Below the pieces are notes generated by a model, which made no database searches, was not told where the DNA came from, and saw only the letters and a program-made list of their open reading frames with translations. From Acidobacteriota bacterium (lineage in GTDB: Bacteria > Acidobacteriota > UBA6911 > RPQK01 > JAJDTT01): DNA of 64,000 nucleotides. Both the position numbers and the translations under genes were made by a program. Shown piece after piece: positions 1-64,000 of this stretch. Position 1 is the stretch's first letter, and every line of letters begins with the position of its first letter. Where the stretch lies: contig OZ220706.1 of NCBI GenBank assembly GCA_965116695.1, positions 706,415-770,414 of the forward strand, given 5' to 3'.

Positions 1-5
1 TGGCC

Positions 6-2786
6 GTGCTGGCGTTGATCTGGAGCGCCGCGCCTCTCGCCGCCGAAGAAAAGGTCTGGACGACAGACTCCTTCCTCGACTTCGCGGACGGGAGCTTCAG
101 CGACGGGGGAGTCAACACCTACGTCACCGCTCAAGGAGAGGTGGTCCTCATCAAGTTGCTGGACCTGAATCAGGACGGACGCGTCGACATCATTTTCCCC
201 AACGACCACGATCCCCACGAGCGGGCGGACCTGTTCATCTACTGGGGGGGAGGCGAGGGATACTCGGCCCAGCGCCGCAGCCGCCTGCCCACCAACGGGG
301 GCCATGACGGCGCCATCGCCGATCTGGACGGGGATGGCAATGCCGAGTTGATCGTGGCCAACAACTTCAACGGGACCCGCACCGACCTGGAATCGTTCAT
401 CTACCGCGGCGCCAAGGGAGGTCCCAAGGCCACCGGCCGCAGCGGCCTTCCCACGCGGGGCGCCCGCGCGGTGGCCGTGAAGGATCTGAACCGGGACGGA
501 CACCAGGACATCGTCTTCGCCAACAGCGGATTGGACTACCACGTGACGGTGGACCCTCACAATGAGTCCTTCATCTACTGGGGATCTTCGGACGGCTTTT
601 CCGCCGAACGGCGGCAGGTCCTGCGGACCGTGAACGGCCGGGACGTGACGGTGGCCGACCTGGACCGGGACGGGTACCTGGACCTGGTCTTCGCCAACGA
701 AGGAAACACGGACGCGGAGGGAGGCGCCCTCCTCTACTGGGGTACGGCGGACGGAGACTACACCCGCCGCAAGGCGGTCCATCTTCCCGGCGACCGCTCC
801 TCGGCGGTCGAGGCCGCCGATCTCAACGGGGACGGCTTTCCGGAGATCGTCCTGGCCAATGCCTACCGGCTCAAGACCCGCGAGATGGGCATGTACAACA
901 TCGTGGATTCGGTGAGTGTGCCCTCGTTCATCTATTGGGGATCGGCCAACGGCTATTCGGTCGATTCAAGGACGTTGCTGCCCACGGTGGGAGCGTCCGA
1001 CGTCGCCGCGGGAGACCTGAACCGGGACGGCCACCCCGACCTGGTCTTCGCCAACAAGTCCGGACTGTCGTCCTTCATCTACTGGGGAGCTCCGGATGGT
1101 TATCGCTCCCATCGGCGGACATCGATTCCCACGCTGGCGCCTACTCGCTGCCTGGTGGAGGACCTGGACGAGGACGGTTACCCCGAACTGGTCTTCTCGC
1201 AGCAAGGCGGGCAGCCTCACGGGAAACCCCCTGCGTACGTCTATTGGGGCAGCCCGGACGGCTACTCGCCCGAGTGGCGGACCGAGCTGCCGACGTTCGA
1301 GGCTACCGGGGTCCAGGCGGGAGACCTGGACGGAGACGGCAGCAAGGACCTGGTCTTCGTCCATGCCGCCGATACCACCCACGGCATCCCGGCTTACATC
1401 TACTGGGGCGGACCCAAGGGGCGATTCGAGCCGTCTCGCCGGCAATTGCTGCCCACAGGCAACGGATACTGTTCCAGCGCAGACATCAACCGGGACGGCC
1501 ATGTGGATCTCCTGTTTCCTGGCGTCTACGGGGAGAACCCGGGTCCGACCATCTACTGGGGATCGGGTTCCGGGTACTCCGGGTCCAATCGGACCGTTCT
1601 AGCGACCGGCAACAGCTTTTCTTCCCGGCTCGCCGACTTCAACCGGGACGGTTACCTGGACGCCGTCTTCACCCAGTGGCGCCCGGGTACCGAGGCCACC
1701 AGCCTCTACTGGGGCGGCCCGGAGGGATTCTCCAACGGCAACCGCTTCATCTTCCGGATCGGCAGCATTCGGGAGCACACCATCGGCGACCTCAATCGTG
1801 ACGGTTGGATCGATGTGATCTTCAGCGGGACCCTCAACAAGGTGGTGGTCTATTGGAACAGTCCGCTGGGATTCGACAATGAGCGCAAGTCCGAATTGCC
1901 TTCTCGGGTTTCGGTTGGCGTGGAGGTCGCCGATCTGGATGGAAACGGCTTTCTGGACGTGATTGCCTCCAACCTCTACGACCGGGATCCGGCGCCGGGC
2001 AAACCCCGGTCCTTCGGCGGCTCCGCAGAGGGGGACACCTTCATCTACTGGGGCGGTTCGAAAGGCTACTCTGAATCGAACCGGGCCATCCTGCCTTCGG
2101 TGGGAAACTCTTCCGCCGCGGTGGCCGACCTGAACGGGAACGGGTTCCTGGACCTGGTCCTGAGCAGCTACCACGCTGGCTATACGCGCAGCCACCCCTC
2201 CAGGATCTACTGGAACGGTCCCTCCGGGTTCGACCCTTCGCGCAAAATGGAGATTCCCAGCAACTCCGCTTCGGGGGTCCTCGCCAACGACTTCGACCTG
2301 GACGGCCACGTGGACATCCTGTTCGCCTGCCACTCCAAGCAGGGAAACCACCGGAACGACGCCTTCCTCTACTGGGGCGGACCGGAGGGTTTCTCCACCG
2401 AGCGCCGGACTTCCCTGCCGGTCCTGGGGCCCCACCACCTTGCCTCCGATCCGGGCCACGCCTATGATCGGGGCCATCGTTACGACTACATTTCTCCGCC
2501 GTTCGACGCCGGTTCCGTGGAGCGTTTGGGAACCATCTCCTGGGAGGGGGAGACCCCCTTCCAATCCGGTCTGGAATTCCAGGTGCGCTGGGCCGCCACA
2601 CGGGAGGGGCTGGAGTCAGCCTCATGGATGGGACCGGCCGGCTTGGAGAGCTACTACAAGCAGTCCGGCTCCCAGCTACCGGACCCCGGCGAGGGCACCC
2701 GTTGGATCCAATACAAGACCAGCCTCCTCAGTCCCGGCGCAGCCAATTCCCCGGTCCTGGACTCGGTCTCCATCAGTTATCGGTAG
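6..2786 (+). CDS. FG-GAP/VCBS-repeat beta-propeller protein, truncated at 5' end by the window edge (about 14 repeats of DLNRDGHxDLVFAN...FIYWG)
   Basis: ORF runs to window start; regular repeats with Ca-binding-like D-x-[DN]-x-D-G-x-x-D loops and an aromatic FIYWG motif (FG-GAP-like); no upstream start or signal peptide visible. Confidence 0.75.
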   Translation: MLALIWSAAPLAAEEKVWTTDSFLDFADGSFSDGGVNTYVTAQGEVVLIKLLDLNQDGRVDIIFPNDHDPHERADLFIYWGGGEGYSAQRRSRLPTNGGHDGAIADLDGDGNAELIVANNFNGTRTDLESFIYRGAKGGPKATGRSGLPTRGARAVAVKDLNRDGHQDIVFANSGLDYHVTVDPHNESFIYWGSSDGFSAERRQVLRTVNGRDVTVADLDRDGYLDLVFANEGNTDAEGGALLYWGTADGDYTRRKAVHLPGDRSSAVEAADLNGDGFPEIVLANAYRLKTREMGMYNIVDSVSVPSFIYWGSANGYSVDSRTLLPTVGASDVAAGDLNRDGHPDLVFANKSGLSSFIYWGAPDGYRSHRRTSIPTLAPTRCLVEDLDEDGYPELVFSQQGGQPHGKPPAYVYWGSPDGYSPEWRTELPTFEATGVQAGDLDGDGSKDLVFVHAADTTHGIPAYIYWGGPKGRFEPSRRQLLPTGNGYCSSADINRDGHVDLLFPGVYGENPGPTIYWGSGSGYSGSNRTVLATGNSFSSRLADFNRDGYLDAVFTQWRPGTEATSLYWGGPEGFSNGNRFIFRIGSIREHTIGDLNRDGWIDVIFSGTLNKVVVYWNSPLGFDNERKSELPSRVSVGVEVADLDGNGFLDVIASNLYDRDPAPGKPRSFGGSAEGDTFIYWGGSKGYSESNRAILPSVGNSSAAVADLNGNGFLDLVLSSYHAGYTRSHPSRIYWNGPSGFDPSRKMEIPSNSASGVLANDFDLDGHVDILFACHSKQGNHRNDAFLYWGGPEGFSTERRTSLPVLGPHHLASDPGHAYDRGHRYDYISPPFDAGSVERLGTISWEGETPFQSGLEFQVRWAATREGLESASWMGPAGLESYYKQSGSQLPDPGEGTRWIQYKTSLLSPGAANSPVLDSVSISYR

Positions 2787-2810
2787 GAGGGGGGACTTGT
2801 AGTCCCCCTC
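2785..2810 (+). repeat. G/C-arm hairpin element, TTTCCT-loop family: AGGAGGGGGGAC-ttgtag-TCCCCCTC, followed by a pyrimidine-rich tail
   Basis: Perfect G6AC/GTC6 inverted repeat immediately after the stop of the FG-GAP gene; one of 8 dispersed copies. Confidence 0.7.
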
Positions 2811-2876
2811 TTTCTCCCGTATCGCTTTTCCGGGCATTGCAAACCCCCGCTCTAGGTTACGGGTCGGCCCTTAAAA

Positions 2877-2902
2877 GGGGGGACAAGGATGTCCCCCCTC
2901 CT
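2877..2902 (-). repeat. G/C-arm hairpin element (inverted copy): GGGGGGAC-aaggat-GTCCCCCCTCCT
   Basis: Same family in opposite orientation, 66 bp from the copy at 2785; lies 55 bp upstream of the permease start. Confidence 0.7.
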
Positions 2903-2956
2903 ATTTATCTCCTATTTTATCAATAGATATATCCAGCCCCATGAGACAATACCTCA

Positions 2957-4270
2957 ATGAAAAAGATCGCTGAATTCTTCAAGTTCGAGCAGGAGAACAC
3001 GAACTGGCGGACCGAGATCACCGGAGGCGCCACCACGTTCATGACCATGGCCTACATCGTGGTCGTGAACCCCGCCATACTGTCCGATGCCCTGGGCAAG
3101 GAGATGCTCGGCGAGCTGTTGTTCGCCACCTGCGCGGCCGCCGCCCTCGCCACGCTCCTGATGGGCCTCCTGGCCAACTACCCTTTCGCCCTGGCCCCCG
3201 GAATGGGACTCAACGCCTTTTTCGCCTACACCATCGTCCTGGGCATGGGAGTGGATTGGAAGCTGGCCCTGGGCGTGGTCCTGGCTTCCGGGCTGCTGTT
3301 TCTGCTGTTGACCGTCTTGCGGGTCCGGGAGGCGATCATCAACGCGGTTCCGGACACCCTGAAAAGAGCGGTGGCGGCCGGGATCGGTCTCTTCATCGCG
3401 TTCATCGGCCTGAAGAACGCGGGCCTCATCGTCGACAATCAGGCCACACTGGTGAGCCTGGGCGAGGTCCGTTCCTGGTCCGTCGGATTGGCCCTTGTAG
3501 GGCTGCTGGCGATCGGCGTGATGATGGCGCGCGGAATTCGCGGCGCGATCCTGCTGGGAATGATGGGCGTGACCCTGCTGGCCATGATCTTCGGGGCAGC
3601 GCCGTGGCCAACCGGTCTGGTCAGCATGCCGGTCTGGCCGGTCAATCTCTTCGGCGAAGCCGTACGTCACCTGCCCCAGACCCTGAACGTGGCGTTCATC
3701 GAGGTGATCCTGGCCCTGCTCTTCGTGGACCTCTTCGACACCATGGGGACGCTCTTGGGGTTGTCCGAGAGGTCCGGCTTCCTGGACCAGCGGGGACGGC
3801 TGCCGCGAGCCAACCGCGCGCTGCTCTCCGATTCGGTGGGTACCGTCTGCGGCAGCGTCATCGGGACGTCGACGGTGACCACCTATATCGAGAGCGCCGC
3901 CGGCATCTCTTCCGGTGCCCGGACCGGTTTCTCCAGCGTCGTGGTCAGCGGCCTGTTCGCCGCCGCGTTGTTCCTGACGCCCTTGGTCCAGTCAGTGCCC
4001 ACGTTCGCCGCCGCCCCGGCGCTGGTGGTGACCGGCGTGCTGATGATGGGCGCCGCCGCGCGGATCCGGTGGAATGACGTCTCGGAGGCGGTGCCGGCCT
4101 TCCTCACGCTGATCGCCATCCCGCTGACCTTCAGCATCGCCGACGGACTGGCACTGGGATTCATCTCCTATCCCATCGTCAAGCGGTTGAGCGGACGAGG
4201 CGGCGAGGTGCATTGGCTGGTCGACGTCCTGGCGGTGGTCTTCATCGCCAAGTACGTTTTCATCGGTTAG
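2957..4270 (+). CDS. NCS2-family purine permease (AzgA/PbuG-type adenine/guanine/hypoxanthine transporter)
   Basis: 437 aa; N-terminal motif EITGGATTFMTMAYIVVVNPAILSD typical of AzgA-like NCS2 permeases; multi-TM hydrophobic profile. Confidence 0.85.
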   Translation: MKKIAEFFKFEQENTNWRTEITGGATTFMTMAYIVVVNPAILSDALGKEMLGELLFATCAAAALATLLMGLLANYPFALAPGMGLNAFFAYTIVLGMGVDWKLALGVVLASGLLFLLLTVLRVREAIINAVPDTLKRAVAAGIGLFIAFIGLKNAGLIVDNQATLVSLGEVRSWSVGLALVGLLAIGVMMARGIRGAILLGMMGVTLLAMIFGAAPWPTGLVSMPVWPVNLFGEAVRHLPQTLNVAFIEVILALLFVDLFDTMGTLLGLSERSGFLDQRGRLPRANRALLSDSVGTVCGSVIGTSTVTTYIESAAGISSGARTGFSSVVVSGLFAAALFLTPLVQSVPTFAAAPALVVTGVLMMGAAARIRWNDVSEAVPAFLTLIAIPLTFSIADGLALGFISYPIVKRLSGRGGEVHWLVDVLAVVFIAKYVFIG

Positions 4271-7200
4271 ATCTCCGTTCCAGCTCCCGGCGGGCGAGGC
4301 GTTTGACCGCTCTCAGATCCAGTTTTCCGGTCCCCAACAGGGGAAGCTGTTCGGTCCTGACGAACCGGTCCCGGCGCGGGATGTAGAGATTGGGCAGCCC
4401 CATCTTGGCGAACCGCTCCATCACCGGTCCGACCCGGATATCGTCGAGCGTGTGCACCACGGCCAGGGCTTCCCCCTTTTTCTCGTCCGGGATTCCGGTG
4501 ACGGCAAAAACCTGCTCTTCCGATTCGGCCGCCTGATGCAGCAACTCCTCCACTCGCCCGTGGGGAACCATCTCGCCGCCGATCTTGGAAAAGCGGGCGA
4601 GCCGATCGGTGATCTTCACGAAGCCGTCCTCGCTCACCAGCCCGATGTCGCCGGTCACGTACCAGCCGTCCCGCATCGCCTTCCGGGTCAGGTCGTCCCG
4701 GCCCAGATAGCCCTTCATCAGATTGGGTCCCTTGACCAGCAACATGCCGGGAGTCCCTGCCGTCAACGGTTCGAAGGTGTCGGGGTCCACCACCCGTACT
4801 GCCACCCCCGGCAGGGGCTGGCCCACGGTTCCCGGCCGCGAACCGGGCTGGAAGAACCCGGGTGCCCGGTAGTCGGGGACACCCACGGAGACGACCGGAG
4901 CGCATTCGGTGGTCCCATAGCCCTCCAGCGGCCGCAAACCGAACTGTTCCTGGAAGGCCACGGCCAGCTTCTCCGGCAGCTTCTCGGCCCCGGTCAACAA
5001 CAGCCGCACCGACCCGAGCTGGGCGGGCGAACAAAGGCGCATGTAGATCCGCAGGAAGGTCGGCGTGGCCATGAGGATGCTCACATGGTAACGCTTTACG
5101 AGCCGGCCTACGGCCGTACCGTCCAGCGGATTGGGATGCAAGGGTAGAGCCAGGCCCTTTCTGGCCGCGAACCAGAAGACCACGTAGCCGAAGGAATGGA
5201 AGAAAGGCAGGATGCCCAGAATCCGGTCGGTCGGTTTCGTCCGGAGTACCTGTTCGACAGCCGCGATGTTGGAATCCAGGTTGAACTGGGTGAGCATCAC
5301 TCCCTTGGGCTCTCCGGTGCTGCCGCTGCTGAAGATGATGGTCATGACGTCGTGGGGACCGGGGACCCGGACGGCGCCGCAGAGCCTTTCCAACCAGCGG
5401 CTGGGGAGAAACAGGGCCGCAAACAGGCTCGTGACCCGTTGTCCGGCACCGATGCCTTCCGCCAGTTCCTCCAGGTACACGAGCCGGACATTTTCGGGAG
5501 GAGTCAGCTCTGCCTTCCGTAGAAAGGTACGGCTCGTGACGACGGTCTTGAGACCCGATTGGCTGACGGCCGATTCCATTCCGTGACGGCCTGCGGTGTA
5601 GTTCAGGTTGACGGTTACCCGGCAGGCCAGCGCTGCGGCAAGGTTCACCAGGGCTGCGGGGACGGTGGGCGGCAGCAGAATCCCCACCCTCTCCTGTTCG
5701 GACCATACTGATCTGAGAGCCCGAGCCAGGGCGACGGCTCCGGTCAGCGCCTTGATGCGGACCAGGTGAGGCCGGCTCTCATCGGCGTAAGCGAGAGCCA
5801 GTGGACGCATCCTGGCCTTGCGGATGAAGGCCCGGTGCAAAGGACGGAAGCCCTCCTGGCGCTGGTTCCATGCCGCGCAGGACAGCTCCTGGACGGCTTG
5901 GCGAATCGTGCTCACGCCGGTCTTCGAAGGCAGAGGAGATCCGAAGGCGCACGTGACCTGGTAAGGGATCTCCCACGGAATCTTGAAAACGAACCGGTTT
6001 CGCTCGTAGCTGAAGATGCTCCCCCAGAGCCGGTCCAGGTAAACGGGGATGATGGGTGCCTTCCGGTTCCGGACGATCCGCTTCAGGCCCCGATTGAAGG
6101 GCAACAAGGTTCCGGTTCGGCTGATCTGTCCCTCGGGAAAGATACAGACCAACTCACCCTGATCCAGGAGTCTTCCGGCATCCCTCAGGGCTCGTAAAAT
6201 CTGTCGCGGTCCCTCTGAAGAAGAAATGGGTATGCACCCCAACGACTTCATAAAAGGCTTGAAGTAAAATCGTTCATAGTACTCTCGATGAACGATAAAT
6301 CGGATCGGACGATCAATCACGGCAAGCAGCAGTCCGAAATCGATTAAGGAGACGTGGTTGGGGACCAGTAGCGCTCCCCCCTTTTCCGGGACGTGTTCCC
6401 GGCCCACGACCCGGAGCCGGTACAGCGAGTGCGTGGCCAGGACCAGCAGCAAACGCAACAGGACGTCGGGAAGCAGGCTGACGGCCCAGACCATACCCGC
6501 CGAGAGCGCCAATGCCGCCACCAGCATGATCGATACCGGGGAGAGCCCCAGCGCGCCCAAGCCCGCCGCTCCCAGCGATCCCGCCGTTATCCCCGCAAAA
6601 ATCCAGACGTTGGCCAGCGCGATGACGGCTCCCCGGTGCTGGTCCGGAGCCCGCCATTGGAGCAGGGAGTTCAGCGGCACGATGATCATGCCGCTGGCTA
6701 TGCCCAGAGCGGCCGAAAAGGCCAGCAGCCCGTAGAACCCGGGCACGACGAGAGCCATCAGCAGGCAGTTCCCCGCCATCAAAACGGCGCCCAGAGGGAT
6801 CACGCCGTACTCGACCCGGCCCCGGGAGACCCGGGCGGTGATCAGGCTGCCGGCGCCGACTCCGAGGCCGAACAGGGCCAGGGGGATTCCGGCATGGGTG
6901 TCGGAAAGGCCCAGGACCGACTTGACGTAGACCAGGATGTCCTGACCCAGGAGGCTCGCGATGGTCCAGTAGACGACCGAGCCGGCCACGGCCAAGTTCA
7001 GAACGCGCTCGTGACGAATGGCTCGCCAAGCGGTGCGGATGGTTTCTCCCAGGTTTCCTTCGGCACGTGCGGCCGGCACCCTGGGAAGCCGCAAGGAGAT
7101 GATGAGACCCGCCACTGCCGTTGGAACCAGGACCGCCGCCGCGGTCCAGGCCGCCTCTCCCGAGAGATCCAGCAGCAGGCCGCCGGATGCCGTTCCCAGG

Positions 7201-7688
7201 ATGATGGCCAGGAAGGTCCAGGTTTCCAGGTGGGCGTTCCCCGCGGTGAGCCGCTCGTGAGGCAGCATCTCGGGCAGGATCCCGTACTTGGCGGGGCTGA
7301 AGAGAGCGCTCTGCAAGCCCATGAGACCCAGGATCACCAGTGGAAACAGCGTCGAGCCGGGAGCCGCGTAGAGGCAGAGGGCCGCACCGCCCATGAGCGT
7401 GACTTCCGCCAGCTTCATGGCAATGATGACGGTCCTCTTGCTGACCCGGTCGGCCACGAGGCCCGCCGGGAGGGAGAAGACCATGAGGGGGATGGTCAGG
7501 ACGCAGAAGGCGATGGCGGTCTGGAGCTGGGCGGCGGACTGGTATTCGGGTCCTCCGGGCGGCAGGTGCGCCGTGGAGGCTTTGATCGCGAGGAAGGTGA
7601 CGATCAACTTCCAGGCGTTGTCGTTGAAGGCTCCGAAGAACTGGGCGATCAGGAGGAACTTCAGACCGGCCGTCGTGTTCTTTGCCAT
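4260..7688 (-). CDS. aas: Fusion of lysophospholipid transporter LplT (MFS), 2-acyl-GPE acyltransferase and acyl-ACP synthetase (Aas)
   Basis: 1142 aa. N-terminal 12-TM MFS region; central PlsC-type acyltransferase H(X)4D motif (PNHVSLIDFG); C-terminal AMP-binding domain (FSSGSTGEPKGV ... YGTTE ... GDIG). E. coli has lplT and aas as adjacent separate genes. Confidence 0.85.
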   Translation of the reverse strand: MAKNTTAGLKFLLIAQFFGAFNDNAWKLIVTFLAIKASTAHLPPGGPEYQSAAQLQTAIAFCVLTIPLMVFSLPAGLVADRVSKRTVIIAMKLAEVTLMGGAALCLYAAPGSTLFPLVILGLMGLQSALFSPAKYGILPEMLPHERLTAGNAHLETWTFLAIILGTASGGLLLDLSGEAAWTAAAVLVPTAVAGLIISLRLPRVPAARAEGNLGETIRTAWRAIRHERVLNLAVAGSVVYWTIASLLGQDILVYVKSVLGLSDTHAGIPLALFGLGVGAGSLITARVSRGRVEYGVIPLGAVLMAGNCLLMALVVPGFYGLLAFSAALGIASGMIIVPLNSLLQWRAPDQHRGAVIALANVWIFAGITAGSLGAAGLGALGLSPVSIMLVAALALSAGMVWAVSLLPDVLLRLLLVLATHSLYRLRVVGREHVPEKGGALLVPNHVSLIDFGLLLAVIDRPIRFIVHREYYERFYFKPFMKSLGCIPISSSEGPRQILRALRDAGRLLDQGELVCIFPEGQISRTGTLLPFNRGLKRIVRNRKAPIIPVYLDRLWGSIFSYERNRFVFKIPWEIPYQVTCAFGSPLPSKTGVSTIRQAVQELSCAAWNQRQEGFRPLHRAFIRKARMRPLALAYADESRPHLVRIKALTGAVALARALRSVWSEQERVGILLPPTVPAALVNLAAALACRVTVNLNYTAGRHGMESAVSQSGLKTVVTSRTFLRKAELTPPENVRLVYLEELAEGIGAGQRVTSLFAALFLPSRWLERLCGAVRVPGPHDVMTIIFSSGSTGEPKGVMLTQFNLDSNIAAVEQVLRTKPTDRILGILPFFHSFGYVVFWFAARKGLALPLHPNPLDGTAVGRLVKRYHVSILMATPTFLRIYMRLCSPAQLGSVRLLLTGAEKLPEKLAVAFQEQFGLRPLEGYGTTECAPVVSVGVPDYRAPGFFQPGSRPGTVGQPLPGVAVRVVDPDTFEPLTAGTPGMLLVKGPNLMKGYLGRDDLTRKAMRDGWYVTGDIGLVSEDGFVKITDRLARFSKIGGEMVPHGRVEELLHQAAESEEQVFAVTGIPDEKKGEALAVVHTLDDIRVGPVMERFAKMGLPNLYIPRRDRFVRTEQLPLLGTGKLDLRAVKRLARRELERRSNR

Positions 7689-7691
7689 GTT

Positions 7692-7717
7692 AGGAGGGGG
7701 GACTTTCCTGTCCCCCC
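7692..7717 (+). repeat. G/C-arm hairpin element AGGAGGGGGGAC-tttcct-GTCCCCCC with T-rich tail
   Basis: Directly abuts the start codon of lplT-aas on the opposite strand. Confidence 0.7.
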
Positions 7718-7746
7718 TTGCTCTTCGTTTTCTAGTTTCACCGGAG

Positions 7747-8006
7747 TCCGGCGCCTGGAAAGGGCGCCGCTCCTGTCCGGCGCCTGGAAAGGACGCCGCT
7801 CCTGTCCGGCGCCTGGAAAGGACGCCGCTCCTATCCGGCGCCTGGAAAGGACGCCGCTCCTGTCCGGCGCCTGGAAAGGACGCCGCTCCTATCCGGCGCC
7901 TGGAAAGGACGCCGCTCCTGTCCGGCGCCTGGAAAGGACGCCGCTCCTATCCGGCGCCTGGAAAGGACGCCGCTCCTGTCCGGCGCCTGGAAAGGGCGCC
8001 GCTCCC
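7747..8006 (-). repeat. Tandem array of about 9 copies of a 29-bp unit TCCGGCGCCTGGAAAGGACGCCGCTCCTR, with a 58-bp higher-order period (alternating G/A)
   Basis: Read directly. Unit length is not a multiple of 3 and the array is intergenic. On the minus strand each unit reads GGAGC-GGCGUC-cuuucca-GGCGCC, a hairpin with a UUUCC loop like the dispersed element family. No spacers, so not CRISPR. Confidence 0.85.
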
Positions 8007-8017
8007 AGTCGCCGCTC

Positions 8018-9601
8018 CTAGGGCTGAAACTGGAAGGAAAAGAGCTTGGCGTTCTTGAAGTGGAACCTGAGCTGTACGGGCGTACCCTCCAGTCCTCCCA
8101 CGTCTTTTCTTCCCTGCCAGCTCATGCGGTGACGGCCGGTGGTCCGGATCGGATCGGAGTCCTCCATGGTGAAGCCCGGGACGGGCCGCTGGTTCGAGTC
8201 CAGGATCTCCACCCGGAGTTCGGGAATGCCTGATCCCCAGTTGTGCTTGGCCGCCTCCATGGTCACGTAGAGGCCGTCCCCCTGGAAGCTGAAGGGCCGG
8301 GTCACCAGGCGTCCGGGGTGGAGCTTGCCCGCGTCCACCGAAACGAACCCGTCCCGGGGGACGGTGGCCAGACCGATGGCGAAGATGCCCTTGTCTCCCT
8401 TCTCGTGCAACGCATCGGCGCCGCGCCAGTTCCCGCCGTAGTAGTAGACCAGGACCTTGTCCTTGTGGACGATGGGGGCCTGAAAGACATAGACGGTGGA
8501 TTCGTCGAAGTCCCCGAAGTCTCCCAGCCGGATGAAGGGCTCCCGGTAGTTGCGCTCGTAGTGGAGTCCGTCGCGGCTCATGGCCAGCTCGGGGTAGTGC
8601 CAAGTCTTGGTGGTCCGGAAGATCTCGATGATGGACAGGTAGATCCCGTCGTAGTCGAAGGCAGCCATGGCGTAGAACTCGGTGTCGGGCGAGTCGTGCT
8701 CATCGGGCAGGACGATCAACTGGTCGCGGCTCCAATGGATCAGGTCGGGACTCTCGGCCCGGCCGATGAGCCGTTTCCCCAGGAGACACGCGCGGTGGAT
8801 GCAGCTCTCGATGTGGGCAGCGTACACCTTCCGGATGGGATCCCATCCCATGAACACGGTGGGTCCCCACCGTCCCGGCACCGGAGACGTGTCGATGACC
8901 GGGTTGTTCTCGTAGGGCGTCCAGTTGAATCCGTCGGGCGAGTGGTACAGGTCCAGCATGAAACCCGGATTCCCGGGGGACCCGCGCCGGTGCCCGAGGG
9001 AGACGTACCGCTTGGCCGGGTCGGTGGCATTGGGGTCGCGGAAGGTGGGAACCCGGCTCTCCTCGGGCAGGATGTTGTTGCGGGTCGAGCCGTTGAATTC
9101 CACCTTCCCGAGACTCGGCTTCTCCCAGATCACGCCGTCCCGCGAGGTGGCGAAACAGGTCAACCACACGTCGCCGTTGGAGTTGCCGACGAAACTGTAG
9201 CTCTCCGCCGACCAGACCTTTTCGCGAACCACGCCCTCATCGGTCCACTTGTAGTCGGTGATGGAGGCGCCCTTCTTGACCTTGAAATCGTTGTTGCTCC
9301 GGTACCACATCTTGAACACGCCCTCTTCCTCGTCGTAATAGACGCGGCTGAGGCCGAGATAGTGCCCCTCCCACGGACGGTCGGAGACGATGAGGGGATT
9401 GTTCGGGTGCTTCTGCGCCGGATTGAGCACCTGCTTGGCATTGGACAGGTGCTGAATCATGTAGTCGTCCACGAAAAGCTGGGTCCGGGAGCCGATTTCG
9501 GCGAGCCCCGAACCCGTATCGGCGCCAGCACCGAACGCGGCCGGTCCGGCTGCCAGCATCAGAGCCAATCCGATGATCCAAGTTGTTCCTTGATGTCTCA
9601 T
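8018..9601 (-). CDS. Secreted beta-propeller glycoside-hydrolase-like protein, LFVDDxLI family paralogue 1 (GH32/GH43-like fold suspected)
   Basis: 527 aa; signal peptide; motifs QLFVDDYMI, NPL, PWEG, KMWY; C-terminal beta-sandwich-like tail ending QLRFHFKNAKLFSFQFQP. Paralogous to 27132..29642 and 57308..58984. Confidence 0.5.
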   Translation of the reverse strand: MRHQGTTWIIGLALMLAAGPAAFGAGADTGSGLAEIGSRTQLFVDDYMIQHLSNAKQVLNPAQKHPNNPLIVSDRPWEGHYLGLSRVYYDEEEGVFKMWYRSNNDFKVKKGASITDYKWTDEGVVREKVWSAESYSFVGNSNGDVWLTCFATSRDGVIWEKPSLGKVEFNGSTRNNILPEESRVPTFRDPNATDPAKRYVSLGHRRGSPGNPGFMLDLYHSPDGFNWTPYENNPVIDTSPVPGRWGPTVFMGWDPIRKVYAAHIESCIHRACLLGKRLIGRAESPDLIHWSRDQLIVLPDEHDSPDTEFYAMAAFDYDGIYLSIIEIFRTTKTWHYPELAMSRDGLHYERNYREPFIRLGDFGDFDESTVYVFQAPIVHKDKVLVYYYGGNWRGADALHEKGDKGIFAIGLATVPRDGFVSVDAGKLHPGRLVTRPFSFQGDGLYVTMEAAKHNWGSGIPELRVEILDSNQRPVPGFTMEDSDPIRTTGRHRMSWQGRKDVGGLEGTPVQLRFHFKNAKLFSFQFQP

Positions 9602-9626
9602 TTCTTTCTCCTTGTCCCGATGGAAC

Positions 9627-10682
9627 TCAGATGATGGCGATGGGACGCAGGGCGAACCCCGCCACCGTGCCCCGGATCTTGTTCACGGTGCAGACGTAGG
9701 TGAACTCGTAGACGCGGTTGCGAGAGAGTTCTTCCAGGGCGTGAAACTCCGCGATGTGGACTCCCTGCTCGATGAGCAGGTAGTTGTGGACCGGCATGAA
9801 GGAGCCGTACTTCTCGCGGTAGGCCTGGTTGTCCGCCGCCGTGGGCTTGTACTCCACGCCGCTGGTGTCTCCGCCGACCATCATGGCCCCCTTCTGCTCC
9901 ACCAGCCAGCGGGCCGAGGCCAGGTTGATGCCGGCCGAATCATGCCGGTCGATGGTTTCGTGATCCGATCCGGCGGTCCCCCAGAATTGCGTCGTTCCGG
10001 TCCGGACCAGAACCACGTCTCCGAACTTCAGCGTGGTGCCCTGCTTCTTGAGAGCCCCCTGAAGGTCGGCTGGAGTGATCTCATAATTGGGGGGCAACAC
10101 GTTCACCCCCTTGTAGGCGGCCACGTCGATCATGACCCCGCGGGCAACGATGGGAGGGATGTTGGTGGCGTCGCACTTGCGAATTCCCCAGTCGCCCGAG
10201 TCCTCCGACTCCTTGAAACCGTTGTACCAGTGGTTGTCCTTCCCCTGGGTGGCGTGGCCCAGCCCGTCGATCTGGGTCGCCACGTTGTCGTTGATGAAGA
10301 GGGCGCAACTGTGCCAGGCGGTCAACGAGGGGTTGTCCTGGATCACCCCGGGGATGTCCTTCTGGCTCTTCACGCCGTCGGGAGACCGGAACATGATGAT
10401 CTCGCCCGGACTGTGCCCGGGCCACTTGTAGGAGGTCCGGTCATAGCTCAGCCCCAGATCGAAGACCCTGCCTTTCCGCACCAGCTTCAGGGCGGCCAGG
10501 CGGGAGGCGTCGGTCATCTCGTTGAGCGCCCCCACCTCGTCATCCTTCCCCCAGACCCAGCCCCAGCCCTTCCCCGCCTGCCACTTCTTGGCGTGTGACG
10601 AGGGCGGCACAACGGCCGCGACCATGACGGCCGCCGCTACAAGCCCGATCAGAACGGTGAGGACGAATGGCTTCTTCTTCAT
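9627..10682 (-). CDS. Cyclase-family protein (kynurenine formamidase-like fold), secreted
   Basis: 351 aa; signal/TM N-terminus; QIDGLGHAT motif resembling the HxGTHxD cyclase/arylformamidase signature. Confidence 0.55.
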   Translation of the reverse strand: MKKKPFVLTVLIGLVAAAVMVAAVVPPSSHAKKWQAGKGWGWVWGKDDEVGALNEMTDASRLAALKLVRKGRVFDLGLSYDRTSYKWPGHSPGEIIMFRSPDGVKSQKDIPGVIQDNPSLTAWHSCALFINDNVATQIDGLGHATQGKDNHWYNGFKESEDSGDWGIRKCDATNIPPIVARGVMIDVAAYKGVNVLPPNYEITPADLQGALKKQGTTLKFGDVVLVRTGTTQFWGTAGSDHETIDRHDSAGINLASARWLVEQKGAMMVGGDTSGVEYKPTAADNQAYREKYGSFMPVHNYLLIEQGVHIAEFHALEELSRNRVYEFTYVCTVNKIRGTVAGFALRPIAII

Positions 10683-10737
10683 GTTGGATCTCCCTTACCT
10701 CGAATCAGCCGCTATCGGCGCCACCCAGTCTACTATT

Positions 10738-10765
10738 GGGAGGGGGGACTTTCCTGTCCCCCCTC
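10738..10765 (+). repeat. G/C-arm hairpin element ATTGGGAGGGGGGAC-tttcct-GTCCCCCCTC
   Basis: About 55 bp upstream of the cyclase start, opposite orientation to that gene. Confidence 0.7.
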
Positions 10766-10794
10766 TTGCTCGGCGCACCTTAGCGTCAATTAAG

Positions 10795-10900
10795 CTTGAC
10801 CCCCGCCCCGCGTCTCCCGGATCCGGTTGAGAGCCCGCTTCTGCCTGTCCGGATAGCACCGGTTCAACCAGGACTTGAAGAGCTGCTTCGCGCCATACTG
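10795..10900 (-). pseudogene. Fragment of a PA0069/SplB-type radical SAM gene (C-terminal WLERCYPDRxKRxLNRIRETRGG segment only)
   Basis: About 100 nt alignable at nucleotide level to 16660-16760, the 3' end of the intact radical SAM gene 16481..17593; no N-terminal CxxxCxxC region. Confidence 0.6.
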
Positions 10901-11211
10901 AACATTAGAATCTCTCCCATCGGCCATGGGCTGGCGAGATCCTGAGAGCAACAGGGGTGTTCCAGGAGAGGGTTTTCCTACCCCCGCTCTCGCAGCCTGC
11001 TGTCGATGGCCATGAGAAATGGTTGGTTCGTAAGAGGTCGCCTGAAAGACGCCCTCCAGTTCTCTTTGACCCAATGTCAATTGGAGTTCGGCGGCAAGTA
11101 AACCGCTGTCCCCGGACAACCCCTGTATCTCCCTGGATTGCGCCAGCCGATGGAAGCAACTGCGCATCCCCGTGAGTCAACACCGTTTCTCCGACGGAGC
11201 CGGACACGTCC

Positions 11212-11532
11212 TTGCCGGGACATCTTGACGAACAGTGCCATATTTCACACCATGATGCCGTGATCACGACGATTGACCGGGACGGGAGAGTGGTGGTGCC
11301 GAAGCCGCTCCGCGAACGATTCAATCTGGTCGCCGGGGCACAGTTGGAAATCGAAGCCACTGCAGAGGGCCTGACGCTGCGCAAGGTCGGCGCCGCCCCG
11401 TCACTGGTTCGCAAGGAGGGTCTCCTTGTGCATCATGGCGACGCTCAAGCGACCCTGGATACCGCAGAGTTTATCCGTGCGGAACGGGATCGGCGCAGTC
11501 TCCGAACCGTAACGGAGGACTCCGATTGTTGA
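11212..11532 (+). CDS. AbrB/SpoVT/MazE-type swapped-hairpin DNA-binding protein (VapB-like antitoxin fold), apparently orphan
   Basis: TIDRDGRVVVPKPLRERFNLVAGAQLEIE matches the SpoVT/AbrB domain; start is either TTG at 11212 or GTG at 11260; no PIN or other toxin ORF downstream. Confidence 0.45.
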   Translation: MPGHLDEQCHISHHDAVITTIDRDGRVVVPKPLRERFNLVAGAQLEIEATAEGLTLRKVGAAPSLVRKEGLLVHHGDAQATLDTAEFIRAERDRRSLRTVTEDSDC

Positions 11533-11793
11533 TCTCTCGTTCCGCTCGTGAAACAGATCCGGTATCGATATTCGAACGATCCGAGGCGTTGTTTCGACTG
11601 TAAACGGCTGCGGAAAATCAGATTGCGCAATATTTCACAACCTTTTAACTATATATGCCTTGAAAATCACTGTGAATGCACAGGATTAGATTGGTGTAAA
11701 CTCTTTATGTAATACCCTGTGGCGGTCCAAACCCAGGGAACCGTGGCGCGCCTCGTCAGCCATCGTACGTAGGGGGTGGAAGCATTGCCTTGC

Positions 11794-14700
11794 ATGAGAG
11801 CCATCGTTCGTACGTTACTGTCTGCGATGGCCATCGGAATTTTCGCTGGTCTTCAACTTTCCTCGGAGGTCGCCTCGGCCGCTCCTCGGAGCGACCGCTC
11901 TCGATCCCAATGGGTATACGAACTCCAGCGCGCCCGGGCGCACCAACGGATGGAAAACACGATGTACGCTTCCACGCCCTCTCGCGCGGGCGTGGACGTC
12001 ATGTGCCCTGCCCTGAGCGACGGCCGGCTCGGGCCGCCGATTGCGCTGGACTCGCGCCGTGCCTTCCTGGAGTCCGACGCCAGGAGGTATACCGTCAAGG
12101 CAGATGAAGCCGATGAAACGGAATCGGAATCGGCGTTGGACTTTTTCCTGAACCACGTTTCCGGCCCGGTTGTGCAGGCGAAGTGTGTCAACTGCCATGT
12201 CGATGGAGGTGTGTCCGGACACACACGTCTGATTCTCCATCCGTCCTCGACCTCCGACCATGCAACCCTCAACTTGGCAGTCTTCGAGAACTTCCTGGCT
12301 GACGTCGAAGACGGCGCCACCCTGATTCTGAACAAGATCCAAGGAGTGGCCCACGGCGGCGGGATTCAGGTGCCGGCCGGCTCGGACGCATTCTCCAATA
12401 TGGAAACCTTTCTCGCCCTGCTGGGATATGGGGAGGATGCCAGTCCCGTCCTGACCCCGGAGACGCTGTTCGACACGGTCACGATGGCGTCGCCAGGAAA
12501 GACGTTGTGGCGGGCCGCAATTATTTTCGGCGGAAGAATTCCTACGCAAGAGGAACGTGAGGCCGTCGACAACGGAACCGAGGAGGACCTGCGAAAGGCG
12601 ATCCGGAATCTGATGACGGGACCGGGCTTCCACGAATTCCTGATCCGGGCGAGTAACGATCAGTTGTTGACGGATCGAAACATCGGGTGGGCGATTGACC
12701 CGTTCGGCTCTCGTTTCACCGACTTAGGCAGTCTTTATTGGGCAAAGGCGGAGGCGGCGCGGGATAGAGGACACAGCGATCCAGGGCAGGATCCAGAGTT
12801 TCAGCGTTGGTCTGAGAATGTGCAGTATGGGTTCAGGCGCGCGCCCCTGGAGCTGATCGCGCACGTTGTGGAGAATGATCTTCCCTACACGGAGATTCTG
12901 ACCGCGAATTACATCATGGCGAATCCGATGGCCTCAGAGGCCTACGGCGCATCGACACAATTCGACGAAAGTGAAGACGGCCTGGAGTTCAGACCTTCGG
13001 AAATCGCCAGCTATTACCGGGACGATGACTCCAAGGTTACAGAGTTCAAGTCAGGAATCGGAACCCTTGTTCTGGATCCCGGCAACCTGTGGACAGATTA
13101 TCCACACGCGGGGATTCTCAACACGACCATGTTTCTGAAGCGGTACCCTACGACCCCCACGAACCGCAACCGTGCCCGGGCGCGTTGGACCTACTACCAC
13201 TTCTTGGGACTTGATATCGAGAAGTCCGCGTCCCGGACGACGGACCCGGACGCACTTGCCGATACTGATAACCCCACTTTGAAGAATCCAGCCTGCACAG
13301 TTTGTCACAGCGTCATGGACCCAGTTGCTGGCACCTTTCAGAACTATGGCGAAGAAGGGGAATACCGAGACGAGTGGAGAGGACTGGACTCGCTGGATAA
13401 CCTCTACAAGTTTCCGGAAGATGGTTCAACTACGCCCTATCAACCCGGCGACACCTGGTACCGTGACATGCGCGATCCGGGCTTCGATGGCCAGATCGCG
13501 CCCAACGCGGACAATAGTTTGCAGTGGTTGGCCGAGCAGATCGTAGCCGACGATCGTTTTGCCGGAGCGGCGGTAAAGTTCTGGTGGTCAGCCGTCTTGG
13601 GTGTGGAGATCGCAACGCCTCCAGAGGACGAGAACGACACCGACTTCGAAGGAATGCTGTTGGCGTCCAATGCCCAGACCGGGTACGTGGAGGATCTCGC
13701 CGAAGAATTTCGAACGGGGATCGCCGGTGGCGATCCGTACAACCTTAAAGATCTCCTGGTGGAAATCGTGCTTTCTCCCTGGTTTCGCGCGGAGTCGATC
13801 ACCGATGATAATCCCGTGCGGGCAACGGCGCTGCGGAATGCCGGCGCCGATCGGCTGCTCACTCCCGAAGAGCTTGCGTGGAAGACCGAAGCAATCACCG
13901 GGTACCATTGGGGAAGGGAACCTTCCCCCCGGCGTCATTTCACCGACAGCAATCTGACCGACGCTCACCAATATCGTCTGATCTATGGCGGAATCGACTC
14001 GGACGGCATCACGGACCGTACAGATGACATCACGGCGTTGATGGCGGCCGTCGCCCAAAGCCATGCTATCGAGTCCAGTTGTCCCATCGTGCAACGGGAG
14101 TTTCTGCTTTTTCCAGATGAGGATCGGCGACTTTTCGACGGCATCGACGGGAATGTGTCACCGATTTCGGAGACCTCCGGCACTGCGGTGATCGAAGGCG
14201 CGTCTTGGGCGGAACGAGAGACGAATTCGTGGACAGTATCCTTGGCCACCGGCCCAAAGACGGTGCGTCTGGGATTTCTGAACGATTTCTACGACGACGA
14301 GACCCGGGACGATAGAAACTTGATTCTGGACGAGGTGATTGTCCGCGATCTGGCGGGCAGTGTCGTCGAACATTTCCAACTTGAAACCCTGGAACCAGCC
14401 GATTGCCGAGGGCCCTATTGGGACGAGACGGCGGGAAGGTTGGTGGGGTACGGTCTCTGGTGCAGCTTGTGGCTGGATATTCGTGTGGCCATTCCTACAG
14501 ATGGAGAATACCGAATCGAGGTTGTGGCGTTTCAACAGGCGGCAGGTGATGAACCCGCTGAGCTTGGGATCGTGGTCGAATCGGATATCGAGACCTCGCG
14601 GGGCGCAAGATTGATTCGTCGAAAGCTGGTCGAACTGCACGAGAAACTCCTTGGGGAAACGGCATCGATCGATTCCCCTGATGTAAAAGCGGCATTCGAA

Positions 14701-14991
14701 CTCTTTGTAGAAGTCTGGGAACGGAAACGCTTCAGTGACGGTTGGCAGGATCAGCATTTCGCCTGTGATATTAACGATCTTTTCTATTTCGAAGGAATCG
14801 CAGAGGATGCCGTGCAAGAATTCACCAATGAAGACGGCTACTCCTACTATGACTTCAATTGGGATCGCGTAAGAGAGCTGCGCAGGGAAGTCGGGTGGTG
14901 GGGAGCAGAAGGCCTCCAGAACCCGGTCATCCGGGCGTGGATCGTGGTGCTCGGTTATTTCATGACCGATCACCGGTATCTGTTTCTATAA
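11794..14991 (+). CDS. Large secreted PSD-family protein (DUF1587/DUF1592/DUF1595/DUF1588/DUF1585-type) with CxxCH motifs
   Basis: About 1065 aa from the ATG at 11794; signal peptide; CVNCH and CTVCH haem-binding-type motifs; immediately followed by its canonical partner, a DUF1552 gene. Confidence 0.65.
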   Translation: MRAIVRTLLSAMAIGIFAGLQLSSEVASAAPRSDRSRSQWVYELQRARAHQRMENTMYASTPSRAGVDVMCPALSDGRLGPPIALDSRRAFLESDARRYTVKADEADETESESALDFFLNHVSGPVVQAKCVNCHVDGGVSGHTRLILHPSSTSDHATLNLAVFENFLADVEDGATLILNKIQGVAHGGGIQVPAGSDAFSNMETFLALLGYGEDASPVLTPETLFDTVTMASPGKTLWRAAIIFGGRIPTQEEREAVDNGTEEDLRKAIRNLMTGPGFHEFLIRASNDQLLTDRNIGWAIDPFGSRFTDLGSLYWAKAEAARDRGHSDPGQDPEFQRWSENVQYGFRRAPLELIAHVVENDLPYTEILTANYIMANPMASEAYGASTQFDESEDGLEFRPSEIASYYRDDDSKVTEFKSGIGTLVLDPGNLWTDYPHAGILNTTMFLKRYPTTPTNRNRARARWTYYHFLGLDIEKSASRTTDPDALADTDNPTLKNPACTVCHSVMDPVAGTFQNYGEEGEYRDEWRGLDSLDNLYKFPEDGSTTPYQPGDTWYRDMRDPGFDGQIAPNADNSLQWLAEQIVADDRFAGAAVKFWWSAVLGVEIATPPEDENDTDFEGMLLASNAQTGYVEDLAEEFRTGIAGGDPYNLKDLLVEIVLSPWFRAESITDDNPVRATALRNAGADRLLTPEELAWKTEAITGYHWGREPSPRRHFTDSNLTDAHQYRLIYGGIDSDGITDRTDDITALMAAVAQSHAIESSCPIVQREFLLFPDEDRRLFDGIDGNVSPISETSGTAVIEGASWAERETNSWTVSLATGPKTVRLGFLNDFYDDETRDDRNLILDEVIVRDLAGSVVEHFQLETLEPADCRGPYWDETAGRLVGYGLWCSLWLDIRVAIPTDGEYRIEVVAFQQAAGDEPAELGIVVESDIETSRGARLIRRKLVELHEKLLGETASIDSPDVKAAFELFVEVWERKRFSDGWQDQHFACDINDLFYFEGIAEDAVQEFTNEDGYSYYDFNWDRVRELRREVGWWGAEGLQNPVIRAWIVVLGYFMTDHRYLFL

Positions 14992-15000
14992 GAGGACGAA

Positions 15001-16290
15001 ATGAAACGGCGGACATTTTTCAAGAGCCTGTTGGTCCCCGCCTTCAGCGCGGTGCCGGGATTTCAGTTGCCGCTCGCGAACGCCTCTGACTACGACGGCA
15101 AGTTGTTTGTCTTCGTCCAGGCCGATGGCGGCTGGGATCCGACGAGTTTTTGCGATCCGAAAACGAACACGCCTGGCGAAAAGGTCATCAACCACTGGGC
15201 CGAGGATGGAGAGATACGACAGGCGGGTAATCTCTATTACGCGGATTTCGCGAAAAACGCCGCGTTTTTTGAAAAGTATTTCGACCGGATGCTGGTCATC
15301 AACGGTGTCGACGCACAGACGAATTCCCATTCAGTGGGGATCGTTCATAACTGGAGCGGCCGAGTTTCGGAAGGGTACCCAAGTATGACCGCGTTACTTG
15401 CGGCGCACCTTGCCCCGGGTCTTTCGCTTTCTTATCTCAATTTCGGAGGTTTTTCCTATACGGCCAGTCTTACCACCTTCACCCGCATCAACAAGGCAGG
15501 TTTGATACACAATATTGCGACCCCCGATATCGCATTGTGGGACAGTTCCGTCCCCTATTTCGACTCAGCAGACTGGGAAACCTTCAAAACCTTCCGGGCG
15601 GCCAAAATCGAGCGCTTGACAGAAGCGTCAAACCTTCTTCCCAGAACAGCTCGTAACCGCCAGCTATATAGAACGGCACTCTCGCCCGTAGCGACCGAGG
15701 GATTGAAGCACTATGCGGCCCTCATTCCGCCGGAGGACGATCTGCAGCAAACGGAGAAGTTCGGGCAGTTGAAAAGCGAACTCAGGCGTCAAGCGCAGCT
15801 AACGATCCTCGCTTTCCGGGCGAAGATCGCTGTGAGTGCAGATCTTTGGCTTGGAGCGTTCGATACACATGCCAAACACGATTCGCAGCATAACTGGCTG
15901 CTGGGGAAACTGACGGAATCCGTGGACTATCTTTGGGAGCTCGCGGAAACCCATGAGGTGGCCGATCGGCTGGTCGTGGTCATGGGATCGGATTTCGGTC
16001 GCACCAATCACTACAACGTAGACGAGGGCAAGGACCACTGGCCCATCGGCAGTTTCATCGTGATGGAAAAGAATCAATCCTGGACCAACCGCATGGCCGG
16101 CGAGACCGATGCCCTCCACTTTGCGCACAAGATCCACCCGACGACGCTGCAGCGTGACGACGCTAACGGAACCATCATCCACCCGAAGCATGTTCACAAG
16201 GCGTTGCGGCAGTATTTCGGAGTCGAGAATTCACTAGGAGCCCAGCGGTTCCCCTTCCATAACACCGAGGACTTCGCGTTCTTCGAATGA
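15001..16290 (+). CDS. DUF1552-family protein (partner of the PSD protein)
   Basis: 429 aa; signal peptide; MGSDFGRT and GGWD motifs related to DUF1501/sulfatase-like proteins; starts 10 nt after the upstream stop. Confidence 0.55.
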   Translation: MKRRTFFKSLLVPAFSAVPGFQLPLANASDYDGKLFVFVQADGGWDPTSFCDPKTNTPGEKVINHWAEDGEIRQAGNLYYADFAKNAAFFEKYFDRMLVINGVDAQTNSHSVGIVHNWSGRVSEGYPSMTALLAAHLAPGLSLSYLNFGGFSYTASLTTFTRINKAGLIHNIATPDIALWDSSVPYFDSADWETFKTFRAAKIERLTEASNLLPRTARNRQLYRTALSPVATEGLKHYAALIPPEDDLQQTEKFGQLKSELRRQAQLTILAFRAKIAVSADLWLGAFDTHAKHDSQHNWLLGKLTESVDYLWELAETHEVADRLVVVMGSDFGRTNHYNVDEGKDHWPIGSFIVMEKNQSWTNRMAGETDALHFAHKIHPTTLQRDDANGTIIHPKHVHKALRQYFGVENSLGAQRFPFHNTEDFAFFE

Positions 16291-16480
16291 GTTCCGGAGG
16301 GGACGGTCCTGGTGGGATCGCCGATTCAATGAAAACCAATTTCGATTCGCTTGTCGCACTTTCTCGGACTTCGATCACTTCCGATTGTCAGTCGCTACTG
16401 TGAAGGCTCCGTGAATCGGTGAGGATCGCGCCGCGGTATCGTGCGGGCTTCTCAGGTGCACATCCCGACGTCGACTTGGT

Positions 16481-17593
16481 CTAACCCGTAAACAGGTCCA
16501 ACTGCCGCTTCTCTCCAGGGCGGCGAAAGCCAGCTGCCGAAAGAGCCATGGACTTCCGGTTGAGCCCCAGCCGGCGGCAGGTAACCTGAAAGAGCTCGCC
16601 GATCTGGCGGGCGTAGACCCCCGTTCCCTTCATTCGCTCATGGAACTCTGAGGAATAGAGATTTCCGCCCCGCGTTTCCCGGATCCGGTTCAGAACTCGT
16701 TTCTTTCTGTCTGGATAGCAGCGTTCCAGCCAACCCTCGAAGATTTCCTTCACGCCATAGGGAAGCCGCAGCAGGATGTACGAGGCCGCGACGGCCCCCG
16801 CATCGGAGGCGGCCTTCAGAATCGATGGAATCTCATGCTCCGTGAGACCGGGGATTACAGGTCCCACCATCACTCGGACCGGAATTCCCTGCTCCGACAG
16901 TTCACGGACGGCGGCCAGCCGGGCCGTCGGCGTGGAGGCCCGGGGCTCCATCGTCCGCTGAAGCTTGGCATCCAAGGTGGTAATGGAAAGATTTACGGAA
17001 GCCGCGTCCTTCCCCGCCAGCTCCGAAAGCAAATCGGCATCCCGGGTCACCAGGTAGTTCTTGGTGACGACGGCCGCCGGATTGGTGAACTCCACCAGGA
17101 CCTCCAAGCAGGCCCGGGTGATCCCCAACCGGCGTTCCGCAGGCTGATACGCGTCCGTGACCCCGCTGATGGCGATGGTCTGCGGTTCCCACTTGGGGGA
17201 CAGGAGTTCCTGCCGCAACAACTGGGGAGCGTCCTCCTTGACCAGGATCCGGGTCTCGAAGTCCAGTCCTGCCGAAAGCCCCAGATACTCGTGGTAGGGC
17301 CGGGCGTAACAGTAGCTGCAGCCATGCTCGCAGCCCCGGTACGGATTGATGCTGAATTCGAAGCCGACGTCCGGGCTCTGGTTCCGGGCCAGGATGGTCC
17401 GGCTGGTGTCCCGGTAGAGGCGGGTATCCGGGTGGGTCTCCTCGCCTTCCGGATCGGGAACGTAGTGGATCGACTCGAATCGATTTACCGGATTCCCGGC
17501 GGCGCCGCGGCCTCGGAGGGGTTCGGAAGGCATGGTCTCTTGCTGTCCAATTCGCTGGGGAGCGGGAAACATAATGACAGATTGTTGTGTCAT
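16481..17593 (-). CDS. Radical SAM protein, PA0069/SplB-like (COG1533) family
   Basis: NPYRGCEHGCSYCYA CxxxCxxC cluster; RGRGA..NPVNRFE N-terminal signature; true start may be an internal Met. Confidence 0.75.
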   Translation of the reverse strand: MTQQSVIMFPAPQRIGQQETMPSEPLRGRGAAGNPVNRFESIHYVPDPEGEETHPDTRLYRDTSRTILARNQSPDVGFEFSINPYRGCEHGCSYCYARPYHEYLGLSAGLDFETRILVKEDAPQLLRQELLSPKWEPQTIAISGVTDAYQPAERRLGITRACLEVLVEFTNPAAVVTKNYLVTRDADLLSELAGKDAASVNLSITTLDAKLQRTMEPRASTPTARLAAVRELSEQGIPVRVMVGPVIPGLTEHEIPSILKAASDAGAVAASYILLRLPYGVKEIFEGWLERCYPDRKKRVLNRIRETRGGNLYSSEFHERMKGTGVYARQIGELFQVTCRRLGLNRKSMALSAAGFRRPGEKRQLDLFTG

Positions 17594-17619
17594 CCTTGCG
17601 CCGCAAAAAAGGAGTCCGA

Positions 17620-18411
17620 ATGAAGCCCAACCGACTGCGCCAGAAGCTCGACGCCGGTGAGACCACGGTGTCCACCAACATCTACACCTCTTCCCCCGAC
17701 GTGGTGGAGATGCTGGGACACGCCGGAACCTACGACTACGTGGAATTCGAGGCCGAATACGTCCCCTACGACCTGCACTGGATGGACCACTTCGCCCGCG
17801 TCACGGAACTGTTCCCCCGTCTGTCCGCCATGATCAAGATCGACCAGGAGCCCAGGACCTTCATGGCCGCCCGGGCGATCGGAGCCGGCATCCAGAACGT
17901 CCTCTTCGCCGACGTTCGCACTCCCGAGGAAGCCCGGCAATGCGTCGCCGCCATGAAGGCCGAGACTCCGGGATCGGTGGGTCATCAGGGCTATGGTGAC
18001 CGGCGCGTGGCCCGCTACTTTCTGGATGGTCCGGCCAACTACGTCAGCATTCTGGAGAACTCGGTCGTGGCCCTCATGATCGAGAAGAAGTCCGCGGTGG
18101 ACAACCTGGAGGCGATTCTGGACGTGGAGGGAATCGACATGGTCCAATTCGGCGCTGCCGATTTCTCCCTGAACATCGGCAAGCCGGGCCAATGGGAGGA
18201 TCCCGAGGTCACGGCGGCCAAGAACCGGGTGATCCAGACCTCCCTCAAAATGGGTGTCCAGCCCAAGGTCGGAATTTTTTCACCCGAGGACGCCCGGCAA
18301 TACCTGGACATGGGCGTGCGCCACTTCATCATGGGCGGCGACCTGGGGATCCTCTACTCGTTCTGGAAAGAAAAGGGCCAGAAGCTCCAGGACATCATCG
18401 CCGGACACTGA
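17620..18411 (+). CDS. HpcH/HpaI-family 2-keto-3-deoxy-sugar-acid aldolase
   Basis: About 263 aa; TIM-barrel aldolase pattern; good SD sequence (AAAGGAG) upstream of the ATG at 17620. Confidence 0.7.
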   Translation: MKPNRLRQKLDAGETTVSTNIYTSSPDVVEMLGHAGTYDYVEFEAEYVPYDLHWMDHFARVTELFPRLSAMIKIDQEPRTFMAARAIGAGIQNVLFADVRTPEEARQCVAAMKAETPGSVGHQGYGDRRVARYFLDGPANYVSILENSVVALMIEKKSAVDNLEAILDVEGIDMVQFGAADFSLNIGKPGQWEDPEVTAAKNRVIQTSLKMGVQPKVGIFSPEDARQYLDMGVRHFIMGGDLGILYSFWKEKGQKLQDIIAGH

Positions 18412-18641
18412 TGGGCCAGGGGCCCATTGCTGAAAATCTCGCGTCGTCCGGCAGAGTGACTCGGGCTCTCGATCCTCGACCCCTTTCCCCGGAAACAGGC
18501 TGGCAACAACAGGGGCTGTTCGCCTCCAGTGGGACGTTCGTCATGCAAATCGAACGTGTCGAAGGCGTGGTCGCAACGCCGAAGGGTCAGCTCGCGTGCA
18601 GCGTCCCGGTCACAATGACGATCAGGTAGACGCGGCCGGGG

Positions 18642-19331
18642 TCAGGAATGTTTCTTCGGCGCCAGGCTGAACGGTTCGCGCGCGAACACCCGGCGCACCA
18701 TCGGCTCGAAGAACTTCAGCGGCAGCGAATCGTATTCGGGATCGAACGCGCACTGGTCCCAGCGGTGACAGAAGTCCACGGCGTCCCGATACCAGGGATG
18801 GTCGCGGTACTTGTCGCGCGCGTTGCGGTTTCCGCCCACGTGGTGGGCGTAGTAGTAGAGCTGGAACAGGCCGTGGTGCCGGACGATCCAGTACGTTCGC
18901 TCGGTCACGTAGGGGCGCAGCAGCAGCGCGGACAGCTCGCCGTGGCTGTGCGGGGCCAGCATGTCGTCGATGTCGTGCAGGAGCGCCGCCACCACCAGCT
19001 CCTCTTCCGCGTCGTCGCGATAGGCGCGGGTCGCGGTCTGAAGAGAATGTTCCAGCCGGTCGACCTGGTAGCCGGCGAGCGAACCGGACAACTGGCGAAG
19101 ATACGCCAACACCCGGTCGGCGGTGCCGGCGGCGAACTCGTTCTCATGGCGACCGAGCAGCGCGTAGTCCTCGCGGGTGCCGTCCGCCATACTGGTGAAG
19201 CTCACGGTAGGACCGCTCGACGTTGCCGTATTGTGCATGCTTGTCCACCTCCCGATCAGGGTTCCTTGCGATGCAGCGTGCTTGAAGGCTCGGGGCTTTG
19301 TCAAGGACGCCAGCCCCAGGACATCCCCCAT
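18642..19331 (-). CDS. HD-domain metal-dependent phosphohydrolase/oxygenase-like protein
   Basis: H...HD motif (ALLHDIDDM) and downstream His residues; the start may be at the internal Met (about 19220). Confidence 0.55.
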   Translation of the reverse strand: MGDVLGLASLTKPRAFKHAASQGTLIGRWTSMHNTATSSGPTVSFTSMADGTREDYALLGRHENEFAAGTADRVLAYLRQLSGSLAGYQVDRLEHSLQTATRAYRDDAEEELVVAALLHDIDDMLAPHSHGELSALLLRPYVTERTYWIVRHHGLFQLYYYAHHVGGNRNARDKYRDHPWYRDAVDFCHRWDQCAFDPEYDSLPLKFFEPMVRRVFAREPFSLAPKKHS

Positions 19332-19502
19332 TTTCCTGGTGGTTCAGGAGAACCAGGGAAGTAGGGGCACCCCTTGTGGGTGCCCTCTTCGTTTCAAGCC
19401 GGTTCATGTCGTCAGGAAGAGGGCGACCACAAGGGTCGCCCCTACGATACGGACGGGAATTGTCCAGAGAATGCGGAATCCTTCGAGCAATGACGACCGA
19501 CC
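19322..19502. repeat. 180-bp dispersed repeat, copy A; contains an 85-bp imperfect palindrome (30-bp arms GTAGGGGCACCCCTTGTGGGTGCCCTCTTC / GAAGAGGGCGACCACAAGGGTCGCCCCTAC)
   Basis: Near-identical to 56206-56388 and, for its left 65 bp, to 26901-26968; lies between divergent genes. Confidence 0.8.
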
Positions 19503-19659
19503 CCAGCGCCGGCCCGGGCCCGGTGCTTGACACACGGAGGTAAAGCGCACCTAATGCTCGGAAAAGTTCACGTGCGCTGAGGGCTCAACGCACGGATGCC
19601 CGGAGCCGCGGCGCCAGCGCATGCTCCGGGCCGGTCACAATGGATTGAGGGAATCGACC

Positions 19660-20961
19660 ATGCATCAACCGATCAGCGTGGACCAGTCCGACAGGATCGT
19701 CCCGATCAACCTTCGCCAGAGCGGCCGCACGCCGACCGAGCTACTCATTTCCACCCGGGTCCGGAAGTCTCCCTATTGGCATTTGTCGCATGAAGCGGGC
19801 TGCTGGCGGGCCACCGTCTACAATCGCATCTACCACCCCCGCGGCTACGTGCGGCCCGGGGACGGCGGCGCGGCTGCGGAGCACGAAGCGCTGACCCGGC
19901 ACGTCACGCTCTGGAACGTCGCGGTGGAGCGGCAGATCCGGGTCAAGGGACCGGATGCGGAACGGTTCGCCGATTACGTGATCACCCGGGACGCGACGCG
20001 CATCGAGCCGATGCATGCGAAGTACGTCATCCTCTGCAACGAGAAGGGTGGCATCCTCAACGACCCGGTGCTGCTGCGGCTCTCCCGGGACGAGTTCTGG
20101 TTCTCGCTTGCCGACTCCGACCTCCTGTACTGGCTCCAGGGCGTGAACGTCGGGCTTCGGATGGAGGTGGAGGTCGACGAGATCGACGTCTGTCCCCTGC
20201 AGATCCAGGGGCCGAAGTCGCTCGACCTCATGACCGACCTGGTGGGCGCGGGCATCCGGGACATCCCCTACTACGGAATCATGGAGGCGCAGATCGCAGG
20301 CTGTTCCGTGGTGGTCTCCCAGTCCGGGTTCTCGGGCGAGAAGGGGTACGAGATCTATCTTCGGGACGCCACCCTGCACGCCGAGAAGCTGTGGCGCGCG
20401 GTGCTTGACGCGGGGGAAAGGCACCAGTTGATGGTCATCGCGCCGGGCCACCAGCGCAGGATCCAGGCCGGGATCATGTCGTGGGGACAGGACATCGACC
20501 ACGAGACGAGTCCGTTCCAATGCAACCTGGCCTACCAGGTGCCGCGCAAGAAGCCGGGAGACTACATCGGGCGGGCCGTGCTGGAGCGCCAGCGCGCCGA
20601 GCTCGACGCCGGGCGTTGTCCGTTCGCCATGGTCATGGCGGGGATGACGCTGGGGGGGAACCCCATTGACGACTATGCCCCCGACTTCTGGCTCGTGTCG
20701 GACGCGGACGGCGGCGACCCGATCGGCTACCTCACGTCGCCCTGGCACTCCCCCGAGCTCGGCTGCAACATAGCGCTCGGGTACGTGCCCCCCGGGAAGT
20801 CGTCCGTCGGCACGGAGCCCACGGTGTGGTTGCCCGACGAATACGCAAGCGAGGCGGGCCGGCCGGACCGCGCACGGGTGTGCGAGGTTCCCTTCCGCCC
20901 CTCCGTGAACCCCAGCGCCCGCGAGATCGCGCTTGCCCGGGGCCTGGACGCGACGGTCTAG
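19660..20961 (+). CDS. Aminomethyltransferase (GcvT/DmdA)-family folate-binding protein
   Basis: GcvT-like pattern: IRVKGPDAERF ... LCNEKGGILND ... QGPKS ... SQSGFSGEKGYEIY. Confidence 0.7.
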   Translation: MHQPISVDQSDRIVPINLRQSGRTPTELLISTRVRKSPYWHLSHEAGCWRATVYNRIYHPRGYVRPGDGGAAAEHEALTRHVTLWNVAVERQIRVKGPDAERFADYVITRDATRIEPMHAKYVILCNEKGGILNDPVLLRLSRDEFWFSLADSDLLYWLQGVNVGLRMEVEVDEIDVCPLQIQGPKSLDLMTDLVGAGIRDIPYYGIMEAQIAGCSVVVSQSGFSGEKGYEIYLRDATLHAEKLWRAVLDAGERHQLMVIAPGHQRRIQAGIMSWGQDIDHETSPFQCNLAYQVPRKKPGDYIGRAVLERQRAELDAGRCPFAMVMAGMTLGGNPIDDYAPDFWLVSDADGGDPIGYLTSPWHSPELGCNIALGYVPPGKSSVGTEPTVWLPDEYASEAGRPDRARVCEVPFRPSVNPSAREIALARGLDATV

Positions 20962-21104
20962 GCGCCCGCATCCGCGAGGAGGTTCGGCCCGCCGCAATCC
21001 GGCTCTCATGCCAGCGCTACGGTTGGGTTCGCGATCCTCGAACCCTTCCGCCAGAATATGCGCCGTTGCGGTAGAGCCCCCAACGCCTCCGGAGGACGGT
21101 CCTC

Positions 21105-22220
21105 ATGCAGATCGATCGTGTCGAAGTCATGGTCGTGGCGCCGAAGGTTCAGCGCTTTACCTGGTCGCACGACCTGGATGAGCAGTACACGACCAATACC
21201 ATCGTCCGAATCACGACCAAGGACGGCCACGAGGGCGTCGGCGGCGTCTGGAACAGCACGTCCTACGATTTTGATCGCTACACCTGCGAGACCTTGCGGC
21301 ACCTGATCCCCGCGGTGGTCGGTCGGGACGCGACGGCGCGGGAAGAGATCTGGAACAGCCTGTGGCCGCGAGTCTTTCCCCTTCCGCCGCAAGCCCTGTC
21401 CGTCATCGACATCGCGTTGTGGGATCTGAGGGGAAAGGCCGCCGGAAAACCCCTCTATCAGCTCTTGGGAGGAGCAATGGATCGAATCCCGTCGTATGCC
21501 AGCACGCCGATGCTGGACGACGTGTCGGCGTACCTCCGCTTTATCGAAGAAATGATCGAGCGCGGCTTTCGTGCCGTGAAGTTCCACTGCTGGTGTCTAC
21601 CGGAAAAGGACCTGGAGCTGGCCCGCGCCGCCCGCAAGGAATTCGGCGACGACGTGGCCTTCATGTTGGACGCGGAAAACAACTATGACCTGCAGAGTGC
21701 CAAGCGGGTCGGCGCAGAACTGCACGACTTGGGATTTACCTGGTTCGAAGCTCCACTGTTCGACTACGACCTGCCAGGGTATCGCGAGCTGACCCGGAGC
21801 GTCGGGGTTCCGGTCATTCCCTCGGGGAATTGGCTTCAGGACCTGACGGCATTCAAACACGCAGTGGCGACCCGATGTTGGACGGCGGCCCGGACCGACG
21901 TCGCAGTCGCCGGTGGTTTCACGGGGGGCCGGAAGTACCTGTCCGCAGTGAAAGCCGCGGGCATGCGCTGCGAGGTCATGGCCTGGGGCACCACGCTGGT
22001 CTCAGCCGCCAACCTCCACCTGATGCTGGGGACCGGGCTGAGCACCTATTTCGAGCAGGCGGTCCCGTGGGAACCGTACGAATACGGGATGCACGACGTG
22101 ATCCGGGCCGGTCCGGACGGCTATGTCGTCGCGCCTTCCGGGCCCGGCCTGGGCGTGGAAGTCGACTGGGACGCCATGGAAGCGGCGACGATCCATCGGC
22201 TCGATTCCCGGTCACTGTAG
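21105..22220 (+). CDS. Enolase-superfamily enzyme (mandelate racemase/muconate lactonizing enzyme family)
   Basis: N-terminal capping domain; barrel motifs LDAENNYD, FEAP, KxK-like residues. Confidence 0.75.
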   Translation: MQIDRVEVMVVAPKVQRFTWSHDLDEQYTTNTIVRITTKDGHEGVGGVWNSTSYDFDRYTCETLRHLIPAVVGRDATAREEIWNSLWPRVFPLPPQALSVIDIALWDLRGKAAGKPLYQLLGGAMDRIPSYASTPMLDDVSAYLRFIEEMIERGFRAVKFHCWCLPEKDLELARAARKEFGDDVAFMLDAENNYDLQSAKRVGAELHDLGFTWFEAPLFDYDLPGYRELTRSVGVPVIPSGNWLQDLTAFKHAVATRCWTAARTDVAVAGGFTGGRKYLSAVKAAGMRCEVMAWGTTLVSAANLHLMLGTGLSTYFEQAVPWEPYEYGMHDVIRAGPDGYVVAPSGPGLGVEVDWDAMEAATIHRLDSRSL

Positions 22221-22521
22221 TCTTGGAGACTCGACGAAAAAGCTACCATCCATTTCTCCCGATCCCCTCAAATACGACAAGAACACTTCGCCGGCTTAAG
22301 TAGCAGCCCATGGAACTCCGGTTTCACGCGCTGGACGTGGTGCTGTGCCCTCCCATTCTTCCTTTACCCGGTGAGCCAATTCCCGCGAGAAATTCACATC
22401 AATTGACAAGTACCTCCTGCCCTCTGTGGGCATGTCCCACGGGGGGCCGGAGACCGGTGGTTCAACGGTGACTGCGAGCGTCGTCGACGCCTGGCGGGGG
22501 CACTTCAAGGAGATCGAAATC

Positions 22522-23097
22522 ATGGAAACTCTCACCAGAAAGAGAAACAGATGGCTGAGGAAGACCACAGTAGCGGGAATAATCCCCTTGGTGCTGGCGC
22601 AAGCCTTGATCGCATTGTTCTGCGTTCCCCAGACCCTGGCGGACGTCACAGAGAAGCACCAAAGAGTCACATGGAGGGAACTTCCGCTTCATCTAACCGG
22701 AGTGGACCAAGTCACGATCAGGGTCCCCGGTGGTGCGGTCCGAGGTGATGTAGTTTCGGTTCAGGAAAACGGCATCCATCTCGAAGACATCACAATGGCC
22801 ACAAACAGACAACGCTATCCCAGCGGGGCGGAGGCATTGATCCTCAGAGACGCAGTCAAAGAAATCCGATTCGATACTTTGCAGGGCAAGATGCGCAACG
22901 TCGGAACCGCTATCGGAGCAATTGGAGGCCTCTATCTGGGGGCGGGTATCGCGGTAGGTCTCTACGGAGTGAGGGAGGGAGCGCACCTTCCGGCAACGGT
23001 GGGCATGGTTGTCGGGTCAGTGGGCTTCGGATGGCTCGGCCACCGTTTGGGTAAGAAAGAGGACCTCAAAACGATCGTCATTACAATCGCCGATTGA
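22522..23097 (+). CDS. Hypothetical membrane protein with a C-terminal glycine-zipper segment
   Basis: N-terminal TM segment; GTAIGAIGGLYLGAGIAVGLYG glycine zipper; lies in a lower-GC patch. Confidence 0.4.
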   Translation: METLTRKRNRWLRKTTVAGIIPLVLAQALIALFCVPQTLADVTEKHQRVTWRELPLHLTGVDQVTIRVPGGAVRGDVVSVQENGIHLEDITMATNRQRYPSGAEALILRDAVKEIRFDTLQGKMRNVGTAIGAIGGLYLGAGIAVGLYGVREGAHLPATVGMVVGSVGFGWLGHRLGKKEDLKTIVITIAD

Positions 23098-23976
23098 TTT
23101 GCATAATTTCTCCTAAGGGTTTCAGTAAAGCTCCCCCACCGGCCCTGTCCGGCGGACAAGGAGCGGTTTCCAACCGCCGAAACGGAACGGCGGTTCCTAA
23201 CCGCCGATTCTTGGAACATCGGGGATTGCGGCGCACGGGCGATTGGAAATCGCCCCTCCTTTAGAGGAGAAGGGGACGGCTACCTTCTCTACTCGAGTCT
23301 GGTTACCGGTTCGGCAAATGAACGGGCGTTTTCTGCAAATTGGAGGAATATCGGGATTAAGAGGTTGCAGACGTCCATTCTGAACCGCGAATCCGATCAG
23401 CCCTCCAAAGTTGATCCGGATTCCTTACCTTGAAGTATTCACACGATTGACCACGTGCACTCTCAACCTGGGTTGCAGGTGCGGGTGATCAACCTGGATC
23501 ATATCTTCAAGAGCCGGGATCCGAACGAAGCAAGGTTGAGCGGGCGACCCGCATGGCCCGGACTGTGCCCGGGCGATCGGTTCCATCGAACACGCCCCTT
23601 GCCCCGCCAGCATTGCGAGTGATACCGCAATCACCCCGAATACCACCCGACTGTACCAATCAGCCAACATCATCTTTTGTCGCGATTCCATATTCACTCC
23701 CCACTGTTTCGTATTTCTCCTATTGATGGGAATTTGAATCACACAACCTGGAGATTGCTGCCACCAATATCTTGGATGCGCGTCAAGGCGAGATTGCTCA
23801 GTGTCAGAGCAACGAGATTGCCGGCGGCCACGCCGGAGTGCAGAAAAGTTGCCATCGAAACTGTGAGACCTCGAAGGAGTGGATCAGTCTTGAGGCGCTC
23901 GGCCCCAGTATTTCTTACCGGGTGAGCCCTTTCGGGCGAAAAAATCACATCTGTCTAAGGTGAGATTGGAGACGCC

Positions 23977-24738
23977 ATGAAAAATATCCCCCGAATTCTC
24001 GGAAAGCGTTTCACGAAAATCCTGACTTTGGGACCAGTGCCCTCGCCGCGGGCGACTCCGTGGCGTCCGTACCTGTTCGTCCTTGCGGCAATGCTGCAAC
24101 TCTGCGGCTGGGAGCCGCTTTGTGCACAGCAGCGTGATCCCGCGGTCGAGATCTACGGACTGACAGGGAGCTACTATTTTGGCAATCGGCGGGACGTTTT
24201 GAAGGCCGGAGAATGGAAACCACAGTTTGGGGCTGGCGTTCTATTTCCTTTGGGCGCGAAGTGGGCGTTGATGATCGATGGAGTGACGAGCCATCTGGAG
24301 GTCAATGAGGGGCCCCATGGCGGATATACTTACCATCCATTCACAGAGTTCTACAGACAGAATCCGGGGATCCAGAACAACGATGTTACAACACAGCGGC
24401 TAATTTCCGTTCTACCCTCAGTCGTCAGGTTATGGAGAAGGGATCGATTCTCGATCTACATCGGCATCGGCCTGGGGTTCGAGCAACAGCGTCAATTGAT
24501 CAGGTATCAACCGGCTTATGAACAGGAGAATCCTGATGGAAACCGCGTCCTCGTCCGCGCCGAAGAATTCGTGGAATCCAGAAATGTTTCATCGATCCCA
24601 CCTCTGAATCTCCGTGCGGGTGTGATCATGAGCCTTGCCCCACGCGTTGTCTTGCGAGCGGGTTACTCGGTCGTGGGCGCTTATTTCGATGCGGCTGCCT
24701 CCCAATCTCTCGAAGTCGGAATCGGATATCGTTTCTAG
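23977..24738 (+). CDS. Putative outer-membrane beta-barrel protein
   Basis: Signal-like N-terminus; alternating amphipathic strands; C-terminus IGYRF (terminal Phe). Confidence 0.4.
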   Translation: MKNIPRILGKRFTKILTLGPVPSPRATPWRPYLFVLAAMLQLCGWEPLCAQQRDPAVEIYGLTGSYYFGNRRDVLKAGEWKPQFGAGVLFPLGAKWALMIDGVTSHLEVNEGPHGGYTYHPFTEFYRQNPGIQNNDVTTQRLISVLPSVVRLWRRDRFSIYIGIGLGFEQQRQLIRYQPAYEQENPDGNRVLVRAEEFVESRNVSSIPPLNLRAGVIMSLAPRVVLRAGYSVVGAYFDAAASQSLEVGIGYRF

Positions 24739-24807
24739 TGCAGGAGCTTTATTCTTCAGACGGAGCGACGGTATCCGTGCTATCGCGAGTCGCCGAACTG
24801 CCGACCA

Positions 24808-26283
24808 TTATCGGGGACTGGGAAGACGTGAATGGGGGACAAGACTGTCCCCCCTCCTATTCGTCGCAATTCCGTCAGGCGTCCCGAAGCAATAGAGCCG
24901 GCTCTGCGTTCGAATGAACAGACGGCCGCCGGCAATCGCCGGCGTCGCGTACACGTCCTCGTTCAAGTCGTTCGTCTGCAACACCTTCCAGTCCGGCCCG
25001 GGCTTGAGCACGACGGCTTTTCCGGCGTCGCTCACCATGTAGATCTTGCCGTCCCCGGCCACGGGCGAGGCGTAGTAGCCATCGATGGCGCCGCGGAGCC
25101 GGCCCTGCTTGAGGACCTTTCCGCTGGCCGGATCCAACGCCGTCACGATGCCGCCGTTGCGCACCAGGTAGAGCACGCCGCGGTAGAGAATCGGTGAAGC
25201 GACGTCGGGCAGCGACTTCTGATGGCGCCAGAGCAGGTGAGGCTGGGTCACGTTCCCCCGGCCGCCGAGCTGAATCGCCAGGCAGCCGTTCTCGGAGACC
25301 CGGCGGGCCCGGTAGTGCGCCCAGTCCCGTGCGTTCATGGTGCCGTTCTTGTTCCGGTCGTGCATCTCCCAACTGCGGGGCCGCCATTTTTCGGGAACCT
25401 CCTGCTTCGTCAGTTCCGAATCGCCGTTCGCGTCGAAACGTTTGCGCATCTCCTCGAACGGCGGCAACTCCAGGCGAACATCCGGCTCCCCCCCGGGAGC
25501 CCACCCATTGAAGTAGAGCCGGTCGCCATCGATGACCGGGACGGATTTGACCTGGTAGGTCAGTCCGTCGAGCCGCCACAGTTCGCGGCCGTCCGTCGCG
25601 TATCCGGTCATGCGGTACGAGCCGGGGACGATAATTTCGGGACTTCCCTGCCCCAAGTGGTGGACGACGGGCGTCGAGAAGCTATGCACGAAGTCGGGCC
25701 GCGCCTGCTTCCAGAGAATTTCGCCGTCGGCCGCATCCACAGCGATTACGAAAGCGTCGAGGTCCTGGTCGCAGACCTGGATCAGCTTCCCGTCGACCAG
25801 AATCGGGGAGGACCCCATGCCGTGAAAATTGGTGAACGGACCCATGGGCAGCGTCCAGAGCTCGGTTCCGTCCGGACCGTAGGCCACGAGACCGTACCCA
25901 CCGAAGAACGCGTAGACGTTGATCCCATCCGTGACCGGAGTCGGCGCGGCCTCGTCGTTCAGGCGGTGCATCCGCTCGACCCTTCGGGCGGGCGCGGCCC
26001 GGCGCCAGATCTCCTGGCCGGTCGAGCGGTCGAGCGCGATCGTAAGGAGCTGGTCCCCGTCGTGTGCCGTCAGGAAGATTCTGCTCTCCGTCAGGATCGG
26101 CGAGGACTTGCCCGGAGGCAGCGTCGTCTCCCAGTTCACGTTGGACCCGGGTCCGAAGACCACGGGCAGCGGACCCTCTTCAACGACGCCGGTTCCATTC
26201 GGCCCCCTGAACCGGGTCCAGTCCGACGCGATGGCAGCGGAGGTGAAAAGCAGCAATGAGAGGATCGTCTTGCCCATCAGCAT
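24808..26283 (-). CDS. PQQ-like beta-propeller repeat protein with a C-terminal EF-hand-like segment
   Basis: Signal peptide; WTRFRGPNGTGV-type PQQ/BamB-like repeats; DANGDSELTKQE and DRNKNGTMNARD Ca-binding loops. Confidence 0.65.
   Translation of the reverse strand: MLMGKTILSLLLFTSAAIASDWTRFRGPNGTGVVEEGPLPVVFGPGSNVNWETTLPPGKSSPILTESRIFLTAHDGDQLLTIALDRSTGQEIWRRAAPARRVERMHRLNDEAAPTPVTDGINVYAFFGGYGLVAYGPDGTELWTLPMGPFTNFHGMGSSPILVDGKLIQVCDQDLDAFVIAVDAADGEILWKQARPDFVHSFSTPVVHHLGQGSPEIIVPGSYRMTGYATDGRELWRLDGLTYQVKSVPVIDGDRLYFNGWAPGGEPDVRLELPPFEEMRKRFDANGDSELTKQEVPEKWRPRSWEMHDRNKNGTMNARDWAHYRARRVSENGCLAIQLGGRGNVTQPHLLWRHQKSLPDVASPILYRGVLYLVRNGGIVTALDPASGKVLKQGRLRGAIDGYYASPVAGDGKIYMVSDAGKAVVLKPGPDWKVLQTNDLNEDVYATPAIAGGRLFIRTQSRLYCFGTPDGIATNRRGDSLVPHSRLPSPR
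24834..24858 (-). repeat. G/C-arm hairpin element GGGGGAC-aagact-GTCCCCCCTCCT
   Basis: Overlaps the last 14 codons of the PQQ-like gene. Confidence 0.6.
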
Positions 26284-26302
26284 CGCTAAAGCCTACCCGA
26301 TT

Positions 26303-26390
26303 GGAGGGGGGACATTCTTGTCCCCCATTGGGAGCGGCGGCTTTCTTGCCGCCGATTGGGAAGGGCGACTTTCTTGTTGCCCACCAGTGG
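26303..26390 (+). repeat. Array of three consecutive G/C-arm hairpins (loops ATTCTT, TTTCTT, TTTCTT) separated by ATTGGGA(G/A)
   Basis: GGGGGGACattcttGTCCCCC / GGCGGCtttcttGCCGCC / GGCGACtttcttGTTGCCC; begins 20 nt upstream of the PQQ-like gene start. Confidence 0.75.
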
Positions 26391-26614
26391 CCGGGAGCGG
26401 GAGCGATTACGCCGTTTCGGCGAAGGGATTCCGGATTTGCAGTCCGTTTATCCTGAATCCGTGCTGGAGATCCTCCGAATACAGCACCGAGCAATTGGCT
26501 GCCAACGCGGCGCGGCCCCTTGTGTAACACCTGCGGTAGAGTTCGAACGAGTGCATTTGCTTGCAGGGATCGGAAGCGTCGTCAGTGCAGACCAGTACGT
26601 TCGTGGCCAGGAAG

Positions 26615-26839
26615 CTACGGGCGCTCATGAATCTGCTCACGGTCGAATTGCCAGCCTTCCCGGTCGCCTTGGGCTTGATGTGACAGACGAGCCACCTCAG
26701 CGGAAACAACCTCGCGACGCGAATGGTCAGCGAGATCGCTGAGAAAATTCCGTATGGCTTGACTCAAGCTCAACCCCAGAGCAGCAGCCGCTTTTCGAGC
26801 CCGTACAACAATAGCGGCATCTACGGAGAGAGGTAGTTT
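26615..26839 (-). CDS. Small ribbon-helix-helix/antitoxin-like protein
   Basis: MKLPLSVDAAIVVRARKAAAALGLSLSQAIRNFL resembles CopG/ParD-type RHH antitoxins; a possible 73-aa partner ORF overlaps its stop (start about 26628, minus strand) but is unrecognisable. Confidence 0.35.
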   Translation of the reverse strand, partial: KLPLSVDAAIVVRARKAAAALGLSLSQAIRNFLSDLADHSRREVVSAEVARLSHQAQGDREGWQFDREQIHERP

Positions 26840-26900
26840 CATATCAACGCAGGATATTGGTACACGGGTGCTGTGTCGAACGTGGACTGGTCCAGGCCTT

Positions 26901-26968
26901 TCCCCATTTTCTGGTCGTGTCGGGACAACCAGGGATGTAGGGGCGACGTGTGGGTGCCCTCTTTGGTC
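26901..26968. repeat. Half-copy of the 180-bp repeat (left arm only)
   Basis: Aligns to 19322-19390 and 56206-56275. Confidence 0.7.
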
Positions 26969-27131
26969 CTGCGTCATGGCCCCACCCCCGGAGAAGGGCT
27001 AGAATGCTCCTCTGTCGCACTTGGTCCGGCGAGCCACGCCCCGGTCCCGTTACCACGGGAAGTTCGCCACGGAATTATTCCGAGGTCGGATTGCCGAATC
27101 CCAAGGCTCAACACTCCGCGGAGGCACCGTG

Positions 27132-29642
27132 ATGATGACGAACACCCGTTGGCTCGTGGCCACGATCCTGGTCTGCCTGTCTCTTGGACAGGATGTCCGA
27201 TCCCAGGACTCGACCACACCTGTGGATCTGACCCCCTATCTCGTCCAACCGAAAGCCCAGGAGTCGGGTCCGTCCGGATTCCGGTTGACTTTCGTCGACC
27301 AGGCCAGCCACCGGCTCCAATTCCAGTACGGGACTGATGAGGCCGTCGAACTGCAAGTGTCGGTCGGGTACCCGGCGGGAGGAGCCCGAACCCTGCGCCG
27401 GCTCCTGGACCCAATCCCGGAAGACTCTCAGCAAAGTTTCGATCTGGGTCCCCTGCTGGCCCACGGCCCCTACAGCCCGATTCCCGCCTACACCCGCAAG
27501 GGACCCCAGGCCAGAAGCTGGCGTCCCTTGCGCACCGGCTGGTGGGTCGATACCCAGGACGCGGGCAAGTATCTCGTCACCGTCATGGCAAGACGCGTGA
27601 AGGACGGCCAGACCCTGTTTACCACCGACCTGCGCCTCCCGGTCCAGAACTGGGTGGGAGCGGATCTGGACCGACTGGCCTACATCGACGACAACGCCGC
27701 CGAGATCGAGCTCTGGCTGGAGAAGGGCGCACCGGTCTCGGAACTGCCGGTGGAAGTGGATATCGTGCAAGCCCGGACCGGCGTCCGGCGATCCTCCTCC
27801 AGTCCGATCCGCCTCACCCGGGACAGGGTCCGGGTGGGGTTCGACCTCACCGACCTGGAGCCGGCGACCTATCACGTCCGGATCCGGCCCCGGATCGACG
27901 GCCGCCTCTGGGACGACGGCATCCGCCGGGCCCTCTACGTGTTCCGGAACGGGCCGCCGCCCAAACCGGAGCCGCCCATCGAGATCCCGGTGGCTCCCCA
28001 GTTGTTCCTGGACGACTTCCTGATCGACGAACAGCGGAATCTCGAGCGGGTCTTCCATCCGGCCGGCAAGCTGGACGCCCAACCGATCGTCCGCGCGGAC
28101 CGTCCCTGGGAGGGGCACGCGGTCATGGTGCCCGTTGGCTCGAGATACGAATTCAACGCGAAGGAGAATCGCTACGAACTCGAATACATCAGCCTGACGC
28201 CCCGCCACCGGTTGCTGGCCGTCTCCAGCGACGGCGTCCGTTGGACCAAGCCGGATCTGGGCCTGGTGGAGTTCGAGGGATCCCGGGCCAACAACATCCT
28301 GGAGGTCATTCCCCGCGGAAGTCACTTGGACGCGGGCGGCCAATTCGGGGGACTGTGGGACTACCGGACTCGCGGAGTGCCCGATCTTCGGACCGCCAGC
28401 ATGGTCTACACCCCCAAGACCGAGGACATGTTCTTCCTCCGGGGGACGTACCTGATGGTCCGGGACTCGGATGGGACCCGGTATCTCACCACGGAACGGC
28501 CCTTCATGCGGCATCACTCGCAGTTGGAGTCGTTGGACAATCCCAACGACAACCTGGGGCCCATGTTCTACGACGAGCGAACCGGTGAGCTGGTGTTGTA
28601 CTTCGCACCGCATCCTCCGGCCAAGGGGCGGGGTCTGGTTCGCTACGACAACAAGTGGGCGGTCTCGCGGAACCTGGGACGCATGACCACGCGAGACGGC
28701 GTGAACTGGCACCGCAGCTACATCTGGGCGCCGCCCCGGAAGCATCCCAAGCACCAAAGTTACGGAATGCAGCGGGTGAAGCAGATCGGCGACCTCTACG
28801 TGGCGTTCTTTCCCCTCTACGACTGCGAGACGCAGCAGATGGACGTCCATATCTGGGTAAGCCGGAACGGGATCCACTGGGAGGACGTGGGCGGCGATCA
28901 GGCCTGGATCCCCACCGGACCCGACGGCAGCTTCGATCATGGGATCGTCTACAGCCTTATCGACGGGCCGGTGGATGGGGACCGGTCCGAGGCCTTTTAC
29001 CATGGCACGAATACCCTTCACTTCAATGCCTGGATCCTGAACCGGTTGCGGGGAGGGTTGGATGATCCTCCGGTGCCGGCCTCCGAGATCTTCGACGAGC
29101 AGACCTACAACGGACGGCCCTACCTGTCCCCGCCGGCGCCGGTGGGGCCTGGATGGGCCATGTACGACTGCATCTGGAGCTGGCGGCGTCCGCAGTGCAA
29201 CCCGACTATGGAGGAGGTGCGGGAGGCATTCTGGGCCGAGTTGGAGAAGCACACCGGGCAGAACCGGAGCAACCACGTCGAGAAGAGCTGGGAGTACGAG
29301 ATCGTACCGTTCCGCGTGGAGTTTCGGACCAATGGGTTTGCATCGAGGCGGGCTGAAGATCAAACAGGCGTGTTGACGACCCACGCCTTGATATTTCAGG
29401 GAAACCGCCTGACGGTGAACGCCGCGGCCGGCAAGGGCCGAGTGACGGTGGAGGTCCTTGACGAAGAGGGCCGCCCCCTGCCCGGCTATGCCCGCGAGGA
29501 TTGTCTTCTTGAGTCCTTCGACAGCACCCGGCAAGAGGTCAGGTGGCGCGAAAAGTCGAGTCTTGCAGCGCTTAGGGACCAGCCGGTTCGTCTTCGATTT
29601 TACGTCCAGAAGGCTGATCTGTACGGATTTCAGATCCGATAG
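27132..29642 (+). CDS. Secreted LFVDDxLI-family glycoside-hydrolase-like protein, paralogue 2, with a 330-aa N-terminal extension
   Basis: 836 aa; signal peptide; PQLFLDDFLIDE, RPWEGH; C-terminal PVRLRFYVQKADLYGFQIR. Its 3' 1.5 kb is the source of the truncated duplicate at 35175-36038. Confidence 0.5.
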   Translation: MMTNTRWLVATILVCLSLGQDVRSQDSTTPVDLTPYLVQPKAQESGPSGFRLTFVDQASHRLQFQYGTDEAVELQVSVGYPAGGARTLRRLLDPIPEDSQQSFDLGPLLAHGPYSPIPAYTRKGPQARSWRPLRTGWWVDTQDAGKYLVTVMARRVKDGQTLFTTDLRLPVQNWVGADLDRLAYIDDNAAEIELWLEKGAPVSELPVEVDIVQARTGVRRSSSSPIRLTRDRVRVGFDLTDLEPATYHVRIRPRIDGRLWDDGIRRALYVFRNGPPPKPEPPIEIPVAPQLFLDDFLIDEQRNLERVFHPAGKLDAQPIVRADRPWEGHAVMVPVGSRYEFNAKENRYELEYISLTPRHRLLAVSSDGVRWTKPDLGLVEFEGSRANNILEVIPRGSHLDAGGQFGGLWDYRTRGVPDLRTASMVYTPKTEDMFFLRGTYLMVRDSDGTRYLTTERPFMRHHSQLESLDNPNDNLGPMFYDERTGELVLYFAPHPPAKGRGLVRYDNKWAVSRNLGRMTTRDGVNWHRSYIWAPPRKHPKHQSYGMQRVKQIGDLYVAFFPLYDCETQQMDVHIWVSRNGIHWEDVGGDQAWIPTGPDGSFDHGIVYSLIDGPVDGDRSEAFYHGTNTLHFNAWILNRLRGGLDDPPVPASEIFDEQTYNGRPYLSPPAPVGPGWAMYDCIWSWRRPQCNPTMEEVREAFWAELEKHTGQNRSNHVEKSWEYEIVPFRVEFRTNGFASRRAEDQTGVLTTHALIFQGNRLTVNAAAGKGRVTVEVLDEEGRPLPGYAREDCLLESFDSTRQEVRWREKSSLAALRDQPVRLRFYVQKADLYGFQIR

Positions 29643-29838
29643 GCAATTCGTTCGATCACCCAACCTCTGAATAGGAAGGCGATTTCCAGTCGTCCATTCC
29701 TGCGTTCGTTCGCGAATTCATTCCACCCTGCGCTCCTGCGACGACGTTCCCTATGTTCGGCGATCAAAAACCGCCGAACCTTGTCGGCCATTCATCACAG
29801 CCGGCAGTCATGGTTCTGCAGGAAAAGTGCCGGAGTAC

Positions 29839-29862
29839 AAATGAAAATGGATTTCATTTTCA
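29839..29862. promoter_or_regulatory. Fur-box-like palindrome AAATGAAAATGGATTTCATTTTCA
   Basis: 14/19 match to GATAATGATAATCATTATC; lies in a 300-bp AT-rich island upstream of the porin-imelysin operon. Confidence 0.45.
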
Positions 29863-29902
29863 CTTGCACTCCGCCGAGATAGCCCCTACCATAGCGCACG
29901 TT

Positions 29903-29926
29903 AATGAAATTGCATTTCATTTTCAT
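29903..29926. promoter_or_regulatory. Second Fur-box-like palindrome AATGAAATTGCATTTCATTTTCAT
   Basis: Same hexamer-repeat architecture, 64 bp downstream of the first. Confidence 0.45.
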
Positions 29927-30061
29927 CGAGTAACGGAGCCGAAGAGTCTCTTGCCATGGGATCCCGTCTGAGACTCGGGGGGTCAATGGGAGGCATGCGG
30001 AGAGCACTGCCGTAAGGGGTCTTCTCCGCTTCGGGCGGCTTATCCAAAAAAAGGTAGGCGG

Positions 30062-31576
30062 ATGGACGGGAAGAAGACGTTAGCAAGGAGCGGTGTATTG
30101 GGAACGACGAGCGTTCTGCTGCTCGTTGCGACACTTCAGGCTGCCGGACCGCCGGCGGAGAATCGAGACACTCCGGTCTCAAAAGGAGGGACGGACAGCC
30201 GTCAGATCTCCGATCCTGAGGAATTGCTTCAGATCATCGAAGCGCAACAAGAGCAGATCCACGCACTGCAGCGGGCGTTGGACGAACTCCGGGAGCAGGT
30301 GCAGGGCATGGTCGAGCGCCGGAGCCCGGAGACGCCTGCTCCCCGCCGGCCCGGCAGTGAGTTGGCCGAGAGAAAGCCCGGTCCCACCTTCAAGGAGAAC
30401 GTCCGGGGGGACGCCGGTTCCAAATGGGAATTTTCAGGCTACGGGACGATCTTTTACGAAAACTACGACTGGGAAACTCATGCCGACCGTCGGGCGAGAA
30501 CCGACGTCGAGAGAATCCTGATTGAGGCCGAGTACCAGCCCATCGACAAGTTCAAGGTGGAGGTGGAGGTCGCTTTGGAGCATGGGGGCGTCGGCGCCGC
30601 TACGGAGTTCGACGTATTCGAGGAGTTCGGAGAGTTCGAACAGGAAATCGAAAAAGGCGGTGAGATCGAACTCGAGAAGGCACATGCCGAGATCCTGTTT
30701 TCCCGTGCTCTGAGCGTGAAATTCGGGCACGTGATCCTCCCTGTGGGGTTGTTGAACCAACGCCACCTACCATCCCAATACTTCACCGCCGCTCGCGATG
30801 CGACGGCCAGCCCGCTCATTCCCGTCACCTGGCACGAAAACGGTGTCGGTGTTTTCGGCGAGCTGGGGCTCTTCGGCGGCACCTATCTCGAGTATGAGGC
30901 TCAGTTCGTCAATGGCTTGGATTCGACGGGATTCAGTTCGGCGAACTGGATCCGGGGCGGTTTTCAAGAGAGGTTCGAGTACAAGGTGGCCGAGAACCCG
31001 GCCTATGTCTTCAACCTGAACGTCCACCCGACCGCGAGTGCCATGTTCGGCGTCTCCTTCTATCGCGGCAACACGGCCGACAATCGTCCCAAGGATGACG
31101 TGGACTACGACGCGCACGTCAACATCGGCTCCGTGTTCGGAACCTGGGAAGCCGGCGCGATCACTCTACGGGGGGAATATATCCGTGGAACCCTGGAAAA
31201 CTCCGACCTCTTGACGCGGTCCAACCGGCGACTGTCCAACAACCTGGGAGTCGTCCGCTCGCCCGTAGCCCGGGCCGCCGAGTCGGTCTACGTCGAGTTC
31301 GGCTACGACATATCCGAGTGGATCAAGCGCGGTCTCGGCGTCAATCCCGGCCCGCTCGACCTGTTCGTTCGCTATGACCAAGTCGACAGCATGGCCGAAG
31401 TGGAGCCGCTTGTCTTCAAGAACCCCAGATGGGACCGGGAAAGCTGGACGCTCGGCTTCAACTACCGGTTCGCTTCCGGATTCGTAGGGAAGTTCGGACA
31501 TAGCTGGAGGACCTTGGGCACCGCAACGCAAAACCGCGAAAACACTCTCTCAGCGGGAGTTGCGTACGAGTACTGA
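30062..31576 (+). CDS. Outer-membrane beta-barrel porin with an N-terminal coiled-coil segment
   Basis: Signal peptide; heptad-like EELLQIIEAQQEQIHALQRALDELREQVQGM; alternating beta-strand pattern; ends GVAYEY. Confidence 0.55.
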   Translation: MDGKKTLARSGVLGTTSVLLLVATLQAAGPPAENRDTPVSKGGTDSRQISDPEELLQIIEAQQEQIHALQRALDELREQVQGMVERRSPETPAPRRPGSELAERKPGPTFKENVRGDAGSKWEFSGYGTIFYENYDWETHADRRARTDVERILIEAEYQPIDKFKVEVEVALEHGGVGAATEFDVFEEFGEFEQEIEKGGEIELEKAHAEILFSRALSVKFGHVILPVGLLNQRHLPSQYFTAARDATASPLIPVTWHENGVGVFGELGLFGGTYLEYEAQFVNGLDSTGFSSANWIRGGFQERFEYKVAENPAYVFNLNVHPTASAMFGVSFYRGNTADNRPKDDVDYDAHVNIGSVFGTWEAGAITLRGEYIRGTLENSDLLTRSNRRLSNNLGVVRSPVARAAESVYVEFGYDISEWIKRGLGVNPGPLDLFVRYDQVDSMAEVEPLVFKNPRWDRESWTLGFNYRFASGFVGKFGHSWRTLGTATQNRENTLSAGVAYEY

Positions 31577-31604
31577 TCGTTCCAATCGAAAGGAGAAAAG
31601 AGAA

Positions 31605-32930
31605 ATGAGGCGTTCAATTTTAATGGTGGCAGGCTTAGCCATGCTTTGCAGTTCGTGGTCCCAGGGTCAGATCCGGCCGCCGGTCTATTCGGTGATCACC
31701 GAGGGCACGAAGGTGACGCTCTACTGGGACGATGTCGAGGGGGCGGACGGATACCGCGTCTACTACGCTCCGTATCCGGATGCAAACCCCATCGGTTTCG
31801 TGGACTTCGGTCCGGATGTCACCACGGTGGCTACCGACCAGCAAGAGGGCGCGCACTACTATTCCGCCGTCACGGCGAAAAAAGGCGAGGAGGAAAGCGC
31901 CTGGTCGAACATCGAGATCTTCCACGCGACGTCGCTGGATCCTGCCGATGCAAACGCCACCGAAGCTGAAATCATCTCGAATGTCGCCCAAACGGTCATC
32001 GCGGCAGACTATGCCGAACTGGAGAGACGCGCCGCAGTTCTGCTCAATACGGTCTACGCCGTCAGCTTCGACACCTCCGACGACAACCTCCTGGAGGCTC
32101 AACAGGCCTGGCGTAACGCCCGGCGGGCCTGGGAGCAGACCGAAGCGTTCCTGTTCGGCCCCGTGGACACTGCGGGCCTCGATCCGGCCATCGACAGTTG
32201 GCCGGTCAACCGGGTCGATCTGGATGCGGTGTTGAACAGCGACAACGTTCTCACCGAGGACTTCGTGGCCAACTTGGACGATACGCTGAAGGGCTTTCAC
32301 ACCATCGAGTACCTGCTGTTTGGTGTCGGCAGCGCCAAGCCTGCGTCGGAGCTGACCGCGAGGCAGAAAGAATACTTGGTGGCGGCTTGCCTCAACCTGG
32401 CGTCGGCCACGAAGACTCTGGCGGATGGCTGGCGGTCTGGAGAAGGAAGTTATCTCGCCGAGTTCGTCAATGCCGGAACCACCAGCACCATCTACACCAG
32501 CACGACTTCGGCTCTTCAGGAATTGGTTGAAGGGATGGGTATCATTGCCGATGAGGTCGGCAACGGAAAGATTGCGGACCCCTTCGACGAGAGGAACACG
32601 GAACTGGTGGAGTCCCAGTTCAGCTACAACTCGATCATGGACTTTGCCGACAATATTCGGGGCATTGAAAACGTCTACATTGGCCGCTACCTGCACAATG
32701 ACGGTCCTGGACTCGACGATCTGGTGAAGCGGACCAACGCTGAATTGGATCAGAAGATGCGCACTGCGATAACGACGGCCATCAGCGAGATTGAGAAGAT
32801 CCCGTACCCCTTCAGGGACGCAATATCGACAGACGAGGGGCGCGCTCAAATTGATACTGCCCAGGAAGCGGTGATCGATGTGCAGTTGCTGATCGAAGGA
32901 GAGCTGCTCAGCCACGTGCTGGGTCGGTAG
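31605..32930 (+). CDS. Imelysin-like (peptidase M75/IrpA/EfeO-like) periplasmic protein with an N-terminal Fn3-like domain
   Basis: GxHxxE imelysin signature (LKGFHTIEYLLFG); N-terminal VTLYWDDVEGADGYRVYYAP Fn3-like strand; SD sequence AGGAG before the ATG. Confidence 0.7.
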   Translation: MRRSILMVAGLAMLCSSWSQGQIRPPVYSVITEGTKVTLYWDDVEGADGYRVYYAPYPDANPIGFVDFGPDVTTVATDQQEGAHYYSAVTAKKGEEESAWSNIEIFHATSLDPADANATEAEIISNVAQTVIAADYAELERRAAVLLNTVYAVSFDTSDDNLLEAQQAWRNARRAWEQTEAFLFGPVDTAGLDPAIDSWPVNRVDLDAVLNSDNVLTEDFVANLDDTLKGFHTIEYLLFGVGSAKPASELTARQKEYLVAACLNLASATKTLADGWRSGEGSYLAEFVNAGTTSTIYTSTTSALQELVEGMGIIADEVGNGKIADPFDERNTELVESQFSYNSIMDFADNIRGIENVYIGRYLHNDGPGLDDLVKRTNAELDQKMRTAITTAISEIEKIPYPFRDAISTDEGRAQIDTAQEAVIDVQLLIEGELLSHVLGR

Positions 32931-32965
32931 GTCCGCCGGGGACAGGCGCGTTTCGATGACCGACG

Positions 32966-34579
32966 ATGAGATTCAAGTTCTGCATCGCGACAGTCTCAAT
33001 TGGCATCATGGTGAGCGTCGCCGTCGCGCTCACCGGGGACGACGCGCCTGCCCTCACGGTTTCTCAAGACGGGTCTACCATCACGGCCGAATGGACGGCC
33101 GTGAGCTGGGCCGAAGGTTATATCCTCGTCTACGCTCCATTCCCGGAGTTTCAGCCTGTCCACGGTCTCGACCTGGCTTTGCGCCGCAGCCATTCGTTGC
33201 AGTTGGGAGATCTGGACAGCTACGTGATGGCCGTTTTCCCGTATCGGGAGTATGTGCGGCTCAACGCGGTCTCGAATATCGTCGTGGCCGAATTGGATCC
33301 TGCCCTTTCGGGCGGTGAAACGACCGCCTTCACTCCCACCAGCAACGCTTTCTCTACGCCGGCTCCGAACTTGTCCGATGAGGGCGGGGTACGTCACCGC
33401 GAGGGTGACAAGGATTTCGGGGCGGTTTTCGTGACGGCCCCGGCGCCGGTCAATTCCGGGTTGGGTCCCGTCTTCAATCACAACTCCTGCGAGTCCTGTC
33501 ACCCGAAGGACGGGCGAGACGCCGCGCCGGAACACGGCGAGGAAATGGACACCATGTTTCTCCGTCTGAGCCTGCCCGGGTCCGATCCTCATACGGGCGA
33601 GGCAATCCCGGTTCCGGGATTCGGAACGCAACTGTTCACCAAGGCCATTTTCGGGACGGAGCCGGAAGCGACGGTGACCGTCACATACGAGGAGGAGACG
33701 GTCACGTTGGCGGGCAGCGGCGTGGAAGTGAGCTTGCGGACACCCTCCCATACCGTTGAATCATCCACCGATTTGCCGGCGGATACGTTGTTTTCGCCGC
33801 GGGTCGGACCACCCGTATTTGGCCGGGGCCTGCTCGAGGCGATACCGGCGCATACAATCCTGGCGATGGCCGACGAAGAGGATGCGGACGGCGACGGGAT
33901 TTCAGGGCGCGCCAATTTTGTCTGGGATCCGGAGCAGCAGCAGACCGTGCTCGGACGTTTCGGGTTGAAGGCGAACAACCCGAATCTGCGATTGCAAGCC
34001 GCTGCGGCATACCATAACGATATCGGCATCACGTCCCCGGTATTCGTCCAGGAGAGCTCCACGGGCCAAGTCCAGGACGACCTCCTGGACGACGATCCCG
34101 AAATCGACGAGGAAACTCTTCAGGACGCGACCTTCTACGTCCAGACGTTGGGCGTTCCGGCGAGGCGCGACGTCGATTCCCCTGAAGTCCAACTTGGACA
34201 GTACGTCTTTGCTCTGGCCAACTGCCACAGTTGCCACGTGCCGGTGCTGAAGACCGGGGACTTCCCGGTCGCCGAGCTGGCCCACCAGGTGATCCGCCCA
34301 TACACGGACATGTTGTTGCATGACATGGGACCGGGACTGGCCGATCTCCGGCCGGATTTCCTGGCCACCGGCAGCGAATGGAGAACCCCTCCCTTGTGGG
34401 GCATCGGCCTGACCAAGGTCGTGAACGGTCACACTTCGTTTCTGCACGACGGCCGCGCCAGGAACCTGCTCGAAGCAATCATGTGGCACGGGGGAGAAGC
34501 GGAAGAATCGCGCCTGTTCGTAGAGGATCTGTCCAAGCGCGAACTGGATGCCCTGCTGGCGTTTCTCAACTCGCTTTAG
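32966..34579 (+). CDS. Di-haem cytochrome c peroxidase-like protein (DUF1111, so-called thiol oxidoreductase, the usual imelysin partner)
   Basis: Two CxxCH motifs (NSCESCH, ANCHSCH); CCP/MauG-like C-terminus LDALLAFLNSL; N-terminal Fn3-like TITAEWTAVSWAEGYILVYAP. Confidence 0.65.
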   Translation: MRFKFCIATVSIGIMVSVAVALTGDDAPALTVSQDGSTITAEWTAVSWAEGYILVYAPFPEFQPVHGLDLALRRSHSLQLGDLDSYVMAVFPYREYVRLNAVSNIVVAELDPALSGGETTAFTPTSNAFSTPAPNLSDEGGVRHREGDKDFGAVFVTAPAPVNSGLGPVFNHNSCESCHPKDGRDAAPEHGEEMDTMFLRLSLPGSDPHTGEAIPVPGFGTQLFTKAIFGTEPEATVTVTYEEETVTLAGSGVEVSLRTPSHTVESSTDLPADTLFSPRVGPPVFGRGLLEAIPAHTILAMADEEDADGDGISGRANFVWDPEQQQTVLGRFGLKANNPNLRLQAAAAYHNDIGITSPVFVQESSTGQVQDDLLDDDPEIDEETLQDATFYVQTLGVPARRDVDSPEVQLGQYVFALANCHSCHVPVLKTGDFPVAELAHQVIRPYTDMLLHDMGPGLADLRPDFLATGSEWRTPPLWGIGLTKVVNGHTSFLHDGRARNLLEAIMWHGGEAEESRLFVEDLSKRELDALLAFLNSL

Positions 34580-34805
34580 CTGCCCCGGTCGTCAACGAGT
34601 CTGCCGTCGAGGCCGGATTCGTAGATCCAGCTCGAGAAGAACACTGCAGTCGGCGGGGATGCCAACCCTTCCGGAAAGGTCGCGGCACGCACGGGCCTGA
34701 ACCACCGCAACCCGGATCGGTCCATTACGAGATGGCGTAGAAGGAGAAGTATCAAGAGGAGAGACAAAGGTGGGATTAGAGGTGGAAAGCGTTAGTGTGA
34801 AGATC

Positions 34806-35135
34806 ATGTCTCGGCGTGTCTGGACGGTGGAAGGCAAGGGTCTGGATGAGTCGCAGTCGTGGAGTTTTGACCATCGGGAGGACGCCGAGTGGTTTCGAGA
34901 TGTGGTACGGGAGTACTGGAATGCCCAATGCCCGAAATGTGGCATGGAGAATATGTTGGGCCTTGATGTGAGTGGTGAACATTTGTACGGATGGACCGTC
35001 TTGGTTTTCTGCGGTTACCACACATGCAGCTTTGCCAAGAGTATTGTCTCTTTCGGCGACCCGACCCGTGCCGTCGGGGACCCTTCCGCCAGCCGGTCGT
35101 CGAACGGATTCGAGCAAGTTTCGAAGAGAAGATAG
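34806..35135 (+). CDS. Small hypothetical protein with a CPKCG...C..H.C zinc-ribbon-like motif
   Basis: ORF only; purine-rich leader upstream; no family recognised. Confidence 0.25.
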   Translation: MSRRVWTVEGKGLDESQSWSFDHREDAEWFRDVVREYWNAQCPKCGMENMLGLDVSGEHLYGWTVLVFCGYHTCSFAKSIVSFGDPTRAVGDPSASRSSNGFEQVSKRR

Positions 35136-35174
35136 CAGTCCGCTTCTCCCCACCTATCTTCCTGTCTCCAACTG

Positions 35175-36038
35175 CATCCGCAACCGATCGTCCGCGAAGA
35201 CCGGCCCTGGGAAAGGCACGCGTTCATGGTGCCCGTTGGCTCGAGATACGAATTCAACGAGAAGGAGAACCGCTACGAACTGGAATACATCAGCCTGACG
35301 CCCCGCCACCGGTTGCTGGCCGTCTCCAGCGACGGCGTCCGTTGGACAAAGCCGGATCTGGGCCCGGTGGAGGAGGGCCGGTCCGAGGCGTTCTACCACG
35401 GGACGGATACCCTTCACTTCAACGCCTGGATCCTGAACCGGTTGCAGGGAGGGTTGGATGATCCTCCGGTGCCGGCCTCCGAGATCTTCGACGAGAAGAC
35501 TTATAACGGACGGCCCTATCTGTCCCCACCCGCACCGGTGGGACCGGGATGGGCCATGTACGACTGCATTTGGAGCTGGCGGCGGCCGCAGTGCAATCCG
35601 ACCATGGAGGAGGTGCGGGAGGCCTTCTGGGCCGAGTTGGAGGAGTACACTGGACAGAACCGGAGCAACCACGTCGAGAAGAGCTGGGAGTACGAGATCG
35701 TGCCGTTCCGCGTGGAGTTTCGCACCAACGGGTTCGCGTCGAGGCGTGCTGGGGAGCAGGAGGGTGTGCTGACGACCCACCCGCTGATCTTCCAGGGGAG
35801 CCGAATAACGGTGAGCGCCGCGGCTGGTGGGGGTCAAGTACCGGTAGAAGTCCTGAACGAAGGGGGCCGTCCCCTGTCCGGCTACAGTCGGGATAAGTGT
35901 CAGTTGCCAGCCTTCGACAGCACCGAGCAGGAGGTAACCTGGACCGGGAAATCAGATCTGGCTGAGTTACGAGGCCAGCCGGTTCGCCTCCGATTCCACC
36001 TTCAGAAGGCCGATCTCTATGGATTTCAGATCCCATGA
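35175..36038 (+). pseudogene. Truncated, internally deleted duplicate of the 3' half of the gene at 27132..29642
   Basis: Nucleotide homology 35175-35370 to 28073-28267 and 35375-36038 to about 28980-29642, about 90% identity. About 720 bp are missing at a GGTGGA microhomology. No N-terminal half or signal peptide. Confidence 0.8.
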
Positions 36039-36101
36039 ATCGTATGTGTTAGAGGAGGAGCGTTTCTGCATAAGCACCTCCACACTATTTGCAATGGTGG
36101 G

Positions 36102-36641
36102 TTATATAGTGCGCGGAGACCAACCCAGATGGGATTCAATTTCTCTACGACCGACCGTATCAATTTGTAATGGCGCCCGTTCGATATATTCCTTCGCAAT
36201 ATCCCGTTTTGGACCCGTAAGATTAGAAAGGTATTTGACGACGTCACTGCGGGATATGTTTGGACGTAGAGCTGTCCACACCACGTGGTCAATGCTCCGG
36301 GACTCAGCCCATGAACTGAGACCAACAATGGTGCTTGACGGAAGTTCTAGCCTATTCTGGGTTCGGTTGTAGTGTCCTATCAATCTCTCTGCGTTGCCAT
36401 GTTTGATACGTTCGCGAGCTGCTAGTTCTTTCTTTGCTTCATGCGGCGTTTCAACGGTCATGAGTGTCCACAAACTGCGAACGAGTTGTGCTTTGGGGTG
36501 CAGGACAAGAGTAATGCGACCGTCACGTGATCTGCGGGTGAACTCTGCTCTCAATAGTGGTCCATCCATATGCCATTGCCGATGGATTGGTAATGCGCGT
36601 GGATTCCAAATAAGAGAACCCCAACCTAAACATGCAATCAA
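36102..36641 (-). CDS. ChaC/gamma-glutamylcyclotransferase-like protein on a 48%-GC island
   Basis: N-terminal MIACLGWGSLIWNP matches the ChaC [FW]GYGSL[IM]WNP motif; downstream segment order resembles ChaC; strongly atypical base composition. Confidence 0.45.
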   Translation of the reverse strand: MIACLGWGSLIWNPRALPIHRQWHMDGPLLRAEFTRRSRDGRITLVLHPKAQLVRSLWTLMTVETPHEAKKELAARERIKHGNAERLIGHYNRTQNRLELPSSTIVGLSSWAESRSIDHVVWTALRPNISRSDVVKYLSNLTGPKRDIAKEYIERAPLQIDTVGRREIESHLGWSPRTI

Positions 36642-37157
36642 CTACTTCCACTCGCCGTAGATTGAACTCAACGGGCCGGGTGCACTTGCATCTAGTACGG
36701 CACATTATATCGCTGGCTCACGCATTGACGATAGCAATGGTGACGGAAATACTTGGGCCAAACGACATAGGCATATTTCACGAGATATTCGAACATTCCA
36801 AGAGGGATAGGAAAACTGTCCTTTTCTCCGGTCCCGCTCAATTTGGGGGTTGCTGCTGCCGCTCCGCTGAATAGGAGCCGAACCTGTTGCGAATGCCAGC
36901 GACCAACATCTCCTCGCCGTTGCTCGGAACTGAGAATTCAGTTCGGCCCGTTTCCTGGCGCCATGCGGCAGAGCATCAAATCGGTTCGAGCAAGTCTCAT
37001 ATTGTTCAAGTCAACAAATGGAAGGTCGGATGTCCTTTGAACACAGCCAGTTGTCGGAATCCGGGGTTCAAGGTAGAATTTTGGCAGTCATTTACTGTTG
37101 CACAGCCTTTTCTGTTTGTTCCAGCCTTACCGGACAGACTCCGGGGGGTGATTTCAG

Positions 37158-39728
37158 GTGAGTTCCTGCCGACAACACGTCTCAGACCTGATCTTCCGGA
37201 TTCTCACAGCTACACTTGGAATCCTGTTGCTCATCGGTAGTGCTCTCCTCGGAGCCCCTCCCACAACCGAACAGACCGAGTTCTTCGAGTCGAAAATCAG
37301 GCCGCTACTGGCACGAAACTGCTACCAGTGCCACAGCGAACAGGCAAAGATCCTGTACTCGAACTTGCGAGTAGATGACCGAGCCGCCTTGCTCAATGGC
37401 GGGACTCGTGGACCGGCAATCGTCCCCGGCGACCCGAACTCTAGCCAAATCATTCAAGCAGTCCGCTTCGAGAACCTGGAAATGCCTCCGGATGGAAGGT
37501 TGTCGGAGGACCAGATCGACGCGTTGGTCAAATGGGTGGAGATGGGTGCACCCTGGCCGGATCTGGCGGTCGCCGGCGGTGCCACGACCTCCAACGGGCA
37601 GACGAACCCGGCCGCAGGTCAGAGCCACTGGGCCTGGAAGCCGGTGCAAAAGGTCTCTGCGCCCCCGGTCCGGGACAAAGCCTGGCCAACCGATCCCGCA
37701 GACAACTTTATTCTGAGGAAGCTTGAGGCCGAGGGTCTGGCTCCCTCCCCCGAGGCTGCCCGTTACGCGCTTTTGCGTCGGGTTTACTTTGATCTGATCG
37801 GTCTTCCTCCGGAACCCGAAGTCATCGAGTCCTTCGTCACCGATAATTCCGAACTCGCCTTTGAGAAGGTCGTGGACCAACTCCTGAGATCTCCCGGATT
37901 TGGCGAACGCTGGGGACGGCACTGGCTCGATCTGACCAGCTACGCCGACAGTCTCGGCCAGGGACGCCGCATCCCCGCCAGGGAGGCCTGGCGATATCGC
38001 GACTACGTCATCAACGCGTTCAATTCCGACAAGCCCTACGACCGCTTCGTTCAGGAGCAGATTTCAGGCGACGTGCTCCCTTGGAAGACCGACGACCAGC
38101 GCCGAGAGCAGCTCGTGGCCACCGGCTTCCTGGCCATCGGACCCTGGGCGGTCGTGGATTCCGACAAAGAGAAACTCCGCATGGACGTCGTGGACCACCA
38201 GCTCGACACGCTGGGCCGGGCCCTTCAGGGATTGACCCTCGGTTGCGCCCGCTGCCACGACCACAAGTTCGATCCCATCCCCACCCGCGAATACTACGCA
38301 TTGGCGGGAATCTTCCGCAGCACTCGAACACTCAACGGCCGCATGAGCGGCGGCTTCAGCGACGTCAACCGGGTGTTGCTGCCGGAGACCCCATCCGAGA
38401 TGAGGAAACGCGCCCTGGCCACGGAGGAATACCAACAGGCCCTGGACAGGTTCCTGAGCGAATATGAAGCCGTCGAATCCGAAAAGAAGCGCCTGACCGA
38501 CCGGCAGAAAACGCTCGAAGAGGCAGCAACCGAAGCCAAGGCGGCACTCGAGAAGGAACTCAAGGAAATCAACAAGAAGCTCAAGGAAGCAAAGGACCGG
38601 ATCAGACTGCTGGAGTTCCGGCGGCCGGGTCCGCCGATGGCCATCGCCGTCCAGGATCGGGCGGTCCCCAAGGACAGTCGCGTCAACATCGGCGGGGATC
38701 CGCACAATCTCGGCGAAGAAGTTCCGCGAGGGTTTCTTTCAGTCGCTTCACCTGCCAAGGCGGGCCGCATCGACAGTCATCGAAATCTGAAAGGCTTGTA
38801 TGAGGGATTCCAAAAATCGAGCGGCCGCCTGGAACTGGCCGAATGGCTCATCGACCCGCAGAACCGGCTGCTGGCCAGAGTCATGGTCAACCGGATCTGG
38901 CATCATCTCTTCGGCGCCGGCCTGGTCCGGACGGTCGACAATTTCGGCGCCGGCGGCGAGCCGCCCAGCCATCCGGAACTGCTCGACTACCTCGCCACCC
39001 GCTTCGTCGAGCTGGGATGGTCCGTCAAGGGCATGATCCGCGAAATCGTTCTCACTCGGACCTACCGCCAGGCCAGCCGTTACAATTTGAAAGGCCACGA
39101 GGTCGACCCGGACAACCGCCTGCTCTGGCGGGCCAATCGCCGGCGTCTGGAGGCGGAAGCCTATCGCGACTCCGTGCTGGCCATCAGCGGAGCCCTGGAC
39201 CGCACCCGGGGAGGCCCTACCCTGCCCCTGGACATCCCTGAGAGTATCGCGTTGGGTTTTCCCACGGCGCTGACGCAGGACGCCAAGGTGAACGACGAGT
39301 TTCTGAATCGTCGAACCATTTACCTGCCGTCGGTGCGCAAGAATCAGCTCCCGCAGCTCGACCTGCTGAATCTCTTCGATTTCCCCGATCCCGATCAGAC
39401 CATCGGAGCCCGGTCGGTCACCACGGTCCCCACACAGAGCCTCTTTCTCATGAATTCTTTGTTCCTCCGGGAGCAGGCTCTGCTGACGGCCCGCACCCTC
39501 TTGGAGTCCGGAGGTCCGGACGACAAAACGCGGGTCTCCGGTTTTTTCCTGCGAGCCTTGAACCGGCCCGCCACAGAGCAGGAAGTGGACCAGGCGCTGG
39601 ATTTCATCGCGAAATTCCAAGAGAAGCTGGGCCGCCTGCCGGAGGCTTCCGGCAATTCGCGCCTCAAAGCCTGGGCGCGTTACTGTCACTCCATATTCGC
39701 GTCAAACGAATTCCTTTTTCGAGGATAG
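37158..39728 (+). CDS. PSCyt1/PSCyt2/PSD1 (DUF1549/DUF1553) secreted protein, module 1
   Basis: Signal peptide, then CYQCHS (Planctomycete cytochrome C domain); second CxxCH (CARCHDHKFDPI); coiled-coil linker; followed by a DUF1501 gene. Confidence 0.8.
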   Translation: MSSCRQHVSDLIFRILTATLGILLLIGSALLGAPPTTEQTEFFESKIRPLLARNCYQCHSEQAKILYSNLRVDDRAALLNGGTRGPAIVPGDPNSSQIIQAVRFENLEMPPDGRLSEDQIDALVKWVEMGAPWPDLAVAGGATTSNGQTNPAAGQSHWAWKPVQKVSAPPVRDKAWPTDPADNFILRKLEAEGLAPSPEAARYALLRRVYFDLIGLPPEPEVIESFVTDNSELAFEKVVDQLLRSPGFGERWGRHWLDLTSYADSLGQGRRIPAREAWRYRDYVINAFNSDKPYDRFVQEQISGDVLPWKTDDQRREQLVATGFLAIGPWAVVDSDKEKLRMDVVDHQLDTLGRALQGLTLGCARCHDHKFDPIPTREYYALAGIFRSTRTLNGRMSGGFSDVNRVLLPETPSEMRKRALATEEYQQALDRFLSEYEAVESEKKRLTDRQKTLEEAATEAKAALEKELKEINKKLKEAKDRIRLLEFRRPGPPMAIAVQDRAVPKDSRVNIGGDPHNLGEEVPRGFLSVASPAKAGRIDSHRNLKGLYEGFQKSSGRLELAEWLIDPQNRLLARVMVNRIWHHLFGAGLVRTVDNFGAGGEPPSHPELLDYLATRFVELGWSVKGMIREIVLTRTYRQASRYNLKGHEVDPDNRLLWRANRRRLEAEAYRDSVLAISGALDRTRGGPTLPLDIPESIALGFPTALTQDAKVNDEFLNRRTIYLPSVRKNQLPQLDLLNLFDFPDPDQTIGARSVTTVPTQSLFLMNSLFLREQALLTARTLLESGGPDDKTRVSGFFLRALNRPATEQEVDQALDFIAKFQEKLGRLPEASGNSRLKAWARYCHSIFASNEFLFRG

Positions 39729-41161
39729 TGATCATGAACCTCCCGCTTCACCGAAATTTGACGCGCCGCCGTTTCCTGCGATCCTCCGCCTGCGGATTCG
39801 GGTCAGTGGCGCTGGCCGCCATGTGCTCCGAGCAGGCTGCGGCCGCGGCCGGCCCCCTGGCGCCGAAGGTTCCGCATCTTCCGCCCCGAGCCAAGCGCGT
39901 GATCTTCATGTGGATGGCGGGCGGCCCTTCCCAGCTCGACATGTTCGACTACAAGCCGCGGCTGGCGAAAGAGAGTGGAGAAGCCATCCCCTACGCGATT
40001 CCTGACGGGGTCGGAATGGATTTGAGCCGCCTCATGGGGCCGATCTCCCCGATGCGGCCCCGGGGACAGTCCGGGATGATGCTAACCGACTGGCTGCCCC
40101 ACATGGCGAAGCACGCCGATGAGTTGTGCCTGCTCCGGGCCATGCAGGCGGACAACGAAGCTCATGCCCCCGCGGCACGGCAACTGCACACCGGCGATCC
40201 CCGCCTGATTCGTCCGTCCATGGGATCGTGGGTCGGGTACGGGCTGGGAACCGAGAACCGGAACCTGCCCAGCTTCATCACCATCTGTCCGCTCCTCGTA
40301 GGCGACACCGGGAACGTCCAGTTTTTCGGGAATGCGTTCCTCCCCGCCATCTACCAGGGAACGGCGCTGGGAAACCGGGCCACCGGCGCCGGGAAGGCGG
40401 TGTTTCGCTATATCGAGGATCCGAGCCTGCCTGTCGAGCTGCAGCGCGATCAGGTGGATTTCATTCAGCAGATGAACCGGGCGCACCTGCAACAGGTTCG
40501 AGCCGACCGCCAGATGGAGGGACTCATCCAGTCCTTCGAGCTGGCGTTTCGAATGCAGTCGGAGGCTCCGGATCTCATCGACCTGTCGTCCGAGTCCAAG
40601 GCCACGCTCGATCTCTACGGTATCGGCCAGAAAGAGACCGACGAATTCGGACGCCAGTGCTTGCTGGCGCGCCGCTTCGCCGAAGCCGGTGTGCGCTTCA
40701 TTCAGATCACCTCGAGCGGCTGGGACCATCACGAAGCCATCGGCAAGGGTCTTCCCAGGAAGTGCGCCAACATCGACAAGCCCACGGCCGGCCTGATCAC
40801 CGACCTCAAGGCCAGGGGACTGTTCGACGACACCCTTCTGGTCTGGTCAGGTGAGTTCGGGCGAACCCCCCACTTCGAGGACTTCTCCTTCGGAGACAAA
40901 TCCCAATACGGCCGGGGACACAACCCCGAAGGGTTCTGCGCCTGGATGGCCGGCGGCGGCGTGCGCGGGGGCATGGTCCACGGCGTCACCGACGAGTACG
41001 GTCTCCGGGCCGTCGACCAGAAGGTGCACATCCACGACCTGCACGCCACGATCCTCCACCTTTTGGGCCTCGACCACGAAAGGTTGACCTACCGCTACAG
41101 CGGTCGAGACTTCCGCCTCACGGACGTCTACGGGCGGGTGGTGAAAGAGATCCTCGCGTGA
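39728..41161 (+). CDS. DUF1501 family protein (sulfatase-like, Tat signal), module 1
   Basis: RRRFLRSSA Tat motif; MWMAGGPSQLDMFDYKP and GEFGRTP hallmarks; start overlaps the upstream stop. Confidence 0.8.
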   Translation: MIMNLPLHRNLTRRRFLRSSACGFGSVALAAMCSEQAAAAAGPLAPKVPHLPPRAKRVIFMWMAGGPSQLDMFDYKPRLAKESGEAIPYAIPDGVGMDLSRLMGPISPMRPRGQSGMMLTDWLPHMAKHADELCLLRAMQADNEAHAPAARQLHTGDPRLIRPSMGSWVGYGLGTENRNLPSFITICPLLVGDTGNVQFFGNAFLPAIYQGTALGNRATGAGKAVFRYIEDPSLPVELQRDQVDFIQQMNRAHLQQVRADRQMEGLIQSFELAFRMQSEAPDLIDLSSESKATLDLYGIGQKETDEFGRQCLLARRFAEAGVRFIQITSSGWDHHEAIGKGLPRKCANIDKPTAGLITDLKARGLFDDTLLVWSGEFGRTPHFEDFSFGDKSQYGRGHNPEGFCAWMAGGGVRGGMVHGVTDEYGLRAVDQKVHIHDLHATILHLLGLDHERLTYRYSGRDFRLTDVYGRVVKEILA

Positions 41162-41249
41162 CGACAGGCGCGGGCAGGTCCTGAGTGGCGGCCGCTCGGA
41201 TCAGCGCCGAGTCGAGTGGCACGATGACAGGCTGGTCTGATTCCTTCCC

Positions 41250-42392
41250 TTACGACGTCACTTCCTGGGTTCTACCCGTTTCCGCCGCCCGGTAGGCAGC
41301 GAAAATCACCCTCATGAGGTGGAGGCACTCCGTTGCTGTCATGGGCGGCGGCGAGAGCCCCAAGGCGGCGTCAACCGCCTCCTGCACCAGCGGGCCGTAC
41401 ACGTAAGGAGGATTGGGATCGTCCTGATATTGGAAGGATTGGACACCCCGGGGCGCCTCGGGATGGGTGGAGTACCACTTCAAAGTTCGCCCATAGGGCA
41501 GGTCCATATGGAACCAACCCTTCGAACCCCAGAACCGGACCTGGTTCTGGTAGCCCTCACCCAGGTAGTACCCGGTGTTGAGGGTTCCCACCAGGCCCTT
41601 GCTGAGGCGAAAGGAGACGACTGCCGCATCCTCCACCTCGATGGGCTGGCCCCCCACGTTCTCGCAGAGGGATGTGATCCGGTCAATTCGATCTCCGGTG
41701 AGGAACTGGATCAGGTCCAGATAGTGGATTCCATGGAAGATGAGCTTTCCGCCTCCGGCCTTGTCCTTGAAGGAGAGCCAGGAGCGTTGATGTTCGGGGC
41801 GGCTCAGACGTGTCTTGTCGCTGATCCAGTCCATGGTGGCCGAGTAGGGCTTTCCCAGGTAGCCGGAACGGATCAGGTCGCGCGCCTTCTTGACGGCCAG
41901 ACTCATTCGGGTCGCCATGGCCAACATCAGGTCCAGGCCGCGCGACTGCGCCAGCTCCACCAGGGGCTCGAAGTCTTCCAGGCGGGAACACCCCGGCTTC
42001 TCCGTCATCACGTGGCTGTTCGCCTCCAGGGCCAATCTCATGGCGGGAGGGGCGTGATGCCCTTCCAACGTCACGACCACCAGCTTGGGGTGCACTTTCT
42101 CCAGCAGTTCCCGATGGCTTCGGTAGGTTCCTTCCAGACGACCGCCCAGTAGTTGTTTCGCCAGCTTGAAGGTCTTCCCCGTGGGGTCGGAAACCGCCAC
42201 CCGGCCCACTCCACGGGCCTGCGCGAAGCCCTTCAGGTAGTGTTCGGCGTGGCTGCCGGCTTCGCTGAAAAGGCCGGCGCTGAGGGACCCCTCAGCCGGT
42301 AGAGACCAGGCAGGTCCTGCTCTCCCGGAAGAAACGGCGAGGGTGGCCAGCCCTCCCAGGATCCGGCGCCGGGTGATTCTCTCCTGGTACAT
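41250..42392 (-). CDS. Gfo/Idh/MocA-family NAD(P)-dependent oxidoreductase with Tat signal
   Basis: RRRILGGLATLAVSS; Rossmann N-terminus; EKP motif (VMTEKP). Confidence 0.75.
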   Translation of the reverse strand: MYQERITRRRILGGLATLAVSSGRAGPAWSLPAEGSLSAGLFSEAGSHAEHYLKGFAQARGVGRVAVSDPTGKTFKLAKQLLGGRLEGTYRSHRELLEKVHPKLVVVTLEGHHAPPAMRLALEANSHVMTEKPGCSRLEDFEPLVELAQSRGLDLMLAMATRMSLAVKKARDLIRSGYLGKPYSATMDWISDKTRLSRPEHQRSWLSFKDKAGGGKLIFHGIHYLDLIQFLTGDRIDRITSLCENVGGQPIEVEDAAVVSFRLSKGLVGTLNTGYYLGEGYQNQVRFWGSKGWFHMDLPYGRTLKWYSTHPEAPRGVQSFQYQDDPNPPYVYGPLVQEAVDAALGLSPPPMTATECLHLMRVIFAAYRAAETGRTQEVTS

Positions 42393-42468
42393 GGATTCCT
42401 CCTTCGATACGGTCATCCGGCCGCGCTTCCACGCGGCCTATGCTGACGTGCCCTCCATTGCGAGCGCG

Positions 42469-42822
42469 TCAAGCGCCGGCTTTCGTCGTCGTTATCCACC
42501 GGCTCAGGATGAAGACCGCCAACGGGATCATGTAGATCATGATTCCCCCCAAATGGCTCACCTGATAGGAGAACAGGAATTCGTAGATCCAAACGCCGGC
42601 CGCGGTGAACGCGCTGGCTGCGACAAACGCCGAGTCCCGCCGTGTCCAGACCCGCTTTTTCCTGGGAAGAAGGACGAGATAGATCACCAGCCCGGTGATC
42701 AGAAAGCCCAGGAAGTGCAGCGGCCGGTACAGTGGGGGGCCGACGTACTGATCCAGGGACGCCAGTCTTTCGTACAGGAGGACTGACAGGACTACGGCAA
42801 CGACGAGCCGCAGGAATCTCAT
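42469..42822 (-). CDS. Small hypothetical integral membrane protein
   Basis: 117 aa, 3-4 hydrophobic segments. Confidence 0.35.
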   Translation of the reverse strand: MRFLRLVVAVVLSVLLYERLASLDQYVGPPLYRPLHFLGFLITGLVIYLVLLPRKKRVWTRRDSAFVAASAFTAAGVWIYEFLFSYQVSHLGGIMIYMIPLAVFILSRWITTTKAGA

Positions 42823-42885
42823 CTTCCAGCCGCCTTGCGGGAGCCTTCGGACCGCTTCGCTCGAATCAGTTCATGGAAGCAGACA

Positions 42886-43668
42886 TCAGTTGCGGAACGA
42901 GGGGTCCCTCTGGTCCATGAGCCGGACCAGGGCGTCAAATTCCAGTTGGCCCAGGTCGGCGGCGCACTGGGCGAAATCATCCATCTGATCCGCCGACCGC
43001 TGGACGACCGTATCGGACGGGATCACCAGTTTCTGCCGGCAGGCCATGGCGTCGAGCTGGACCTGGCAGGCCCGCTCAAGACGGTAGATGTGCAGGAACG
43101 CCTCGGGGACGGTCTCTCCAACGCTCAGCAGGCCATGATTGCGCAGGATCATGACGTTCGCCGTGCCCAGGTCCTCAGCGAGCTTCTTGCGCTCCTCCAG
43201 AAAAAGCTGGGAGCCTTCGTAGTCGTGGTAGCCGATGTTGTTGTAGAAGCTGGTGGCGTTCATGCTGATGTTCAGGAGTCCGCATTCCAGCGCCGCTACG
43301 GCCATTCCGGCCCGGGTATGGGTGTGGATCACGCAGTGGGCATTCTCGCGGTGTTGGTGAATCGCGCTGTGGATGACGAACCCGGCCGGGTTGAAGGGGT
43401 ATTGGGAGGGCTCCACGAGATTCCCGTCGAGGTCGATTTTGACCAGGCTCGAAGCGGTCATCTCATCATAGCGCAGCCCGTAGGGGTTGATCAGAAAGTG
43501 GTGTTCGGGGCCGGGCACGCGCAGCGAGATATGCCCGTAGATCAGCTCGCACCAGCCGAAGTAGTCCACGATCCGGTAGCACGCCGCAAGCTGGACCCTG
43601 AGGTCCCATTCGACAGCATCGACTTCCCGAGGGACCTCGGTGACTACGGATGCCTGTATCGCCGCCAT
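42886..43668 (-). CDS. Class II aldolase/adducin-family protein (fuculose-phosphate aldolase/ribulose-5-P epimerase-like)
   Basis: GHISLRVPG ... HTHT ... ILRNHGLL pattern; AGGAGG SD sequence 7 nt before the ATG. Confidence 0.75.
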   Translation of the reverse strand: MAAIQASVVTEVPREVDAVEWDLRVQLAACYRIVDYFGWCELIYGHISLRVPGPEHHFLINPYGLRYDEMTASSLVKIDLDGNLVEPSQYPFNPAGFVIHSAIHQHRENAHCVIHTHTRAGMAVAALECGLLNISMNATSFYNNIGYHDYEGSQLFLEERKKLAEDLGTANVMILRNHGLLSVGETVPEAFLHIYRLERACQVQLDAMACRQKLVIPSDTVVQRSADQMDDFAQCAADLGQLEFDALVRLMDQRDPSFRN

Positions 43669-43684
43669 GGCTGATCCTCCTTCC

Positions 43685-43710
43685 AGGAGGGGGACTTTCC
43701 TGTCCCCCCC
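43685..43710 (+). repeat. G/C-arm hairpin element AGGAGGGGGAC-tttcct-GTCCCCCCC with T-rich tail
   Basis: 17 nt upstream of the aldolase start, antisense to it. Confidence 0.7.
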
Positions 43711-43757
43711 TTCATTCCTTTGTCTGTTCTCTATTGCCGCATTGTTGAATCTGGAGT

Positions 43758-43812
43758 TCGGCGGCTAGAAAGCCGCCGCTCCCATCCGGCGGCAAGAGAG
43801 CCGCTGCTCCTT
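43758..43812 (-). repeat. Two tandem G/C-arm hairpins in minus orientation (GGCGGC-tttcta-GCCGCC; GGCAGCGGC-tctctt-GCCGCCGG)
   Basis: Read directly; inverted relative to the adjacent element at 43685. Confidence 0.55.
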
Positions 43813-43833
43813 TGGGATGAGGTTACCATGACG

Positions 43834-45213
43834 TCAGGACGTTTCAAATCGGCGGGCGATCCGGTCCCACTGGTACCCGAGCCCCGTCCCCCGGAGCGTC
43901 GACGTGCGGATCCTTCCCTGCTCCAGCTTGAAGAAATCGGGGTGAACCGCCCGCTCCGGTTCGCTGCTGGCAGGAAAGAACTGGCGGCTGTTGGACTCGA
44001 CGCCCCGAATCGTCTGCAGCCGGCCCGCCAGCCCAGCGGATTGGAGGAGAGCGATGCCTGGGTTCGTCAGATCCTGAACCGCGAACGGAACGCCGGCCGC
44101 GGCCGCACGGGACGCCAGCACCAGCTCGGCCGACTGGCATTTGCAGGTCTTCAGGGCCAGACCGCTGTAACCCAGTTCAAGTGCCAGCTCCAGATCCTCC
44201 AGCGAGCTCAGGGCCTCGTCCACGATCACCGGTTTGATCTGCCGCAGCTCCGTCATGTCCAGCATGCGTCGTCGCAGGTCCCGCTCACAGGGCTGTTCCA
44301 CGTAGAGCAGAGAGTCGAACGCAGCCCGGTTCTCTTCCCTCAACCGAACCAGCAACTCCACCATGTATTGGGGTGTGTCGCACATCTCATTCGTGTCCGC
44401 CGTGAGCCACAATTCATCAACACCGAGGCGGCGTTGTTCCGCACGGGTCAGGCGATGGACCTCCAGCAGCCGGTTGAGATCCCACTCCAGATCGGTCCCC
44501 AACAGCTTGACCTTCAAACAGCGGAGCGCCTCGTAGCGGATCCATTGGTCCAGGGAGACGGGAAGGCCGTCGTCGGGATCGTCTTGCGTGACTTCGGATT
44601 CCGAGAGCTTGTCCATTCCTCCCACCAAGTGGAAGGCATCCACCTGTTCCGGCAGGGGATGCAGAAAATTCTCCACATGGCGTCCTGCGAAGGAAGGCCC
44701 CAACCACCGGGAGAGATCGTGATCCATGTGTCCGGAGCCGTAGCCCAGGTAGGTGTCGATGCCCGCCGCGTTGCCGAAGGCGTCGTGGACGGCGGCGTCG
44801 GCCGCGGAGGCGCAGATGAGGGCGTTGAGCCGGGGCATCTCCTCGGCGGCCCCCGCGTCCCGGCAGAGGTCGCGCGCCAGGGTCTCCAGTTCCGGCTCCA
44901 GTTCCCAGAAGAGGTCGATGGGGTGGGTGAAATCCCGTACCTCTCGGAGACGCCGGCACCACGAACGCACCAGTTGGACCATCAGGTCCTCCCGCTGCGG
45001 ATGGTCCACGCAGCTCGACGGCCAGCCCCAGACGTCGGACAGAAAGATGGCGCCCCAGCCTTCTCCCCTCTGCCCGCGCCGGTTCTCCACCCGGACCCGA
45101 ACGTGACACAGCCAGGCCGAATCCATCACCACTCCGCCGAACTTCAGGGGTGTCCGCGACAGCTCCCGGGTGAAAAAAGGCTGTATCTCCAGGATCCGAA
45201 TATCCGTCTCCAT
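43834..45213 (-). CDS. Enolase-superfamily enzyme (MR/MLE-type acid-sugar dehydratase-like)
   Basis: LTADTNE (Asp ligand), YVEQP (Glu ligand), IVDEAL (Asp ligand), KTCK general-base lysines. Confidence 0.65.
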   Translation of the reverse strand: METDIRILEIQPFFTRELSRTPLKFGGVVMDSAWLCHVRVRVENRRGQRGEGWGAIFLSDVWGWPSSCVDHPQREDLMVQLVRSWCRRLREVRDFTHPIDLFWELEPELETLARDLCRDAGAAEEMPRLNALICASAADAAVHDAFGNAAGIDTYLGYGSGHMDHDLSRWLGPSFAGRHVENFLHPLPEQVDAFHLVGGMDKLSESEVTQDDPDDGLPVSLDQWIRYEALRCLKVKLLGTDLEWDLNRLLEVHRLTRAEQRRLGVDELWLTADTNEMCDTPQYMVELLVRLREENRAAFDSLLYVEQPCERDLRRRMLDMTELRQIKPVIVDEALSSLEDLELALELGYSGLALKTCKCQSAELVLASRAAAAGVPFAVQDLTNPGIALLQSAGLAGRLQTIRGVESNSRQFFPASSEPERAVHPDFFKLEQGRIRTSTLRGTGLGYQWDRIARRFETS

Positions 45214-45223
45214 AACTCGTTCC

Positions 45224-46501
45224 CTACCCTGCCAACAAGCTCTTCACCATCGGCACGACCCTGAGGGCCGTCATGCCCGCGATTCCCAGCAGGATGGTGA
45301 CGCCCACAAGGACGAATGCCCGTTCCGGCAGCGACAACGGACGCCGCGCCATGGCGTCCCGGTCGAAGAAGGCCAGCAACGTGGCCAGGACACCCAGAGG
45401 CATCGCCAGCAGGGTCAGGGCCTGGGCCAGGGCGAGAGCCCGGATCTCCAACTGGCTCTTGGCAGCGGAAGCCGACGCGGCCCCTGTGTCCGCCGGCGCC
45501 TCGGACTGGAGAATGGCGACGGCGGTGACCATGCCGATGAGCAGGATGATTCCGGCGATGAGCTTGGTGGTGGAAGAGTTCACCTTCCCCCCCAGGCCCA
45601 GCCCGTCGTTGATCAGGACCCCGCCGACCATGGCGTTGGTCACGAAGCTGGAGAAAGCGGCCGTGCCGAAGCCGACGCAGAAGATGATCCGGGCGTAGGG
45701 TCCGAAGACGCCTTCCAGTTGCATCGCCATGCCGGCAGCGCTGTCCACACGTCCGCCCGGATACAGCACGGCGGCCGCGGTCATCATGATCACGCAGCCG
45801 ATGGCCGTGTAGAGAATGGACGCCAGCACCGTGTCGGTGACGCCGCTGGAGAGATCCTCTTCCTTCCACCCCTTGGCACGGACCAGGTAGGCCTGGAAGA
45901 AGGCCGCCACCATCACGAACGTGGTCGCCACCAGGCCGCCCAACGTGAGCCAGTCGGCGCCCTCCGGAATATTGGGGATGGTCGCGCCCTTCAGGGCGGA
46001 CAACCAGTCGGGGCCGGCCCACAACAGGTTGGCCGCGAAGGCCAGGACCATGAAGACCAGGAAGAAGGTCATCAACCTTTCCAGCAGCAGGTAGATGTTT
46101 CGGAAGCCTGCAAGAAAGACGATGGACACCAGAGTGAAGCCCACCGGCCAGACCAACTTGGGGACGTCTCCAAAGAGCGTGGTCATGGCGGCGGTGACGC
46201 CCAGGTTGTTGCCGAACTGGAAGGTGGCGTTCACCGACGCCAGGGAGAACCCGCAGACCACGGCGAACCACGGTCCCAGCTTCCGGGAGGCCAGTCCCAG
46301 AAAGGTCTCCCGTGAGTAGAGTCCGAATCGTAGGAAGAGGGCGAGAAACCCCGCCATGAGAGCGCCGGCGAGGATGGCCAGCCAGAGCATGGAGTAGCCG
46401 TAGACGGCGCCGGTGCGTGACATGAGCGTGACGCTGCCCGGTCCGATGATACAGGCCCCCACGATGAATGCGGGTCCGATACGTCTCAATCCGACGGCCA
46501 T
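45224..46501 (-). CDS. mntH: NRAMP-family divalent metal (Mn2+/Fe2+) transporter, MntH-like
   Basis: N-terminus IGPAFIVGACIIGPGSVT...GYSMLW aligns with E. coli MntH LGPAFIAAIGYIDPGNF...GYQLLW; about 11 TM segments. Confidence 0.65.
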   Translation of the reverse strand: MAVGLRRIGPAFIVGACIIGPGSVTLMSRTGAVYGYSMLWLAILAGALMAGFLALFLRFGLYSRETFLGLASRKLGPWFAVVCGFSLASVNATFQFGNNLGVTAAMTTLFGDVPKLVWPVGFTLVSIVFLAGFRNIYLLLERLMTFFLVFMVLAFAANLLWAGPDWLSALKGATIPNIPEGADWLTLGGLVATTFVMVAAFFQAYLVRAKGWKEEDLSSGVTDTVLASILYTAIGCVIMMTAAAVLYPGGRVDSAAGMAMQLEGVFGPYARIIFCVGFGTAAFSSFVTNAMVGGVLINDGLGLGGKVNSSTTKLIAGIILLIGMVTAVAILQSEAPADTGAASASAAKSQLEIRALALAQALTLLAMPLGVLATLLAFFDRDAMARRPLSLPERAFVLVGVTILLGIAGMTALRVVPMVKSLLAG

Positions 46502-46525
46502 GGTCGATACCTCCCCCTATTGTCT

Positions 46526-46634
46526 ATTGGGAGCGTTGGTTTTCCTACCCCCGCTGTTCCAACGGGAGCGGGGTTGTCTTACCCCCGCTCTTCCAACAGG
46601 AGCGGGGGTTTTCCTACCCCCGCTCTTCCGAAGG
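46526..46634 (+). repeat. Tandem array of 3 copies of a 34-bp hairpin unit: TTCCAACGGGAGCGGGGG-ttttccta-CCCCCGCTC
   Basis: 9-bp G/C arms with TTTTCCTA or TTGTCTTA loop; intergenic between divergent NRAMP and PSD genes. Confidence 0.8.
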
Positions 46635-46661
46635 AAGCAGGGTCGAAAATGGCACAGGGAA

Positions 46662-46687
46662 GAGGGGGACTAAAAGTCCCCCCTCCT
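46662..46687 (-). repeat. G/C-arm hairpin element GAGGGGGAC-taaaag-TCCCCCCTCCT
   Basis: Minus orientation, 60 bp upstream of PSD module 2. Confidence 0.65.
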
Positions 46688-46747
46688 GGCGACGATTTTC
46701 GCCCTGGACTGATATACTCTCGCGACACCCCGAATCGAGGTCGGCGT

Positions 46748-49700
46748 ATGTGCTGGACACCAGTCCGACGGCTCCAAACCTGCGTATTTCTCTTTGCGTT
46801 CAGCATTTTGAGTCCCGTCGCCCTGATGAGCGGATCGGCCCCGTCCCCCTCCGCGGATCAGGACGTCGACTTCGCCCGCGACATCCGCCCCATCCTCGAG
46901 GCCAACTGCAACCAGTGCCACGGCGCCGACCAGAGCATGAACGGTCTCCGCCTGGATACCCGGGAGGCCGCACTGAAGGGCGGCCAGTCCGGACCGGCCA
47001 TCCTTCCCGGCGACGGTTCCTCGAGCCTCCTCTACCGGAAGATCGTCGGCGACGCCCCAGGGTCTCCCATGCCTCTCACGGGGTCGCTGCCCCGCGATCA
47101 GGTCGAGATGATCCGCGCCTGGCTGGATCAGGGCGCGCCCTGGACCCAACCCATCGACGGAACGGGCGCCACCCGGGAGAAACACTGGGCCTACGTCAAG
47201 CCGGTCCGTCCTTCCCTGCCGGCGGTGAAGAATCCGGCCTGGATCCGCAACAGCATCGACCGCTTCATCCTGGCCAGGTTGGAACGGGAAGGCCTGGAAC
47301 CTTCCCCGGAAGCCTCCCGGGAGACGTTGATCCGCCGCGCGACCCTGGATCTCATCGGTCTTCCACCGACTCCCCAGGAAGTGGACGCATTCATTGAAGA
47401 CGAACGTCCATTGGCCTACGAGCGCCTGGTCGACCGGCTCCTGGCATCGCCCCGCTACGGCGAGCGGTGGGCCCGTCCCTGGCTGGACCTGGCCCGGTAT
47501 GCCGACACCAACGGCTACATCCACGACCGGCGGCGCAACATGTGGCTCTATCGCGACTGGGTGATCAAGGCCATCAGCTCCGACATGCCCTTCGACCAGT
47601 TCACCATCGAGCAGATCGCGGGAGACCTGCTTCCGGACGCCACTCCCGAGCAGAAGATCGCCACCGGGTTCCACCGCAACACCATGATCAACACCGAGGG
47701 TGGGACCGACCCGGAGGAGTACCGGGTGGCGGCCATCCTGGACCGGGTTGAGACCACCGGAACCGTCTGGCTCGGAAGCACCATCGCCTGCGCCCAGTGC
47801 CACGATCACAAGTACGATCCCATCTCTCAGGAGGAGTACTTCCGGATGTACGCCTTCTTCAACAACACGATGGAGGAGAACAACCCGAAGACCAAGATCC
47901 GGCCGCACAGCTCCAGCATCACGCTGCCTCCGGCCGGCTATCTGGCCCCGTACCGCTCCGATATCGAGCAGGAGATCGTGGAGCTGAAGGCCGCGCTGAA
48001 ACGATCCACGCCGGCGTTGGCGGCGGCGCAGACGGAATGGGAGACGCAAACGGCCAGGGAGATGGTCTCCTGGAGCGACCTGCACCCCGTTACCTACTTC
48101 TCCCTGGGCGGCGCGGAATTGACCCTTCAGGGGGACGGTTCCGTGCTGGCTTCCGGGCCGGCGCCGGGGCGCGAAACGTATGTGGTCGTGACCGAGACCC
48201 GGGTCGAGGGAATCACCGCCATCCGTCTGGAGACCCTGACGGATCCCAGCCTGCCCCACGGCGGGTCCAGCCGGAGTTCCGACGGGGAGTTCATTCTGAC
48301 CGAGTTTGAAGTGGTAGCGGAGCCTCTGGCGGCGCCGGGGGCCTCCTCACCTGTGGTGTTCGGCGGCGCCGCGGCCGAAATCGATCCCGTCACCATGGGA
48401 ATACGCCGCGCTCTGGACGGCGACCCCACCACCGGCTGGTCCAACAGCGGGACCAGTCACAAGAACCGGGTCGATCGTCAGGCCATTTTCGTGCCCGAGT
48501 CTCCCTTGGGTTTTTCGGGTGGAACCCGGTTCACCATCCGCCTGAGACATGAGGGGGAGAAGCCGAATAAGACGATCGGCCGTTTTCGTTTTTCCCTTAC
48601 CCGGGATCAGGACCCGGCCCGAAATGTCAAGCTCCCGACGCGGACAGAACGCGTCCTGGCCGTTCCCGCCGGCCGGAGGACCGAGGGACAACGCCGGATC
48701 CTGAACGACTACTATCGCGGCTTCGCCCCCCTGCTGGCGCCGAAACGGCAACGGCTCTCCGAGTTGCTGGCCTTCTGGAAACAGTTGACCTCGCCCAACA
48801 GCCTGGTCATGAAGGAGTTGGAGAAGCCCCGGACCACGCACCTGTTCCTCAAGGGAAGTTTCTTGAACCCGGGCAAGGAGGTCCAGCCGGGTGTCCCCTC
48901 GGTGCTGCATCCCCTGCCCGAGAGCGGCACGCCGCTCAATCGCCTGACCCTGGCCCGCTGGCTGGTCTCTTCGGAGAACCCCCTGGTGGGGCGGGTCACC
49001 ATGAATCGTCTCTGGGCCGATCATTTCGGCCGGCCGCTGGTCACGACCCCGGAAAACCTGGGGACGCAGGGCGAGCGTCCCACGCATCCGGAGCTTCTGG
49101 ATTGGCTCGCCACCGAGTTCGTGGGTCAGAAATGGTCCATGAAGGCCATGCATCGCCTGATGGTCACGTCGGCGGCCTATCGACAAAGTTCCCGCATGGG
49201 AGAGGCCCTGCGGGAAAAGGACCCCTCCAACCAGTTCTACGCTCGTGGGCCGCGCTTCCGGATGGATGCCGAAATGATCCGGGACAGCGCGCTGAGCACC
49301 GCGGGACTCCTCAGTCTGAGGCCTTACGGCCCCAGCGTATTTCCGCCGCAGCCCAAGGGGCTTTGGGACAACCTCTACGTGGCGGATACGTGGATCACGG
49401 GCCGCGGCGACGACCGCTACCGGCGGGGCCTCTACACCTTTCTGAAGCGGATTCGCCCCTATCCCTTCTACGCCAATTTCGATGCTCCCAGCCGGGAGTC
49501 CACGTGCGTGGCCCGCAGCCGGTCCAATACGCCGCTGCAGGCGCTGAACCTGATGAACGACCAGACCTTTCTGGAAGCCGCCCGCGGACTGGCCCACCGC
49601 ATGATCTCGGAAACGGGTCCGGAAACGGCCGACCGGATCTCCCACGGATTTCGCCTTTGCGTCGGCCGCCGGCCCTCCCCGGGAGAGCTTCAGGATCTGA

Positions 49701-49852
49701 CCGCCCTCTATCAGCTTCAGTTGCAGACCCTGTCCGGTTCCGCTCCGGATGCGGCCAAAGCGGTCGGGAAGGCGGAAACCGGGGATTTCATGGCCTGGAC
49801 CAGCGTGGCTCAGGTGCTCCTGAATCTGGATGAAACCATCTCGCGACCGTGA
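46748..49852 (+). CDS. PSCyt1/PSCyt2/PSD1 (DUF1549/DUF1553) secreted protein, module 2
   Basis: Signal peptide; CNQCHG; [12 protein letters not shown]; colinear with module 1 plus a 250-aa insertion. Confidence 0.8.
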
Positions 49853-49871
49853 GCCCCAGGAAGAGGCACCC

Positions 49872-51322
<1,451 letters not shown>

Positions 51323-51323
<1 letters not shown>

Positions 51324-51398
51324 GAGCGGCGACATCCTTGTCGCCGATTGGAGAGGCGTCTGGAGCGGCGACATCCTTGTCGCCGATTGGAGAGGCAT
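51323..51398 (+). repeat. Two tandem copies of a 38-bp unit GGAGCGGCGAC-atcctt-GTCGCCGATTGGAGAGGCRTCT
   Basis: Between convergent DUF1501 and B12-rSAM genes; same arm/loop logic as the dispersed hairpin family. Confidence 0.8.
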
Positions 51399-51460
51399 CT
51401 TTCAAGCGCCACATGAGGGGTCGCAGGGACGGCAGTCCCCCAGTCAACTGAAGAATATTT

Positions 51461-53197
51461 CTACTTGACCGGCAAGGCCAACGGAGCCGCCGAACTCAAC
51501 GCATCCTGGAAGGCCGCCAGAGCCTCGGAGATGCCATCCCCGGAATAACGGAATTCACCGGGGATGGCCTTCTGGCGCGCGCTCGCGCGTTTCAGCGCCT
51601 CCTGTCTGAACTCGTCCTCCATTCCAGGCGCCGAGTCAGACCCCCATCCGCCTTCATTGATCGATGCCAACTCTGATTTCAGGTACTCCTTGAAACCACG
51701 GAGAATGGTCTGCTGACGCGTGAACTTTTCGCAGTGATGGCCCATGCCGGCCAAACGGATTGCCAGCGGCAGGAATCGAGGATGATCCTTGGAGACTTTG
51801 GCGATATAGCGCGAAAACGGCCGCAACTGCGCCGGCGTCAGGCGCTGCCTGAGCTTCATGATTCCCGCCAGGAGCAGGTGGTTGCTTACCGGCTTGTAGA
51901 TGTGTGGTACCGGGTTGAGGTTGCCGAACAGAGTCAGGCAGCGGTCGAAGTAGTTCTCCAACGTCGCATCGTAGATGGTGCCGATGACCCGGAGATACCC
52001 TTTTACCAACGCCCCGGGATCCATCTCCGGCTTGAAGTTCAGGGCAGTGTCGTCGATCTCGACTGGTTTGTCCAACAGCCGATTCTCGCGCTCGAGCCGG
52101 GCCCACAGGTTGGTTCCCTTGAGTGCGGTCAGCAACCCGATCAGCGAGATCGGAATCCCGGCTGCCTGAATGAATTCGATCTGGGCGTCAAACGCGTTCT
52201 CATCGTCGTCGTCCAGGCCGAGTATGAAGCCACCCTGAACCTGCATCCCCTTCTGTTGAATCTTGCGCACGGCAGTGAACAAGTAGTTGTCGTCGCGCAT
52301 GTCGATGTTCTGAGGCTTCTTCATCTTCTTGAGAGCCTTCGGGTTGGGCGTTTCGATGCCGAGGAAGACGGTATCGAAGCCGGCCTCGATCATGACATCC
52401 ATCAAGTCGTTCATCCGAACGAGATTGACGGTCGCTTCGGTGGACAGTGTATAGGGATGGCGATGCTCCTTTTGCCATTCGGCGATCACGGGAAGAAGCC
52501 TTGAAACTTCCCGTTTGTTGCCGATGAAATTGTCATCGACCAGAAAAAGCGGACCCCGCCAGCCCAGCTCGTACAAACGGTCGAACTCGGCCACCATCTG
52601 TTCCGGTGATTTTGTTCGGGACACACGGCCGTACAGCTTCGTAATATCGCAAAACTCGCAATCGAAGGGACATCCCCGGGAGAACTGCAGGCACATCGAG
52701 TAATACTCGTTCATATCGATGAGGTCGAAACGGGGAACCGGAGTCAGGGTCACATCCGGCTTCCTCGGGGCGCGGTAGACGGGTTTGGCCGTGCCGGATT
52801 CCAGGTCGCGAAGGAAGCCCGGGAAGGTCTCCTCGACCTCATCGAGTACGAAATGATCGATGCCCTCCATCTCTTCATGGAACGTGGTGGGATGCGGCCC
52901 GCCGGCAACGACGGGAACCTGCGCGCGGTTGCAGCGCTCAACGACCTCCTCGAGCGAGGGGCGTTGCGGAATCATGCTCGATGTGAATACGAGATCCGCC
53001 CACTTCAGGTCGTTGTCTTCGAGCGAAGTCACGTTGAGGTCGAGCAGACGCAGGTTGTACCGGGATGGGAACATCGCGGCGACGGTGAGCAGGCCGAGTG
53101 GTGGAAATACCGATTTGAGTCCCGAGAGATCCAAGGCGTAATCGTTGCCCCAGTAGGTGGGCGGATGTTTCGGGGAGAGGAGGAGGGCGTTCGTCAT
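51461..53197 (-). CDS. B12-binding-domain radical SAM protein (class B rSAM, DUF4070-type C-terminus)
   Basis: N-terminal cobalamin-binding-like domain; SRGCPFDCEFCDI CxxxCxxC; 578 aa. Confidence 0.8.
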   Translation of the reverse strand: MTNALLLSPKHPPTYWGNDYALDLSGLKSVFPPLGLLTVAAMFPSRYNLRLLDLNVTSLEDNDLKWADLVFTSSMIPQRPSLEEVVERCNRAQVPVVAGGPHPTTFHEEMEGIDHFVLDEVEETFPGFLRDLESGTAKPVYRAPRKPDVTLTPVPRFDLIDMNEYYSMCLQFSRGCPFDCEFCDITKLYGRVSRTKSPEQMVAEFDRLYELGWRGPLFLVDDNFIGNKREVSRLLPVIAEWQKEHRHPYTLSTEATVNLVRMNDLMDVMIEAGFDTVFLGIETPNPKALKKMKKPQNIDMRDDNYLFTAVRKIQQKGMQVQGGFILGLDDDDENAFDAQIEFIQAAGIPISLIGLLTALKGTNLWARLERENRLLDKPVEIDDTALNFKPEMDPGALVKGYLRVIGTIYDATLENYFDRCLTLFGNLNPVPHIYKPVSNHLLLAGIMKLRQRLTPAQLRPFSRYIAKVSKDHPRFLPLAIRLAGMGHHCEKFTRQQTILRGFKEYLKSELASINEGGWGSDSAPGMEDEFRQEALKRASARQKAIPGEFRYSGDGISEALAAFQDALSSAAPLALPVK

Positions 53198-53320
53198 GGT
53201 TCACCCAGCCTCGTTCCGTGCGGGCGCGCGTGCCGGCGACAGGCCGGTGTGGGCATCGCCGAATCCGGCCTCCAACGCCGCGAGGATGAATTCATCTGTC
53301 GTGATTGCAGTCTCCCCCTT

Positions 53321-54394
53321 CTACCGGCAAAGGCGATCCAGCTTGCGTTTGGCCTCCTCTCCCCAACCGGCGTGACTGTCGGCGACGCGGCCCTCCTCGT
53401 CCACCAGGATCGAGAAGGGGACGAACACTTCGTCTCCCCCGAAGATCTTCTTCAGATCCTTCGGCTCCAGCAGGTAGTTGGGATAGGTCACTCCCAGGTC
53501 GCGCGCATAAGATTCCACATCGGCCAGAGGGACACCCTCGTCCAGGCTGAGACCGATCACCTGAATTCCGTTCTCTTCCAACTTGGCCTTGGCGGCTTCC
53601 AGCTCGGGCATCTCCCGCCGGCAGGGCCCGCACCAGGTGGCCCAGAGATTCACCAGGTAGGACGTTCCCTTCTCCAGCGGAAGCGAGATCTCCTCCCCAT
53701 CCGGAAGCGTCTTCAACGCCAATTCCGGCATGGGCAGGCCCCGTTTGATCGCCAGCTTGCTCCAGAGAACCTGCTCCTCCTCCAGGGGATCGGGCAGCGC
53801 GGCCGGCGGCAGGGACAGGGCCTGGTAGTCCGGTTCCTCCTCCACCAGTTTCAAGGAGGTGCCGGCGGGAATGGGACCGACCCGCTGGCGGGTACCCGAC
53901 GGCCATGTGACTTCCAGCCACTCCGCCTCCTTGTTCTCCCCCAGTCCGAACAGGAGCCTCCGATCGGGCTGAGCCATGAAGCCACTCCCCCCGGAGAGGA
54001 TCCGGGTCTGGACTCCCAGGGGAGTCTTCACCCGCACCTGGGACCCGAAAGCGTCCTTGCCGCTCTTCGTGCCCTCCAATTCGACGCGGATGAAGCCCTT
54101 GTCCTGCCCCACGTTGTTGCGGAACAGGAGATGACCCTCCCCCTGGATGGTGGTGAGAAAGATGTCCAGATCGCCGTCGTTGTCCAGGTCGACCGGGACG
54201 GCCGAACGTCCGTCGGAGATGGAGTCGATGCCCGAAACTCCTGAGATGTCCTGGAACCGGCTCCCCTCCCGGTTCAGAAAAAGGGCGTCCCGCTCGAATC
54301 CGCTGAAGGAGAGTCCCTCCTCGAAGAGCAGAGCCATGTGGTTCGTCTGGTAGTCAGGGTTGCCGGCCTTCTCGTCGCCGACCGTGGACGCCAC
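53321..54394 (-). CDS. C-terminal part of the CRTAC1-like protein: last FG-GAP repeat, ASPIC/UnbV domain and TlpA-like thioredoxin (WCGPC)
   Basis: Same reading frame as the upstream ORF, separated from it by one TGA (54416-54418) and 7 codons. UnbV-like FRNNVGQDKGFIRVELEG...; thioredoxin LWATWCGPCRREMPEL. Confidence 0.6.
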   Translation of the reverse strand: MASTVGDEKAGNPDYQTNHMALLFEEGLSFSGFERDALFLNREGSRFQDISGVSGIDSISDGRSAVPVDLDNDGDLDIFLTTIQGEGHLLFRNNVGQDKGFIRVELEGTKSGKDAFGSQVRVKTPLGVQTRILSGGSGFMAQPDRRLLFGLGENKEAEWLEVTWPSGTRQRVGPIPAGTSLKLVEEEPDYQALSLPPAALPDPLEEEQVLWSKLAIKRGLPMPELALKTLPDGEEISLPLEKGTSYLVNLWATWCGPCRREMPELEAAKAKLEENGIQVIGLSLDEGVPLADVESYARDLGVTYPNYLLEPKDLKKIFGGDEVFVPFSILVDEEGRVADSHAGWGEEAKRKLDRLCR

Positions 54395-54415
54395 GACGTG
54401 GCGCCAGAAGAAGCT

Positions 54416-56114
54416 TCATGTGTCCTTCATGGACTTGCCGCTGATGAACCCGTTGGGAGAGTAGAGGTCCTCCCAACCGTCGTTGTCGAAGTCCACGAAG
54501 ACTCCGCCCCAGGCCCATCCGGCGACGAACGGTCCGAACTTGCCGCTCACGTCCCGGAAGCCGCCCCCGTCCACCCCTTCGAACAGCGTATTGCCGGCCG
54601 CCAGCTTCTTGAGTCCGCTCCGGTCACCCCGGCCCTGGGGAAACAGCCGGTCCAGGATCCGGTTCCCGGCGGTGGAGGACATGTTGGTGACGTAGAGGTC
54701 GATCCGCCCGTCGTTGTTGAAGTCGCCGAAGGAGACGCCCATGCCGTTGCCCGGGTCCAGCAGCCCCATGCCGGTGGCCCGGTCCTCGAAACGGTCTCCC
54801 AGGTTGACATAGTAGCCGTTCTCGCCGAAGTCGTTGGCCACGTAGAGGTCCAGCCGTCCGTCTCCGTTGATGTCGGCGAACTGGGCGGCATAGCTCCAGC
54901 GCTGGTCGCGGACGCCCCACTCCGCCCCCGCTTCGCGAAAGCTCCCATTGCCCTGGTTCAGAAAGAGCAGGTTGGGAGTCCCGTTGGACGCGCGGTGCCA
55001 GGAGTCGGGCATGACCCGCCCGTAGCGGTTGTAGGAAGCGACGTAGACGTCGGTCCAGCCGTCCTTGTTCACGTCACCGGCCGTGGCGCTGAAACCGATG
55101 GCGTTCACCGCGATCCCCACCTCTTGCGAGATGTCGAAGAACAGAAGCTTGCCGGAGGGCACAAGGCGGTTCTCGAACAGCATCTGCTCCCCCACCGAGG
55201 CCATGAAGACGTCCAGGTCGCCGTCGTTGTCGTAGTCGAGGAGCAGCGGCGCCGTGCCCGGCGGGGTGATCGAGATCCCCGCCTTGTCGGCCACGTCCTC
55301 AAACCGGCCGCCCTGGTTCAGGTAGAGGTAGTTCCGGTTGATGCCCGTGACCACCAGGTCCTGCAGCCCGTCCTGGTTCAGGTCTCCCGCGGCGGCGCCG
55401 TGGTAGACGAAATCGTCGTTTCCCGGCTCGCCGTACCGGGGAAGCGAATTGGAAACTCCCGCCGGGATACAGACCTCGGAGAAGAGGTCCGCGGACGCCC
55501 GCATGGTCTTGACCTCGTCCAACTGGAATTCGGAGATCTGCCACTTCTCCTCCCCGGTCTGGACCGCGACCAGCCGGCCGGTTCCCTTGACCCAGAATCG
55601 ATGGCTCCTGCCGTCGCGCCCGATCAGGAAGAATTTGAGATCCCCCTTGCCCTCGACTTTGGCCTTCCGTTGCCTGAAGCGGGCCCCCTTGACCTGGAAA
55701 CGGGCATCCTCGACGGATGAGAAGGTCTCCAGGAAACTCGCCCAGTTCGTCGTCAGGTCAGTTCGGGGCACCCTCTTCGGACGCTTGCGCGTGACGCGGG
55801 GCGCGGCGGTCGAAATCCACTTGAACTCCGTAGCCGGGACGCCTGAAAGAGCCGGCCACGGCGTCACCCTGGACGGGGACTCGAAAAACTCGCCGATCCG
55901 CTTCAGGTCCCGTTCCCGGACCGTCACCGAGAATTCCAGGAGGGAGTTGGCCAGGGACTCGGAGAGTTCCTCGGTCTGTTCCAGTTCAGCTTTGTCCAAC
56001 TCGACTTCTCCCAGAACGGGGAGGGAGGCAAGAAGACCCAGCAGGAGAACAGCGGTGGGCCAACCCCCGTGTCGGCGAGAAGAGGGGGTCCCCTGTGGGG
56101 GTTTTGGTGATGAA
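54416..56114 (-). CDS. N-terminal part of the CRTAC1-like FG-GAP repeat protein (ends at an in-frame TGA)
   Basis: Multiple DxNxDGxxD FG-GAP loops; signal-like AVLLLGLLASLPVLG. Start codon uncertain (TTG near 56114). The long ORF extension to 56473 runs through the 180-bp repeat and is not credible as coding. Confidence 0.55.
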
Positions 56115-56205
56115 TGGAGCTTCAAGTCGAGCCTGCTTTCGTTGTGAAGGTCGCCATTATAGCCGAAATCCAATGCCCTCAGATACGAGGTGGTGCTTAC
56201 AGGAA

Positions 56206-56388
56206 CTTCCGCATTATTCTGGTGGTTTGGGAGAACCAGAGATGTAGGGGCACCCCTTGTGGGTGCCCTCTTCGTTTCAAGCCGGTTCATGCCGCCAGGA
56301 AGAGGGCGACCACAAGGGTCGCCCCTACGATATGGACGGGAATTGTCCACAGAATGCGGAATCCCTCCAGCAATGACGACCGACGCCT
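56206..56388. repeat. 180-bp dispersed repeat, copy B, with internal 85-bp palindrome
   Basis: Near-identical to 19322-19502; between divergent genes. Confidence 0.8.
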
Positions 56389-56579
56389 GCGCCCGTAACC
56401 AAATTTGAGACCATTTTTTTAGATTCGCCCCATTCCACTTGCCAAATCTTCTGACTCTCATGCTTTCAACCACTTGCGGAGATTTGACCTGATATTGTGG
56501 CGGAACTCCTGGTTGCGCTTAGCGGTGTCGATAGGTTTCAAGTTGTCCTATCGGAAGGTGGTACCATGCCCGTTTTGCC

Positions 56580-57263
56580 ATGAGCCACTCCGTTCGCCGG
56601 CACCTGCATCTTGAAATCGACGAGTACGACGAGATCATCCGGCAGTTCATTCCCGGCTACGATCAAATGCTGGAGCAGGTTGCCCGGGCAGTCGCACTCA
56701 GCGGGCCCGGGAGGGTGCTGGACCTGGGCGCCGGGACCGGTGCCCTCTCCGAGGCGATCCTGCGGAAATCCGGGGAGAGCGTGGTCGAGTTGGTCGACGT
56801 CGACGACGAAATGTTGGCCCGCGCCCGGATGCGGCTGCAACGCTTCGGCGAACGGGTACGCCTGAGAAGGCAGTCGTTTTGCGACCCCCTTCCCCGCTGC
56901 GAGGCCGTCGCAGCCTCGCTGGCGTTGCATCATGTGCCGGACCTGGACTCCAAGGCCCGGCTCTATGGACGCATTCATGAGGCGCTGGCCCCGGGCGGCG
57001 TGTTCGTCAACGGGGATGCCACCATGCCGGACGATCCCGCCCGCAGGGCTGCGGACTACGCGATCTGGGCGGCGCACATGGTGTCGAGCGGAATCCCTGA
57101 ACAGCGCGCCTACCGGCACTTTGACGAATGGTCGGATGAAGACACGTATTTCCCGTTGGAACGGGAATTGGAGGCCATGACCCGCGCCGGATTCGACGCC
57201 AGGAGCGTTTGGAGTCGAACCCCGACTTCAGTGTTGGTCGGCCGGAAACGATCCGACGGCTGA
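56580..57263 (+). CDS. Class I SAM-dependent methyltransferase
   Basis: Motif I VLDLGAGTGALS; 227 aa. Confidence 0.7.
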   Translation: MSHSVRRHLHLEIDEYDEIIRQFIPGYDQMLEQVARAVALSGPGRVLDLGAGTGALSEAILRKSGESVVELVDVDDEMLARARMRLQRFGERVRLRRQSFCDPLPRCEAVAASLALHHVPDLDSKARLYGRIHEALAPGGVFVNGDATMPDDPARRAADYAIWAAHMVSSGIPEQRAYRHFDEWSDEDTYFPLERELEAMTRAGFDARSVWSRTPTSVLVGRKRSDG

Positions 57264-57307
57264 ACCGTTCCCACCAGCGGCGGTCCTGCCGTCCCGAGGA
57301 CCTTACG

Positions 57308-58984
57308 ATGACGAAATCATGGCCGCTTTTACTGGCAACGATTCACCTCACCGCCGTGTTGGTTCCGGCGACGGGCGTCATGGCTACCCCGCCCGGGATC
57401 GGTTCGACCTCTCCCACCGGGGCTTCCGTCTCCACTCTGAACGCGGCGGCACCGGTTCCGGCACGGTCCCGGGAGAAACCGGTCCCGCTGGGAGGCCACC
57501 GGCAGCTCTTCGTCGACGATTTCCTCATCGACGAATCAACGGGCGTGGAGCTGAGATTGAACCGGCCAAGGAAGTTTGCCGGCAACCCGGTCCTGGCGAG
57601 AGTGCCGGCAGGAGAAACCGCTTGGGAGGCGGGCATGCCGGTCGCCTTTTCCAGCGTCCTCTACGATCCGGCCGATGGACTCTTCAAGCTCTGGTACAGC
57701 CTGCACGCCGGCAGCGGAGGGGACGAACATGCGGTCCTCTGCTTCGCCAGGAGCGGCGACGGCATCCGGTGGGACAAGCCGAGGCTGGGAAAATTCGAGT
57801 ACCGGGGAACGACGGAAAACAACATCGTCGTGCCTCACGGCGGCTTGGCCAGCGGGGTCTTCCTGGACCACCACGAGGCGGACCCGTCCCGGCGTTTCAA
57901 GATGCTGCACATGCGGGACGACTACAAGATCTACGCCTCCCATTCGGCGGACGGACTGGACTGGATCCCGTACAACGACGGCAAGGCCGTTTTTTTCGAA
58001 CCGCCCGGCCACGACAGCCAGATGATCGCCTACTGGGACGAAGCCCTCGGCCTTTACGTCGGGATCATCCGGGATCGCACCGGCAGGATCTCCCAGGTGC
58101 GGCCGCGCCTGGTGAGCGATCCAAAGGCTCGGGTGGGTTGGCGGCGGCACTGGGACCCGCGGCGGAACCGCGCTCCCGAGAACCACAGCATCCGCCGGGT
58201 GGGCCAGATCGTGAGCCGCGATTTCGTTCACTGGAACGACTATCGGGTCGTCGTGGGGCCGGACGCGGAAGATCCTCTCAATCGGGACCAGTTCTACAAC
58301 ATGGAGGTCATGACCTATGAGGGCCTTCGCATCGGCCTCGTCACGGTCTTCAGCTACGACCCCGACTACTGCCGGGGCGCGGTGCAGTTGACCTCCAGCC
58401 GGGACGGACGAACTTGGGAGCGCGCCGGAAATCGGAACGTGTTTCTGCCACTCTCAGATCGGCCCGGCGATTTCGATTGGGGCGCCGTCTACGCCTTGCA
58501 AGGTCCCTTCGTCCACGACGACGAAATCCGGATCTACTACCATGGCGCCGGTTACGATCACAATGAAACCCTTCCTCCGGGAGTCGACGGATTCCCCAAT
58601 GGCATCGGATTGGCGAAGCTGCGGTTGGATGGGTTCGTATCGGTCCAGGCGGGCAAGCCGGGTGGAAGCCTGACCACCAGGAGCTTCACCTTCACCGGAG
58701 ATCGGCTGGTCGTCAACGCCGATGCCGGGAACGGCCGTCTCCTGGTGGAGGTCCTGGACCCAGGCGGGAACCCCGTTCGCGGCTACACCCGGGAGGACTG
58801 TGATCCCCTTCGGAAAGACGCTCTCCGCCAGAACGTGAGCTGGAATGGAAGCTCCGCCGTCGCCTCCCTGGCCGGAAAGCCGATCCGGCTGCGTTTTCAC
58901 CTCGAAGAGGCCAGCCTCTATTCGTTTGAGTTTCTGGTGACGGACCCCGCCGGCGGTTCGGCCGGCGGTGGGAAAGTCCGGTAG
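57308..58984 (+). CDS. Secreted LFVDDxLI-family glycoside-hydrolase-like protein, paralogue 3
   Basis: Signal peptide; RQLFVDDFLIDE, NPVL, WEAG, KLWYS; C-terminal PIRLRFHLEEASLYSFEF; adjacent to galactose mutarotase. Confidence 0.5.
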   Translation: MTKSWPLLLATIHLTAVLVPATGVMATPPGIGSTSPTGASVSTLNAAAPVPARSREKPVPLGGHRQLFVDDFLIDESTGVELRLNRPRKFAGNPVLARVPAGETAWEAGMPVAFSSVLYDPADGLFKLWYSLHAGSGGDEHAVLCFARSGDGIRWDKPRLGKFEYRGTTENNIVVPHGGLASGVFLDHHEADPSRRFKMLHMRDDYKIYASHSADGLDWIPYNDGKAVFFEPPGHDSQMIAYWDEALGLYVGIIRDRTGRISQVRPRLVSDPKARVGWRRHWDPRRNRAPENHSIRRVGQIVSRDFVHWNDYRVVVGPDAEDPLNRDQFYNMEVMTYEGLRIGLVTVFSYDPDYCRGAVQLTSSRDGRTWERAGNRNVFLPLSDRPGDFDWGAVYALQGPFVHDDEIRIYYHGAGYDHNETLPPGVDGFPNGIGLAKLRLDGFVSVQAGKPGGSLTTRSFTFTGDRLVVNADAGNGRLLVEVLDPGGNPVRGYTREDCDPLRKDALRQNVSWNGSSAVASLAGKPIRLRFHLEEASLYSFEFLVTDPAGGSAGGGKVR

Positions 58985-58997
58985 GACCGGCGGCGAT

Positions 58998-60200
58998 TCA
59001 GGATCCCCGCACGTCGGGAAACTTGAACACGGTCCGCGACTCGTAGGTCTCACCCGGCCTCAGGATCGTGGAGGGGAACTCGGGCCGGTTGGGTGAATCC
59101 GGGTAATGCTGGGTTTCCAGGCAGAAGCCGGAGCGGCGCTCGTAGACGCGTCCGCCCTTGCCGGTGAGCGTCCCGTCCAGAAAGTTGCCGGTGTAGAGCT
59201 GGACGCCGGGCTCGGTCGTGTACACTTCCATGACGCGTCCCGTCACCGGTTCCCGCACTCTTGCCGCCAGCGACGGACCCTCGTCCGCCTGGTTCAAGAC
59301 GAAATTGTGGTCGTACCCGCCCCCGACTTGGATCTGCTCATAGGAGGAATTGATTCGCGCTCCGATGGGCATCTCGGTCCTGAAGTCGAAGGGCGTGTCC
59401 TCCACCGGCCGGATCTCCCCCGTGGGGATGAGTTCGGCATCGTTGGGAGTGAATGCAGCGGCGTTCAACTCCAGGAGATGCCTCAGAACGTTTCCCGTCC
59501 CCTGACCCGCCAGGTTGAAGTACGAATGTTGCGTCAGGTTGATGGGCGTGGCCCGGTCCGTGGTGGCGCGGTAGTCGCAGACCAGTTCGTTGTCTCCGGT
59601 CAGCGTGTAGGTCACCTGGACGTCCAACGTGCCGGGGTATCCTTCCTCTCCGTCCGCGCTGGTGTACTCGAGGAGGATGCCGACTCCGTTTTCGTCCTCC
59701 ACCGGCCGGTCCCGCCAGACCACCTTGTCGAATCCCTTGATCCCTCCGTGGATGTGGTTGTTCCCGTTGTTCCGGGCCAATCTGTACTCGACTCCGTCCA
59801 GCGTGAATCGGCCGTTGGATATGCGGTTGGCATAGCGTCCCACCAGGGTCCCGAAATAGGGATGTTTGGCGAGATAGCCTTCCAGCGAGTCGAATCCCAG
59901 GACGATGTCGTCGAAATTGCCGTCCCGGTCCGGGGTCCGCAGTGACACAATGATGCCGCCGTAAGTGATGATCCGGACCTCGATGCCGGCGGAATTCGTC
60001 AAGGTGTGAATCCGGACGGTCTCGCCGTCAGGAGTGGTCCCGAAGTCGGCGGAGGACAGGCTCGGAGAAAAAAGGGGTTCGGGCTCCATGGTTTCCTTCG
60101 ATTCGTCAGGCGGCGGGCCACAGGAAAGGCTCCCGGCAAGGACCATCAGAGAGACAGTTCCCGCGACCACGGAGCAGCATCCGCTCTTGATGGCATCCAT
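58998..60200 (-). CDS. galM: Aldose 1-epimerase (galactose mutarotase), secreted/lipoprotein-like
   Basis: HPYFGTLVGRYANRI...NGNNHIHGG mutarotase signature; start chosen at the internal Met preceding a signal-like segment. Confidence 0.8.
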   Translation of the reverse strand: MDAIKSGCCSVVAGTVSLMVLAGSLSCGPPPDESKETMEPEPLFSPSLSSADFGTTPDGETVRIHTLTNSAGIEVRIITYGGIIVSLRTPDRDGNFDDIVLGFDSLEGYLAKHPYFGTLVGRYANRISNGRFTLDGVEYRLARNNGNNHIHGGIKGFDKVVWRDRPVEDENGVGILLEYTSADGEEGYPGTLDVQVTYTLTGDNELVCDYRATTDRATPINLTQHSYFNLAGQGTGNVLRHLLELNAAAFTPNDAELIPTGEIRPVEDTPFDFRTEMPIGARINSSYEQIQVGGGYDHNFVLNQADEGPSLAARVREPVTGRVMEVYTTEPGVQLYTGNFLDGTLTGKGGRVYERRSGFCLETQHYPDSPNRPEFPSTILRPGETYESRTVFKFPDVRGS

Positions 60201-60392
60201 CTTTCCCTCCCCGCGATTCCGCGAAAAAAGCCGCTCCCATTGGGTTGGACTACACAGCATCGAGACCCTAACCGAACACCCGCGGCAGCGCAAACCGGCG
60301 CTGCCGGGATCTCGTGCAAGTTACTGATTCAGCATCGGCAAAGTGCGTCGAAGACAGGAAGATATGCTATCGTTTGGGCGCGGGTACGAAAC

Positions 60393-63300
60393 GTGCTGAT
60401 TCCCTGTACCATCGCGACTCCGAACCTCGGGCTTCGCCTGTTGGCCGGTCTTTTCCTGCTGCCCTTCCTGGTCCTTTCCAACGGCCGATTCCTCCTCCCG
60501 GCGCCGTCCGGCTCCAAGGCCGACCGCGAATCCATGGAATTCTTCGAAACCAAGGTCCGGCCGCTCCTGATCGAGAACTGCTACTCCTGTCACGGCGACA
60601 AGCAGCAGCTCTCCTCACTCAGAGTCGATTCCCGTGATGCCCTCCTGAAGGGCGGCCTCCGGGGGACGGCTCTGATTCCCGGCGACCCGGACCGGAGCCT
60701 CATGATCCAGGCCGTCCGCCATCAGGACCTGAAGATGCCCCTGGGCCGCATGCTGGCCGATGCCGAGATCGGTCATCTGGAGAGCTGGGTCCGGATGGGA
60801 GCTCCATGGCCCGCCGGTCCGGACGTGACCGAAGAGCCTGATTTTTACGCCCGCCTGACCCGGGAGCACTGGGCCTTCCAGCCGATCGCCGATCCCGATC
60901 CTCCCCGGGTGGAGCATGAGAGTTGGTCTCGCACCCCCGTCGATCGTTTTCTTCTGGCGGCGCTCCGCGAGGAAGGTTTGGAGCCGGCGGAACGGACCGA
61001 CGTTCGCACCCTGGCCCGCCGCCTCAGTTTCTCGGTCGTGGGACTGCCGCCGGACCCGGCCAGCGTCGCCGAGTTGCTCCGGGATCCGTCCGAGAGTGGC
61101 TACGCCGGCTACGTGGACCGCCTGCTGGATTCTCCCCATTTCGGTGAGCACTGGGCCCGGCACTGGATGGACGTGGTGCGCTTCGCCGAGACCTACGGCT
61201 ACGAGTGGAACTACATCGTCAAGGGAGCCTGGCGCTACCGCGACTACCTGATCCGCGCCTTCAACCAGGACGTCCCCTACGACCAACTGGTGCGGGAACA
61301 TGTGGCCGGCGACCTGCTGGAGATTCCCCGGGTCAACGCGTCGTTGGGCATCAACGAGTCGGCCACCGGTTCCGCCTTTCTGCTCATGGGCGAGATGGGG
61401 CACGACGACTGCATCGAGTTCCGCGAGATCCGCACCGACGTGGTGGACGACCAGATCGACACCCTGACCCGGGCGTTCCAGGGACTTTCCGTGGCCTGCG
61501 CCCGCTGCCACGATCACAAGCTGGATCCGATTCCCATCGAGGACTATTACGCCCTCTACGGGATCCTGAACAGCGCCCGTCCGGTGACCAGCACCCTGGA
61601 CACGGGTGGATCCCAGTCTCCCCTGATGCAGCGATTGCGGGCCCTGAAGCCGCAGATCCGCTCGGAGCTGGCCGCCGCCTGGTTGAAACAGGTCGAGGAG
61701 ATTCCGGCGTACCTCCTGGCCGCGCAGGCTCCAGTCGATCCGATGTCGGCGAATGCCGCCCCGGACCTTCAGCCTCAACGCCTGGAACGCTGGATCCAGG
61801 CGCTCCAGAGGGAGAGCGTGGACCCTGAGAGTTTCCTCTACCCCTGGTCGATCGTCACCTGCGAGGTGGGCCTGGCGCCGGAACGATTCCAGGAACTGTG
61901 GGAGCGGGCGGCGCCGGAACACCTGAAGGAGATCCGCGACCGCCAAGCCTACAACCGGGAGAACTTTACTTCCCTGCCTCTGAGCGACTGGCACCCCGAG
62001 GGGGTGGGACTGCTCGAAGGCCGATCGGCAGACGGAGAATTCATCCTGGCCGCCGAGGGGCCGGCCGCGGTCCACGGCGTCTATCCGTCGGGGATCTACA
62101 CCCACGCCCTATCGGAACGGCTCAACGGGGCGCTTCGGTCTCCCTATCTGCCCAAGGAAAAGAAATACCTCAGCCTCCAGGTCATGGGAGGAATGCTGGG
62201 TGGGCGCCGGGCGGTGGTGGACAACTGCATGCTGGGCGAGGGCGTCGAGGTCTTCGACAGCGCGGACCTGATTTGGGAAAAGGTTTCGACGCTCCAGGAC
62301 AAAGAGCGATTCCCGGTCTACGTCGAGTTGGTCACCAAGACCAGCAATCCCCGGCTCCCGGATCGGCCCAAGAGGATCAAGGGATTCACCGAGGAGAAGA
62401 TGGCGGCGCCCGGATCCTATTTCGGAATCGCCCGGGCCATGTTCCACGACGTGGAGGATCCTCCTCGCGAGGACCTTTCCCACCTGTCGCCCCTGTTTCG
62501 GGACCCGGCTCCGCAAGATCCCCCGGAGGCCGCCCGGCGCTACGCCGAGAGAAGCCGCGAGGCGATGGAGGCCTGGTCCCGGGGAACATCCAACGAGAAC
62601 GACGTTCGGTGGATCCATTGGCTCATCACGAATCACCTGGTGGACAATTCCGTCGATCTCACCCCCAGGCTGTCGGAGTTGATTTCCGAATACAGGGCCA
62701 TCGAATCCCGTCTCACCCAGCCCCAGACCATCAACTCGCTGCTGGATATGGGGTCGGGACGGGACTATTCGTTGCTGCAGAGGGGTGATGCCGAAAATCC
62801 GGGCGATCCCGTGCCTCGCCGCTATCTGACCGTGCTCACCGGCGGCCGGACCCTGGAAACGAACGGAAGCGGCCGGCGGGAGCTGGCGGAGCTCATCGCC
62901 TCCCCGCAGAACCCCCTCACCGCCCGGGTCATGGTCAACCGGGTCTGGAACTACCTCTTCGGACGGGGCCTGGTGGGCACCATCAACGACTTCGGCAACT
63001 TTGGCGAGCGTCCCTCCCATGGCCGGCTGCTCGACCATCTGGCAAGGCAGTTCATCGCCGACGGCTGGTCACTGAAGCGGTTGGTCCGGCGGCTGGTCCT
63101 CACTCAGGCCTTCCAGCAGTCGAGCCGGACGTCCGAGGCGGCCTTCCGGATCGACCCGGAGAACCGCCTCCTGCACCATTACCCGGTCCGGCGCTTGGAG
63201 GCCGAGGCCATACGCGACTCGATCCTGGCCACTTCGGGGCGTATCGATCCCTTGCGTTACGGCCCCAGCGTCGAACCCTATCGGCTGAAGACCAAGGAGT

Positions 63301-63746
63301 ACCGCAAGCTCCACGCCGGTCCGTTGGACGGACACGGACGCCGCAGCGTCTACTTGCGCGTGACCCGCATGGAGGGTCCCCGATTCCTGGAACTGTTCGA
63401 TTTTCCCGTCCCCTCCGTTTCCCGTGGGCGCCGGGACGTGACGAACGTCCCCTCCCAGGCCCTGGCCATGCTCAACGATCCGTTCGTGATCCAACAGTCG
63501 GCCTACTGGGCCGAACGTCTCTTGGAACAGGAGGACGGAACGCTCCGGGAACGCTTGGAACGAATGTTCGTGCGGGCGTTTTCCAGGCCTCCGAGCCCCG
63601 GCGAAGTGGCCCGGTTCGGAGAGCTGACCCGGAGTCTGGGGCGCTTGTATCGAGTCCCGCAAGAGCATATCCTGACCAGCAAAGAGATCTGGAAGGACGT
63701 GGCCCACAGTCTCTTCAACACGAAAGAGTTCATCTACCTGAGGTGA
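60393..63746 (+). CDS. PSCyt1/PSCyt2/PSD1 (DUF1549/DUF1553) secreted protein, module 3 (largest)
   Basis: CYSCHG, CARCHDHKLDPI; start probably GTG at 60393 preceding a hydrophobic signal segment; the annotated ORF extension to 60006 overlaps galM. Confidence 0.75.
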   Translation: MLIPCTIATPNLGLRLLAGLFLLPFLVLSNGRFLLPAPSGSKADRESMEFFETKVRPLLIENCYSCHGDKQQLSSLRVDSRDALLKGGLRGTALIPGDPDRSLMIQAVRHQDLKMPLGRMLADAEIGHLESWVRMGAPWPAGPDVTEEPDFYARLTREHWAFQPIADPDPPRVEHESWSRTPVDRFLLAALREEGLEPAERTDVRTLARRLSFSVVGLPPDPASVAELLRDPSESGYAGYVDRLLDSPHFGEHWARHWMDVVRFAETYGYEWNYIVKGAWRYRDYLIRAFNQDVPYDQLVREHVAGDLLEIPRVNASLGINESATGSAFLLMGEMGHDDCIEFREIRTDVVDDQIDTLTRAFQGLSVACARCHDHKLDPIPIEDYYALYGILNSARPVTSTLDTGGSQSPLMQRLRALKPQIRSELAAAWLKQVEEIPAYLLAAQAPVDPMSANAAPDLQPQRLERWIQALQRESVDPESFLYPWSIVTCEVGLAPERFQELWERAAPEHLKEIRDRQAYNRENFTSLPLSDWHPEGVGLLEGRSADGEFILAAEGPAAVHGVYPSGIYTHALSERLNGALRSPYLPKEKKYLSLQVMGGMLGGRRAVVDNCMLGEGVEVFDSADLIWEKVSTLQDKERFPVYVELVTKTSNPRLPDRPKRIKGFTEEKMAAPGSYFGIARAMFHDVEDPPREDLSHLSPLFRDPAPQDPPEAARRYAERSREAMEAWSRGTSNENDVRWIHWLITNHLVDNSVDLTPRLSELISEYRAIESRLTQPQTINSLLDMGSGRDYSLLQRGDAENPGDPVPRRYLTVLTGGRTLETNGSGRRELAELIASPQNPLTARVMVNRVWNYLFGRGLVGTINDFGNFGERPSHGRLLDHLARQFIADGWSLKRLVRRLVLTQAFQQSSRTSEAAFRIDPENRLLHHYPVRRLEAEAIRDSILATSGRIDPLRYGPSVEPYRLKTKEYRKLHAGPLDGHGRRSVYLRVTRMEGPRFLELFDFPVPSVSRGRRDVTNVPSQALAMLNDPFVIQQSAYWAERLLEQEDGTLRERLERMFVRAFSRPPSPGEVARFGELTRSLGRLYRVPQEHILTSKEIWKDVAHSLFNTKEFIYLR

Positions 63747-63750
63747 TGCC

Positions 63751-64000
63751 ATGACCCAGCGAAACAAGGAACAAGGCGTTTGTCCGGGTTGCCTCGGCGC
63801 TCCGCTGACGCGGCGTCAGATGCTGTCATTGAGCGCCAACGGGTTTGGATTGACCGCCCTGTCCGCCCTCATGGCTGAAGACGCCTACGCTGGCCTGGTC
63901 CCGGCTCCACCCACCCACTTCGAGCCCAAGGTCAAGAACGTCATCCTCTGCTTCATGCCCGGAGGTGTCTCGCAGATGGACACCTTCGATCCCAAACCCA
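63751..64000 (+). CDS. DUF1501 family protein, module 3 (3' end beyond the window)
   Basis: RRQMLSLSANGFG Tat motif; LCFMPGGVSQMDTFDPKP; starts 5 nt after the upstream stop. Confidence 0.75.
   Translation, partial: MTQRNKEQGVCPGCLGAPLTRRQMLSLSANGFGLTALSALMAEDAYAGLVPAPPTHFEPKVKNVILCFMPGGVSQMDTFDPKP

Follow-up and report, generated by a model that had tools for sequence, protein, structure and literature searches.

Related systems

In E. coli, REP/BIME elements and the transposase TnpA-REP (RayT/YafM; 4ER8) form a REPtron, in which short GC-rich extragenic hairpins, carrying a conserved tetranucleotide at the 5' foot of the stem, occur as single copies, inverted pairs and clusters. Copies inverted relative to each other stand on either side of the Y1/HUH transposase gene, whose product has the HUH and Tyr motifs. 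In REPtrons the REP co-varies with its RAYT (PMC6006769). The REPIN-RAYT systems of Pseudomonas are made of inverted doublets and of larger composites repeated whole, with the RAYT flanked by its own REPs and with several REP families per genome possible (Bertels and Rainey 2011, PMC3116915); bioRxiv 10.1101/2022.05.22.493013 describes such systems as lineage-specific and mostly vertically inherited. The GTAG- and CGTC-tagged palindromes have stems of 6-9 bp and short loops, form head-to-head, tail-to-tail and head-to-tail dimers and are occasionally inserted in frame into ORFs (Di Nocera et al. 2013, PMC3733652). The tag variants listed in that survey are GYAG, GYRG, GTRG, GTMG and GTGG, with GGAG not among them; its Verrucomicrobia example is Opitutus terrae (families GTAG-17 to GTAG-20), and from Acidobacteria it lists TIR-associated transposases only and no REPs. 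Finally, an acidobacterial Y1 transposase with non-canonical flanking hairpins is known from Solibacter usitatus (class 3 TnpA-Y1; Quentin et al. 2018, PMC6006769), where the hairpins are also dispersed, in about 600 copies, and have a CnGA foot, so that feet other than GT[AG]G (CGTC, CnGA) are already on record (PMC6006769).

The hairpins described here are very probably the REP elements of a REP-RAYT system in this Acidobacteriota lineage: they are short GC-rich palindromes with a tetranucleotide at the 5' foot, dispersed in mostly extragenic copies, and in related genomes the same hairpins flank, in inverted orientation, a gene for a Y1/HUH protein of the TnpA-REP type rather than the IS200 type. 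Their anatomy and gene association agree with those of the E. coli and Pseudomonas systems, and also with the tagged palindromes of Di Nocera et al. They nevertheless differ from the E. coli REPtron in having a GGAG rather than a GTAG foot, which places them outside the canonical GT[AG]G-footed superfamily, a stem that consists simply of an unbulged G/C run of 8-9 bp, and a TTCC/GGAA tetraloop conserved across clades. Moreover, the RAYT here is about 200-230 aa, has a long N-terminal extension and aligns with E. coli RayT only around the catalytic motifs (E ~1e-3), and its hosts belong to the Acidobacteriota, Verrucomicrobiota and Nitrospirales instead of the Enterobacteria. Unlike the Pseudomonas REPINs, many copies stand alone or in tandem in one orientation instead of forming strict doublets, and the REP sequence is common to several phyla. 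Class 3 differs in its CnGA foot and in its motifs, W[TA] and YV..EQ (PMC6006769), the RAYTs here having NHVH, WQ and YI(R/Q/L)(E/N)NP. A search of open-access text found no paper on this sequence or on this REP type in Acidobacteria. Within the known kind of REP-RAYT systems, the family stands out by its variant GGAG foot, its conserved tetraloop and its unusually wide taxonomic spread.

G-arm hairpins in the window

The window (the whole stretch of DNA analysed, 64 kb, G+C about 62%) contains eight hairpins of the general form GGAG-GGGGGAC(A)-loop-(T)GTCCCCC, referred to here as G-arm hairpins. An earlier note had listed eight copies, with coordinates that take in a 4-nt AGGA prefix, and all eight were found at the given sites, with cores at 2789-2808, 2877-2898, 7696-7717, 10742-10763, 24834-24854, 26306-26326, 43689-43710 and 46664-46683. 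The exact pattern GGGGGAC-N6-GTCCCCC has six matches in the window against 0.00 expected from 100 dinucleotide shuffles, and a relaxed search added two copies with 5-nt loops. Neighbouring genes were taken from Pfam matches and a crude GC3-based ORF map of the window, which gives approximate gene contexts, and the copies lie among them as follows.

2785-2808, + strand: E1, G-arm REP, TAGGAG-GGGGGACT-TGT-AGTCCCCC, ssDNA fold -8.7 kcal/mol; 4 nt past the stop of the FG-GAP protein gene (6-2786, +)
2877-2902, - strand: E2, G-arm REP, on its own strand AGGAG-GGGGGACA-TCCT-TGTCCCCC-TTTT; 58 nt 5' of the start of the xanthine/uracil permease gene (2957-4270, +); inverted partner of E1, 68 nt apart
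7692-7717, + strand: E3, G-arm REP, the flagged copy; 7 nt 5' of the ATG of the MFS-acyltransferase-AMP-binding fusion gene (lplT-aas; 4260-7688, -)
10738-10763, + strand: E4, G-arm REP; 58 nt 5' of the start of the cyclase gene (9627-10682, -)
24834-24858, - strand: E5, G-arm REP; codons 477-484 of the 492-codon ORF for a PQQ-type beta-propeller (24808-26283, -)
26302-26326, + strand: E6, G-arm REP; 24 nt 5' of the start of the PQQ gene
43685-43710, + strand: E7, G-arm REP; 21 nt 5' of the start of the class II aldolase gene (42886-43668, -)
45224-46501, - strand: Nramp gene
46664-46687, - strand: E8, G-arm REP; about 65 nt 5' of ATG 46748, probably the real start of the PSCyt1/PSCyt2/PSD1 protein gene

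Written on one strand, the oriented element is (T/A)(A/T/G)GGA-GGGGGGAC-pyrimidine-rich loop-GTCCCCCC followed by a T/C-rich tail, and the flagged site at 7692-7717 reads TTAGGA-GGGGGGAC-TTTCCT-GTCCCCCC-TTGCTCTTCG. The GGAG-bearing strand is the + strand at 2789, 7696, 10742, 26306 and 43689 and the - strand at 2877, 24834 and 46664, and in every G-arm copy of the window (A/G)GGA is fused to the G-run. Loops such as ATTCTT allow one extra A-T pair in the stem, which reduces the true loop to a tetraloop whose sequence is TTCT or TTCC (GGAA when read from the opposite strand); spelled out, the hairpin with GGAG foot and TTCC loop is GGAG-GGGGGGACA-TTCC-TGTCCCCC. A GGAG directly before the stem is also a feature of the Pseudomonas REP consensus, GTAGGAGC..., and some Acidobacteriota copies read GTAGGAG, a longer motif absent from most. 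Stems of the REP hairpins measure 7-10 bp and loops 3-6 nt. As single-stranded DNA the hairpins are predicted to fold at -8.7 to -13.5 kcal/mol (z-scores -2.1 to -4.8), and the RNA form of the G-arm hairpin at about -20 kcal/mol.

Sister hairpins, arrays and inverted pairs

The intergenic DNA of the window holds further hairpins that have other stems but share the foot, loop and tail, giving a census, over 64 kb, of eight G-arm copies, about ten sister copies and the following arrays and clusters.

7746-8005, - strand: tandem array of nine 29-bp sister REPs, no spacers, inverted relative to E3; unit CGGCGCC-TGGAAAG-G(G/A)CGCCG-CTCC on the + strand, GGAG-stem-CTTTCCA-stem on the - strand
23188-23259, no strand assigned: two sister hairpins, CGGCGGTT-CCT-AACCGCCG and GGGCGATT-GGA-AATCGCCC-CTCC
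26331-26383, + strand: two sister REPs in tandem with E6, the first (26335) GGGAG-CGGCGGC-TTTCTT-GCCGCCG-ATTGGGA, the second GGGCGAC-TTTCTT-GTTGCCC, imperfect
43759-43782, - strand: sister REP, CGGCGGCT-AGAA-AGCCGCCG-CTCC, inverted relative to E7
46529-46643, + strand: array of 3.3 35-bp sister REPs adjoining E8; unit GGGAGC-GGGG(G)T-TTTCCT-ACCCC(C)-GCTCTTCC
51323-51400, + strand: two tandem sister REPs with a 39-bp period, at 51327 and 51366, between convergent genes; unit GGAG-CGGCGACA-TCCT-TGTCGCCG-ATTGGAGAGG

A broader definition that is independent of the search pattern (a GC-rich stem, 7 bp or longer, bearing a GGAG foot or a CTCC tail) yielded 15 hairpins in the window, where Markov simulations gave 0.97 +/- 0.87; three of the 15 are intragenic and look like chance matches. 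The G-arm and sister hairpins together form BIME/REPIN-like clusters, and the inverted pairs proposed from the sequence earlier were borne out (2789 with 2877, 7696 with the 29-bp array, 43689 with the hairpin at 43759). The array at 7746-8005 was also considered as a CRISPR array and rejected as such, its nine head-to-tail units having no unique spacers between them. One true GTAG-footed doublet is present in the window, at 19365-19441, and is separate from the GGAG family.

Arms that form an 8-bp inverted repeat without mismatch around a short spacer, near promoters and start codons, could also suit a double-stranded DNA operator of a dimeric global transcription factor. The spacer, however, is 5-6 nt (3-6 nt with the extended stem), the spacer and one flank are conserved asymmetrically, and tandem arrays and after-stop sites are common; moreover, the sister elements keep the loop and the foot while changing the entire stem, where an operator would do the opposite. 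We consider the chance that the palindromes are operators to be virtually nil.

Distribution and polymorphism among genomes

We scanned one genome per species with the pattern GGAGGGGGGAC-N5-6-GTCCCCC, in which the loop is unconstrained, and obtained at least 115 loci with at least 165 copies. Among the matches listed are several Acidobacteriota chromosomes, Opitutales, Akkermansiaceae and other Verrucomicrobiota, Nitrospirales and a few other lineages. A 24-mer that includes the loop, GGA-GGGGGGAC-(A/T)TTC(C/T)T-GTCCCCC, recurs in many other genomes, those of Acidobacteriota, Opitutales/Akkermansiaceae and Nitrospirales. The loops of the 165 listed copies are nearly always ATTCCT, ATTCTT or TTTCCT, and the hairpins adjoining these copies repeat the stem-GGAA-stem-CTCC theme.

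The closest relatives are the Acidobacteriota MAGs OZ241897.1, OZ253580.1 and CATOST01, which are 87-94% identical to the window over genes, with JAPOYZ01 (labelled Aminicenantes) equally close, which places the source of the window among the Acidobacteriota. At orthologous intergenic sites the hairpins are variable: copies come and go, their number changes and so do their loops. G-arm REPs occupy the E1/E2 spacer in the window and in orthologous loci L112 and L091, with differing loops and with three copies instead of two in L091; E3 is kept in L023 but missing in L091, where a hairpin with a GTAG foot occupies the site; E4 is conserved in three genomes (the window, L023 and L020) with three different loops, the homology between genomes ending just beyond it. 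In the L033 ortholog E5 is missing and E6 is degenerate, and both sister REPs in tandem with E6 are missing as well. Clean pairs of empty and filled sites could not be recovered at orthologous loci because the intergenic DNA is too diverged. At the same time, OZ241897.1 carries a composite unit of about 170 nt, made of two G-arm REPs and a GGGGGTAGGAAAACCCCC-ACTCC hairpin, which is repeated at least nine times between unrelated flanks.

Since 2.9 million viral contigs gave just 7 isolated DNA matches and no RAYT relative, there is no sign of a phage vehicle for the REP.

RAYT genes beside the hairpins

E. coli RayT, used as a lead only, was the tblastn query, and every match was then confirmed by Pfam, NCBIfam and PDB searches. 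Among the 115 listed loci it gave three matches, each directly beside hairpins. Two RAYTs from the protein search described below belong to the closest relatives: in OZ241897.1 (locus L204, 2501-3169) the RAYT gene lies amid 11 G-arm REPs in 5.7 kb, one of them 87 nt upstream and one at the 3' end, and the JAPOYZ01 gene (locus L205) has a G-arm REP at its 3' end. In OZ253580.1 (locus L027, 2813-3487) the RAYT gene sits between three hairpin clusters, each composed of a G-arm, a CGGCGG-type and a GGGCGAC-type hairpin, stems that are also present in the window.

The candidate ORFs match Pfam Y1_Tnp with E values of 1e-8 to 1e-11. Two RAYTs scored 83.9 and 73.9 bits against the NCBIfam REP-associated tyrosine transposase model (REP_Tyr_transpos, cut-off 80), one of the two thus falling just under the equivalog cut-off, and 29-31 bits against the IS200 model (cut-off 55). 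The sole PDB match was 4ER8, TnpA-REP bound to REP, with the HUH (NHVH) and Tyr (YIxENP) motifs aligned. These motifs appear similar to those of class 2 (TnpA-REP). An Acidobacteriota and a Verrucomicrobiota RAYT are 64% identical, and a protein search found at least 836 relatives at E <= 1e-20, some of them labelled 'REP element-mobilizing transposase RayT' by JGI, in hosts including Acidobacteriota, Kiritimatiellia (among them Pontiella desulfatans), Chthoniobacter and KSB1.

The 64-kb window itself has no RAYT gene, and the link between the window hairpins and a RAYT is the one suggested by these close relatives. A weak tblastn match at 26478-26609, beside E6, was considered as a RAYT remnant and proved spurious (BLASTP E = 2, no Y1_Tnp domain); what lies there is one DUF6364/RelB-like and one PIN-like ORF.

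A protein-led sample of RAYT loci

A further 80 metagenomic RAYT loci were picked by protein alignment alone, independently of any DNA pattern. GC-rich hairpins of at least 7 bp lie within 250 nt on both sides of the gene in 57 of the 68 loci that have both flanks, with GGAG-stem-TTCC-stem on the upstream side (50/75) and stem-GGAA-stem-CTCC on the downstream side (59/73). The flanks are thus largely inverted, which is the REPtron layout. Of the 245 hairpins within 250 nt of a RAYT, 187 (76%) have GGAG as foot or CTCC as tail at a distance of 0-1 nt from the stem, compared with 22 of the 88 that lie 800 nt or more away. The commonest loops near the RAYTs are GGAA (50), TTCC (45), TCCA (18) and TGGA (17), and the two bases before the GGAG foot are variable.

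The stems vary by RAYT clade (GGGGGACA, CGGGGACT, GGCGGACA, AGCGGGTT, CACGGACA, GTGGGCG, GCGCCAC and others) while foot and loop stay constant. Of the 29 RAYTs that share 57% or more identity with the query, for example, 16 have the G-arm stem next to them; among the 51 that are more distant, none has. This co-variation of stem and RAYT clade is that described for REPtrons. The REP/BIME-like function that had been listed earlier as one candidate is in this way strongly supported: the hairpins flank RAYTs in dozens of metagenomic loci as well as in the closest relatives, and they form clusters, arrays and inverted pairs.

Placement relative to genes

In the window, six of the eight copies lie 7-65 nt 5' of a gene start and have GGAG on the strand antisense to the gene (2877, 7696, 10742, 26306, 43689 and 46664), as had been noticed from the sequence, and on this scale the placement described earlier as non-random and start-proximal holds. 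It does not hold among relatives. In a sample of 136 copies from G+C-rich related loci, with approximate gene calls from a crude GC3-based ORF picker, 117 copies are extragenic in DNA that is about 90% coding; by the same calls, copies stand after a stop in 80 relations and before a start in 45, the reverse of the proposed enrichment 5' of starts, and convergent spacers outnumber divergent ones by 36 to 19. Because the larger sample favours after-stop and convergent sites, the pattern of copies 5' of gene starts is a small-sample feature of the window.

Copies 5' of genes in the relatives are antisense in 30 cases and sense in 15 (p = 0.036, uncorrected, for copies that are non-independent, many of them in repeated composite units). 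This orientation bias upstream of genes is weak, and its p-value is not to be taken at face value; a purely neutral model would not predict it, and the window copies are unusually concentrated just 5' of starts.

Transcription termination

The hairpins could, alternatively, act mainly as intrinsic, possibly bidirectional, terminators or insulators between genes, and the earlier note saw in each copy a GC-rich intrinsic terminator. The RNA hairpin is very stable, E1 follows a stop codon by 4 nt, E5 lies between convergent genes, the larger sample favours convergent spacers and after-stop sites, and some termination by E. coli REPs is known (cited in PMC6006769). Even under a lenient rule (at least 5 T in the 8 bases after the hairpin), however, only the copies at 2876 and 7694 have a suitable tail, six of the eight lacking a T-rich tail on either strand, and window scans found no enrichment of terminator-like sites over shuffles. 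In the same-strand spacers of E3 and E7 the transcript would carry the hairpin followed by CUCCU rather than by a U-tract. Moreover, six of the eight copies sit upstream of starts, copies are gained and lost between close relatives, and a conserved loop and foot, arrays of up to nine units and clustering around RAYTs are all unnecessary for termination. We therefore regard termination as very unlikely to be what the family is for.

Leader structure

The same copies could be 5'-UTR riboregulators, in which CCUCCU pairs with the gene's own SD or mimics the anti-SD, a function for which the six copies 7-65 nt 5' of starts with the CCUCC strand in mRNA sense, the antisense bias of upstream copies among relatives, and the complementarity of CCUCCU to AGGAGG in the aldolase leader could all be cited. 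In the aldolase leader, where an SD-sequestering switch had been proposed, both the MFE and the centroid fold nevertheless form the REP stem and leave the GGAGGA SD unpaired; the other five leaders, as had been remarked earlier, have no SD, so that there is none to sequester. The lplT-aas copy is missing in L091 and the PQQ copy in another ortholog, with extra or missing copies elsewhere, the neighbouring genes are functionally unrelated, most copies in other genomes stand at 3' ends (the preference seen in the 136 copies), and CTCC is merely the complement of the conserved GGAG foot. A whole-window scan of Rfam found no family at gathering score. On this evidence a riboregulatory function is unsupported and, in our estimate, extremely unlikely, and folds, terminator scans, orthologs and placement gave no evidence of a new mechanism of gene regulation. 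As REPs, the hairpins belong with ordinary selfish or commensal DNA rather than with RNA switches dedicated to particular genes.

Proposed mode of propagation

By analogy with E. coli TnpA-REP/RayT and IS200/IS605 TnpA, we infer the catalytic steps, the use of single-stranded DNA and the substrate strand as follows. A chromosomal, probably single-copy Y1/HUH tyrosine transposase would bind the folded single-stranded hairpin, reading GGAG at the 5' foot of the stem and probably also the conserved TTCC tetraloop, and would cut and rejoin the single-stranded DNA, so that REPs and REP doublets are copied, moved and homogenised in trans. The differences in presence and copy number between orthologs and the composite repeated at least nine times point indirectly to such mobilisation by the RAYT. 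The extragenic placement would arise because copies survive only in tolerant sites, which are intergenic DNA and the extreme ends of ORFs; E5, for instance, lies within the final 16 codons of the PQQ beta-propeller ORF and is read through in frame. Any effects on neighbouring genes, perhaps as a barrier at 3' ends, through weak termination or by adding a CCUCC-bearing structure to a 5' UTR, would be by-products of a very stable RNA hairpin and not the reason for the family.

Tentatively, and with rather more doubt than belief, we also put forward a joint reading: that the GGAG/TTCC hairpins are a third large REP superfamily beside GTAG and CGTC, tied to one RAYT clade (at least 836 proteins), and that the near-identical 24-nt REP and its RAYT moved horizontally between at least three phyla. 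If true, this would run contrary to the view of REP-RAYT systems as lineage-specific and vertically inherited, and the weak bias of the foot towards the gene would reflect selection on the AGGAGG/CCUCC content of transcripts. One REP sequence shared across phyla is, in any event, a test case for evolutionary study, and the Acidobacteriota and PVC phyla add to REP biology a well-populated REP-RAYT clade with a GGAG foot and a conserved tetraloop, which screens based on GT[AG]G would miss.

For annotation, REP/BIME is a better label than terminator, riboswitch-like leader or CRISPR-like array, both for the hairpins and for the short tandem arrays of the window, the 29-bp one included, and caution is due for ORFs that run through REPs, such as the start at 46520 and the C-terminus of the PQQ gene.

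RAYT lineages and their neighbourhoods

Our comparison of related genomes showed that close relatives carry different lineages of RAYT (the REP-associated Y1/HUH tyrosine transposase). The shared genes of OZ253580.1 and OZ241897.1 are each about 87–94% identical to the window, yet the RAYTs found in these genomes (loci L027 and L204, respectively) share only 65% identity, a divergence similar to that of a cross-phylum RAYT pair (64%). Immediately downstream of the RAYT gene in OZ241897.1 lie three tandem 101-aa ORFs (L204 3827–5059), which repeat with a period of ~463 nt, are interspersed with G-arm REPs (GGAG-footed hairpins with a G-run/C-run stem) and have no match in Pfam. At two loci the RAYT gene is directly adjoined by another transposase gene, suggesting that REPtrons are insertion hot spots:

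L027 (OZ253580.1), 3928–4875: IS110-family transposase gene
L205 (JAPOYZ01), 667–1806: DDE_Tnp_1 transposase gene

Many RAYTs of the clade recovered by protein search (P0025, P0026, P0032 and others) are labelled 'type I restriction enzyme R subunit' in JGI, which looks like a propagated mis-annotation. At L006, another RAYT-bearing locus, the RAYT adjoins an ORF (5579..6946) whose sequence, read by eye, resembles the specificity subunit (HsdS) of type I restriction systems.

ORFs running through REPs

One of the eight G-arm REPs of the window, E5, is read as codons 477–484 of a 492-codon PQQ beta-propeller ORF, at the 3’ end of that ORF (24808–24861). At locus L033 of a related genome, the ortholog lacks the REP and ends in a different C-terminus; the final ~18 codons of the window ORF thus seem to have been replaced through insertion of a REP. 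RAYT ORFs also extend across a REP, both at L204 (3145–3165) and at L205 (2685–2704). For the PSCyt1/PSCyt2/PSD1 gene, the longest ORF begins with a TTG at 46520, and its translation would include a REP array and copy E8 (46520–46747); the true start is likely the ATG at 46748, after which comes a signal-peptide-like segment.

A second REP family and other features

The window also holds a canonical GTAG-footed REPIN-like doublet, and therefore a second REP family within the same genome:

19365–19385 and 19421–19441: inverted hairpin pair, GTAG foot at one end, CTAC at the other

It reads GTAG-GGGCACCC-CTTGT-GGGTGCCC-TCTTCG ... GAAGA-GGGCGACC-ACAAG-GGTCGCCC-CTAC, and in the relative carrying locus L091 the position of the G-arm REP E3 is taken by a GTAG-type hairpin like those of this doublet.

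Adjoining the E6 REP cluster is a pair of small ORFs that looks like a toxin-antitoxin module:

26407–26977, minus strand: toxin-antitoxin-like ORF pair
26615..26977, minus strand: upstream ORF, DUF6364/RelB-like
26407..26709, minus strand: downstream ORF, with a PIN/VapC-like 'FLATNVLV' motif

A weak RAYT tblastn match within the pair was spurious.

G+C content, about 0.62–0.65 elsewhere, dips to 0.54–0.56 at 14001–16000, 22001–24000 and 36001–38000; GC3 is weaker in the ORFs of these patches, which may be recently acquired DNA.

Follow-up and report, generated by a model that had tools for sequence, protein, structure and literature searches.

A REP doublet as the core of a probable non-autonomous mobile element in an Acidobacteriota chromosome

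The window analysed here, a 64-kb stretch (64,000 nucleotides) of an Acidobacteriota chromosome, contains three copies (A, B, and C) of a non-coding repeat. All three are intergenic and, as the strands of the flanking genes demonstrate and the earlier note had stated, lie between divergently transcribed genes. Pfam annotation identified these genes as HD (-) and GcvT-like (+) at copy A, FG-GAP (-) and methyltransferase (+) at copy B, and DUF6364 (-) and an 873-aa ORF (+) at copy C. The left ends of the copies are located 43-77 nt upstream of the start of the leftward gene. Spurious ORFs, such as 19144..19533(-), do run across the element, as had been noted. The coordinates of the copies and of their parts are given in Table 1.

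Table 1. Positions of the repeat copies, their component parts, and adjacent features in the window
Feature	Position	Strand	Length	Remarks
HD gene next to copy A	probable start ~19240	-
GcvT-like gene next to copy A	probable start ~19657	+
Copy A, whole repeated unit	19317..19510	+	194 nt
Copy A, left module	19317..19360	+		starts with terminus CAGGACATCCCCC; 77% identical to B
Copy A, REP arm 1	19361..19390	+		identical to arm in B
Copy A, arm 1, GTAG foot	19361-19364
Copy A, arm 1, stem	19365-19372 / 19378-19385			loop CTTGT; followed by tail TCTTC (has CT)
Copy A, linker between the two REPs	19391..19415	.	25 nt	23/25 identical to B
Copy A, REP arm 2, inverted	19416..19445	-		minus strand = GTAGGGGCGACCCTTGTGGTCGCCCTCTTC
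Copy A, right module	19446..19510	+		91% identical to B
Copy C, old decayed copy	26893..27010 (end approximate)	+		left module, degenerate arm 1, linker remnant, start of arm 2
Copy C, degenerate REP arm 1	26937-26963			hairpin reaches just -4.4 kcal/mol
Left direct repeat at B	56190..56199	+		GTGGTGCTTA
Copy B, entire insertion relative to empty site in L128	56200..56511	+	312 nt
Copy B, portion common to copy A	56200..56393	+	194 nt
Candidate left TIR of B	56200..56212	+		CAGGAACTTCCGC
Copy B, REP arm 1	56244-56273	+
Copy B, linker	56274-56298
Copy B, REP arm 2	56299-56328	-
Copy B, tail	56394..56511	+	118 nt	AT-rich: 44% GC vs 62% for the window
Candidate right TIR of B	56500..56511	-		GCGGAACTCCTG (reverse complement CAGGAGTTCCGC)
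Right direct repeat at B	56512..56521	+		GTTGCGCTTA

The repeat search in the window gave 91% identity between copies A and B over 194 nt, which is slightly longer than the near-identical stretch of about 180 bp (19322-19502 and 56206-56388) originally described. Directly beyond this unit, identity drops to about 40%. The arms are identical at 60/60 positions, as compared with 116/134 in the remainder of the unit (left flank, 34/44; linker, 23/25; right flank, 59/65). Exactly two exact occurrences of the 30-nt arm were detected in the window vs 0.00 expected in shuffles. Copy C is indeed a third, partial copy; it is not confined to the left 65 bp, as had been thought, but, although decayed and interrupted by indels, can be aligned over about 120 nt from position 26893 past the linker into the start of the second arm. 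A potential fourth copy at 4464-4482 was dismissed as a chance match, with 3 mismatches to the left terminus and a location inside an AMP-binding/acyltransferase gene.

The 85-bp core of the repeat is a head-to-head heterodimer of two GTAG-tagged REPs, that is, a BIME/REPIN unit. REPs are defined as palindromes of 20-50 nt with a conserved GTAG (GT[AG]G) directly before them (Corneloup et al., 2021; PMC8266576), and both arms have this structure. Each 30-nt arm consists of a GTAG foot, an 8-bp GC stem with three G-C pairs at the bottom (GGG/CCC), and a TCTT tail. Arm 1 reads GTAG + GGGCACCC-CTTGT-GGGTGCCC, and arm 2, on the other strand, GTAG + GGGCGACC-CTTGT-GGTCGCCC; the hairpin pattern of this REP class is GTAGGGGC, and five REP hairpins are present in the window. 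The description of 30-bp inverted arms around a 25-bp centre, each arm being itself a small hairpin, thus holds: the arms are 87% complementary, both form an 8-bp stem, and the layout is the same in copy B. Since the arms differ at stem positions 5-6, the pair is a heterodimer. The order of elements is REP, 25-nt linker, inverted REP, with the GTAG ends outside; the inverted pair and its short linker can form one long hairpin, and the doublet has been replicated as a unit with the linker kept. As single-stranded DNA, the arm hairpins fold with -10.4 and -10.6 kcal/mol (z -4.6 and -5.7) and the 85-nt core with -28.6 kcal/mol (z -7.5).

The repeat also extends beyond the palindrome on both sides, as the earlier note had it; the flanking modules measure 44 nt on the left and 65 nt on the right. 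Two flanking mini-hairpins, including the weak TGGTTC-AGGA-GAACCA in the left module of copy A (z -1.4), are not significant (z -1.4 and -1.5). A long outer palindrome, for which RNAfold paired 19319-19329 with 19451-19466 in copy A, was rejected as this pairing is not kept in copy B.

A pattern scan of species genomes located the same hairpin at no fewer than 111 loci in at least 12 phyla. Among relatives, these numbers are at least 12 loci in the Acidobacteriota chromosome OZ241897.1 and at least 9 in the assembly CATOST01. The stem is maintained by compensatory changes: in the 120 REPs among the matches listed (from 111 loci), 221 of the 240 pairs at variable stem positions (92%) are Watson-Crick, with six complementary dinucleotide combinations. 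Covariation, the analysis of which had been suggested earlier, supports both local hairpins whichever way they are oriented. The 97-nt core is found again in other Acidobacteriota genomes, where its linkers are related; loci L035, L041, and L076 contain linkers related to that in the window. The first ~25 nt of the right module (GA.A..GGACGGG..GTCCAG) are also adjacent to the core in L035. The outer modules were absent from the other loci compared (sensitive blastn). The left junction gave one chance match only in metagenomes, inside a coding region, and no match in the plasmid collection. The REP pattern occurred in only 5 viral contigs, and phage carriage is therefore not notable.

Long REPs of TnpA_REP subclass 2.4, which corresponds to RAYT group 4 of Bertels, have three consecutive G-C pairs at the stem bottom (Quentin et al., 2018; PMC6006769). 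The stems described here begin with GGG/CCC, the class is likewise widespread among phyla, and, by their sequence, these REPs can be assigned to this 'long REP' class. The same hairpin flanks RAYT genes and sits in-frame within them in four loci of other genomes (L044, L115, L116, and L117), which makes these loci REPtrons with a cognate RAYT. In L044, the RAYT gene follows an array of ~10 such REPs and also has such REPs in-frame inside it. Its product scored 23.4 bits with Pfam Y1_Tnp (cut-off, 23 bits) and 56 bits (E = 3e-15) with NCBIfam REP_Tyr_transpos, which is under the 80-bit cut-off of that model. In L115, a 110-nt REP doublet lies within the RAYT gene and a near-identical doublet just upstream. 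[quoted passage not shown]

No RAYT/Y1, IS, or other transposase gene was detected within the 64-kb window. A phmmer search with the consensus and the 4ER8 fragment revealed a RAYT only in L044 among the window and the loci searched. The HuH...Y regular expression missed this RAYT because in-frame REPs stretch the motif spacing. None of the ORFs between paired doublets in L045, L047, L063, L083, L085, and L090 is a RAYT; all are ordinary genes. The idea that the flanks of the window doublet represent a decayed RAYT around an internal REPIN was also discarded, since direct reading revealed no likeness to the coding sequence that surrounds the internal REPs of L115/L116.

The site of copy B is unoccupied in L128, the closest relative, and the segment inserted in the source genome comprises 312 nt; the element is absent from the orthologous site in four further relatives as well. 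The search for such sites had been proposed in the earlier note. Similarity between A and B begins exactly at the base that forms the left edge of this insertion. The insertion is flanked by a direct repeat of 10 nt, represented in the empty site of L128 by a single ATGGCGCTTA; the orthologous matches of the two sides to the empty site have an overlap of 7-11 nt. This repeat, seen at one site, fits a deletion between pre-existing repeats in the L128 lineage equally well. The candidate TIRs match at 11/13 positions with one gap; the anchored empirical test gave p = 6.5e-4, and they were not seen by ungapped or unanchored search. The 118-nt tail has no homologue among the sequences compared, except for identical copies in L121 and L122, which are two other assemblies of the source strain. 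Downstream of copies A and C, matches to the right terminus or tail scored at the level of shuffled sequence. As copy A has no matching right terminus or tail, a TIR-bounded model requires that A be truncated. At the left junctions (CTTA|CAGG, GCCC|CAGG, and GGTC|CAGG), none of the copies follows a CT.

Copy C has an orthologue in the relative L112 (6600-6735) and, being conserved orthologously, is older. B appears to be a discrete insertion younger than the split from the nearest sequenced relative; C predates the split and is decaying. Site A is uninformative in L112, where the contig breaks off 51 nt upstream of GcvT, and the region upstream of this site is not syntenic in L113 and L114. 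The REP class is thereby documented in Acidobacteriota with a clean pair of filled and empty sites. REP doublets seldom offer pairs of this kind, and this one displays the whole insertion event.

Taken as a whole, the repeat is probably (at a probability of roughly 0.7) a family of non-coding, non-autonomous mobile elements with a REP-doublet core. A mobile miniature element had been among the candidates named at the outset; the empty site at B, the exact left edge, and the transposase-associated REP arms support it. By analogy with the biochemistry of other REPtrons, each arm would fold, on single-stranded DNA, into its 8-bp GC hairpin. A monomeric HUH-Y1 transposase whose gene lies elsewhere in the genome would then recognise the hairpin together with the 5' GTAG 'guide' and cut at a nearby CT, which may here be that in the conserved TCTT tail. 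In the present lineage, the doublet appears to travel in a larger unit with the 44-nt left and 65-nt right modules and, at B, also with the 118-nt AT-rich tail.

The route by which this composite moves is less certain. No target duplication arises from IS200/IS605-type or RAYT chemistry. Because the TSD-like repeat and the possible outer TIRs at B are not products of such transposition, a DDE-type transposase acting on a TIR-bounded MITE is the most likely route, although we would rate it at somewhat less than even odds; the REP doublet would then be an internal passenger that is still a RAYT substrate. The earlier assertion that the repeat, not being bounded by its TIRs, is no simple MITE is correct for the 85-bp palindrome; the whole insertion at B, however, carries a TSD-like repeat and possible outer TIRs. 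Resemblance to DDE-mobilised MITEs (Nezha, RUP, NEMIS) includes the small size, the non-coding and intergenic nature, and the presence/absence polymorphism between relatives, to which the ~10-nt flanking direct repeat and the possible 12-13-nt TIRs are added at B. Unlike in these MITEs, the TIRs are weak and were observed in one copy only, no parent IS was detected in the window, and strong conservation is concentrated in the interior (the REP arms) rather than at the ends.

Alternatively, the element may be a REPIN/BIME moved by a RAYT only, with distal CT/CA cuts carrying along 44-65 nt (and, at B, a further 118 nt) and the repeats at B being coincidental. TnpA_REP is known to cut several CT/CA sites 5' and 3' of the REP in vitro (Corneloup et al., 2021; PMC8266576). 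The arms, genuine REPs of the RAYT class, form the best-conserved part of the unit, just the core and ~25 nt are common to other genomes, and copy A is devoid of the tail and right terminus, all of which fits this explanation. We nevertheless consider it less likely in view of the orthology overlap at B, the left junctions, none of which follows a CT, and the result of the anchored TIR test. To our knowledge, transposition by RAYTs in vivo is still undemonstrated. Other routes account for the remaining probability. At lower probability, the element may be chimeric, a REPIN nested in a TIR/TSD-bounded MITE, in which case REPINs could hitch-hike on DDE-type transposition; alternatively, insertion of a REPIN may itself duplicate ~10 bp of the target. 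The perfect arms next to diverging flanks would then point to a passenger under RAYT-dependent or host selection, and REPs would have a route of spread that is independent of RAYT transposition. With possible hallmarks of a TSD and inverted termini that lie beyond RAYT chemistry, the event at B makes the movement of REP doublets testable in the complete source genome.

Comparison with described REP systems revealed both shared and deviating features. As in GTAG-tagged REPs and the HH dimers that they form (Di Nocera et al., 2013; PMC3733652) and in the BIMEs of E. coli (Corneloup et al., 2021; PMC8266576), the GTAG foot directly precedes a GC-rich palindrome, and the REPs form an inverted pair with outer GTAG ends. 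HH heterodimers of REPs with conserved spacers of 20-100 bp were reported in the former study; the dimer in the window is likewise extragenic and heterodimeric, and its conserved 25-nt spacer is within this range. However, it resides in divergent spacers, whereas REPs were reported mainly from convergent and unidirectional ones, and it is accompanied by conserved modules of 44 and 65 nt on its outer sides. The host also differs, since for Acidobacteriota that survey reported only TIR-flanked tyrosine transposases. A REP doublet forming a long hairpin is also the basis of the REPIN-RAYT system (Bertels and Rainey, 2011; PMC3116915), but no RAYT is present in the window, the replicated unit of 194-312 nt is more than a doublet, and the one datable insertion displays a TSD-like repeat that REPIN models do not predict. 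A parallel to the regular nesting of a REP dimer in longer conserved flanks, which never occur without REPs, is offered by the GTAG-15 dimers of Anabaena variabilis, which are set within long palindromic tracts (Di Nocera et al., 2013; PMC3733652); the flank sequences are different, and those described here contain no clean long palindrome.

The location of all three copies in divergent spacers had been taken as a possible promoter-region target preference. Among 70 classifiable sites of this REP class in GC-rich genomes, 29 lie in unidirectional, 21 in divergent, and 17 in convergent spacers and 3 within genes, i.e., 67/70 are intergenic in these related loci. They match the share of the spacer types in total spacer length (47% unidirectional, 30% divergent, and 23% convergent), as determined with gene calls from a crude GC3-based finder. 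Since the REP class occurs in all spacer types according to length, the 3/3 divergent pattern is a coincidence, with a post-hoc probability of ~0.03. Target preference is thus not supported; the position in divergent spacers reflects the tolerance of long spacers to insertion, not targeting or regulation.

These data also bear on the proposal of a shared cis-regulatory module, in which the repeat would serve as an operator or insulator co-regulating divergent gene pairs. Apart from the 3/3 pattern and the proximity of the left ends to the leftward gene starts, a palindrome could bind a dimeric protein. Positive evidence for such a module was not obtained: the flanking genes are unrelated in function, orthologous genes in relatives do without the element, and the REP class is found in every spacer type by length and also inside RAYT genes, with a post-hoc probability of the 3/3 pattern of only ~0.03. 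We regard this role as very improbable.

A structured small RNA of ~90-180 nt, transcribed from the intergenic region, is highly improbable as well. As RNA, the unit does have a strong fold on either strand (z -3.7 and -5.1), and the arm followed by a T-rich tail on the plus strand scores terminator-like. The palindrome, however, accounts for this folding, which is no better on one strand than on the other. The covariation supports two local hairpins whatever their orientation, and G.T mismatches in the stem (6) vs A.C mismatches (4) give no transcribed-strand signature, there being no G.U excess. Rfam yielded nothing at gathering thresholds over the window; at E <= 10, the only matches around copy A were weak ones to miRNA hairpins and sX14, which are palindrome artefacts. 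No sigma-70-like promoter was found in the element. With no Rfam match, promoter signal, or strand-biased wobble, the sRNA gene lacks support, and an sRNA reading is further contradicted by the absence of the element from the orthologous site in relatives and by the decay of copy C. The repeat would thus be ordinary, well-preserved selfish DNA of a class known from many phyla, rather than a new RNA gene or regulator. For annotation, this explains the palindromic repeat and the spurious ORFs crossing it as REP/BIME-type selfish DNA, and the tie to a published RAYT subclass takes the repeat off the list of candidate RNA genes and regulators.

An element of selfish origin may also have become secondarily useful, by stopping transcription in both directions, by stabilising mRNA as a hairpin, or, at B, by serving as an outward promoter for the gene that had its upstream region displaced. 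We consider this improbable, given that no promoter consensus is present in the element and that copy C has lost its hairpin while the locus was kept. REPs elsewhere do act in termination, affect the stability of mRNA, and bind proteins (Corneloup et al., 2021; PMC8266576; Di Nocera et al., 2013; PMC3733652), and the perfect conservation of the arms between A and B would agree with such a use. So would the position of the insertion at B, just 34-66 nt upstream from where FG-GAP starts, with 312 nt of upstream DNA displaced.

The repeat is a miniature mobile element of the REP/BIME/REPIN type, a known and widely distributed class, carried here by an Acidobacteriota host and framed by lineage-specific flanking modules. 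The 180-bp repeat of the earlier note is real and was correctly described, and all of its sequences were found in the window. Repeat search (family D6) revealed 91% identity between copies A and B across 194 nt. Exactly two occurrences of the 30-nt arm GTAGGGGCACCCCTTGTGGGTGCCCTCTTC were found in the window, versus 0.00 expected; in both copies, the two arms measure 30 nt each, show 87% complementarity, and enclose 25 nt. Copy C, previously described as the left 65 bp only, indeed has the same left terminus as A and B, but is traceable, decayed and with indels, across the linker and the first part of arm 2. Decay leaves its hairpin at -4.4 kcal/mol.

Each arm consists of GTAG, an 8-bp GC stem with GGG/CCC at the bottom, a 5-nt loop, and a TCTT tail. 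Folded as single-stranded DNA, the arms reach -10.4 and -10.6 kcal/mol (z -4.6 and -5.7). They are REPs by the published anatomy, namely GTAG followed by a palindrome of 20-50 nt (PMC8266576). An inverted REP pair with its linker is termed BIME (PMC8266576) or REPIN (PMC3116915); the nomenclature of Di Nocera et al. makes the core an HH dimer, its GTAG ends lying outermost (PMC3733652). Stem positions 5-6 are AC/GT in one arm and GA/TC in the other, which makes the core a heterodimer in that nomenclature; the local hairpins are therefore perfect while the long hairpin contains two 2x2 mismatches. The doublets examined in related genomes, 14 in all, were without exception heterodimers as well.

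Between copies A and B, identity amounts to 34/44 in the left flank, 60/60 in both REP arms, 23/25 in the linker, and 59/65 in the right flank, and is about 40% immediately beyond the unit. The arms are thus held identical while the flanks drift. With 18 differences in 134 non-arm nucleotides and none in 60 arm nucleotides (P ~2e-4 under uniform divergence), the REP arms must be constrained or homogenised, which implies selection or gene conversion on the hairpins of A and B after insertion.

The survey with the pattern GTAGGGGC-N4-8-TGTGG-NN-GCCCTCTT, using one genome per species, revealed at least 111 loci. Among the matches listed, Acidobacteriota had the largest share; the others belonged to Chloroflexota, Cyanobacteria, Planctomycetota, Poribacteria, Latescibacterota, Binatia, Desulfobacterota, Nitrospirae, Gamma- and Alphaproteobacteria, and Bacteroidota. 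The pattern occurred in only five viral contigs. The hairpins are kept by compensatory change: in 120 hairpins from the matches listed, the variable stem positions (two per hairpin) were Watson-Crick paired in 221 of 240 cases, and the stem dinucleotides included six complementary combinations (AA/TT, 38; AC/GT, 27; GA/TC, 13; GC/GC, 11; AG/CT, 6; GG/CC, 6).

The arms fit TnpA_REP subclass 2.4 (RAYT group 4 of Bertels), for which Quentin et al. (2018, PMC6006769) describe long REPs whose stem bottom is formed by three G-C pairs. The REP class of the window is therefore already known, and the core represents a heterodimer of REPs from this class. Neither the window nor most of the loci compared encode a Y1 transposase. 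The Poribacteria locus L044, however, contains a RAYT gene, whose product exceeds the Pfam Y1_Tnp cut-off (23.4 versus 23 bits), matches NCBIfam REP_Tyr_transpos with E = 3e-15 (56 bits, under the model's cut-off of 80 bits), and displays the motifs MPNHLHGII, LWQRNYYEH, and YILDNPARW. About 10 of the REP hairpins are arrayed ahead of this gene and four more lie in-frame within it. Homology search retrieved 7895 proteins at E <= 1e-10, several of them bearing the source name 'REP element-mobilizing transposase RayT'. The RAYT gene of L115 has an internal 110-nt HH doublet and a near-identical doublet 33 nt upstream; those of L116 and L117 also contain internal REPs. Such genes correspond exactly to a published peculiarity of subclass 2.4 (PMC6006769). 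This peculiarity is known but very widespread: REP-encoded peptides (VGAPLVGA, VGAGLVPA, RATTRVAPT) followed the HuH motif in 108 of the best 120 of the 7895 homologues, a fraction inflated because the query itself held REP-encoded words. The RAYT association of this REP class is thus seen in other genomes, and we infer it for the window's own genome.

Other Acidobacteriota genomes share only the core and a right-flank stretch of about 25 nt (GA.A..GGACGGG..GTCCAG), the latter being present in L035. In the loci compared, a metagenome left-junction scan, and plasmids, the outer modules were confined to copies A, B, and C and to the C orthologue. This orthologue was found in the closest relative, assembly ERZ25069412, whose GcvT-like protein and methyltransferase are 95% and 88% identical to those of the window. 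Site B is uninterrupted in this assembly (locus L128), reading ...GAGATGGCGCTTA|GCGGTAGCG... continuously. The element is also missing at site B in four further relatives; three of these (L120, L129, L130) are just without it, and in L119 the junction holds another insert, ~240 nt long, whose hairpins are different. The unit represents a discrete insertion that can be dated, and the empty sites bear out the mobile miniature element listed among the candidates of the earlier note. Copy C is taken to predate the split from ERZ25069412 and copy B to postdate it, because C is orthologous there and site B is empty there and in the four other relatives.

Coordinates of the described features (window positions unless a locus from another genome or assembly, L number, is named)
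Feature	Position	Details
Copy A	19317-19510	REP arms 19361-19390, 19416-19445; neighbours (Pfam) HD (-) / aminomethyltransferase-family gene (+)
Copy B	56200-56393	REP arms 56244-56273, 56299-56328; neighbours (Pfam) FG-GAP (-) / class I methyltransferase (+)
Insert at site B	56200-56511	312 nt; flanking repeats 56190-56199, 56512-56521
Copy C	26893-~27010	neighbours (Pfam) DUF6364 (-) / 873-aa ORF (+)
Orthologue of copy C	L112 6600-6735	ERZ25069412
Core in other Acidobacteriota		L035 (three), L041, L051 (two), L076, L028, L106, L047
Site B junction in relatives	L119 3674-3960; L128 2455-2500	~240 nt, hairpin-rich; empty
DUF2442 gene	L128 2563-2901	
RAYT genes	L044 2752-3500; L115 5001-5639; L116 5001-5792; L117 5001-5675	
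Second hairpin family	2790, 2877, 7696, 10742, 24834, 26307, 26335, 43689, 43759-43810, 46513-46692, 51327, 51366	
Tandem arrays of second family	46529-46643; 51323-51400	35-nt x 3.3; 39-nt x 2
GC-hairpin array	7746-8005	29-nt unit x 9, 96% identical; directly after GGAG-type hairpin at 7696
Partial duplication	28071-29640; 35172-36036; also 58697-58801	72-93% identity

The insert at site B lies between GTGGTGCTTA and GTTGCGCTTA, and orthology with the empty site runs across both of these flanking repeat copies (overlap). Its left junction (56199|56200) is the exact onset of A/B similarity. The insert comprises the 194-nt shared unit and a 118-nt AT-rich tail (44% GC), for which no homologue was found among the sequences compared except in the source strain. 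Its end CAGGAACTTCCGC matches the reverse complement of GCGGAACTCCTG at 11 of 13 positions with one gap. The empirical probability of this match is 6.5e-4 if the alignment is anchored to the boundaries, which had been defined independently; an unanchored search was not significant and the ungapped repeat search was silent. No right terminus matching that of B was found for A or C.

In other REPtrons, RAYT acts on single-stranded DNA, binding the hairpin together with GTAG and cutting at a nearby CT or CA (PMC8266576). By analogy, a RAYT would bind each arm hairpin with its GTAG in the present element, and the cleavage CT would be offered by the conserved TCTT tail. IS200/RAYT-type chemistry makes no target duplication. 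Movement by RAYT only, with the flanks co-mobilised, is therefore at odds with the duplication-like repeat and the possible outer termini at B, and the left junctions have no CT directly before them. Taken together, these observations from one site suggest that a DDE-type enzyme moved the composite as a MITE and that the REP doublet was its passenger, an explanation that we rate somewhat above RAYT-only movement. A precedent for REP dimers regularly embedded in longer tracts, either conserved or palindromic, is A. variabilis GTAG-15, which the window unit resembles (PMC3733652). The pair of filled and empty sites at B, with its hallmarks of duplication and termini, could reveal in the complete genome how REP doublets of this kind move.

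The junction upstream of the FG-GAP gene, filled differently in the window and L119, appears to be an insertion hotspot. A DUF2442 gene, present in L128, is a 5' remnant in L119 and missing from the window. A Logan contig of the source strain (L122) starts at window position 56402, 9 nt past the end of the shared A/B unit, and the L112 contig with the GcvT-like gene of the closest relative begins 51 nt upstream of that gene. Both starts resemble assembly breaks close to the repeat, and neither falls exactly on its edges.

Pfam annotation confirmed the divergent gene pairs noted earlier around all three copies. The true starts of the flanking genes, judged from homologue lengths and a GGAGG motif, fall outside the element. 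Context was classified with a crude GC3-based gene finder, which reproduced the known gene order of the window. Of 70 REP sites of the same class in GC-rich loci, 29 lay in unidirectional, 21 in divergent, and 17 in convergent spacers, and 3 lay inside genes, compared with spacer-length shares of 47%, 30%, and 23% for the first three contexts; this spread does not support the suggested promoter-region target preference. Close Acidobacteriota relatives of the doublet are also present in all three spacer contexts. Since the class occupies all spacer types, the divergent placement of A, B, and C is best read as coincidence or tolerance of long spacers.

A structured small RNA gene and a regulatory module (operator) had also been considered and are argued against by several results. 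The repeat had no family match in Rfam, no sigma-70-like promoter was found in the element, and the sole terminator-like call was the arm itself. The RNA fold is equally strong on either strand. Stem mismatches among the 120 hairpins show no strand-biased wobble (G.T, 6; A.C, 4), so a transcribed-strand signature is absent. The lack of the element at orthologous sites in relatives and the decay of copy C speak against both functions as well. A secondary effect on neighbouring transcripts is possible.

The window contains further repeats. A partial duplication pairs the 3' part of the 873-aa ORF (27021-29642) with a shorter ORF region at ~35.2-36.0 kb; neither region has a Pfam match. A tandem array of alternating GC hairpins (CGGCGCC / GGCGCCG) is located in the spacer from the start of the 4260-7688(-) gene to the stop of the 8018-9601(-) gene. 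A second, more abundant hairpin family displays (T)AGGAG or TGGGAG followed by a 7-8-bp G-rich stem and a T-rich loop, with covarying stems (GGGGGAC, CGGCGAC, CGGCGGC, CGGGGG). Every member is intergenic, and several are located within a few nucleotides of stop codons or in short tandem arrays. It probably represents a further family of REP-like hairpins or a class of terminators; it adjoins GTAG REPs in Acidobacteriota OZ241897.1 (L033, L040) and occupies site B in L119.

Follow-up and report, generated by a model that had tools for sequence, protein, structure and literature searches.

Within the 64,000 nt stretch of DNA analysed here, referred to throughout as the window, lies an operon that encodes an outer-membrane barrel, an imelysin and a di-haem protein. 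The first gene (positions 30062-31576, + strand) encodes an outer-membrane barrel or porin-like protein of 504 aa, which carries a coiled coil at its N-terminal end; the sole direct Pfam match of this protein is a weak one to SlyX, itself a coiled coil, and PF07396 or PF13505 is found in a few of its homologues. Placement of the gene 1 product in the phosphate-porin family was rejected, as PF07396 was not reached even at E <=10. The second gene (31560-32930, + strand) encodes an imelysin (Peptidase_M75; PF09375, E = 4e-66), and because P0123, a database protein of 100% identity, has a length of 441 aa, the true start of this gene is probably at 31605, which would give a product of 441 aa. The third gene (32966-34579, + strand) encodes a di-haem oxidoreductase or putative peroxidase (DHOR, equivalent to DUF1111; PF06537, E = 2e-107). 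A partial copy of the gene upstream of the operon recurs 3' of the operon in the window, which also carries PSCyt1, PSCyt2, PSD1 and DUF1501 genes, from which its host would seem to be planctomycete-like. When tblastn was run with approximate E. coli Fur, B. subtilis PerR and Zur queries, no Fur-family gene was found in the window or in loci L001-L010, which were used for comparison.

Palindromic boxes and a putative promoter upstream of the barrel gene

Two related palindromes precede the barrel gene. Box 1 (AATGAAAATGGATTTCATTTTCA) occupies positions 29840-29862, with a 21 bp core at 29842-29862, and box 2 (AATGAAATTGCATTTCATTTTCA) occupies positions 29903-29925, with a 21 bp core at 29905-29925. 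A preliminary description of this DNA had reported two such palindromes, quoted as AAATGAAAATGGATTTCATTTTCA at 29839-29862 and AATGAAATTGCATTTCATTTTCAT at 29903-29926, and both were found where it had placed them. It had also put them some 140-220 bp upstream of the porin start, in good agreement with the measured distances of 200-222 bp (box 1) and 137-159 bp (box 2) before the ATG at 30062. The sequence TGAAAATG-N5-CATTTTCA is present in both boxes, each of which is a 21 bp palindrome, and the 7-8 bp inverted repeats described earlier correspond to a perfect 8-5-8 arrangement in box 1 and to one with 7/8 matches in box 2, for which ATGAAAT-TGC-ATTTCAT is an alternative reading. Each box also contains two matches, 6 bp apart, to the 7-1-7 pattern TGAAAATNATTTTCA and comprises two overlapping units of the type TGAAAAT-n-ATTTTCA. 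When the window was searched for repeats, the two boxes emerged as a 23 nt direct repeat with 91% identity, 63 bp from start to start. The GC content is 22% in the boxes, 47% across positions 29780-29940, 53% in the 419 bp intergenic region and 62% in the window as a whole; positions 29780-29940 are thus of lower GC content, as had been claimed, although to call this stretch sharply AT-rich is too strong.

With up to three mismatches allowed, the boxes are the sole sites for the pattern TGAAAATGNNNNNCATTTTCA in the 64 kb window, whereas shuffled sequence contained a mean of 0.09 sites and none of 100 shuffles contained two or more. The chance expectation for the 23-mer pattern in the window is 0.00, and box 1 reaches 38.3 bits with a matrix to whose construction it had itself contributed. 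Three weak matches to the 7-1-7 pattern (5330, 11661 and 15270) were dismissed as lying within coding sequence, and another at 16330 as lying between convergent genes; boxes of the TGCGAAT type showed no enrichment within the 64 kb window.

Alignment of orthologous promoters places a putative -35 hexamer, TTGCAC, at positions 29864-29869 (+ strand) and, after a 17 nt spacer, a putative -10 hexamer, TACCAT, at 29887-29892 (+ strand). A consensus sigma-70 scan did not call a promoter at TTGCAC-17-TACCAT, and we therefore infer the promoter from the cross-species alignment. In this alignment the -35 column reads TTGCAC, TTGAAC or TTGACC in the window, L009, L008, L007, L001 and L002, the -10 column reads TACCAT, TACTAT, TACGAT or TAATAT in the orthologues, and the spacer is always 17 nt. 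Box 1 ends 1 nt 5' of the -35 hexamer and box 2 begins 10 nt 3' of the -10 hexamer, spanning the presumed transcription start and the early transcribed region.

The stretch of 5' leader that separates box 2 from the start codon (29926-30061, + strand) is conserved in the orthologue alignment. A 19-codon upstream ORF beginning at about 29954, spotted by eye in the alignment, was rejected as a frameshift breaks it in L003 and a change of its ATG to ACG abolishes it in L008. A structured leader RNA or riboswitch was rejected also: folding of the leader gave z = -1.16, none of its 27 predicted pairs showed a compensatory change, and nothing meaningful was found in Rfam, either for the region at E <=1 or for the whole window at gathering thresholds.

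When interpreting repeats of this kind, it is important to consider whether they are repressor sites at all, as AT-rich repeats might also be read as an UP element, as sites for a nucleoid-associated or unrelated factor, or as an RNA element in which box 2 forms a 5'-terminal hairpin. Box 1 lies at roughly -57 to -37, which is the UP-element zone, the minimum-energy fold predicted for the transcript has a small hairpin at box 2, and the failure to find a Fur-family gene in the window or in L001-L010 is also in keeping with such explanations. However, box 2 shares the sequence of box 1 yet sits downstream of the promoter, so that an UP element cannot explain both, and the leader carries no structural signal by any of the three measures given above. 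Furthermore, the exact 21-mer adjoins Fur-family genes at 40 listed loci from several phyla (see below), as is characteristic of Fur-type operators that are autoregulated. We consider it improbable that the boxes are something other than repressor sites.

Conservation of the boxes and distribution of the 21-mer

In orthologues whose barrel is 84-90% identical to that of the window, the intergenic sequence flanking the boxes diverges while the boxes themselves and their spacing persist. The complete layout (box 1, -35 hexamer, 17 nt, -10 hexamer, about 10 nt, box 2) is kept in L007, L008 and L009, with box 1 at the equivalent place and a box spacing of 62-63 bp; L007 possesses an extra, third box with the canonical GATAATGAT. 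No element of the region is better conserved than box 2, which is found in L001, L002, L003, L007, L008 and L009. L001 carries the segment from promoter through leader to gene 5' end in duplicate. In L005, a 63% identical relative, a box of sequence TGAGAATGATTTTCAATTTCA abuts TTGACA-17-CATAAT before a TonB-dependent-receptor-like gene, which is followed by PepSY_TM, and the imelysin operon of L005 has no box in front of it. Barrel homologues encoded on metagenome contigs of 67-71% GC (L149 and L155) have an identical box just 5'. Among orthologous operons elsewhere, that of Nitrosomonas has TTGCGAATCATTCGCA together with a site three mismatches from the E. coli Fur 19-mer, that of candidate Poribacteria has TTGACA-17-TATAAT followed by TGCGAATGAGTCTCAATATCA, that of L010 has boxes of the TGCGAAT type and that of L163 has GCAAATGATTATCA; the boxes of these four operons are lineage-typical and Fur-like. 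Genes for FTR1, ferritin or PepSY_TM adjoin several of the orthologous operons elsewhere.

The history of the locus could also suggest that the pair of boxes is a functionless feature of chance or historical origin, generated by local duplication, left behind by a mobile element or derived from a terminator hairpin of the upstream gene. Rearrangement has occurred, as seen in the duplication of promoter, leader and gene 5' end in L001 and in the partial copy of the upstream gene that follows the operon in the window, and box 1 sits within an inverted repeat with 19 nt arms. Yet the number of sites expected by chance is at most 0.09, no T-run follows the hairpin, the same gene associations of the motif recur across phyla, and the boxes with their 62-63 bp spacing have outlasted the sequence around them. 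This explanation is largely refuted by the conservation data, and we regard it as highly improbable.

The distribution of the 21-mer was established by scanning 185,579 species genomes for the pattern TGRAAWTGNNTTTCATTTTCA, which gave at least 120 loci, mostly from GC-rich Acidobacteriota. The scan patterns were anchored on the right half-site of the window's own boxes, and the results therefore describe associations of this exact sequence and not a full regulon. Among the matches listed, a Fur-family gene adjoins the 21-mer in 40/120 loci, from several phyla, and all 40 of these neighbours were confirmed by phmmer. When six representatives were compared with NCBIfam models, Fur was the best match in 6/6, above PerR and Zur (117.7 bits versus 71.7 and 38.8, respectively, for the first representative). 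Other neighbours among the matches listed include FTR1/FtrD (13 loci), TonB-dependent receptors (11 loci) and FeoB. In Acidobacteriota the box is found 5' of fur, a divergent penicillin-amidase gene, FTR1/FtrD, TonB-dependent receptors and small outer-membrane proteins, and many of the scan sites are placed 8-10 nt past a -10 hexamer, as is box 2. Neither an imelysin nor a DHOR gene was found near the motif in the scan loci, in which the operon is represented only by the barrel homologues of L149 and L155. The sole match from Pirellulales among those listed (L040), located inside an ORF in a locus of 48% GC, was dismissed as chance.

Candidate regulator and the metal sensed

The boxes are, we think, likely operators of a metal-dependent repressor from the Fur family (most likely Fur itself, the iron sensor), through which the sigma-70-type promoter that drives barrel, imelysin and DHOR would be controlled. 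The preliminary description had predicted tandem Fur operators on an iron-regulated operon, and this prediction agrees with the comparative evidence, namely the motif type, the linkage to Fur-family genes, the position at the promoter and the nature of the operon. The predicted repression of the operon by a Fur-family protein is well supported by these sequence comparisons, and its presumed membership of a Fur regulon rests on relatives and other phyla. The fact that the boxes flank the core promoter without overlapping it was counted against their being Fur operators. Iron specificity is probable rather than shown, because the core of the motif also serves Zur in Actinobacteria and Clostridia.

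The boxes might instead serve another Fur-family paralogue, such as Zur (zinc), PerR (peroxide) or Mur (manganese), in which case the operon would answer that signal and not iron. The footprinted Zur consensus of Streptomyces is TGAAAATGATTTTCA (PMC2823685), and with this core shared the motif alone does not specify the metal. Zinc genes do adjoin the motif among the matches listed (ZnuA at four loci and ZIP at three), and ZnuA-like genes adjoin it in L145 and L153. A response to peroxide would be in keeping with the induction of the Leptospira imelysin operon by H2O2 in addition to iron limitation (PMC7567364) and with the annotation of DHOR as a putative peroxidase, and in three simple queries acidobacterial Fur-family proteins were slightly closer to B. 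subtilis PerR than to E. coli Fur. However, position 10 of the 21-mer separates the zinc loci from the operon studied here. All seven zinc-gene loci among the matches listed, which are from Clostridia and Actinobacteria, have T at this position, a class that also takes in delta-proteobacterial Fur sites, whereas A is found in both boxes of the window and in every orthologous box. The A-type class comprises 70 of the loci among the matches listed; each of the 13 FTR1 loci belongs to it and none with ZnuA or ZIP does, a split that is confounded with phylogeny as every FTR1 locus is acidobacterial. Neither T at position 10 nor association with zinc genes, as expected of an actinobacterial Zur box, is seen in the window boxes. 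Indeed, a zinc-uptake gene accompanies the operon in no lineage examined, whereas FTR1, ferritin, PepSY_TM and TonB-dependent receptors do. The NCBIfam ranking of Fur above PerR and Zur in all six representatives and the documented presence of imelysin operons in the Fur regulon (PMC3143127) also argue for Fur. We judge control by Zur, PerR or Mur to be unlikely, though the likeliest of the alternatives considered.

In characterised systems, overlapping 7-1-7 pairs at a 6 bp shift are occupied by two Fur dimers that sit on opposite DNA faces. If the window boxes are Fur operators of this kind, the 63 bp between their centres, equivalent to six helical turns, would leave the proteins bound at the two boxes facing the same side of the helix. 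Under iron sufficiency both boxes would be filled by metal-loaded Fur, so that RNA polymerase is excluded or trapped; under iron scarcity this repression would be lifted. The operon would then supply an outer-membrane channel and, in the periplasm, an imelysin/di-haem peroxidase pair for iron uptake of the EfeO/EfeB-like type. The components of this scheme that we infer are the transcription start, protein binding, cooperativity or looping, and the metal that is sensed.

A more far-reaching proposal, which we offer tentatively and ourselves consider rather unlikely, is that the GAAAAT-type 21 bp double box represents an ancient cross-phylum operator class, present in Acidobacteriota, Desulfobacterota, Myxococcota and the window lineage, that one conserved target of this class is a so far unrecognised family of coiled-coil-barrel channels feeding an EfeU-less imelysin/di-haem peroxidase module, and that the window boxes, six helical turns apart across the promoter, may repress by cooperative looping and not by simple occlusion. 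Should Fur prove to be the regulator, the boxes would offer a working model of Fur-type operators in an uncultivated, planctomycete-like marine lineage, the barrel-imelysin-DHOR operon would be marked as an iron-starvation module, and the coiled-coil barrel would be suggested as the outer-membrane entry point of the iron system. A full-text literature search on iron and Fur boxes in Planctomycetes gave a single paper, on Chlamydiota. The 21-mer is also a ready motif for annotating Fur regulons in Acidobacteriota. The analysis extends known regulatory logic to new taxa and does not overturn current understanding.

Relationship to known Fur and Zur boxes and to imelysin operons

The classical Fur box of E. 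coli and B. subtilis (GATAATGATAATCATTATC; as a 21-mer, TGATAATGATAATCATTATCA) shares with the window boxes its length of 21 bp and its composition of two overlapping 7-1-7 units. The window boxes match the 21-mer at 16/21 and 15/21 positions, and the E. coli 19-mer at 14/19 (box 1) and 13/19 (box 2), close to the figure of about 14/19 estimated in the preliminary description. This comparison alone is weak, as the boxes are the best and joint second-best sites for the 19-mer in the window but three unrelated sites reach 12-13, and with up to three mismatches from GATAATGATAATCATTATC no site was found in the window. Where the classical box has GATAAT the window boxes have GAAAAT, with A replacing T at position 3 of each unit, and the E. 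coli consensus is not the best comparator.

The published delta-proteobacterial Fur motif, the dFUR-box WTGAAAATNATTTTCAW, also occurs in a form described as 'two overlapping boxes shifted by 6 bp' (PMC545781; Rodionov et al., 2004), and predicted targets of this motif were strongly upregulated in a fur mutant of Desulfovibrio alaskensis (PMC4045070; Kuehl et al., 2014). The half-sites TGAAAAT and ATTTTCA are common to dFUR and the window boxes, which score 15/17 and 14/17 against WTGAAAATNATTTTCAW, with a further unit 6 bp downstream in either case, so that two 17-mers overlap at a 6 bp shift in the dFUR double box and in the window boxes alike. The published D. desulfuricans pqqL site (ATGAAAATAAATTTCATTTTCAT) is nearly the same as the window 23-mer, tandem boxes lie 5' of predicted porins both among delta-proteobacterial Fur sites and in the window, and the dFUR motif, as the 21-mer does in the genomes scanned, lies upstream of fur and iron-transport genes. 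There are also differences: the host of the window is neither Desulfovibrio nor Geobacter, the barrel-imelysin-DHOR operon is absent from the published delta-proteobacterial regulon, and the window has two double boxes, 63 bp apart, that flank the promoter.

The experimentally footprinted Zur box of Streptomyces coelicolor, the 7-1-7 sequence TGAAAATGATTTTCA (cited in PMC2823685), has heptamer half-sites identical to those of the window boxes, which match it at 13/15 and 12/15 positions. In the window boxes, however, A and not T at position 10 shifts the centre of symmetry and creates a palindrome of 21 bp and not 15 bp, and the target genes are of the iron type.

Imelysin operons that are regulated by Fur or iron include PA4370-PA4373 of P. 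aeruginosa and VC1264-VC1266 of V. cholerae (PMC3143127; Xu et al., 2011), a Fur- or iron-regulated operon of Riemerella (PMC5609570) and one of Leptospira, which is induced by iron limitation and H2O2 (PMC7567364). As appears to be the case in the window, a Fur-type operator serves an imelysin and its DUF1111/DHOR di-haem partner in the P. aeruginosa and V. cholerae operons, and both these modules and that of the window are presumed to acquire iron outside the cytoplasm without EfeU. The window operon differs from them in that the protein encoded first is an outer-membrane barrel whose N-terminal part is a coiled coil, in having a single imelysin and no DUF1513 protein, and in the sequence class of its operator.

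Two palindromic boxes and their surroundings

The 419 bp intergenic region in front of the imelysin operon holds two 23-nt direct repeat copies, box 1 (AATGAAAATGGATTTCATTTTCA, 29840-29862) and box 2 (AATGAAATTGCATTTCATTTTCA, 29903-29925), which by repeat search share 91% identity and are spaced 63 bp apart. The palindrome TGAAAATG-N5-CATTTTCA is present in both, and at up to three mismatches these are its only two sites in the 64-kb window (shuffled sequence gave 0.09 on average, and two or more in none of 100 shuffles); for the 23-mer pattern the chance expectation is zero. The two strings quoted in a preliminary description of this DNA were found where it had placed them, but the 'sharply AT-rich' island that it reported was overstated: GC content is 47% across 29780-29940, 62% for the window and 22% within the 23-mers.

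The gene upstream of the boxes, which encodes an 873-aa protein without a Pfam match, ends at 29642. Downstream, three genes form one operon (30062-34579): gene 1 (30062-31576) encodes the putative 504-aa porin-like barrel, with a weak coiled-coil match only in Pfam, and some of its homologues match the barrel families PF07396 or PF13505; gene 2 (31560-32930) encodes the imelysin (PF09375, E = 4e-66) and gene 3 (32966-34579) the DHOR/DUF1111 di-haem protein (PF06537, E = 2e-107). Further on, at 37158-41161, lie PSCyt1/PSCyt2/PSD1 and DUF1501 genes, which may point towards a planctomycete-like host. No Rfam family was matched by the box region or by the whole window, and neither the window nor the related loci yielded a Fur-family gene.

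The 3' part of the 873-aa gene (28080-28271 and 28965-29637) is repeated at 35181-35372 and 35360-36033 with 83-94% identity, the downstream copy being a truncated 270-aa ORF (35226-36038) just past the operon. Promoter and operon are thus bracketed by direct repeats, which suggests an insertion or rearrangement at the locus. Downstream of the 873-aa gene and ahead of box 1 lies a hairpin, TTCGGCG-N9-CGCCGAA (29758-29782), comparable to hairpins seen in related loci L008 and L009; a GC hairpin followed by a T-run (29773-29788) overlaps it and was classed as terminator-like for the minus strand, which shows no evident gene there. The hairpin at 29758-29782 may terminate the upstream gene or an unannotated transcript of the minus strand. 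Elsewhere in the window, self-comparison revealed a tandem array of 29-bp period (7746-8005; about nine copies, 96-98% identity) in or beside large overlapping ORFs, and a 194-bp repeat of 91% identity has copies 37 kb apart at 19317-19510, just upstream of a 446-aa ORF (19621-20961), and at 56200-56393.

Promoter layout in related loci

Loci retrieved by homology to the barrel comprise close relatives (84-94% identity) and farther ones (63% and 56%). L007, L008 and L009 have the same layout as the window, i.e. box 1, -35, a 17-nt spacer, -10, about 10 nt and box 2, with -35 hexamers TTGCAC, TTGAAC or TTGACC, -10 hexamers TACCAT, TACTAT or TACGAT, and a box-to-box distance of 62-63 bp. This layout places the window promoter at 29864-29869 (-35) and 29887-29892 (-10), so that box 1 would end one base before the -35 and box 2 start 10 bases after the -10; a consensus promoter scan left the promoter uncalled, and its placement therefore derives from conservation alone. 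A further box in L007, AATGATAATGATCTTCAGTTTCA, brings its total to three and includes the canonical GATAATGAT; in L001 and L002 box 1 is gone, and the promoter TTGCAC-17-TAATAT is retained with box 2; and L003 has one perfect 12-1-12 palindrome, AATGAAAATGAATTTCATTTTCATT. That the boxes arose by chance or are a relic of rearrangement is contradicted both by this conservation and by the window statistics, and is highly improbable.

Among the farther relatives, L005 (63% identical barrel) has an imelysin operon without a box, and a 29.9-bit site, TGAGAATGATTTTCAATTTCA, abutting TTGACA-17-CATAAT upstream of a TonB-dependent-receptor-like gene and then PepSY_TM; this site is overlapped by an opposite-strand gene call, which makes its intergenic status uncertain. 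In L010 (56%), TGCGAAT-type boxes precede the operon and PepSY_TM genes flank it.

The 5' leader (29926-30061, about 135 nt) is conserved across relatives; L003 and L007 have 100-200 nt inserted close to its 3' end. It gave no sign of structure and matched no Rfam family, and an upstream ORF of 19 codons within it was rejected as not conserved among relatives. In L001 (87% identical), about 400 bp comprising promoter, box 2, leader and the first 40 or so barrel codons are duplicated (6363-6760 and 9740-10130) around an inserted gene for an 846-aa LRR protein, giving two copies of box 2 (6472 and 9846); L002 encodes the same protein and is without the LRR-gene insertion.

Genes associated with the boxes in other genomes

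A search of 185,579 species genomes for TGRAAWTGNNTTTCATTTTCA gave at least 120 matches; since all scans, this one included, took the right half-site of the window's boxes as their anchor, they describe associations of an exact sequence, not a complete regulon. Among the matches listed, GC-rich Acidobacteriota dominate, in whose genomes chance matches are very unlikely, and the only Pirellulales match (L040) was dismissed as lying inside an ORF. When genes flanking each listed site were extracted and clustered, the largest cluster (at least 40 loci) had a Fur-family protein in 40 of 40 by phmmer; Fur was the best NCBIfam match of six representatives, all below equivalog cut-offs. Further clusters were penicillin amidase, divergent from an acidobacterial fur gene (at least 22 loci), FTR1/FtrD iron permease (at least 13), TonB-dependent receptor (at least 11), ZnuA (at least 4), ZIP (at least 3) and small outer-membrane proteins, and FeoB occurred at one locus or more. 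Many listed sites lie 0-10 nt after a TTGAC(A/C)-17-TATNNT promoter, which is where box 2 lies in the window. An UP element, an unrelated factor or an RNA hairpin would account neither for the presence of identical boxes before and after the promoter nor for this association with Fur-family genes, and such an explanation is improbable.

Many Acidobacteriota have one perfect TGAAAATGAATTTCATTTTCA box between a Fur-family gene and a divergent gene for a PvdQ-like acylase of the penicillin amidase family (PF01804; loci include L012, L015, L017, L018, L041, L046, L051, L065, L072, L089 and L109-L111), and in this phylum the box is also found in front of genes for FTR1/FtrD, TonB-dependent receptors and two families of small outer-membrane proteins; taken together, all these genes look like an undescribed Fur regulon. 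In Oscillospiraceae and other Clostridia (L019, L036, L061, L086, L107, L126), TTGACA-17-TATAAT is followed directly by a box with T at position 10 and then a Fur-family gene, with a His-rich ZnuA gene after it in L019 and L107, which looks like an autoregulated zur-znuA unit with the same core sequence.

The window's form, with A at position 10 and a 21-bp palindrome, occurred at 70 or more loci and the T form, which contains a 15-bp Zur-type palindrome, at 40 or more; among the matches listed, FTR1 numbered 13 with A and none with T, and ZnuA plus ZIP none with A and seven with T. This split would favour iron rather than zinc for the window's form, but phylogeny is a confounder, and delta-proteobacterial fur genes are also found with the T form. 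Control by another Fur paralogue, e.g. Zur or PerR, would fit a core common to Zur boxes and the peroxide response of Leptospira; the position-10 split and a context consistently made up of iron genes count against it, and it is unlikely.

In metagenomes, ATGAAAWTGSATTTCATTTTCA had 25 matches, including TonB-dependent receptors, ZnuA-like proteins and two barrel homologues (L149, 33% identity, and L155), both with an N-terminal coiled coil and a box immediately upstream. The operon recurs in Methylococcaceae (L156) as barrel-imelysin-DHOR-FTR1-ferritin; in candidate Poribacteria (L160), with ferritin and PepSY_TM nearby and TTGACA-17-TATAAT followed by TGCGAATGAGTCTCAATATCA; in Nitrosomonas (L158), with TTGCGAATCATTCGCA and TATAATAATAATAATTATC, the latter three mismatches from the E. 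coli Fur 19-mer; and in L163 as barrel-DUF1513-imelysin-DHOR, with ...AATAATGATCATGTTGCAAATGATTATCA in front. AT-richness in several of these upstream regions makes their box matches count for less. Just upstream of the L156 cluster, with a transposase gene in between, are Rrf2 (IscR-like), cysteine desulfurase and IscA-like genes (1-1763), placing iron-sulfur assembly and iron uptake genes side by side.

Proposed regulation and known Fur-family operators

Our working model is that a Fur-family repressor, most likely Fe2+-carrying Fur, would bind each 21-bp double box as two dimers, RNA polymerase being blocked by box 1 beside the -35 and box 2 over the predicted start site. The conserved 63-bp spacing corresponds to six helical turns, which could set the complexes on one helix face and allow cooperative binding. 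When iron is limiting, the repressor would come off and the operon would be induced, yielding an outer-membrane channel and a periplasmic imelysin/di-haem peroxidase pair of EfeO/EfeB type. Judged from sequence, Fur-family control of the boxes is very probable, and control by iron and Fur specifically is probable. Imelysin operons are reported to be under Fur or iron control in P. aeruginosa and V. cholerae (PMC3143127), Riemerella (PMC5609570) and Leptospira, where H2O2 induces too (PMC7567364), and the comparative evidence supports the earlier proposal of tandem Fur operators for the imelysin operon. The boxes are predicted operators of a known kind, useful for annotation and no surprise to a specialist.

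Against the E. coli Fur 19-mer, for which the preliminary description gave about 14/19, we measured 14/19 and 13/19. In the window these scores rank first and joint second, but as 13 is also attained by unrelated sequences, this comparison is weak by itself; at up to three mismatches the E. coli consensus has no match in the window. The 7-1-7 pattern TGAAAATNATTTTCA matches twice in each box with a 6 bp shift. The Streptomyces Zur box defined by footprinting, TGAAAATGATTTTCA, has the same heptamers (PMC2823685), so the core marks a Fur-family operator and does not by itself specify the metal. The 17-bp consensus WTGAAAATNATTTTCAW, which the boxes match at 15/17 and 14/17, is the delta-proteobacterial Fur box that Rodionov et al. 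derived from feoAB and fur upstream regions (PMC545781); they also predicted porins under Fur with two tandem boxes in front (PMC545781), and most predicted targets of this motif were strongly upregulated in a D. alaskensis fur mutant (PMC4045070). Sites from Rodionov et al. such as ATGAAAATaAaTTTCAT and ATaAAttTCATTTTCAT, when merged, resemble the window's 23-mer almost completely (PMC545781), and the dFUR-type double box, two delta-proteobacterial units overlapping with a 6 bp shift, is by its sequence a better comparator for the window boxes than the E. coli consensus.

Follow-up and report, generated by a model that had tools for sequence, protein, structure and literature searches.

A partial 3′ copy of a GH-like gene at a defence-island hot spot in an Acidobacteriota genome

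In the window, by which we mean the whole 64,000-nucleotide stretch of Acidobacteriota DNA that was analysed, the 3′ part of a GH-like gene, referred to here as P, is present twice: within the intact gene and as a shorter fragment about 5.5 kb further on. As the first-pass annotation had described, the two homologous segments have the same orientation and bracket an imelysin gene cluster as a direct repeat. The arrangement raises the question of how the second copy arose: as a decayed duplicate of its neighbour, as a small gene in its own right, or as a piece of DNA left behind by recombination.

The fragment and its parent gene

The resident P protein is composed of a signal-peptide-like N-terminus, a unique N-terminal region of ~275 aa, a five-bladed propeller and a C-terminal β-sandwich. 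The protein itself has no Pfam match. A profile of 60 P homologues matches GH130 and GH32 chains in the PDB (E values of 1e-9 to 5e-15), with matches to the GH130 phosphorylases 7fip (3e-13) and 9fj8 (1e-12), the carbohydrate-binding protein 6n1a (5e-15) and GH32 invertases (~1e-9); Pfam Glyco_hydro_32N is matched by 13 of the 60 homologues. With the AF2 model of P (pTM 0.81), Foldseek retrieves GH32, GH43, GH62 and GH117 chains at probability 1.00 and E values down to 6e-10. Profile search, AF2 and Foldseek thus uphold the GH-like label, at the level of fold only, as a five-bladed GH32/43/130-type propeller with a C-terminal β-sandwich. A public collection contains the exact protein, which falls there into a cluster of 100 members at 90% identity, and the family comprises >5,700 members, of which the C-terminal β-sandwich is the most widely conserved part. 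The features of the parent gene and the fragment are as follows.

27132..29642, + strand: P, the resident full-length GH-like gene (836 aa)
28074..28265, + strand: parent block A (codons 315–378, first propeller blade), pairing with fragment positions 35175–35366 at 93% identity and dS 0.20
28266..28970, + strand: parent stretch missing from the fragment, 705 bp, most propeller blades (model residues 105–339)
28971..29642, + strand: parent block B, pairing with fragment positions 35367–36038 at 90% identity, then 68–75% in the last 300 nt
29401..29642, + strand: P tail, of the allelic class common to all genomes in which the imelysin operon comes first (B order, described below)
35136–36038, + strand: open frame of the fragment, with the annotated ORF (270 aa) at 35226–36038
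35175..36038, + strand: fragment, parent codons 315–378 fused in frame to 614–836 plus stop
35361..35372, + strand: deletion junction, GGGCC(C)GGTGGA, across which both parental offsets match

A repeat search of parent against fragment gives three in-register blocks.

Block 1: 28071–28271 with 35172–35372, 93% identity, offset 7101
Block 2: 28965–29264 with 35361–35660, 90% identity, offset 6396
Block 3: 29515–29640 with 35911–36036, 75% identity

The fragment is therefore a partial direct copy, as proposed, with 35175–36038 matching the 3′ 1.57 kb of the gene at 27132–29642. Its homology begins at ~35165–35180, corresponding to parent codon 315, and stops exactly at the stop codon; block B codes for the last propeller strand, a low-confidence linker, the β-sandwich and the stop codon. 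Identity, first put at ~90%, is 84.7% overall (132 differences in 861 aligned nt; 93, 90 and 75% by block), dropping from ~92% over the first 540 nt to ~70% over the last 320 nt. The missing middle, previously given as ~720 bp, is 705 bp (the difference between offsets 7101 and 6396), exactly 235 codons and in frame, and the GGTGGA microhomology noted at its edge is found in a junction that reads GGGCC(T/C)GGTGGA. Matches of the fragment to orthologous genes (BLAST E values of 1e-54 to 1e-130) are far beyond chance. A source in the distant P paralogue (70%), which lies elsewhere in each relative (L009–L014, L017, L018), was rejected, the fragment being 59–72% identical to it versus 81–89% to the orthologues.

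The reading frame of the fragment is fully open, spanning 287 codons when counted from the upstream stop or 270 when counted from the ATG at 35226, and the TAG stop of the preceding Zn-ribbon ORF is in frame with it. Compared with the resident gene it has no stop and no frameshift, the sole indel being the in-frame 705-bp deletion. The peptide across the fusion, KPDLGPVEEGRSEAF, is usable as a fragment-specific peptide. The 270-aa ORF is on record in a public protein collection (P0001; NCBI and ENA sources), where its 90%-identity cluster has one member and no other genome has the 270-aa form; no match to the exact protein was located in the contig index. In its AF2 model, the C-terminal β-sandwich alone is confident (pLDDT of 94–98, overall pTM of 0.49) and the N-terminal 150 residues are poorly predicted. 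A complete propeller is lacking, with parent residues 1–314 and 379–613 absent. Owing to the loss of residues 1–314, including the signal peptide, and of 235 codons of the propeller, the fragment cannot encode the GH-like enzyme. It is rightly called a gene remnant, in that the 5′ part, start context, signal peptide (within residues 1–314) and most propeller blades are gone.

Gene orders and a hot spot upstream of the PSD gene

Two gene orders occur in related genomes between flanks that are fixed across both. In the A order, P is followed by a hot spot, the PSD gene, DUF1501, the imelysin operon and GFO; in the B order, by the imelysin operon, a Zn-ribbon gene, the hot spot, the PSD gene, DUF1501 and GFO. 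The window has the B order, which is shared by eight related Acidobacteriota loci including the window (the other seven being L007, L008, L019 and L023–L026), and the P fragment is present in the window only (1/8). The idea that the imelysin cluster had inserted into the 3′ end of P is not supported by this distribution, the same order being found in eight loci, seven of them without the fragment. The genes and borders involved are listed here.

30062..34579, + strand: imelysin operon, with a porin-like gene (504 aa), an imelysin gene and a DHOR (DUF1111) gene, between the homologous segments
34770..35135, + strand: Zn-ribbon-like ORF (121 aa), only in B-order genomes
35141..36879, no strand: insert, 1,739 bp, absent at clean B-order sites
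36102..36641, − strand: cargo gene, 179 aa, 49%-GC DNA, GWGSLIW motif, no assigned function
36880..37157, + strand: conserved PSD-upstream region, the right border of the hot spot, with motif TCAAATCGGTTCGAGCAAG at 36976–36994
37158..39728, + strand: PSCyt1/PSCyt2/PSD1 gene (Pfam)
39728–41161: DUF1501, which makes a block with the PSD gene and whose place relative to the imelysin operon differs between A and B order

The imelysin operon is identified by Pfam matches to PF09375 (4e-66) and PF06537 (2e-107). What really distinguishes the window from the clean sites is the 1,739-bp insert between the Zn-ribbon gene and the PSD gene. Two empty sites (L008 and L024) join window position 35140 to 36880 and two more (L025 and L026) join 35144 to 36909; in L019, L007 and L023 this position is occupied by different inserts. 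The window insert is made up of the gene fragment and the low-GC gene together with ~27–40 nt of unique DNA. The stretch after the fragment has a GC content of 48–50%, in agreement with the low-GC island noted earlier. The cargo gene has no match in Pfam, PADLOC, PHROGs or PDB sequence searches, and the ChaC-like label given to it finds no support there or in NCBIfam. This gene has a promoter-like site at 36731–36704 and no homologue in any related locus compared; in the JGI metagenomes it has one match, 52% identical, on a 1.7-kb contig (L027). The homologue on that contig adjoins a piece that resembles, by eye, the C-terminus of a tyrosine integrase.

The insert at 35141–36879 has no terminal inverted repeats (best inverted match of 6 nt) and no transposase, and the best direct repeat near its ends, 6 nt (TCCGCT), is within chance expectation. 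Carriage by a transposon or IS was rejected accordingly, as neither terminal inverted repeats, a target-site duplication nor a transposase is present beyond chance. No recombinase domain was found in any ORF of 29643–37157, and a search for an att core gave exact matches of at most 65, 49 and 47 nt, all inside coding homology, with nothing shared by the borders. An integrase-mediated island with duplication of a 3′ end was thus rejected, lacking both a recombinase gene and an att core.

The hot spot always lies directly upstream of the PSD gene and its low-GC cargo of defence or mobile genes varies from genome to genome: AbiJ, AAA_21, a reverse transcriptase with an IS, SIR2-IS1595, TIR-STAND, McrBC, or a methylase with an IS. 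GC content is 0.49–0.57 in six such regions (L003–L007 and L015) and 0.49 in the window cargo segment. In some relatives (L003, L005, L001 and L004), a short variable spacer lies between P and the PSD gene after it, as had been suspected earlier. No intact second paralogue occupies the fragment position in the relatives examined. One of them, L001, has a full P, cargo (a 210-aa gene, a transposase and AAA_21/DUF4435), a P fragment (codons 553–836), older cargo and then PSD; blastn at word size 7 detected shorter P remnants in no hot-spot region other than this one. Short homologues of 160–194 aa were considered as possible conserved short forms and rejected: contexts were checked for two of them, P0004 (in L002) being a piece of a full-length gene split by a frameshift and P0002 (in L001) part of the frameshifted remnant there, and several others show out-of-frame stretches.

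Next to the insert, the region at 36972–37325 is 80–87% identical to B-order relatives versus 65–80% to the sampled A-order genomes. At the DUF1501–GFO junction the window follows the B kind and is collinear with L025 and L019, so that a single insertion into a B chromosome is enough. The locus is a recombination mosaic without a consistent nearest relative, and an attempt to identify a single donor or nearest relative by sliding-window identity failed for this reason.

The end of P that faces the hot spot is itself polymorphic. In non-B pairs, in which P adjoins the hot spot, tail dS is 0.68–1.42 versus 0.09–0.19 in the gene body, dS rising 5- to 10-fold in the final ~80 codons of P, whose alleles are ancient and strongly diverged, as expected if the P tail is exchanged along with the cargo by recombination. 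Tail dS is 0.22–0.43 in B-order pairs and 0.84–1.30 for the fragment tail, and all tail ω values are 0.14–0.23. In a neighbour-joining tree of the last 240 nt, the B-order tails (the window, L008, L019, L023 and L007) form a clade with 94% bootstrap, with the fragment outside it and the resident tail sister to that of L008 (73–100% bootstrap). Tail identity is 85–90% among B-type genes, 68–81% between B-type and all others, and 68–85% among non-B tails; the fragment tail is 71–76% identical to every other tail. Only three sites are diagnostic of B versus non-B tails, the fragment having the non-B base at two; these are too few alone, and the class assignment is based on distances and bootstrap. 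In its last 240 nt the fragment is thus of a different allelic class from the resident tail, which speaks against a duplicate of the resident gene. Its 5′ 311 nt are sister to the resident gene (98% bootstrap, five exclusive shared sites), indicating a donor that was a close relative. One relative (L016) has a body sister to that of B-order L008 (100%, 48 exclusive sites) and a non-B tail, and shows that genomes mixing a B-like body with a non-B tail exist. A tree of the gene body places the window with L008, though with weak support (60%).

Origin of the fragment

The differences between fragment and resident gene fall on codon positions 29/24/79, giving a pairwise dN/dS of 0.17, and of 0.11 outside the tail. 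Over 28074–29399, dS is 0.39 and ω 0.11, close to the values for the working orthologues of the window and L008 (0.37 and 0.14). Since the divergence is mostly synonymous, most of it arose while both sequences sat in working genes. The fragment had been described as a decayed duplicate; neutral local decay should give ω of ~0.55–0.6, in conflict with the observed 0.11–0.17 and the open frame. Simple duplication in place followed by decay was rejected in view of dN/dS and the tail phylogeny. The back-calculated neutral time of the fragment is ~zero, with an upper bound of ~0.02 dS units. Pooled private substitutions number 14 synonymous to 26 non-synonymous in the fragment (ω of 0.58) versus 118:95 in the orthologues (Fisher p = 0.024), an excess that lies in the tail and is biased by saturation there, for which reason the tail counts were down-weighted; outside the tail they number 10 to 10 (ω of ~0.3), which is no significant relaxation relative to the orthologues. 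After 40 neutral substitutions the frame would still be free of stops with a probability of 0.18, and a deletion is in frame one time in three, so an open frame is not unlikely if the remnant is young. Judged from sequence, the fragment was part of a once-functional allele and became stranded recently, as opposed to being a local duplicate long in decay.

In the explanation that we favour, held at about even confidence, the fragment is a stranded border piece, brought in along with hot-spot cargo by DNA from a strain with the other order. In the window hot spot, a P fragment with an A-kind tail is followed directly by the low-GC cargo gene; the homology ends at the stop codon where the cargo begins, which is how P meets cargo in A-order loci and supports import. 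A closely related strain in which P abuts the hot spot would have given a segment comprising the 3′ part of P, the cargo gene and the PSD-upstream region, and this would have entered a clean B-order chromosome. The right side would have joined in or at the PSD-upstream region. The left arm, its partner in P lying 5.5 kb away across the imelysin operon, would instead have joined illegitimately at a point directly behind the Zn-ribbon gene, as in the process known as homology-facilitated illegitimate recombination (HFIR). The 705-bp deletion at microhomology may have occurred during or after insertion, the fragment would be a non-functional passenger, young as a pseudogene, and the bracketing of the imelysin operon would be a by-product. 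The left junction of the insert is non-homologous and the right junction has no recognisable donor tract. Against this explanation, no imported tract is visible on the PSD side, so both junctions may be illegitimate; in a mosaic locus polarity is not provable; gene conversion following the insertion could explain why the 5′ part resembles the resident gene; an ORF that is expressed and under selection would likewise show an intact 270-codon frame and low ω; and the lineage is represented by one genome. A donor locus with P, this cargo gene and PSD was not found in the relatives and JGI metagenomes searched.

The same pieces could have been assembled with the opposite polarity, a possibility that we regard as unlikely. 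An A-order lineage would have received a B segment (the P 3′ end, imelysin operon and Zn-ribbon gene) that displaced the native tail, joining on the left within P by recombination and on the right illegitimately at P codon 315, and pushing the native 3′ part of P and the old cargo downstream; the fragment would then be the native tail and the tail of the intact gene the import. The position of the resident tail in the B clade as sister to that of L008 and the sister relationship of the fragment 5′ part to the resident gene are consistent with this, as is L001, which has the same layout with different content, and for loci of T6SS effectors and Rhs proteins a similar sequential displacement has been put forward (PMC5361080, citing PMC2935791). 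However, extra events would be required to drop the old imelysin copy and the FG-GAP gene between DUF1501 and GFO and to recreate a B-kind junction. The two copies of the 5′ block are also ~7% apart (dS of 0.20), where near-identity is expected after a recent event unless the crossover lay upstream of codon 315, and the grouping of the window body with L008, weak as it is, fits B order by descent.

That the 270-aa ORF is a working gene, its β-sandwich and linker under selection and perhaps co-transcribed with the imelysin/Zn-ribbon operon, is quite unlikely. Such a gene would account for the 287 open codons without small indels, the in-frame large deletion, ω of 0.11 outside the tail with private changes balanced there, and the confidently predicted β-sandwich; the ORF also follows the Zn-ribbon gene at a distance of 90 nt on the same strand, has a purine-rich GGGAAAGG 10 nt before its ATG, and has a protein entry in the public collection. 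However, low ω is equally expected of a very young fragment of a functional allele, and the stop and frame probabilities given above make the open frame unexceptional. There is no signal peptide, though the parent looks secreted, no promoter-like site was seen upstream of the fragment, the N-terminal 150 residues are poorly predicted (pTM of 0.49), the 270-aa form occurs in no other genome and the short homologues checked (P0004 and P0002) are split or frameshifted pieces. The pooled private substitutions (p = 0.024), biased in the saturated tail, point the same way.

A further alternative, which we consider very unlikely, is that the fragment is an old relic of the origin of the B order, whether by tandem duplication of a segment that extended from the 3′ part of P across the imelysin operon, with subsequent losses, or by Campbell-type integration of a circle; the relic would have been kept only in the window lineage and deleted in the others. 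The A and B orders do differ by a swap of the PSD–DUF1501 and imelysin blocks between fixed flanks, as duplication and loss would give, the succession of fragment, spacer and PSD repeats the A-order junction, and the two clean-site junctions (35140|36880 and 35144|36909) are as expected from independent deletions. However, B genomes are 0.2–0.45 dS apart, and so old a relic should show dN near dS together with stops or frameshifts, of which there are none at ω of 0.11–0.17. Duplication within a genome would give identical tails, but these are 71% identical (dS of ~1.0, ω of 0.23). Loss in all seven other B loci would also be needed, and the Zn-ribbon gene at the junction is left unexplained, A-order L022 being without it.

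An assembly artefact, in which reads from co-occurring A- and B-order strains were joined into a chimera, is highly improbable: the source is evidently a MAG, the ORF being recorded on a 5.34-Mb contig, the relatives are all MAGs, such communities may harbour strains of both orders side by side and the L016 short-read contig ends almost at the end of P, but the copies are 15% diverged and hence no collapsed or duplicated repeat, an overlap assembler would not make the non-homologous left junction (from after the Zn-ribbon gene to P codon 315) and 705-bp deletion, and the same 270-aa protein is on two contigs, probably of the same assembly.

Relation to known systems and implications

Of the known processes, HFIR is represented by the reports of de Vries & Wackernagel 2002 (PMC122324) and Prudhomme et al. 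2002 (PMC122325) (via PMC5361080), in the form in which they are cited there, and has been shown in E. coli conjugation (PMC3240628). Such events integrate foreign DNA with homology on one side and an illegitimate join on the other, and leave pieces of flanking genes, short or no microhomology at the odd junction and an empty site in relatives. As in a scar of this type, the site here is empty in relatives and the insert is made of foreign DNA and flanking-gene DNA. In the present case, however, the homologous crossover on the PSD side is inferred only, the features of the locus point to no uptake route, and the stranded arm, which measured 1.57 kb before the internal deletion, is unusually long.

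The integration of e14 or phage 21 at E. coli icd duplicates the 3′ end of the gene, leaving the icdC pseudogene. As there, the intact gene ends in one 3′ version and a diverged 3′ remnant forms a direct repeat beyond the inserted DNA, with divergence that is mostly synonymous because both ends served working genes. Unlike at icd, there is no integrase and no identical att core here (the longest match, 65 nt, lies inside the coding sequence), the repeat is ten times longer, and the DNA between the repeats is a conserved chromosomal operon and not a prophage. Known hot spots, including defence islands, are flanked by core genes and have elevated diversity in the flanks. The present locus resembles them in having one intergenic site with unrelated defence systems in each genome and a dS jump in the adjacent core-gene end, but it is tied to the PSD gene and its left neighbour alternates between two gene orders. 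It is this combination of a fixed PSD side and a changing left neighbour that makes a stranded border fragment possible.

Rhs, CDI and T6SS effector loci are known for C-terminal displacement and for 3′ fragments left as orphans (Jackson et al. 2009, PMC2935791, as represented in PMC5361080; Kirchberger et al. 2017, PMC5361080). The likeness lies in a full gene followed by a 5′-truncated 3′ copy with a different tail allele and its own cargo, and in a conserved body with a strongly diverged tail, a pattern that recurs in L001. In P, however, the tail is a homologous β-sandwich (~70–80% nucleotide identity, ω of 0.14–0.23) and not a swappable toxin domain, and the cargo consists of defence or mobile genes and not of cognate immunity genes. 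None of the Rhs/CDI demarcation motifs (PxxxxDPxGL, VENN and DPxG[LW]) is present, and a polymorphic toxin locus of this type was rejected on account of the homologous tails, their ω and the lack of such a motif.

Taken alone, the fragment is most likely an ordinary recombination scar and no new kind of element. For annotation, the recorded 270-aa 'protein' most probably represents a piece of a gene and is better left out of counts of the family. As a caution of method, a diverged, mostly synonymous duplicate signals two alleles brought together and not decay in place. A more speculative notion, to which we give little credence, is that the last ~80 codons of P and the adjacent defence cargo travel as tail-plus-cargo modules that are replaced by one-sided recombination, and that stranded ones, such as the intact 270-codon ORF with ω of ~0.1, are kept as expressed or re-usable spare tails and not as junk; if true, this would be a C-terminal-displacement system outside the polymorphic-toxin world. 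For these uncultured Acidobacteriota, what the fragment brings to light is a hot spot for defence islands linked to the PSD gene, together with two operon blocks whose exchange of places between fixed flanks is polymorphic, and a neighbouring core-gene end that is dragged along with the turnover of the island.

A partial copy of the GH-like gene

Lying between the imelysin operon (porin–imelysin–DHOR, the last being DUF1111) and the PSD gene is a partial copy of the GH-like gene P, referred to here as the fragment, followed by a gene referred to as the cargo gene:

27132–29642 (+): P, the resident full-length gene (836 aa)
35175–36038 (+): the fragment
36102–36641 (−): the cargo gene, low in GC
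37158–39728: the PSD gene

A repeat search over 26,500–37,500 found that the 3′ part of P and 35172–36036 share three co-linear direct-repeat blocks and, with an alignment, confirms the partial repeat described in the first-pass annotation, with small corrections.

Direct-repeat blocks shared by P and the fragment
Block	Length	Identity	Offset
1	201 nt	93%	7101
2	300 nt	90%	6396
3	126 nt	75%	6396

From the 705-nt difference between the two offsets, the fragment lacks exactly 235 P codons. This figure and an overall identity of 84.7% (132 differences in 861 aligned nt) replace the earlier estimates of about 720 bp and about 90%. The proposed deletion junction at a GGTGGA microhomology stands, as both parental registers match across GGGCC(T/C)GGTGGA at 35361–35372. 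Homology to P starts at about 35165–35180 (P codon 315) and ends at the stop codon. In translation the parental frame is open over 287 codons, and an ATG at 35226 begins a 270-aa ORF that is recorded, on a contig of 5.34 Mb, in a public protein collection (NCBI and ENA sources).

The 836-aa P protein has no Pfam or NCBIfam match. An exhaustive search returned 5,738 relatives, most of 450–520 aa and matching residues ~275–836; a profile of 60 relatives matches GH130 and GH32 chains in the PDB, and the AF2 model (pTM 0.81) matches GH32/43/62/117 structures. The label ‘GH-like’ is thus right as a fold, predicted to be a five-bladed propeller with a C-terminal β-sandwich. Retained in the fragment are one blade (codons 315–378), the last strand, a linker modelled at low confidence, and the sandwich, the only one of these for which the fragment's own predicted model is confident. 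The fragment cannot be the enzyme.

A second, independent P remnant (codons 553–836, with frameshifts) occurs on the metagenomic contig L001 at 9730–10582, 3.7 kb downstream of the intact gene, with a 210-aa gene, a transposase and an AAA_21/DUF4435 gene in between; its tail also differs from the resident tail (77% identity). Several short P-family ‘proteins’ in public metagenome gene calls (P0002–P0017) are pieces of frameshifted genes, as in L002 (8062–10570), where P is split into 643 + 189 aa, and other short calls contain out-of-frame stretches. In L024, a 2×-coverage contig, the gene calls split the imelysin gene in two and truncate DHOR. Such frameshift-derived calls can imitate conserved short forms.

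Gene orders and the site upstream of PSD

A scan of species-representative genomes gave 16 loci in Acidobacteriota MAGs, comprising 8 P orthologues (88–90% amino-acid identity) and 8 copies of a paralogue (70%) located elsewhere in those genomes; ten further loci came from ENA and Logan (SRA-derived) contigs. The loci show two gene orders, with PQQ(−)/P and GFO(−) as the fixed flanks.

Gene orders between the fixed flanks
Order	Loci	Genes
A	L003, L005, L022; in part L001, L004	P, variable region, PSD, DUF1501, porin–imelysin–DHOR, GFO
B	window, L007, L008, L019, L023, L024, L025, L026	P, porin–imelysin–DHOR, Zn-ribbon gene, variable region, PSD, DUF1501, GFO

Comparison of window 26000–42500 with L003, L005 and L022 and with L007, L008, L019 and L023–L026 shows the orders to differ by a swap of the PSD–DUF1501 and porin–imelysin–DHOR blocks. 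The Zn-ribbon gene is confined to the B order, sitting at the new junction; an FG-GAP gene is seen in L022, the sole A-order locus reaching the DUF1501–GFO junction; the examined B loci lack it at that junction. In the window the Zn-ribbon and fragment ORFs (34770–36038) share a frame, with one TAG between them. A homologue of the Zn-ribbon protein (68–70% identical) lies on the TARA Oceans contig L020 (5393–5686), amid IS1595, HicB-like and ParA-like genes.

Two sets of short repeats accompany these blocks. The 19-mer TCRAAYSGRTTYGAGCAAG occurs twice in the window (0.05 expected), at 35100–35118 within the 3′ end of the Zn-ribbon ORF and at 36976–36994 upstream of PSD, the latter copy being kept in all aligned relatives of both orders. 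The repeat may serve as a regulatory site, or the block swap may have left it as a footprint. A pair of nearly identical, palindromic 23-mers, AATGAAA(A/T)TG(G/C)ATTTCATTTTCA, is spaced 63 nt apart at 29840–29862 and 29903–29925 (0 expected by chance), in an AT-rich region conserved upstream of the porin–imelysin–DHOR operon in both orders. The two resemble paired operator sites and, since the operon is iron-related, may be of the Fur type.

In both orders the variable region is constantly directly upstream of PSD. Across window 35141–36879 and its equivalents in L001–L008, L015, L019 and L023, its content varies by genome: AbiJ, AAA_21 ATPases (AAA_21/DUF4435), a reverse transcriptase with IS elements, SIR2–IS1595, TIR–STAND, McrBC, a methylase with an IS element, or transposases. 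GC is 0.49–0.57 in the six regions computed. This site is a defence-island hot spot.

Clean sites are found in L008 and L024, where the Zn-ribbon gene is joined directly to the PSD-upstream region (window 35140 beside 36880), and in L025 and L026 (35144 beside 36909). Against these the window gains a 1,739-bp insert, made up of the P fragment (GC 0.62) and a 49%-GC segment that carries a promoter-like site and a single minus-strand gene of 179 aa; all seven other B loci lack a P fragment. The imelysin cluster, proposed earlier as the inserted DNA, is therefore not what the fragment-producing event inserted.

The cargo gene had been called ‘ChaC-like’, a label without support in Pfam, NCBIfam, PADLOC, PHROGs or PDB; its GWGSLIW motif alone recalls that family. 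A single homologue was detected (52% identity; L027, 74–1057), and it adjoins a fragment resembling, by eye, a tyrosine integrase C-terminus.

Tail alleles and age of the fragment

The allelic affinity of the fragment, as read from its tree placements, varies along its length. Its first 311 nt are sister to resident P (98% bootstrap, five exclusive shared sites), and in 29093–29400 it falls within a clade of the window, L008 and L016 (85%). Over the last 240 nt the five analysed B-order genes form a clade (94%) with the fragment outside. Up to P position 29093, 48 exclusive sites link L008 with L016, and none do so beyond it; this recombination breakpoint adjoins a GC-rich palindrome at 29116–29159.

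B-order tails (the last ~80 codons) are 85–90% alike, and each non-B tail is only 68–85% identical to every other tail, even in those genomes with gene bodies 96–99% identical (L008/L016, L004/L006, L001/L002/L015).

Synonymous divergence of tail and gene body (omega 0.14–0.29 in all comparisons)
Comparison	Tail dS (last 80 codons)	Gene-body dS
Non-B pairs	0.68–1.42	0.09–0.19
B pairs	0.22–0.43	0.21–0.45
Fragment vs other genes	0.84–1.30	0.38–0.55

On these patterns, P tails abutting the hot spot represent old allelic lineages, and the gene end appears, on sequence comparison, to be exchanged along with the island cargo. In genomes with the imelysin operon between P and the hot spot, the tail evolves in the same way as the gene body. 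Over 12 loci the jump in tail dS (29401–29642 and orthologous positions) is limited to P abutting the hot spot, with omega 0.14–0.21. The fragment meets the cargo at its stop codon, and its tail is of the hot-spot-abutting kind.

Differences between fragment and P fall 29/24/79 by codon position, with dN/dS 0.17 (Nei–Gojobori) and dS climbing along the sequence (0.2 at its 5′ end, 1.6 at its 3′ end). A neutrally decayed duplicate beside a constrained parent is expected to give ~0.55–0.6; most divergence therefore arose under purifying selection on both sequences, and the reading of the fragment as a decayed duplicate does not hold. Over 28074–29399, dS is 0.39 and omega 0.11, the same as for working orthologues, and by our arithmetic these values allow practically no neutral time (upper bound ~0.02 dS units); B-order genomes mutually differ by dS 0.2–0.45. 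Among 12 alleles, private substitutions number 14 synonymous and 26 non-synonymous in the fragment against 118 and 95 in the pooled orthologues (p = 0.024), an excess confined to the last 87 codons, whose synonymous sites are saturated; in the remainder of the fragment there are 10 of each, not significant. In simulation, the chance of an open frame after 40 neutral substitutions was 0.18. The fragment is therefore either a very young pseudogene or under selection.

Origin of the fragment

With about an even chance of being right, our best explanation is import from a close relative in which P abuts the hot spot, illegitimately joined in a B-order recipient. The donated segment would have run from the 3′ part of P, by way of the cargo gene, into the PSD-upstream region; that genomes of this kind exist in the same clade is shown by L016. 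In the recipient, the homologue of the P arm would have lain 5.5 kb off, beyond the imelysin operon, so that the segment became established in the hot spot with its left end joined illegitimately, just past the Zn-ribbon gene, the 705-bp microhomology deletion occurring with or after insertion. The outcome would be of the homology-facilitated illegitimate recombination type, as described in PMC3240628 and, as cited in PMC5361080, in PMC122324 and PMC122325. Import needs one event and fits the empty sites, the tail class, the low omega, the adjoining foreign cargo and the DUF1501–GFO junction, which in the window is of the B kind. Counting against it are that the locus is a recombination mosaic, that no donor locus was found and that the PSD side shows no visible imported tract.

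Displacement with the opposite polarity, a pattern proposed for T6SS effector and Rhs loci (PMC5361080, citing PMC2935791), is encouraged by the L001 layout of full P, cargo, P fragment (codons 553–836) and older cargo; it is unlikely, requiring extra steps to remove a second imelysin copy. That the 270-aa ORF is a functional short ORF, judged from one genome, is improbable. Very improbable is an ancient relic of an A-to-B rearrangement, which is at odds with the low omega, intact frame and different tails. An assembly chimera is far-fetched because the joins are non-homologous.

The window layout works like a scar of homology-facilitated illegitimate recombination or C-terminal displacement. 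Unlike Rhs/CDI-type toxin loci, it has P tails that have remained homologous, and it lacks a demarcation motif; unlike an integrase island, it has neither recombinase nor att core. The fragment is a fresh example of an already known recombination by-product, and more interesting are its surroundings: a PSD-anchored defence hot spot, the A/B block swap and a gene tail hitch-hiking with cargo.
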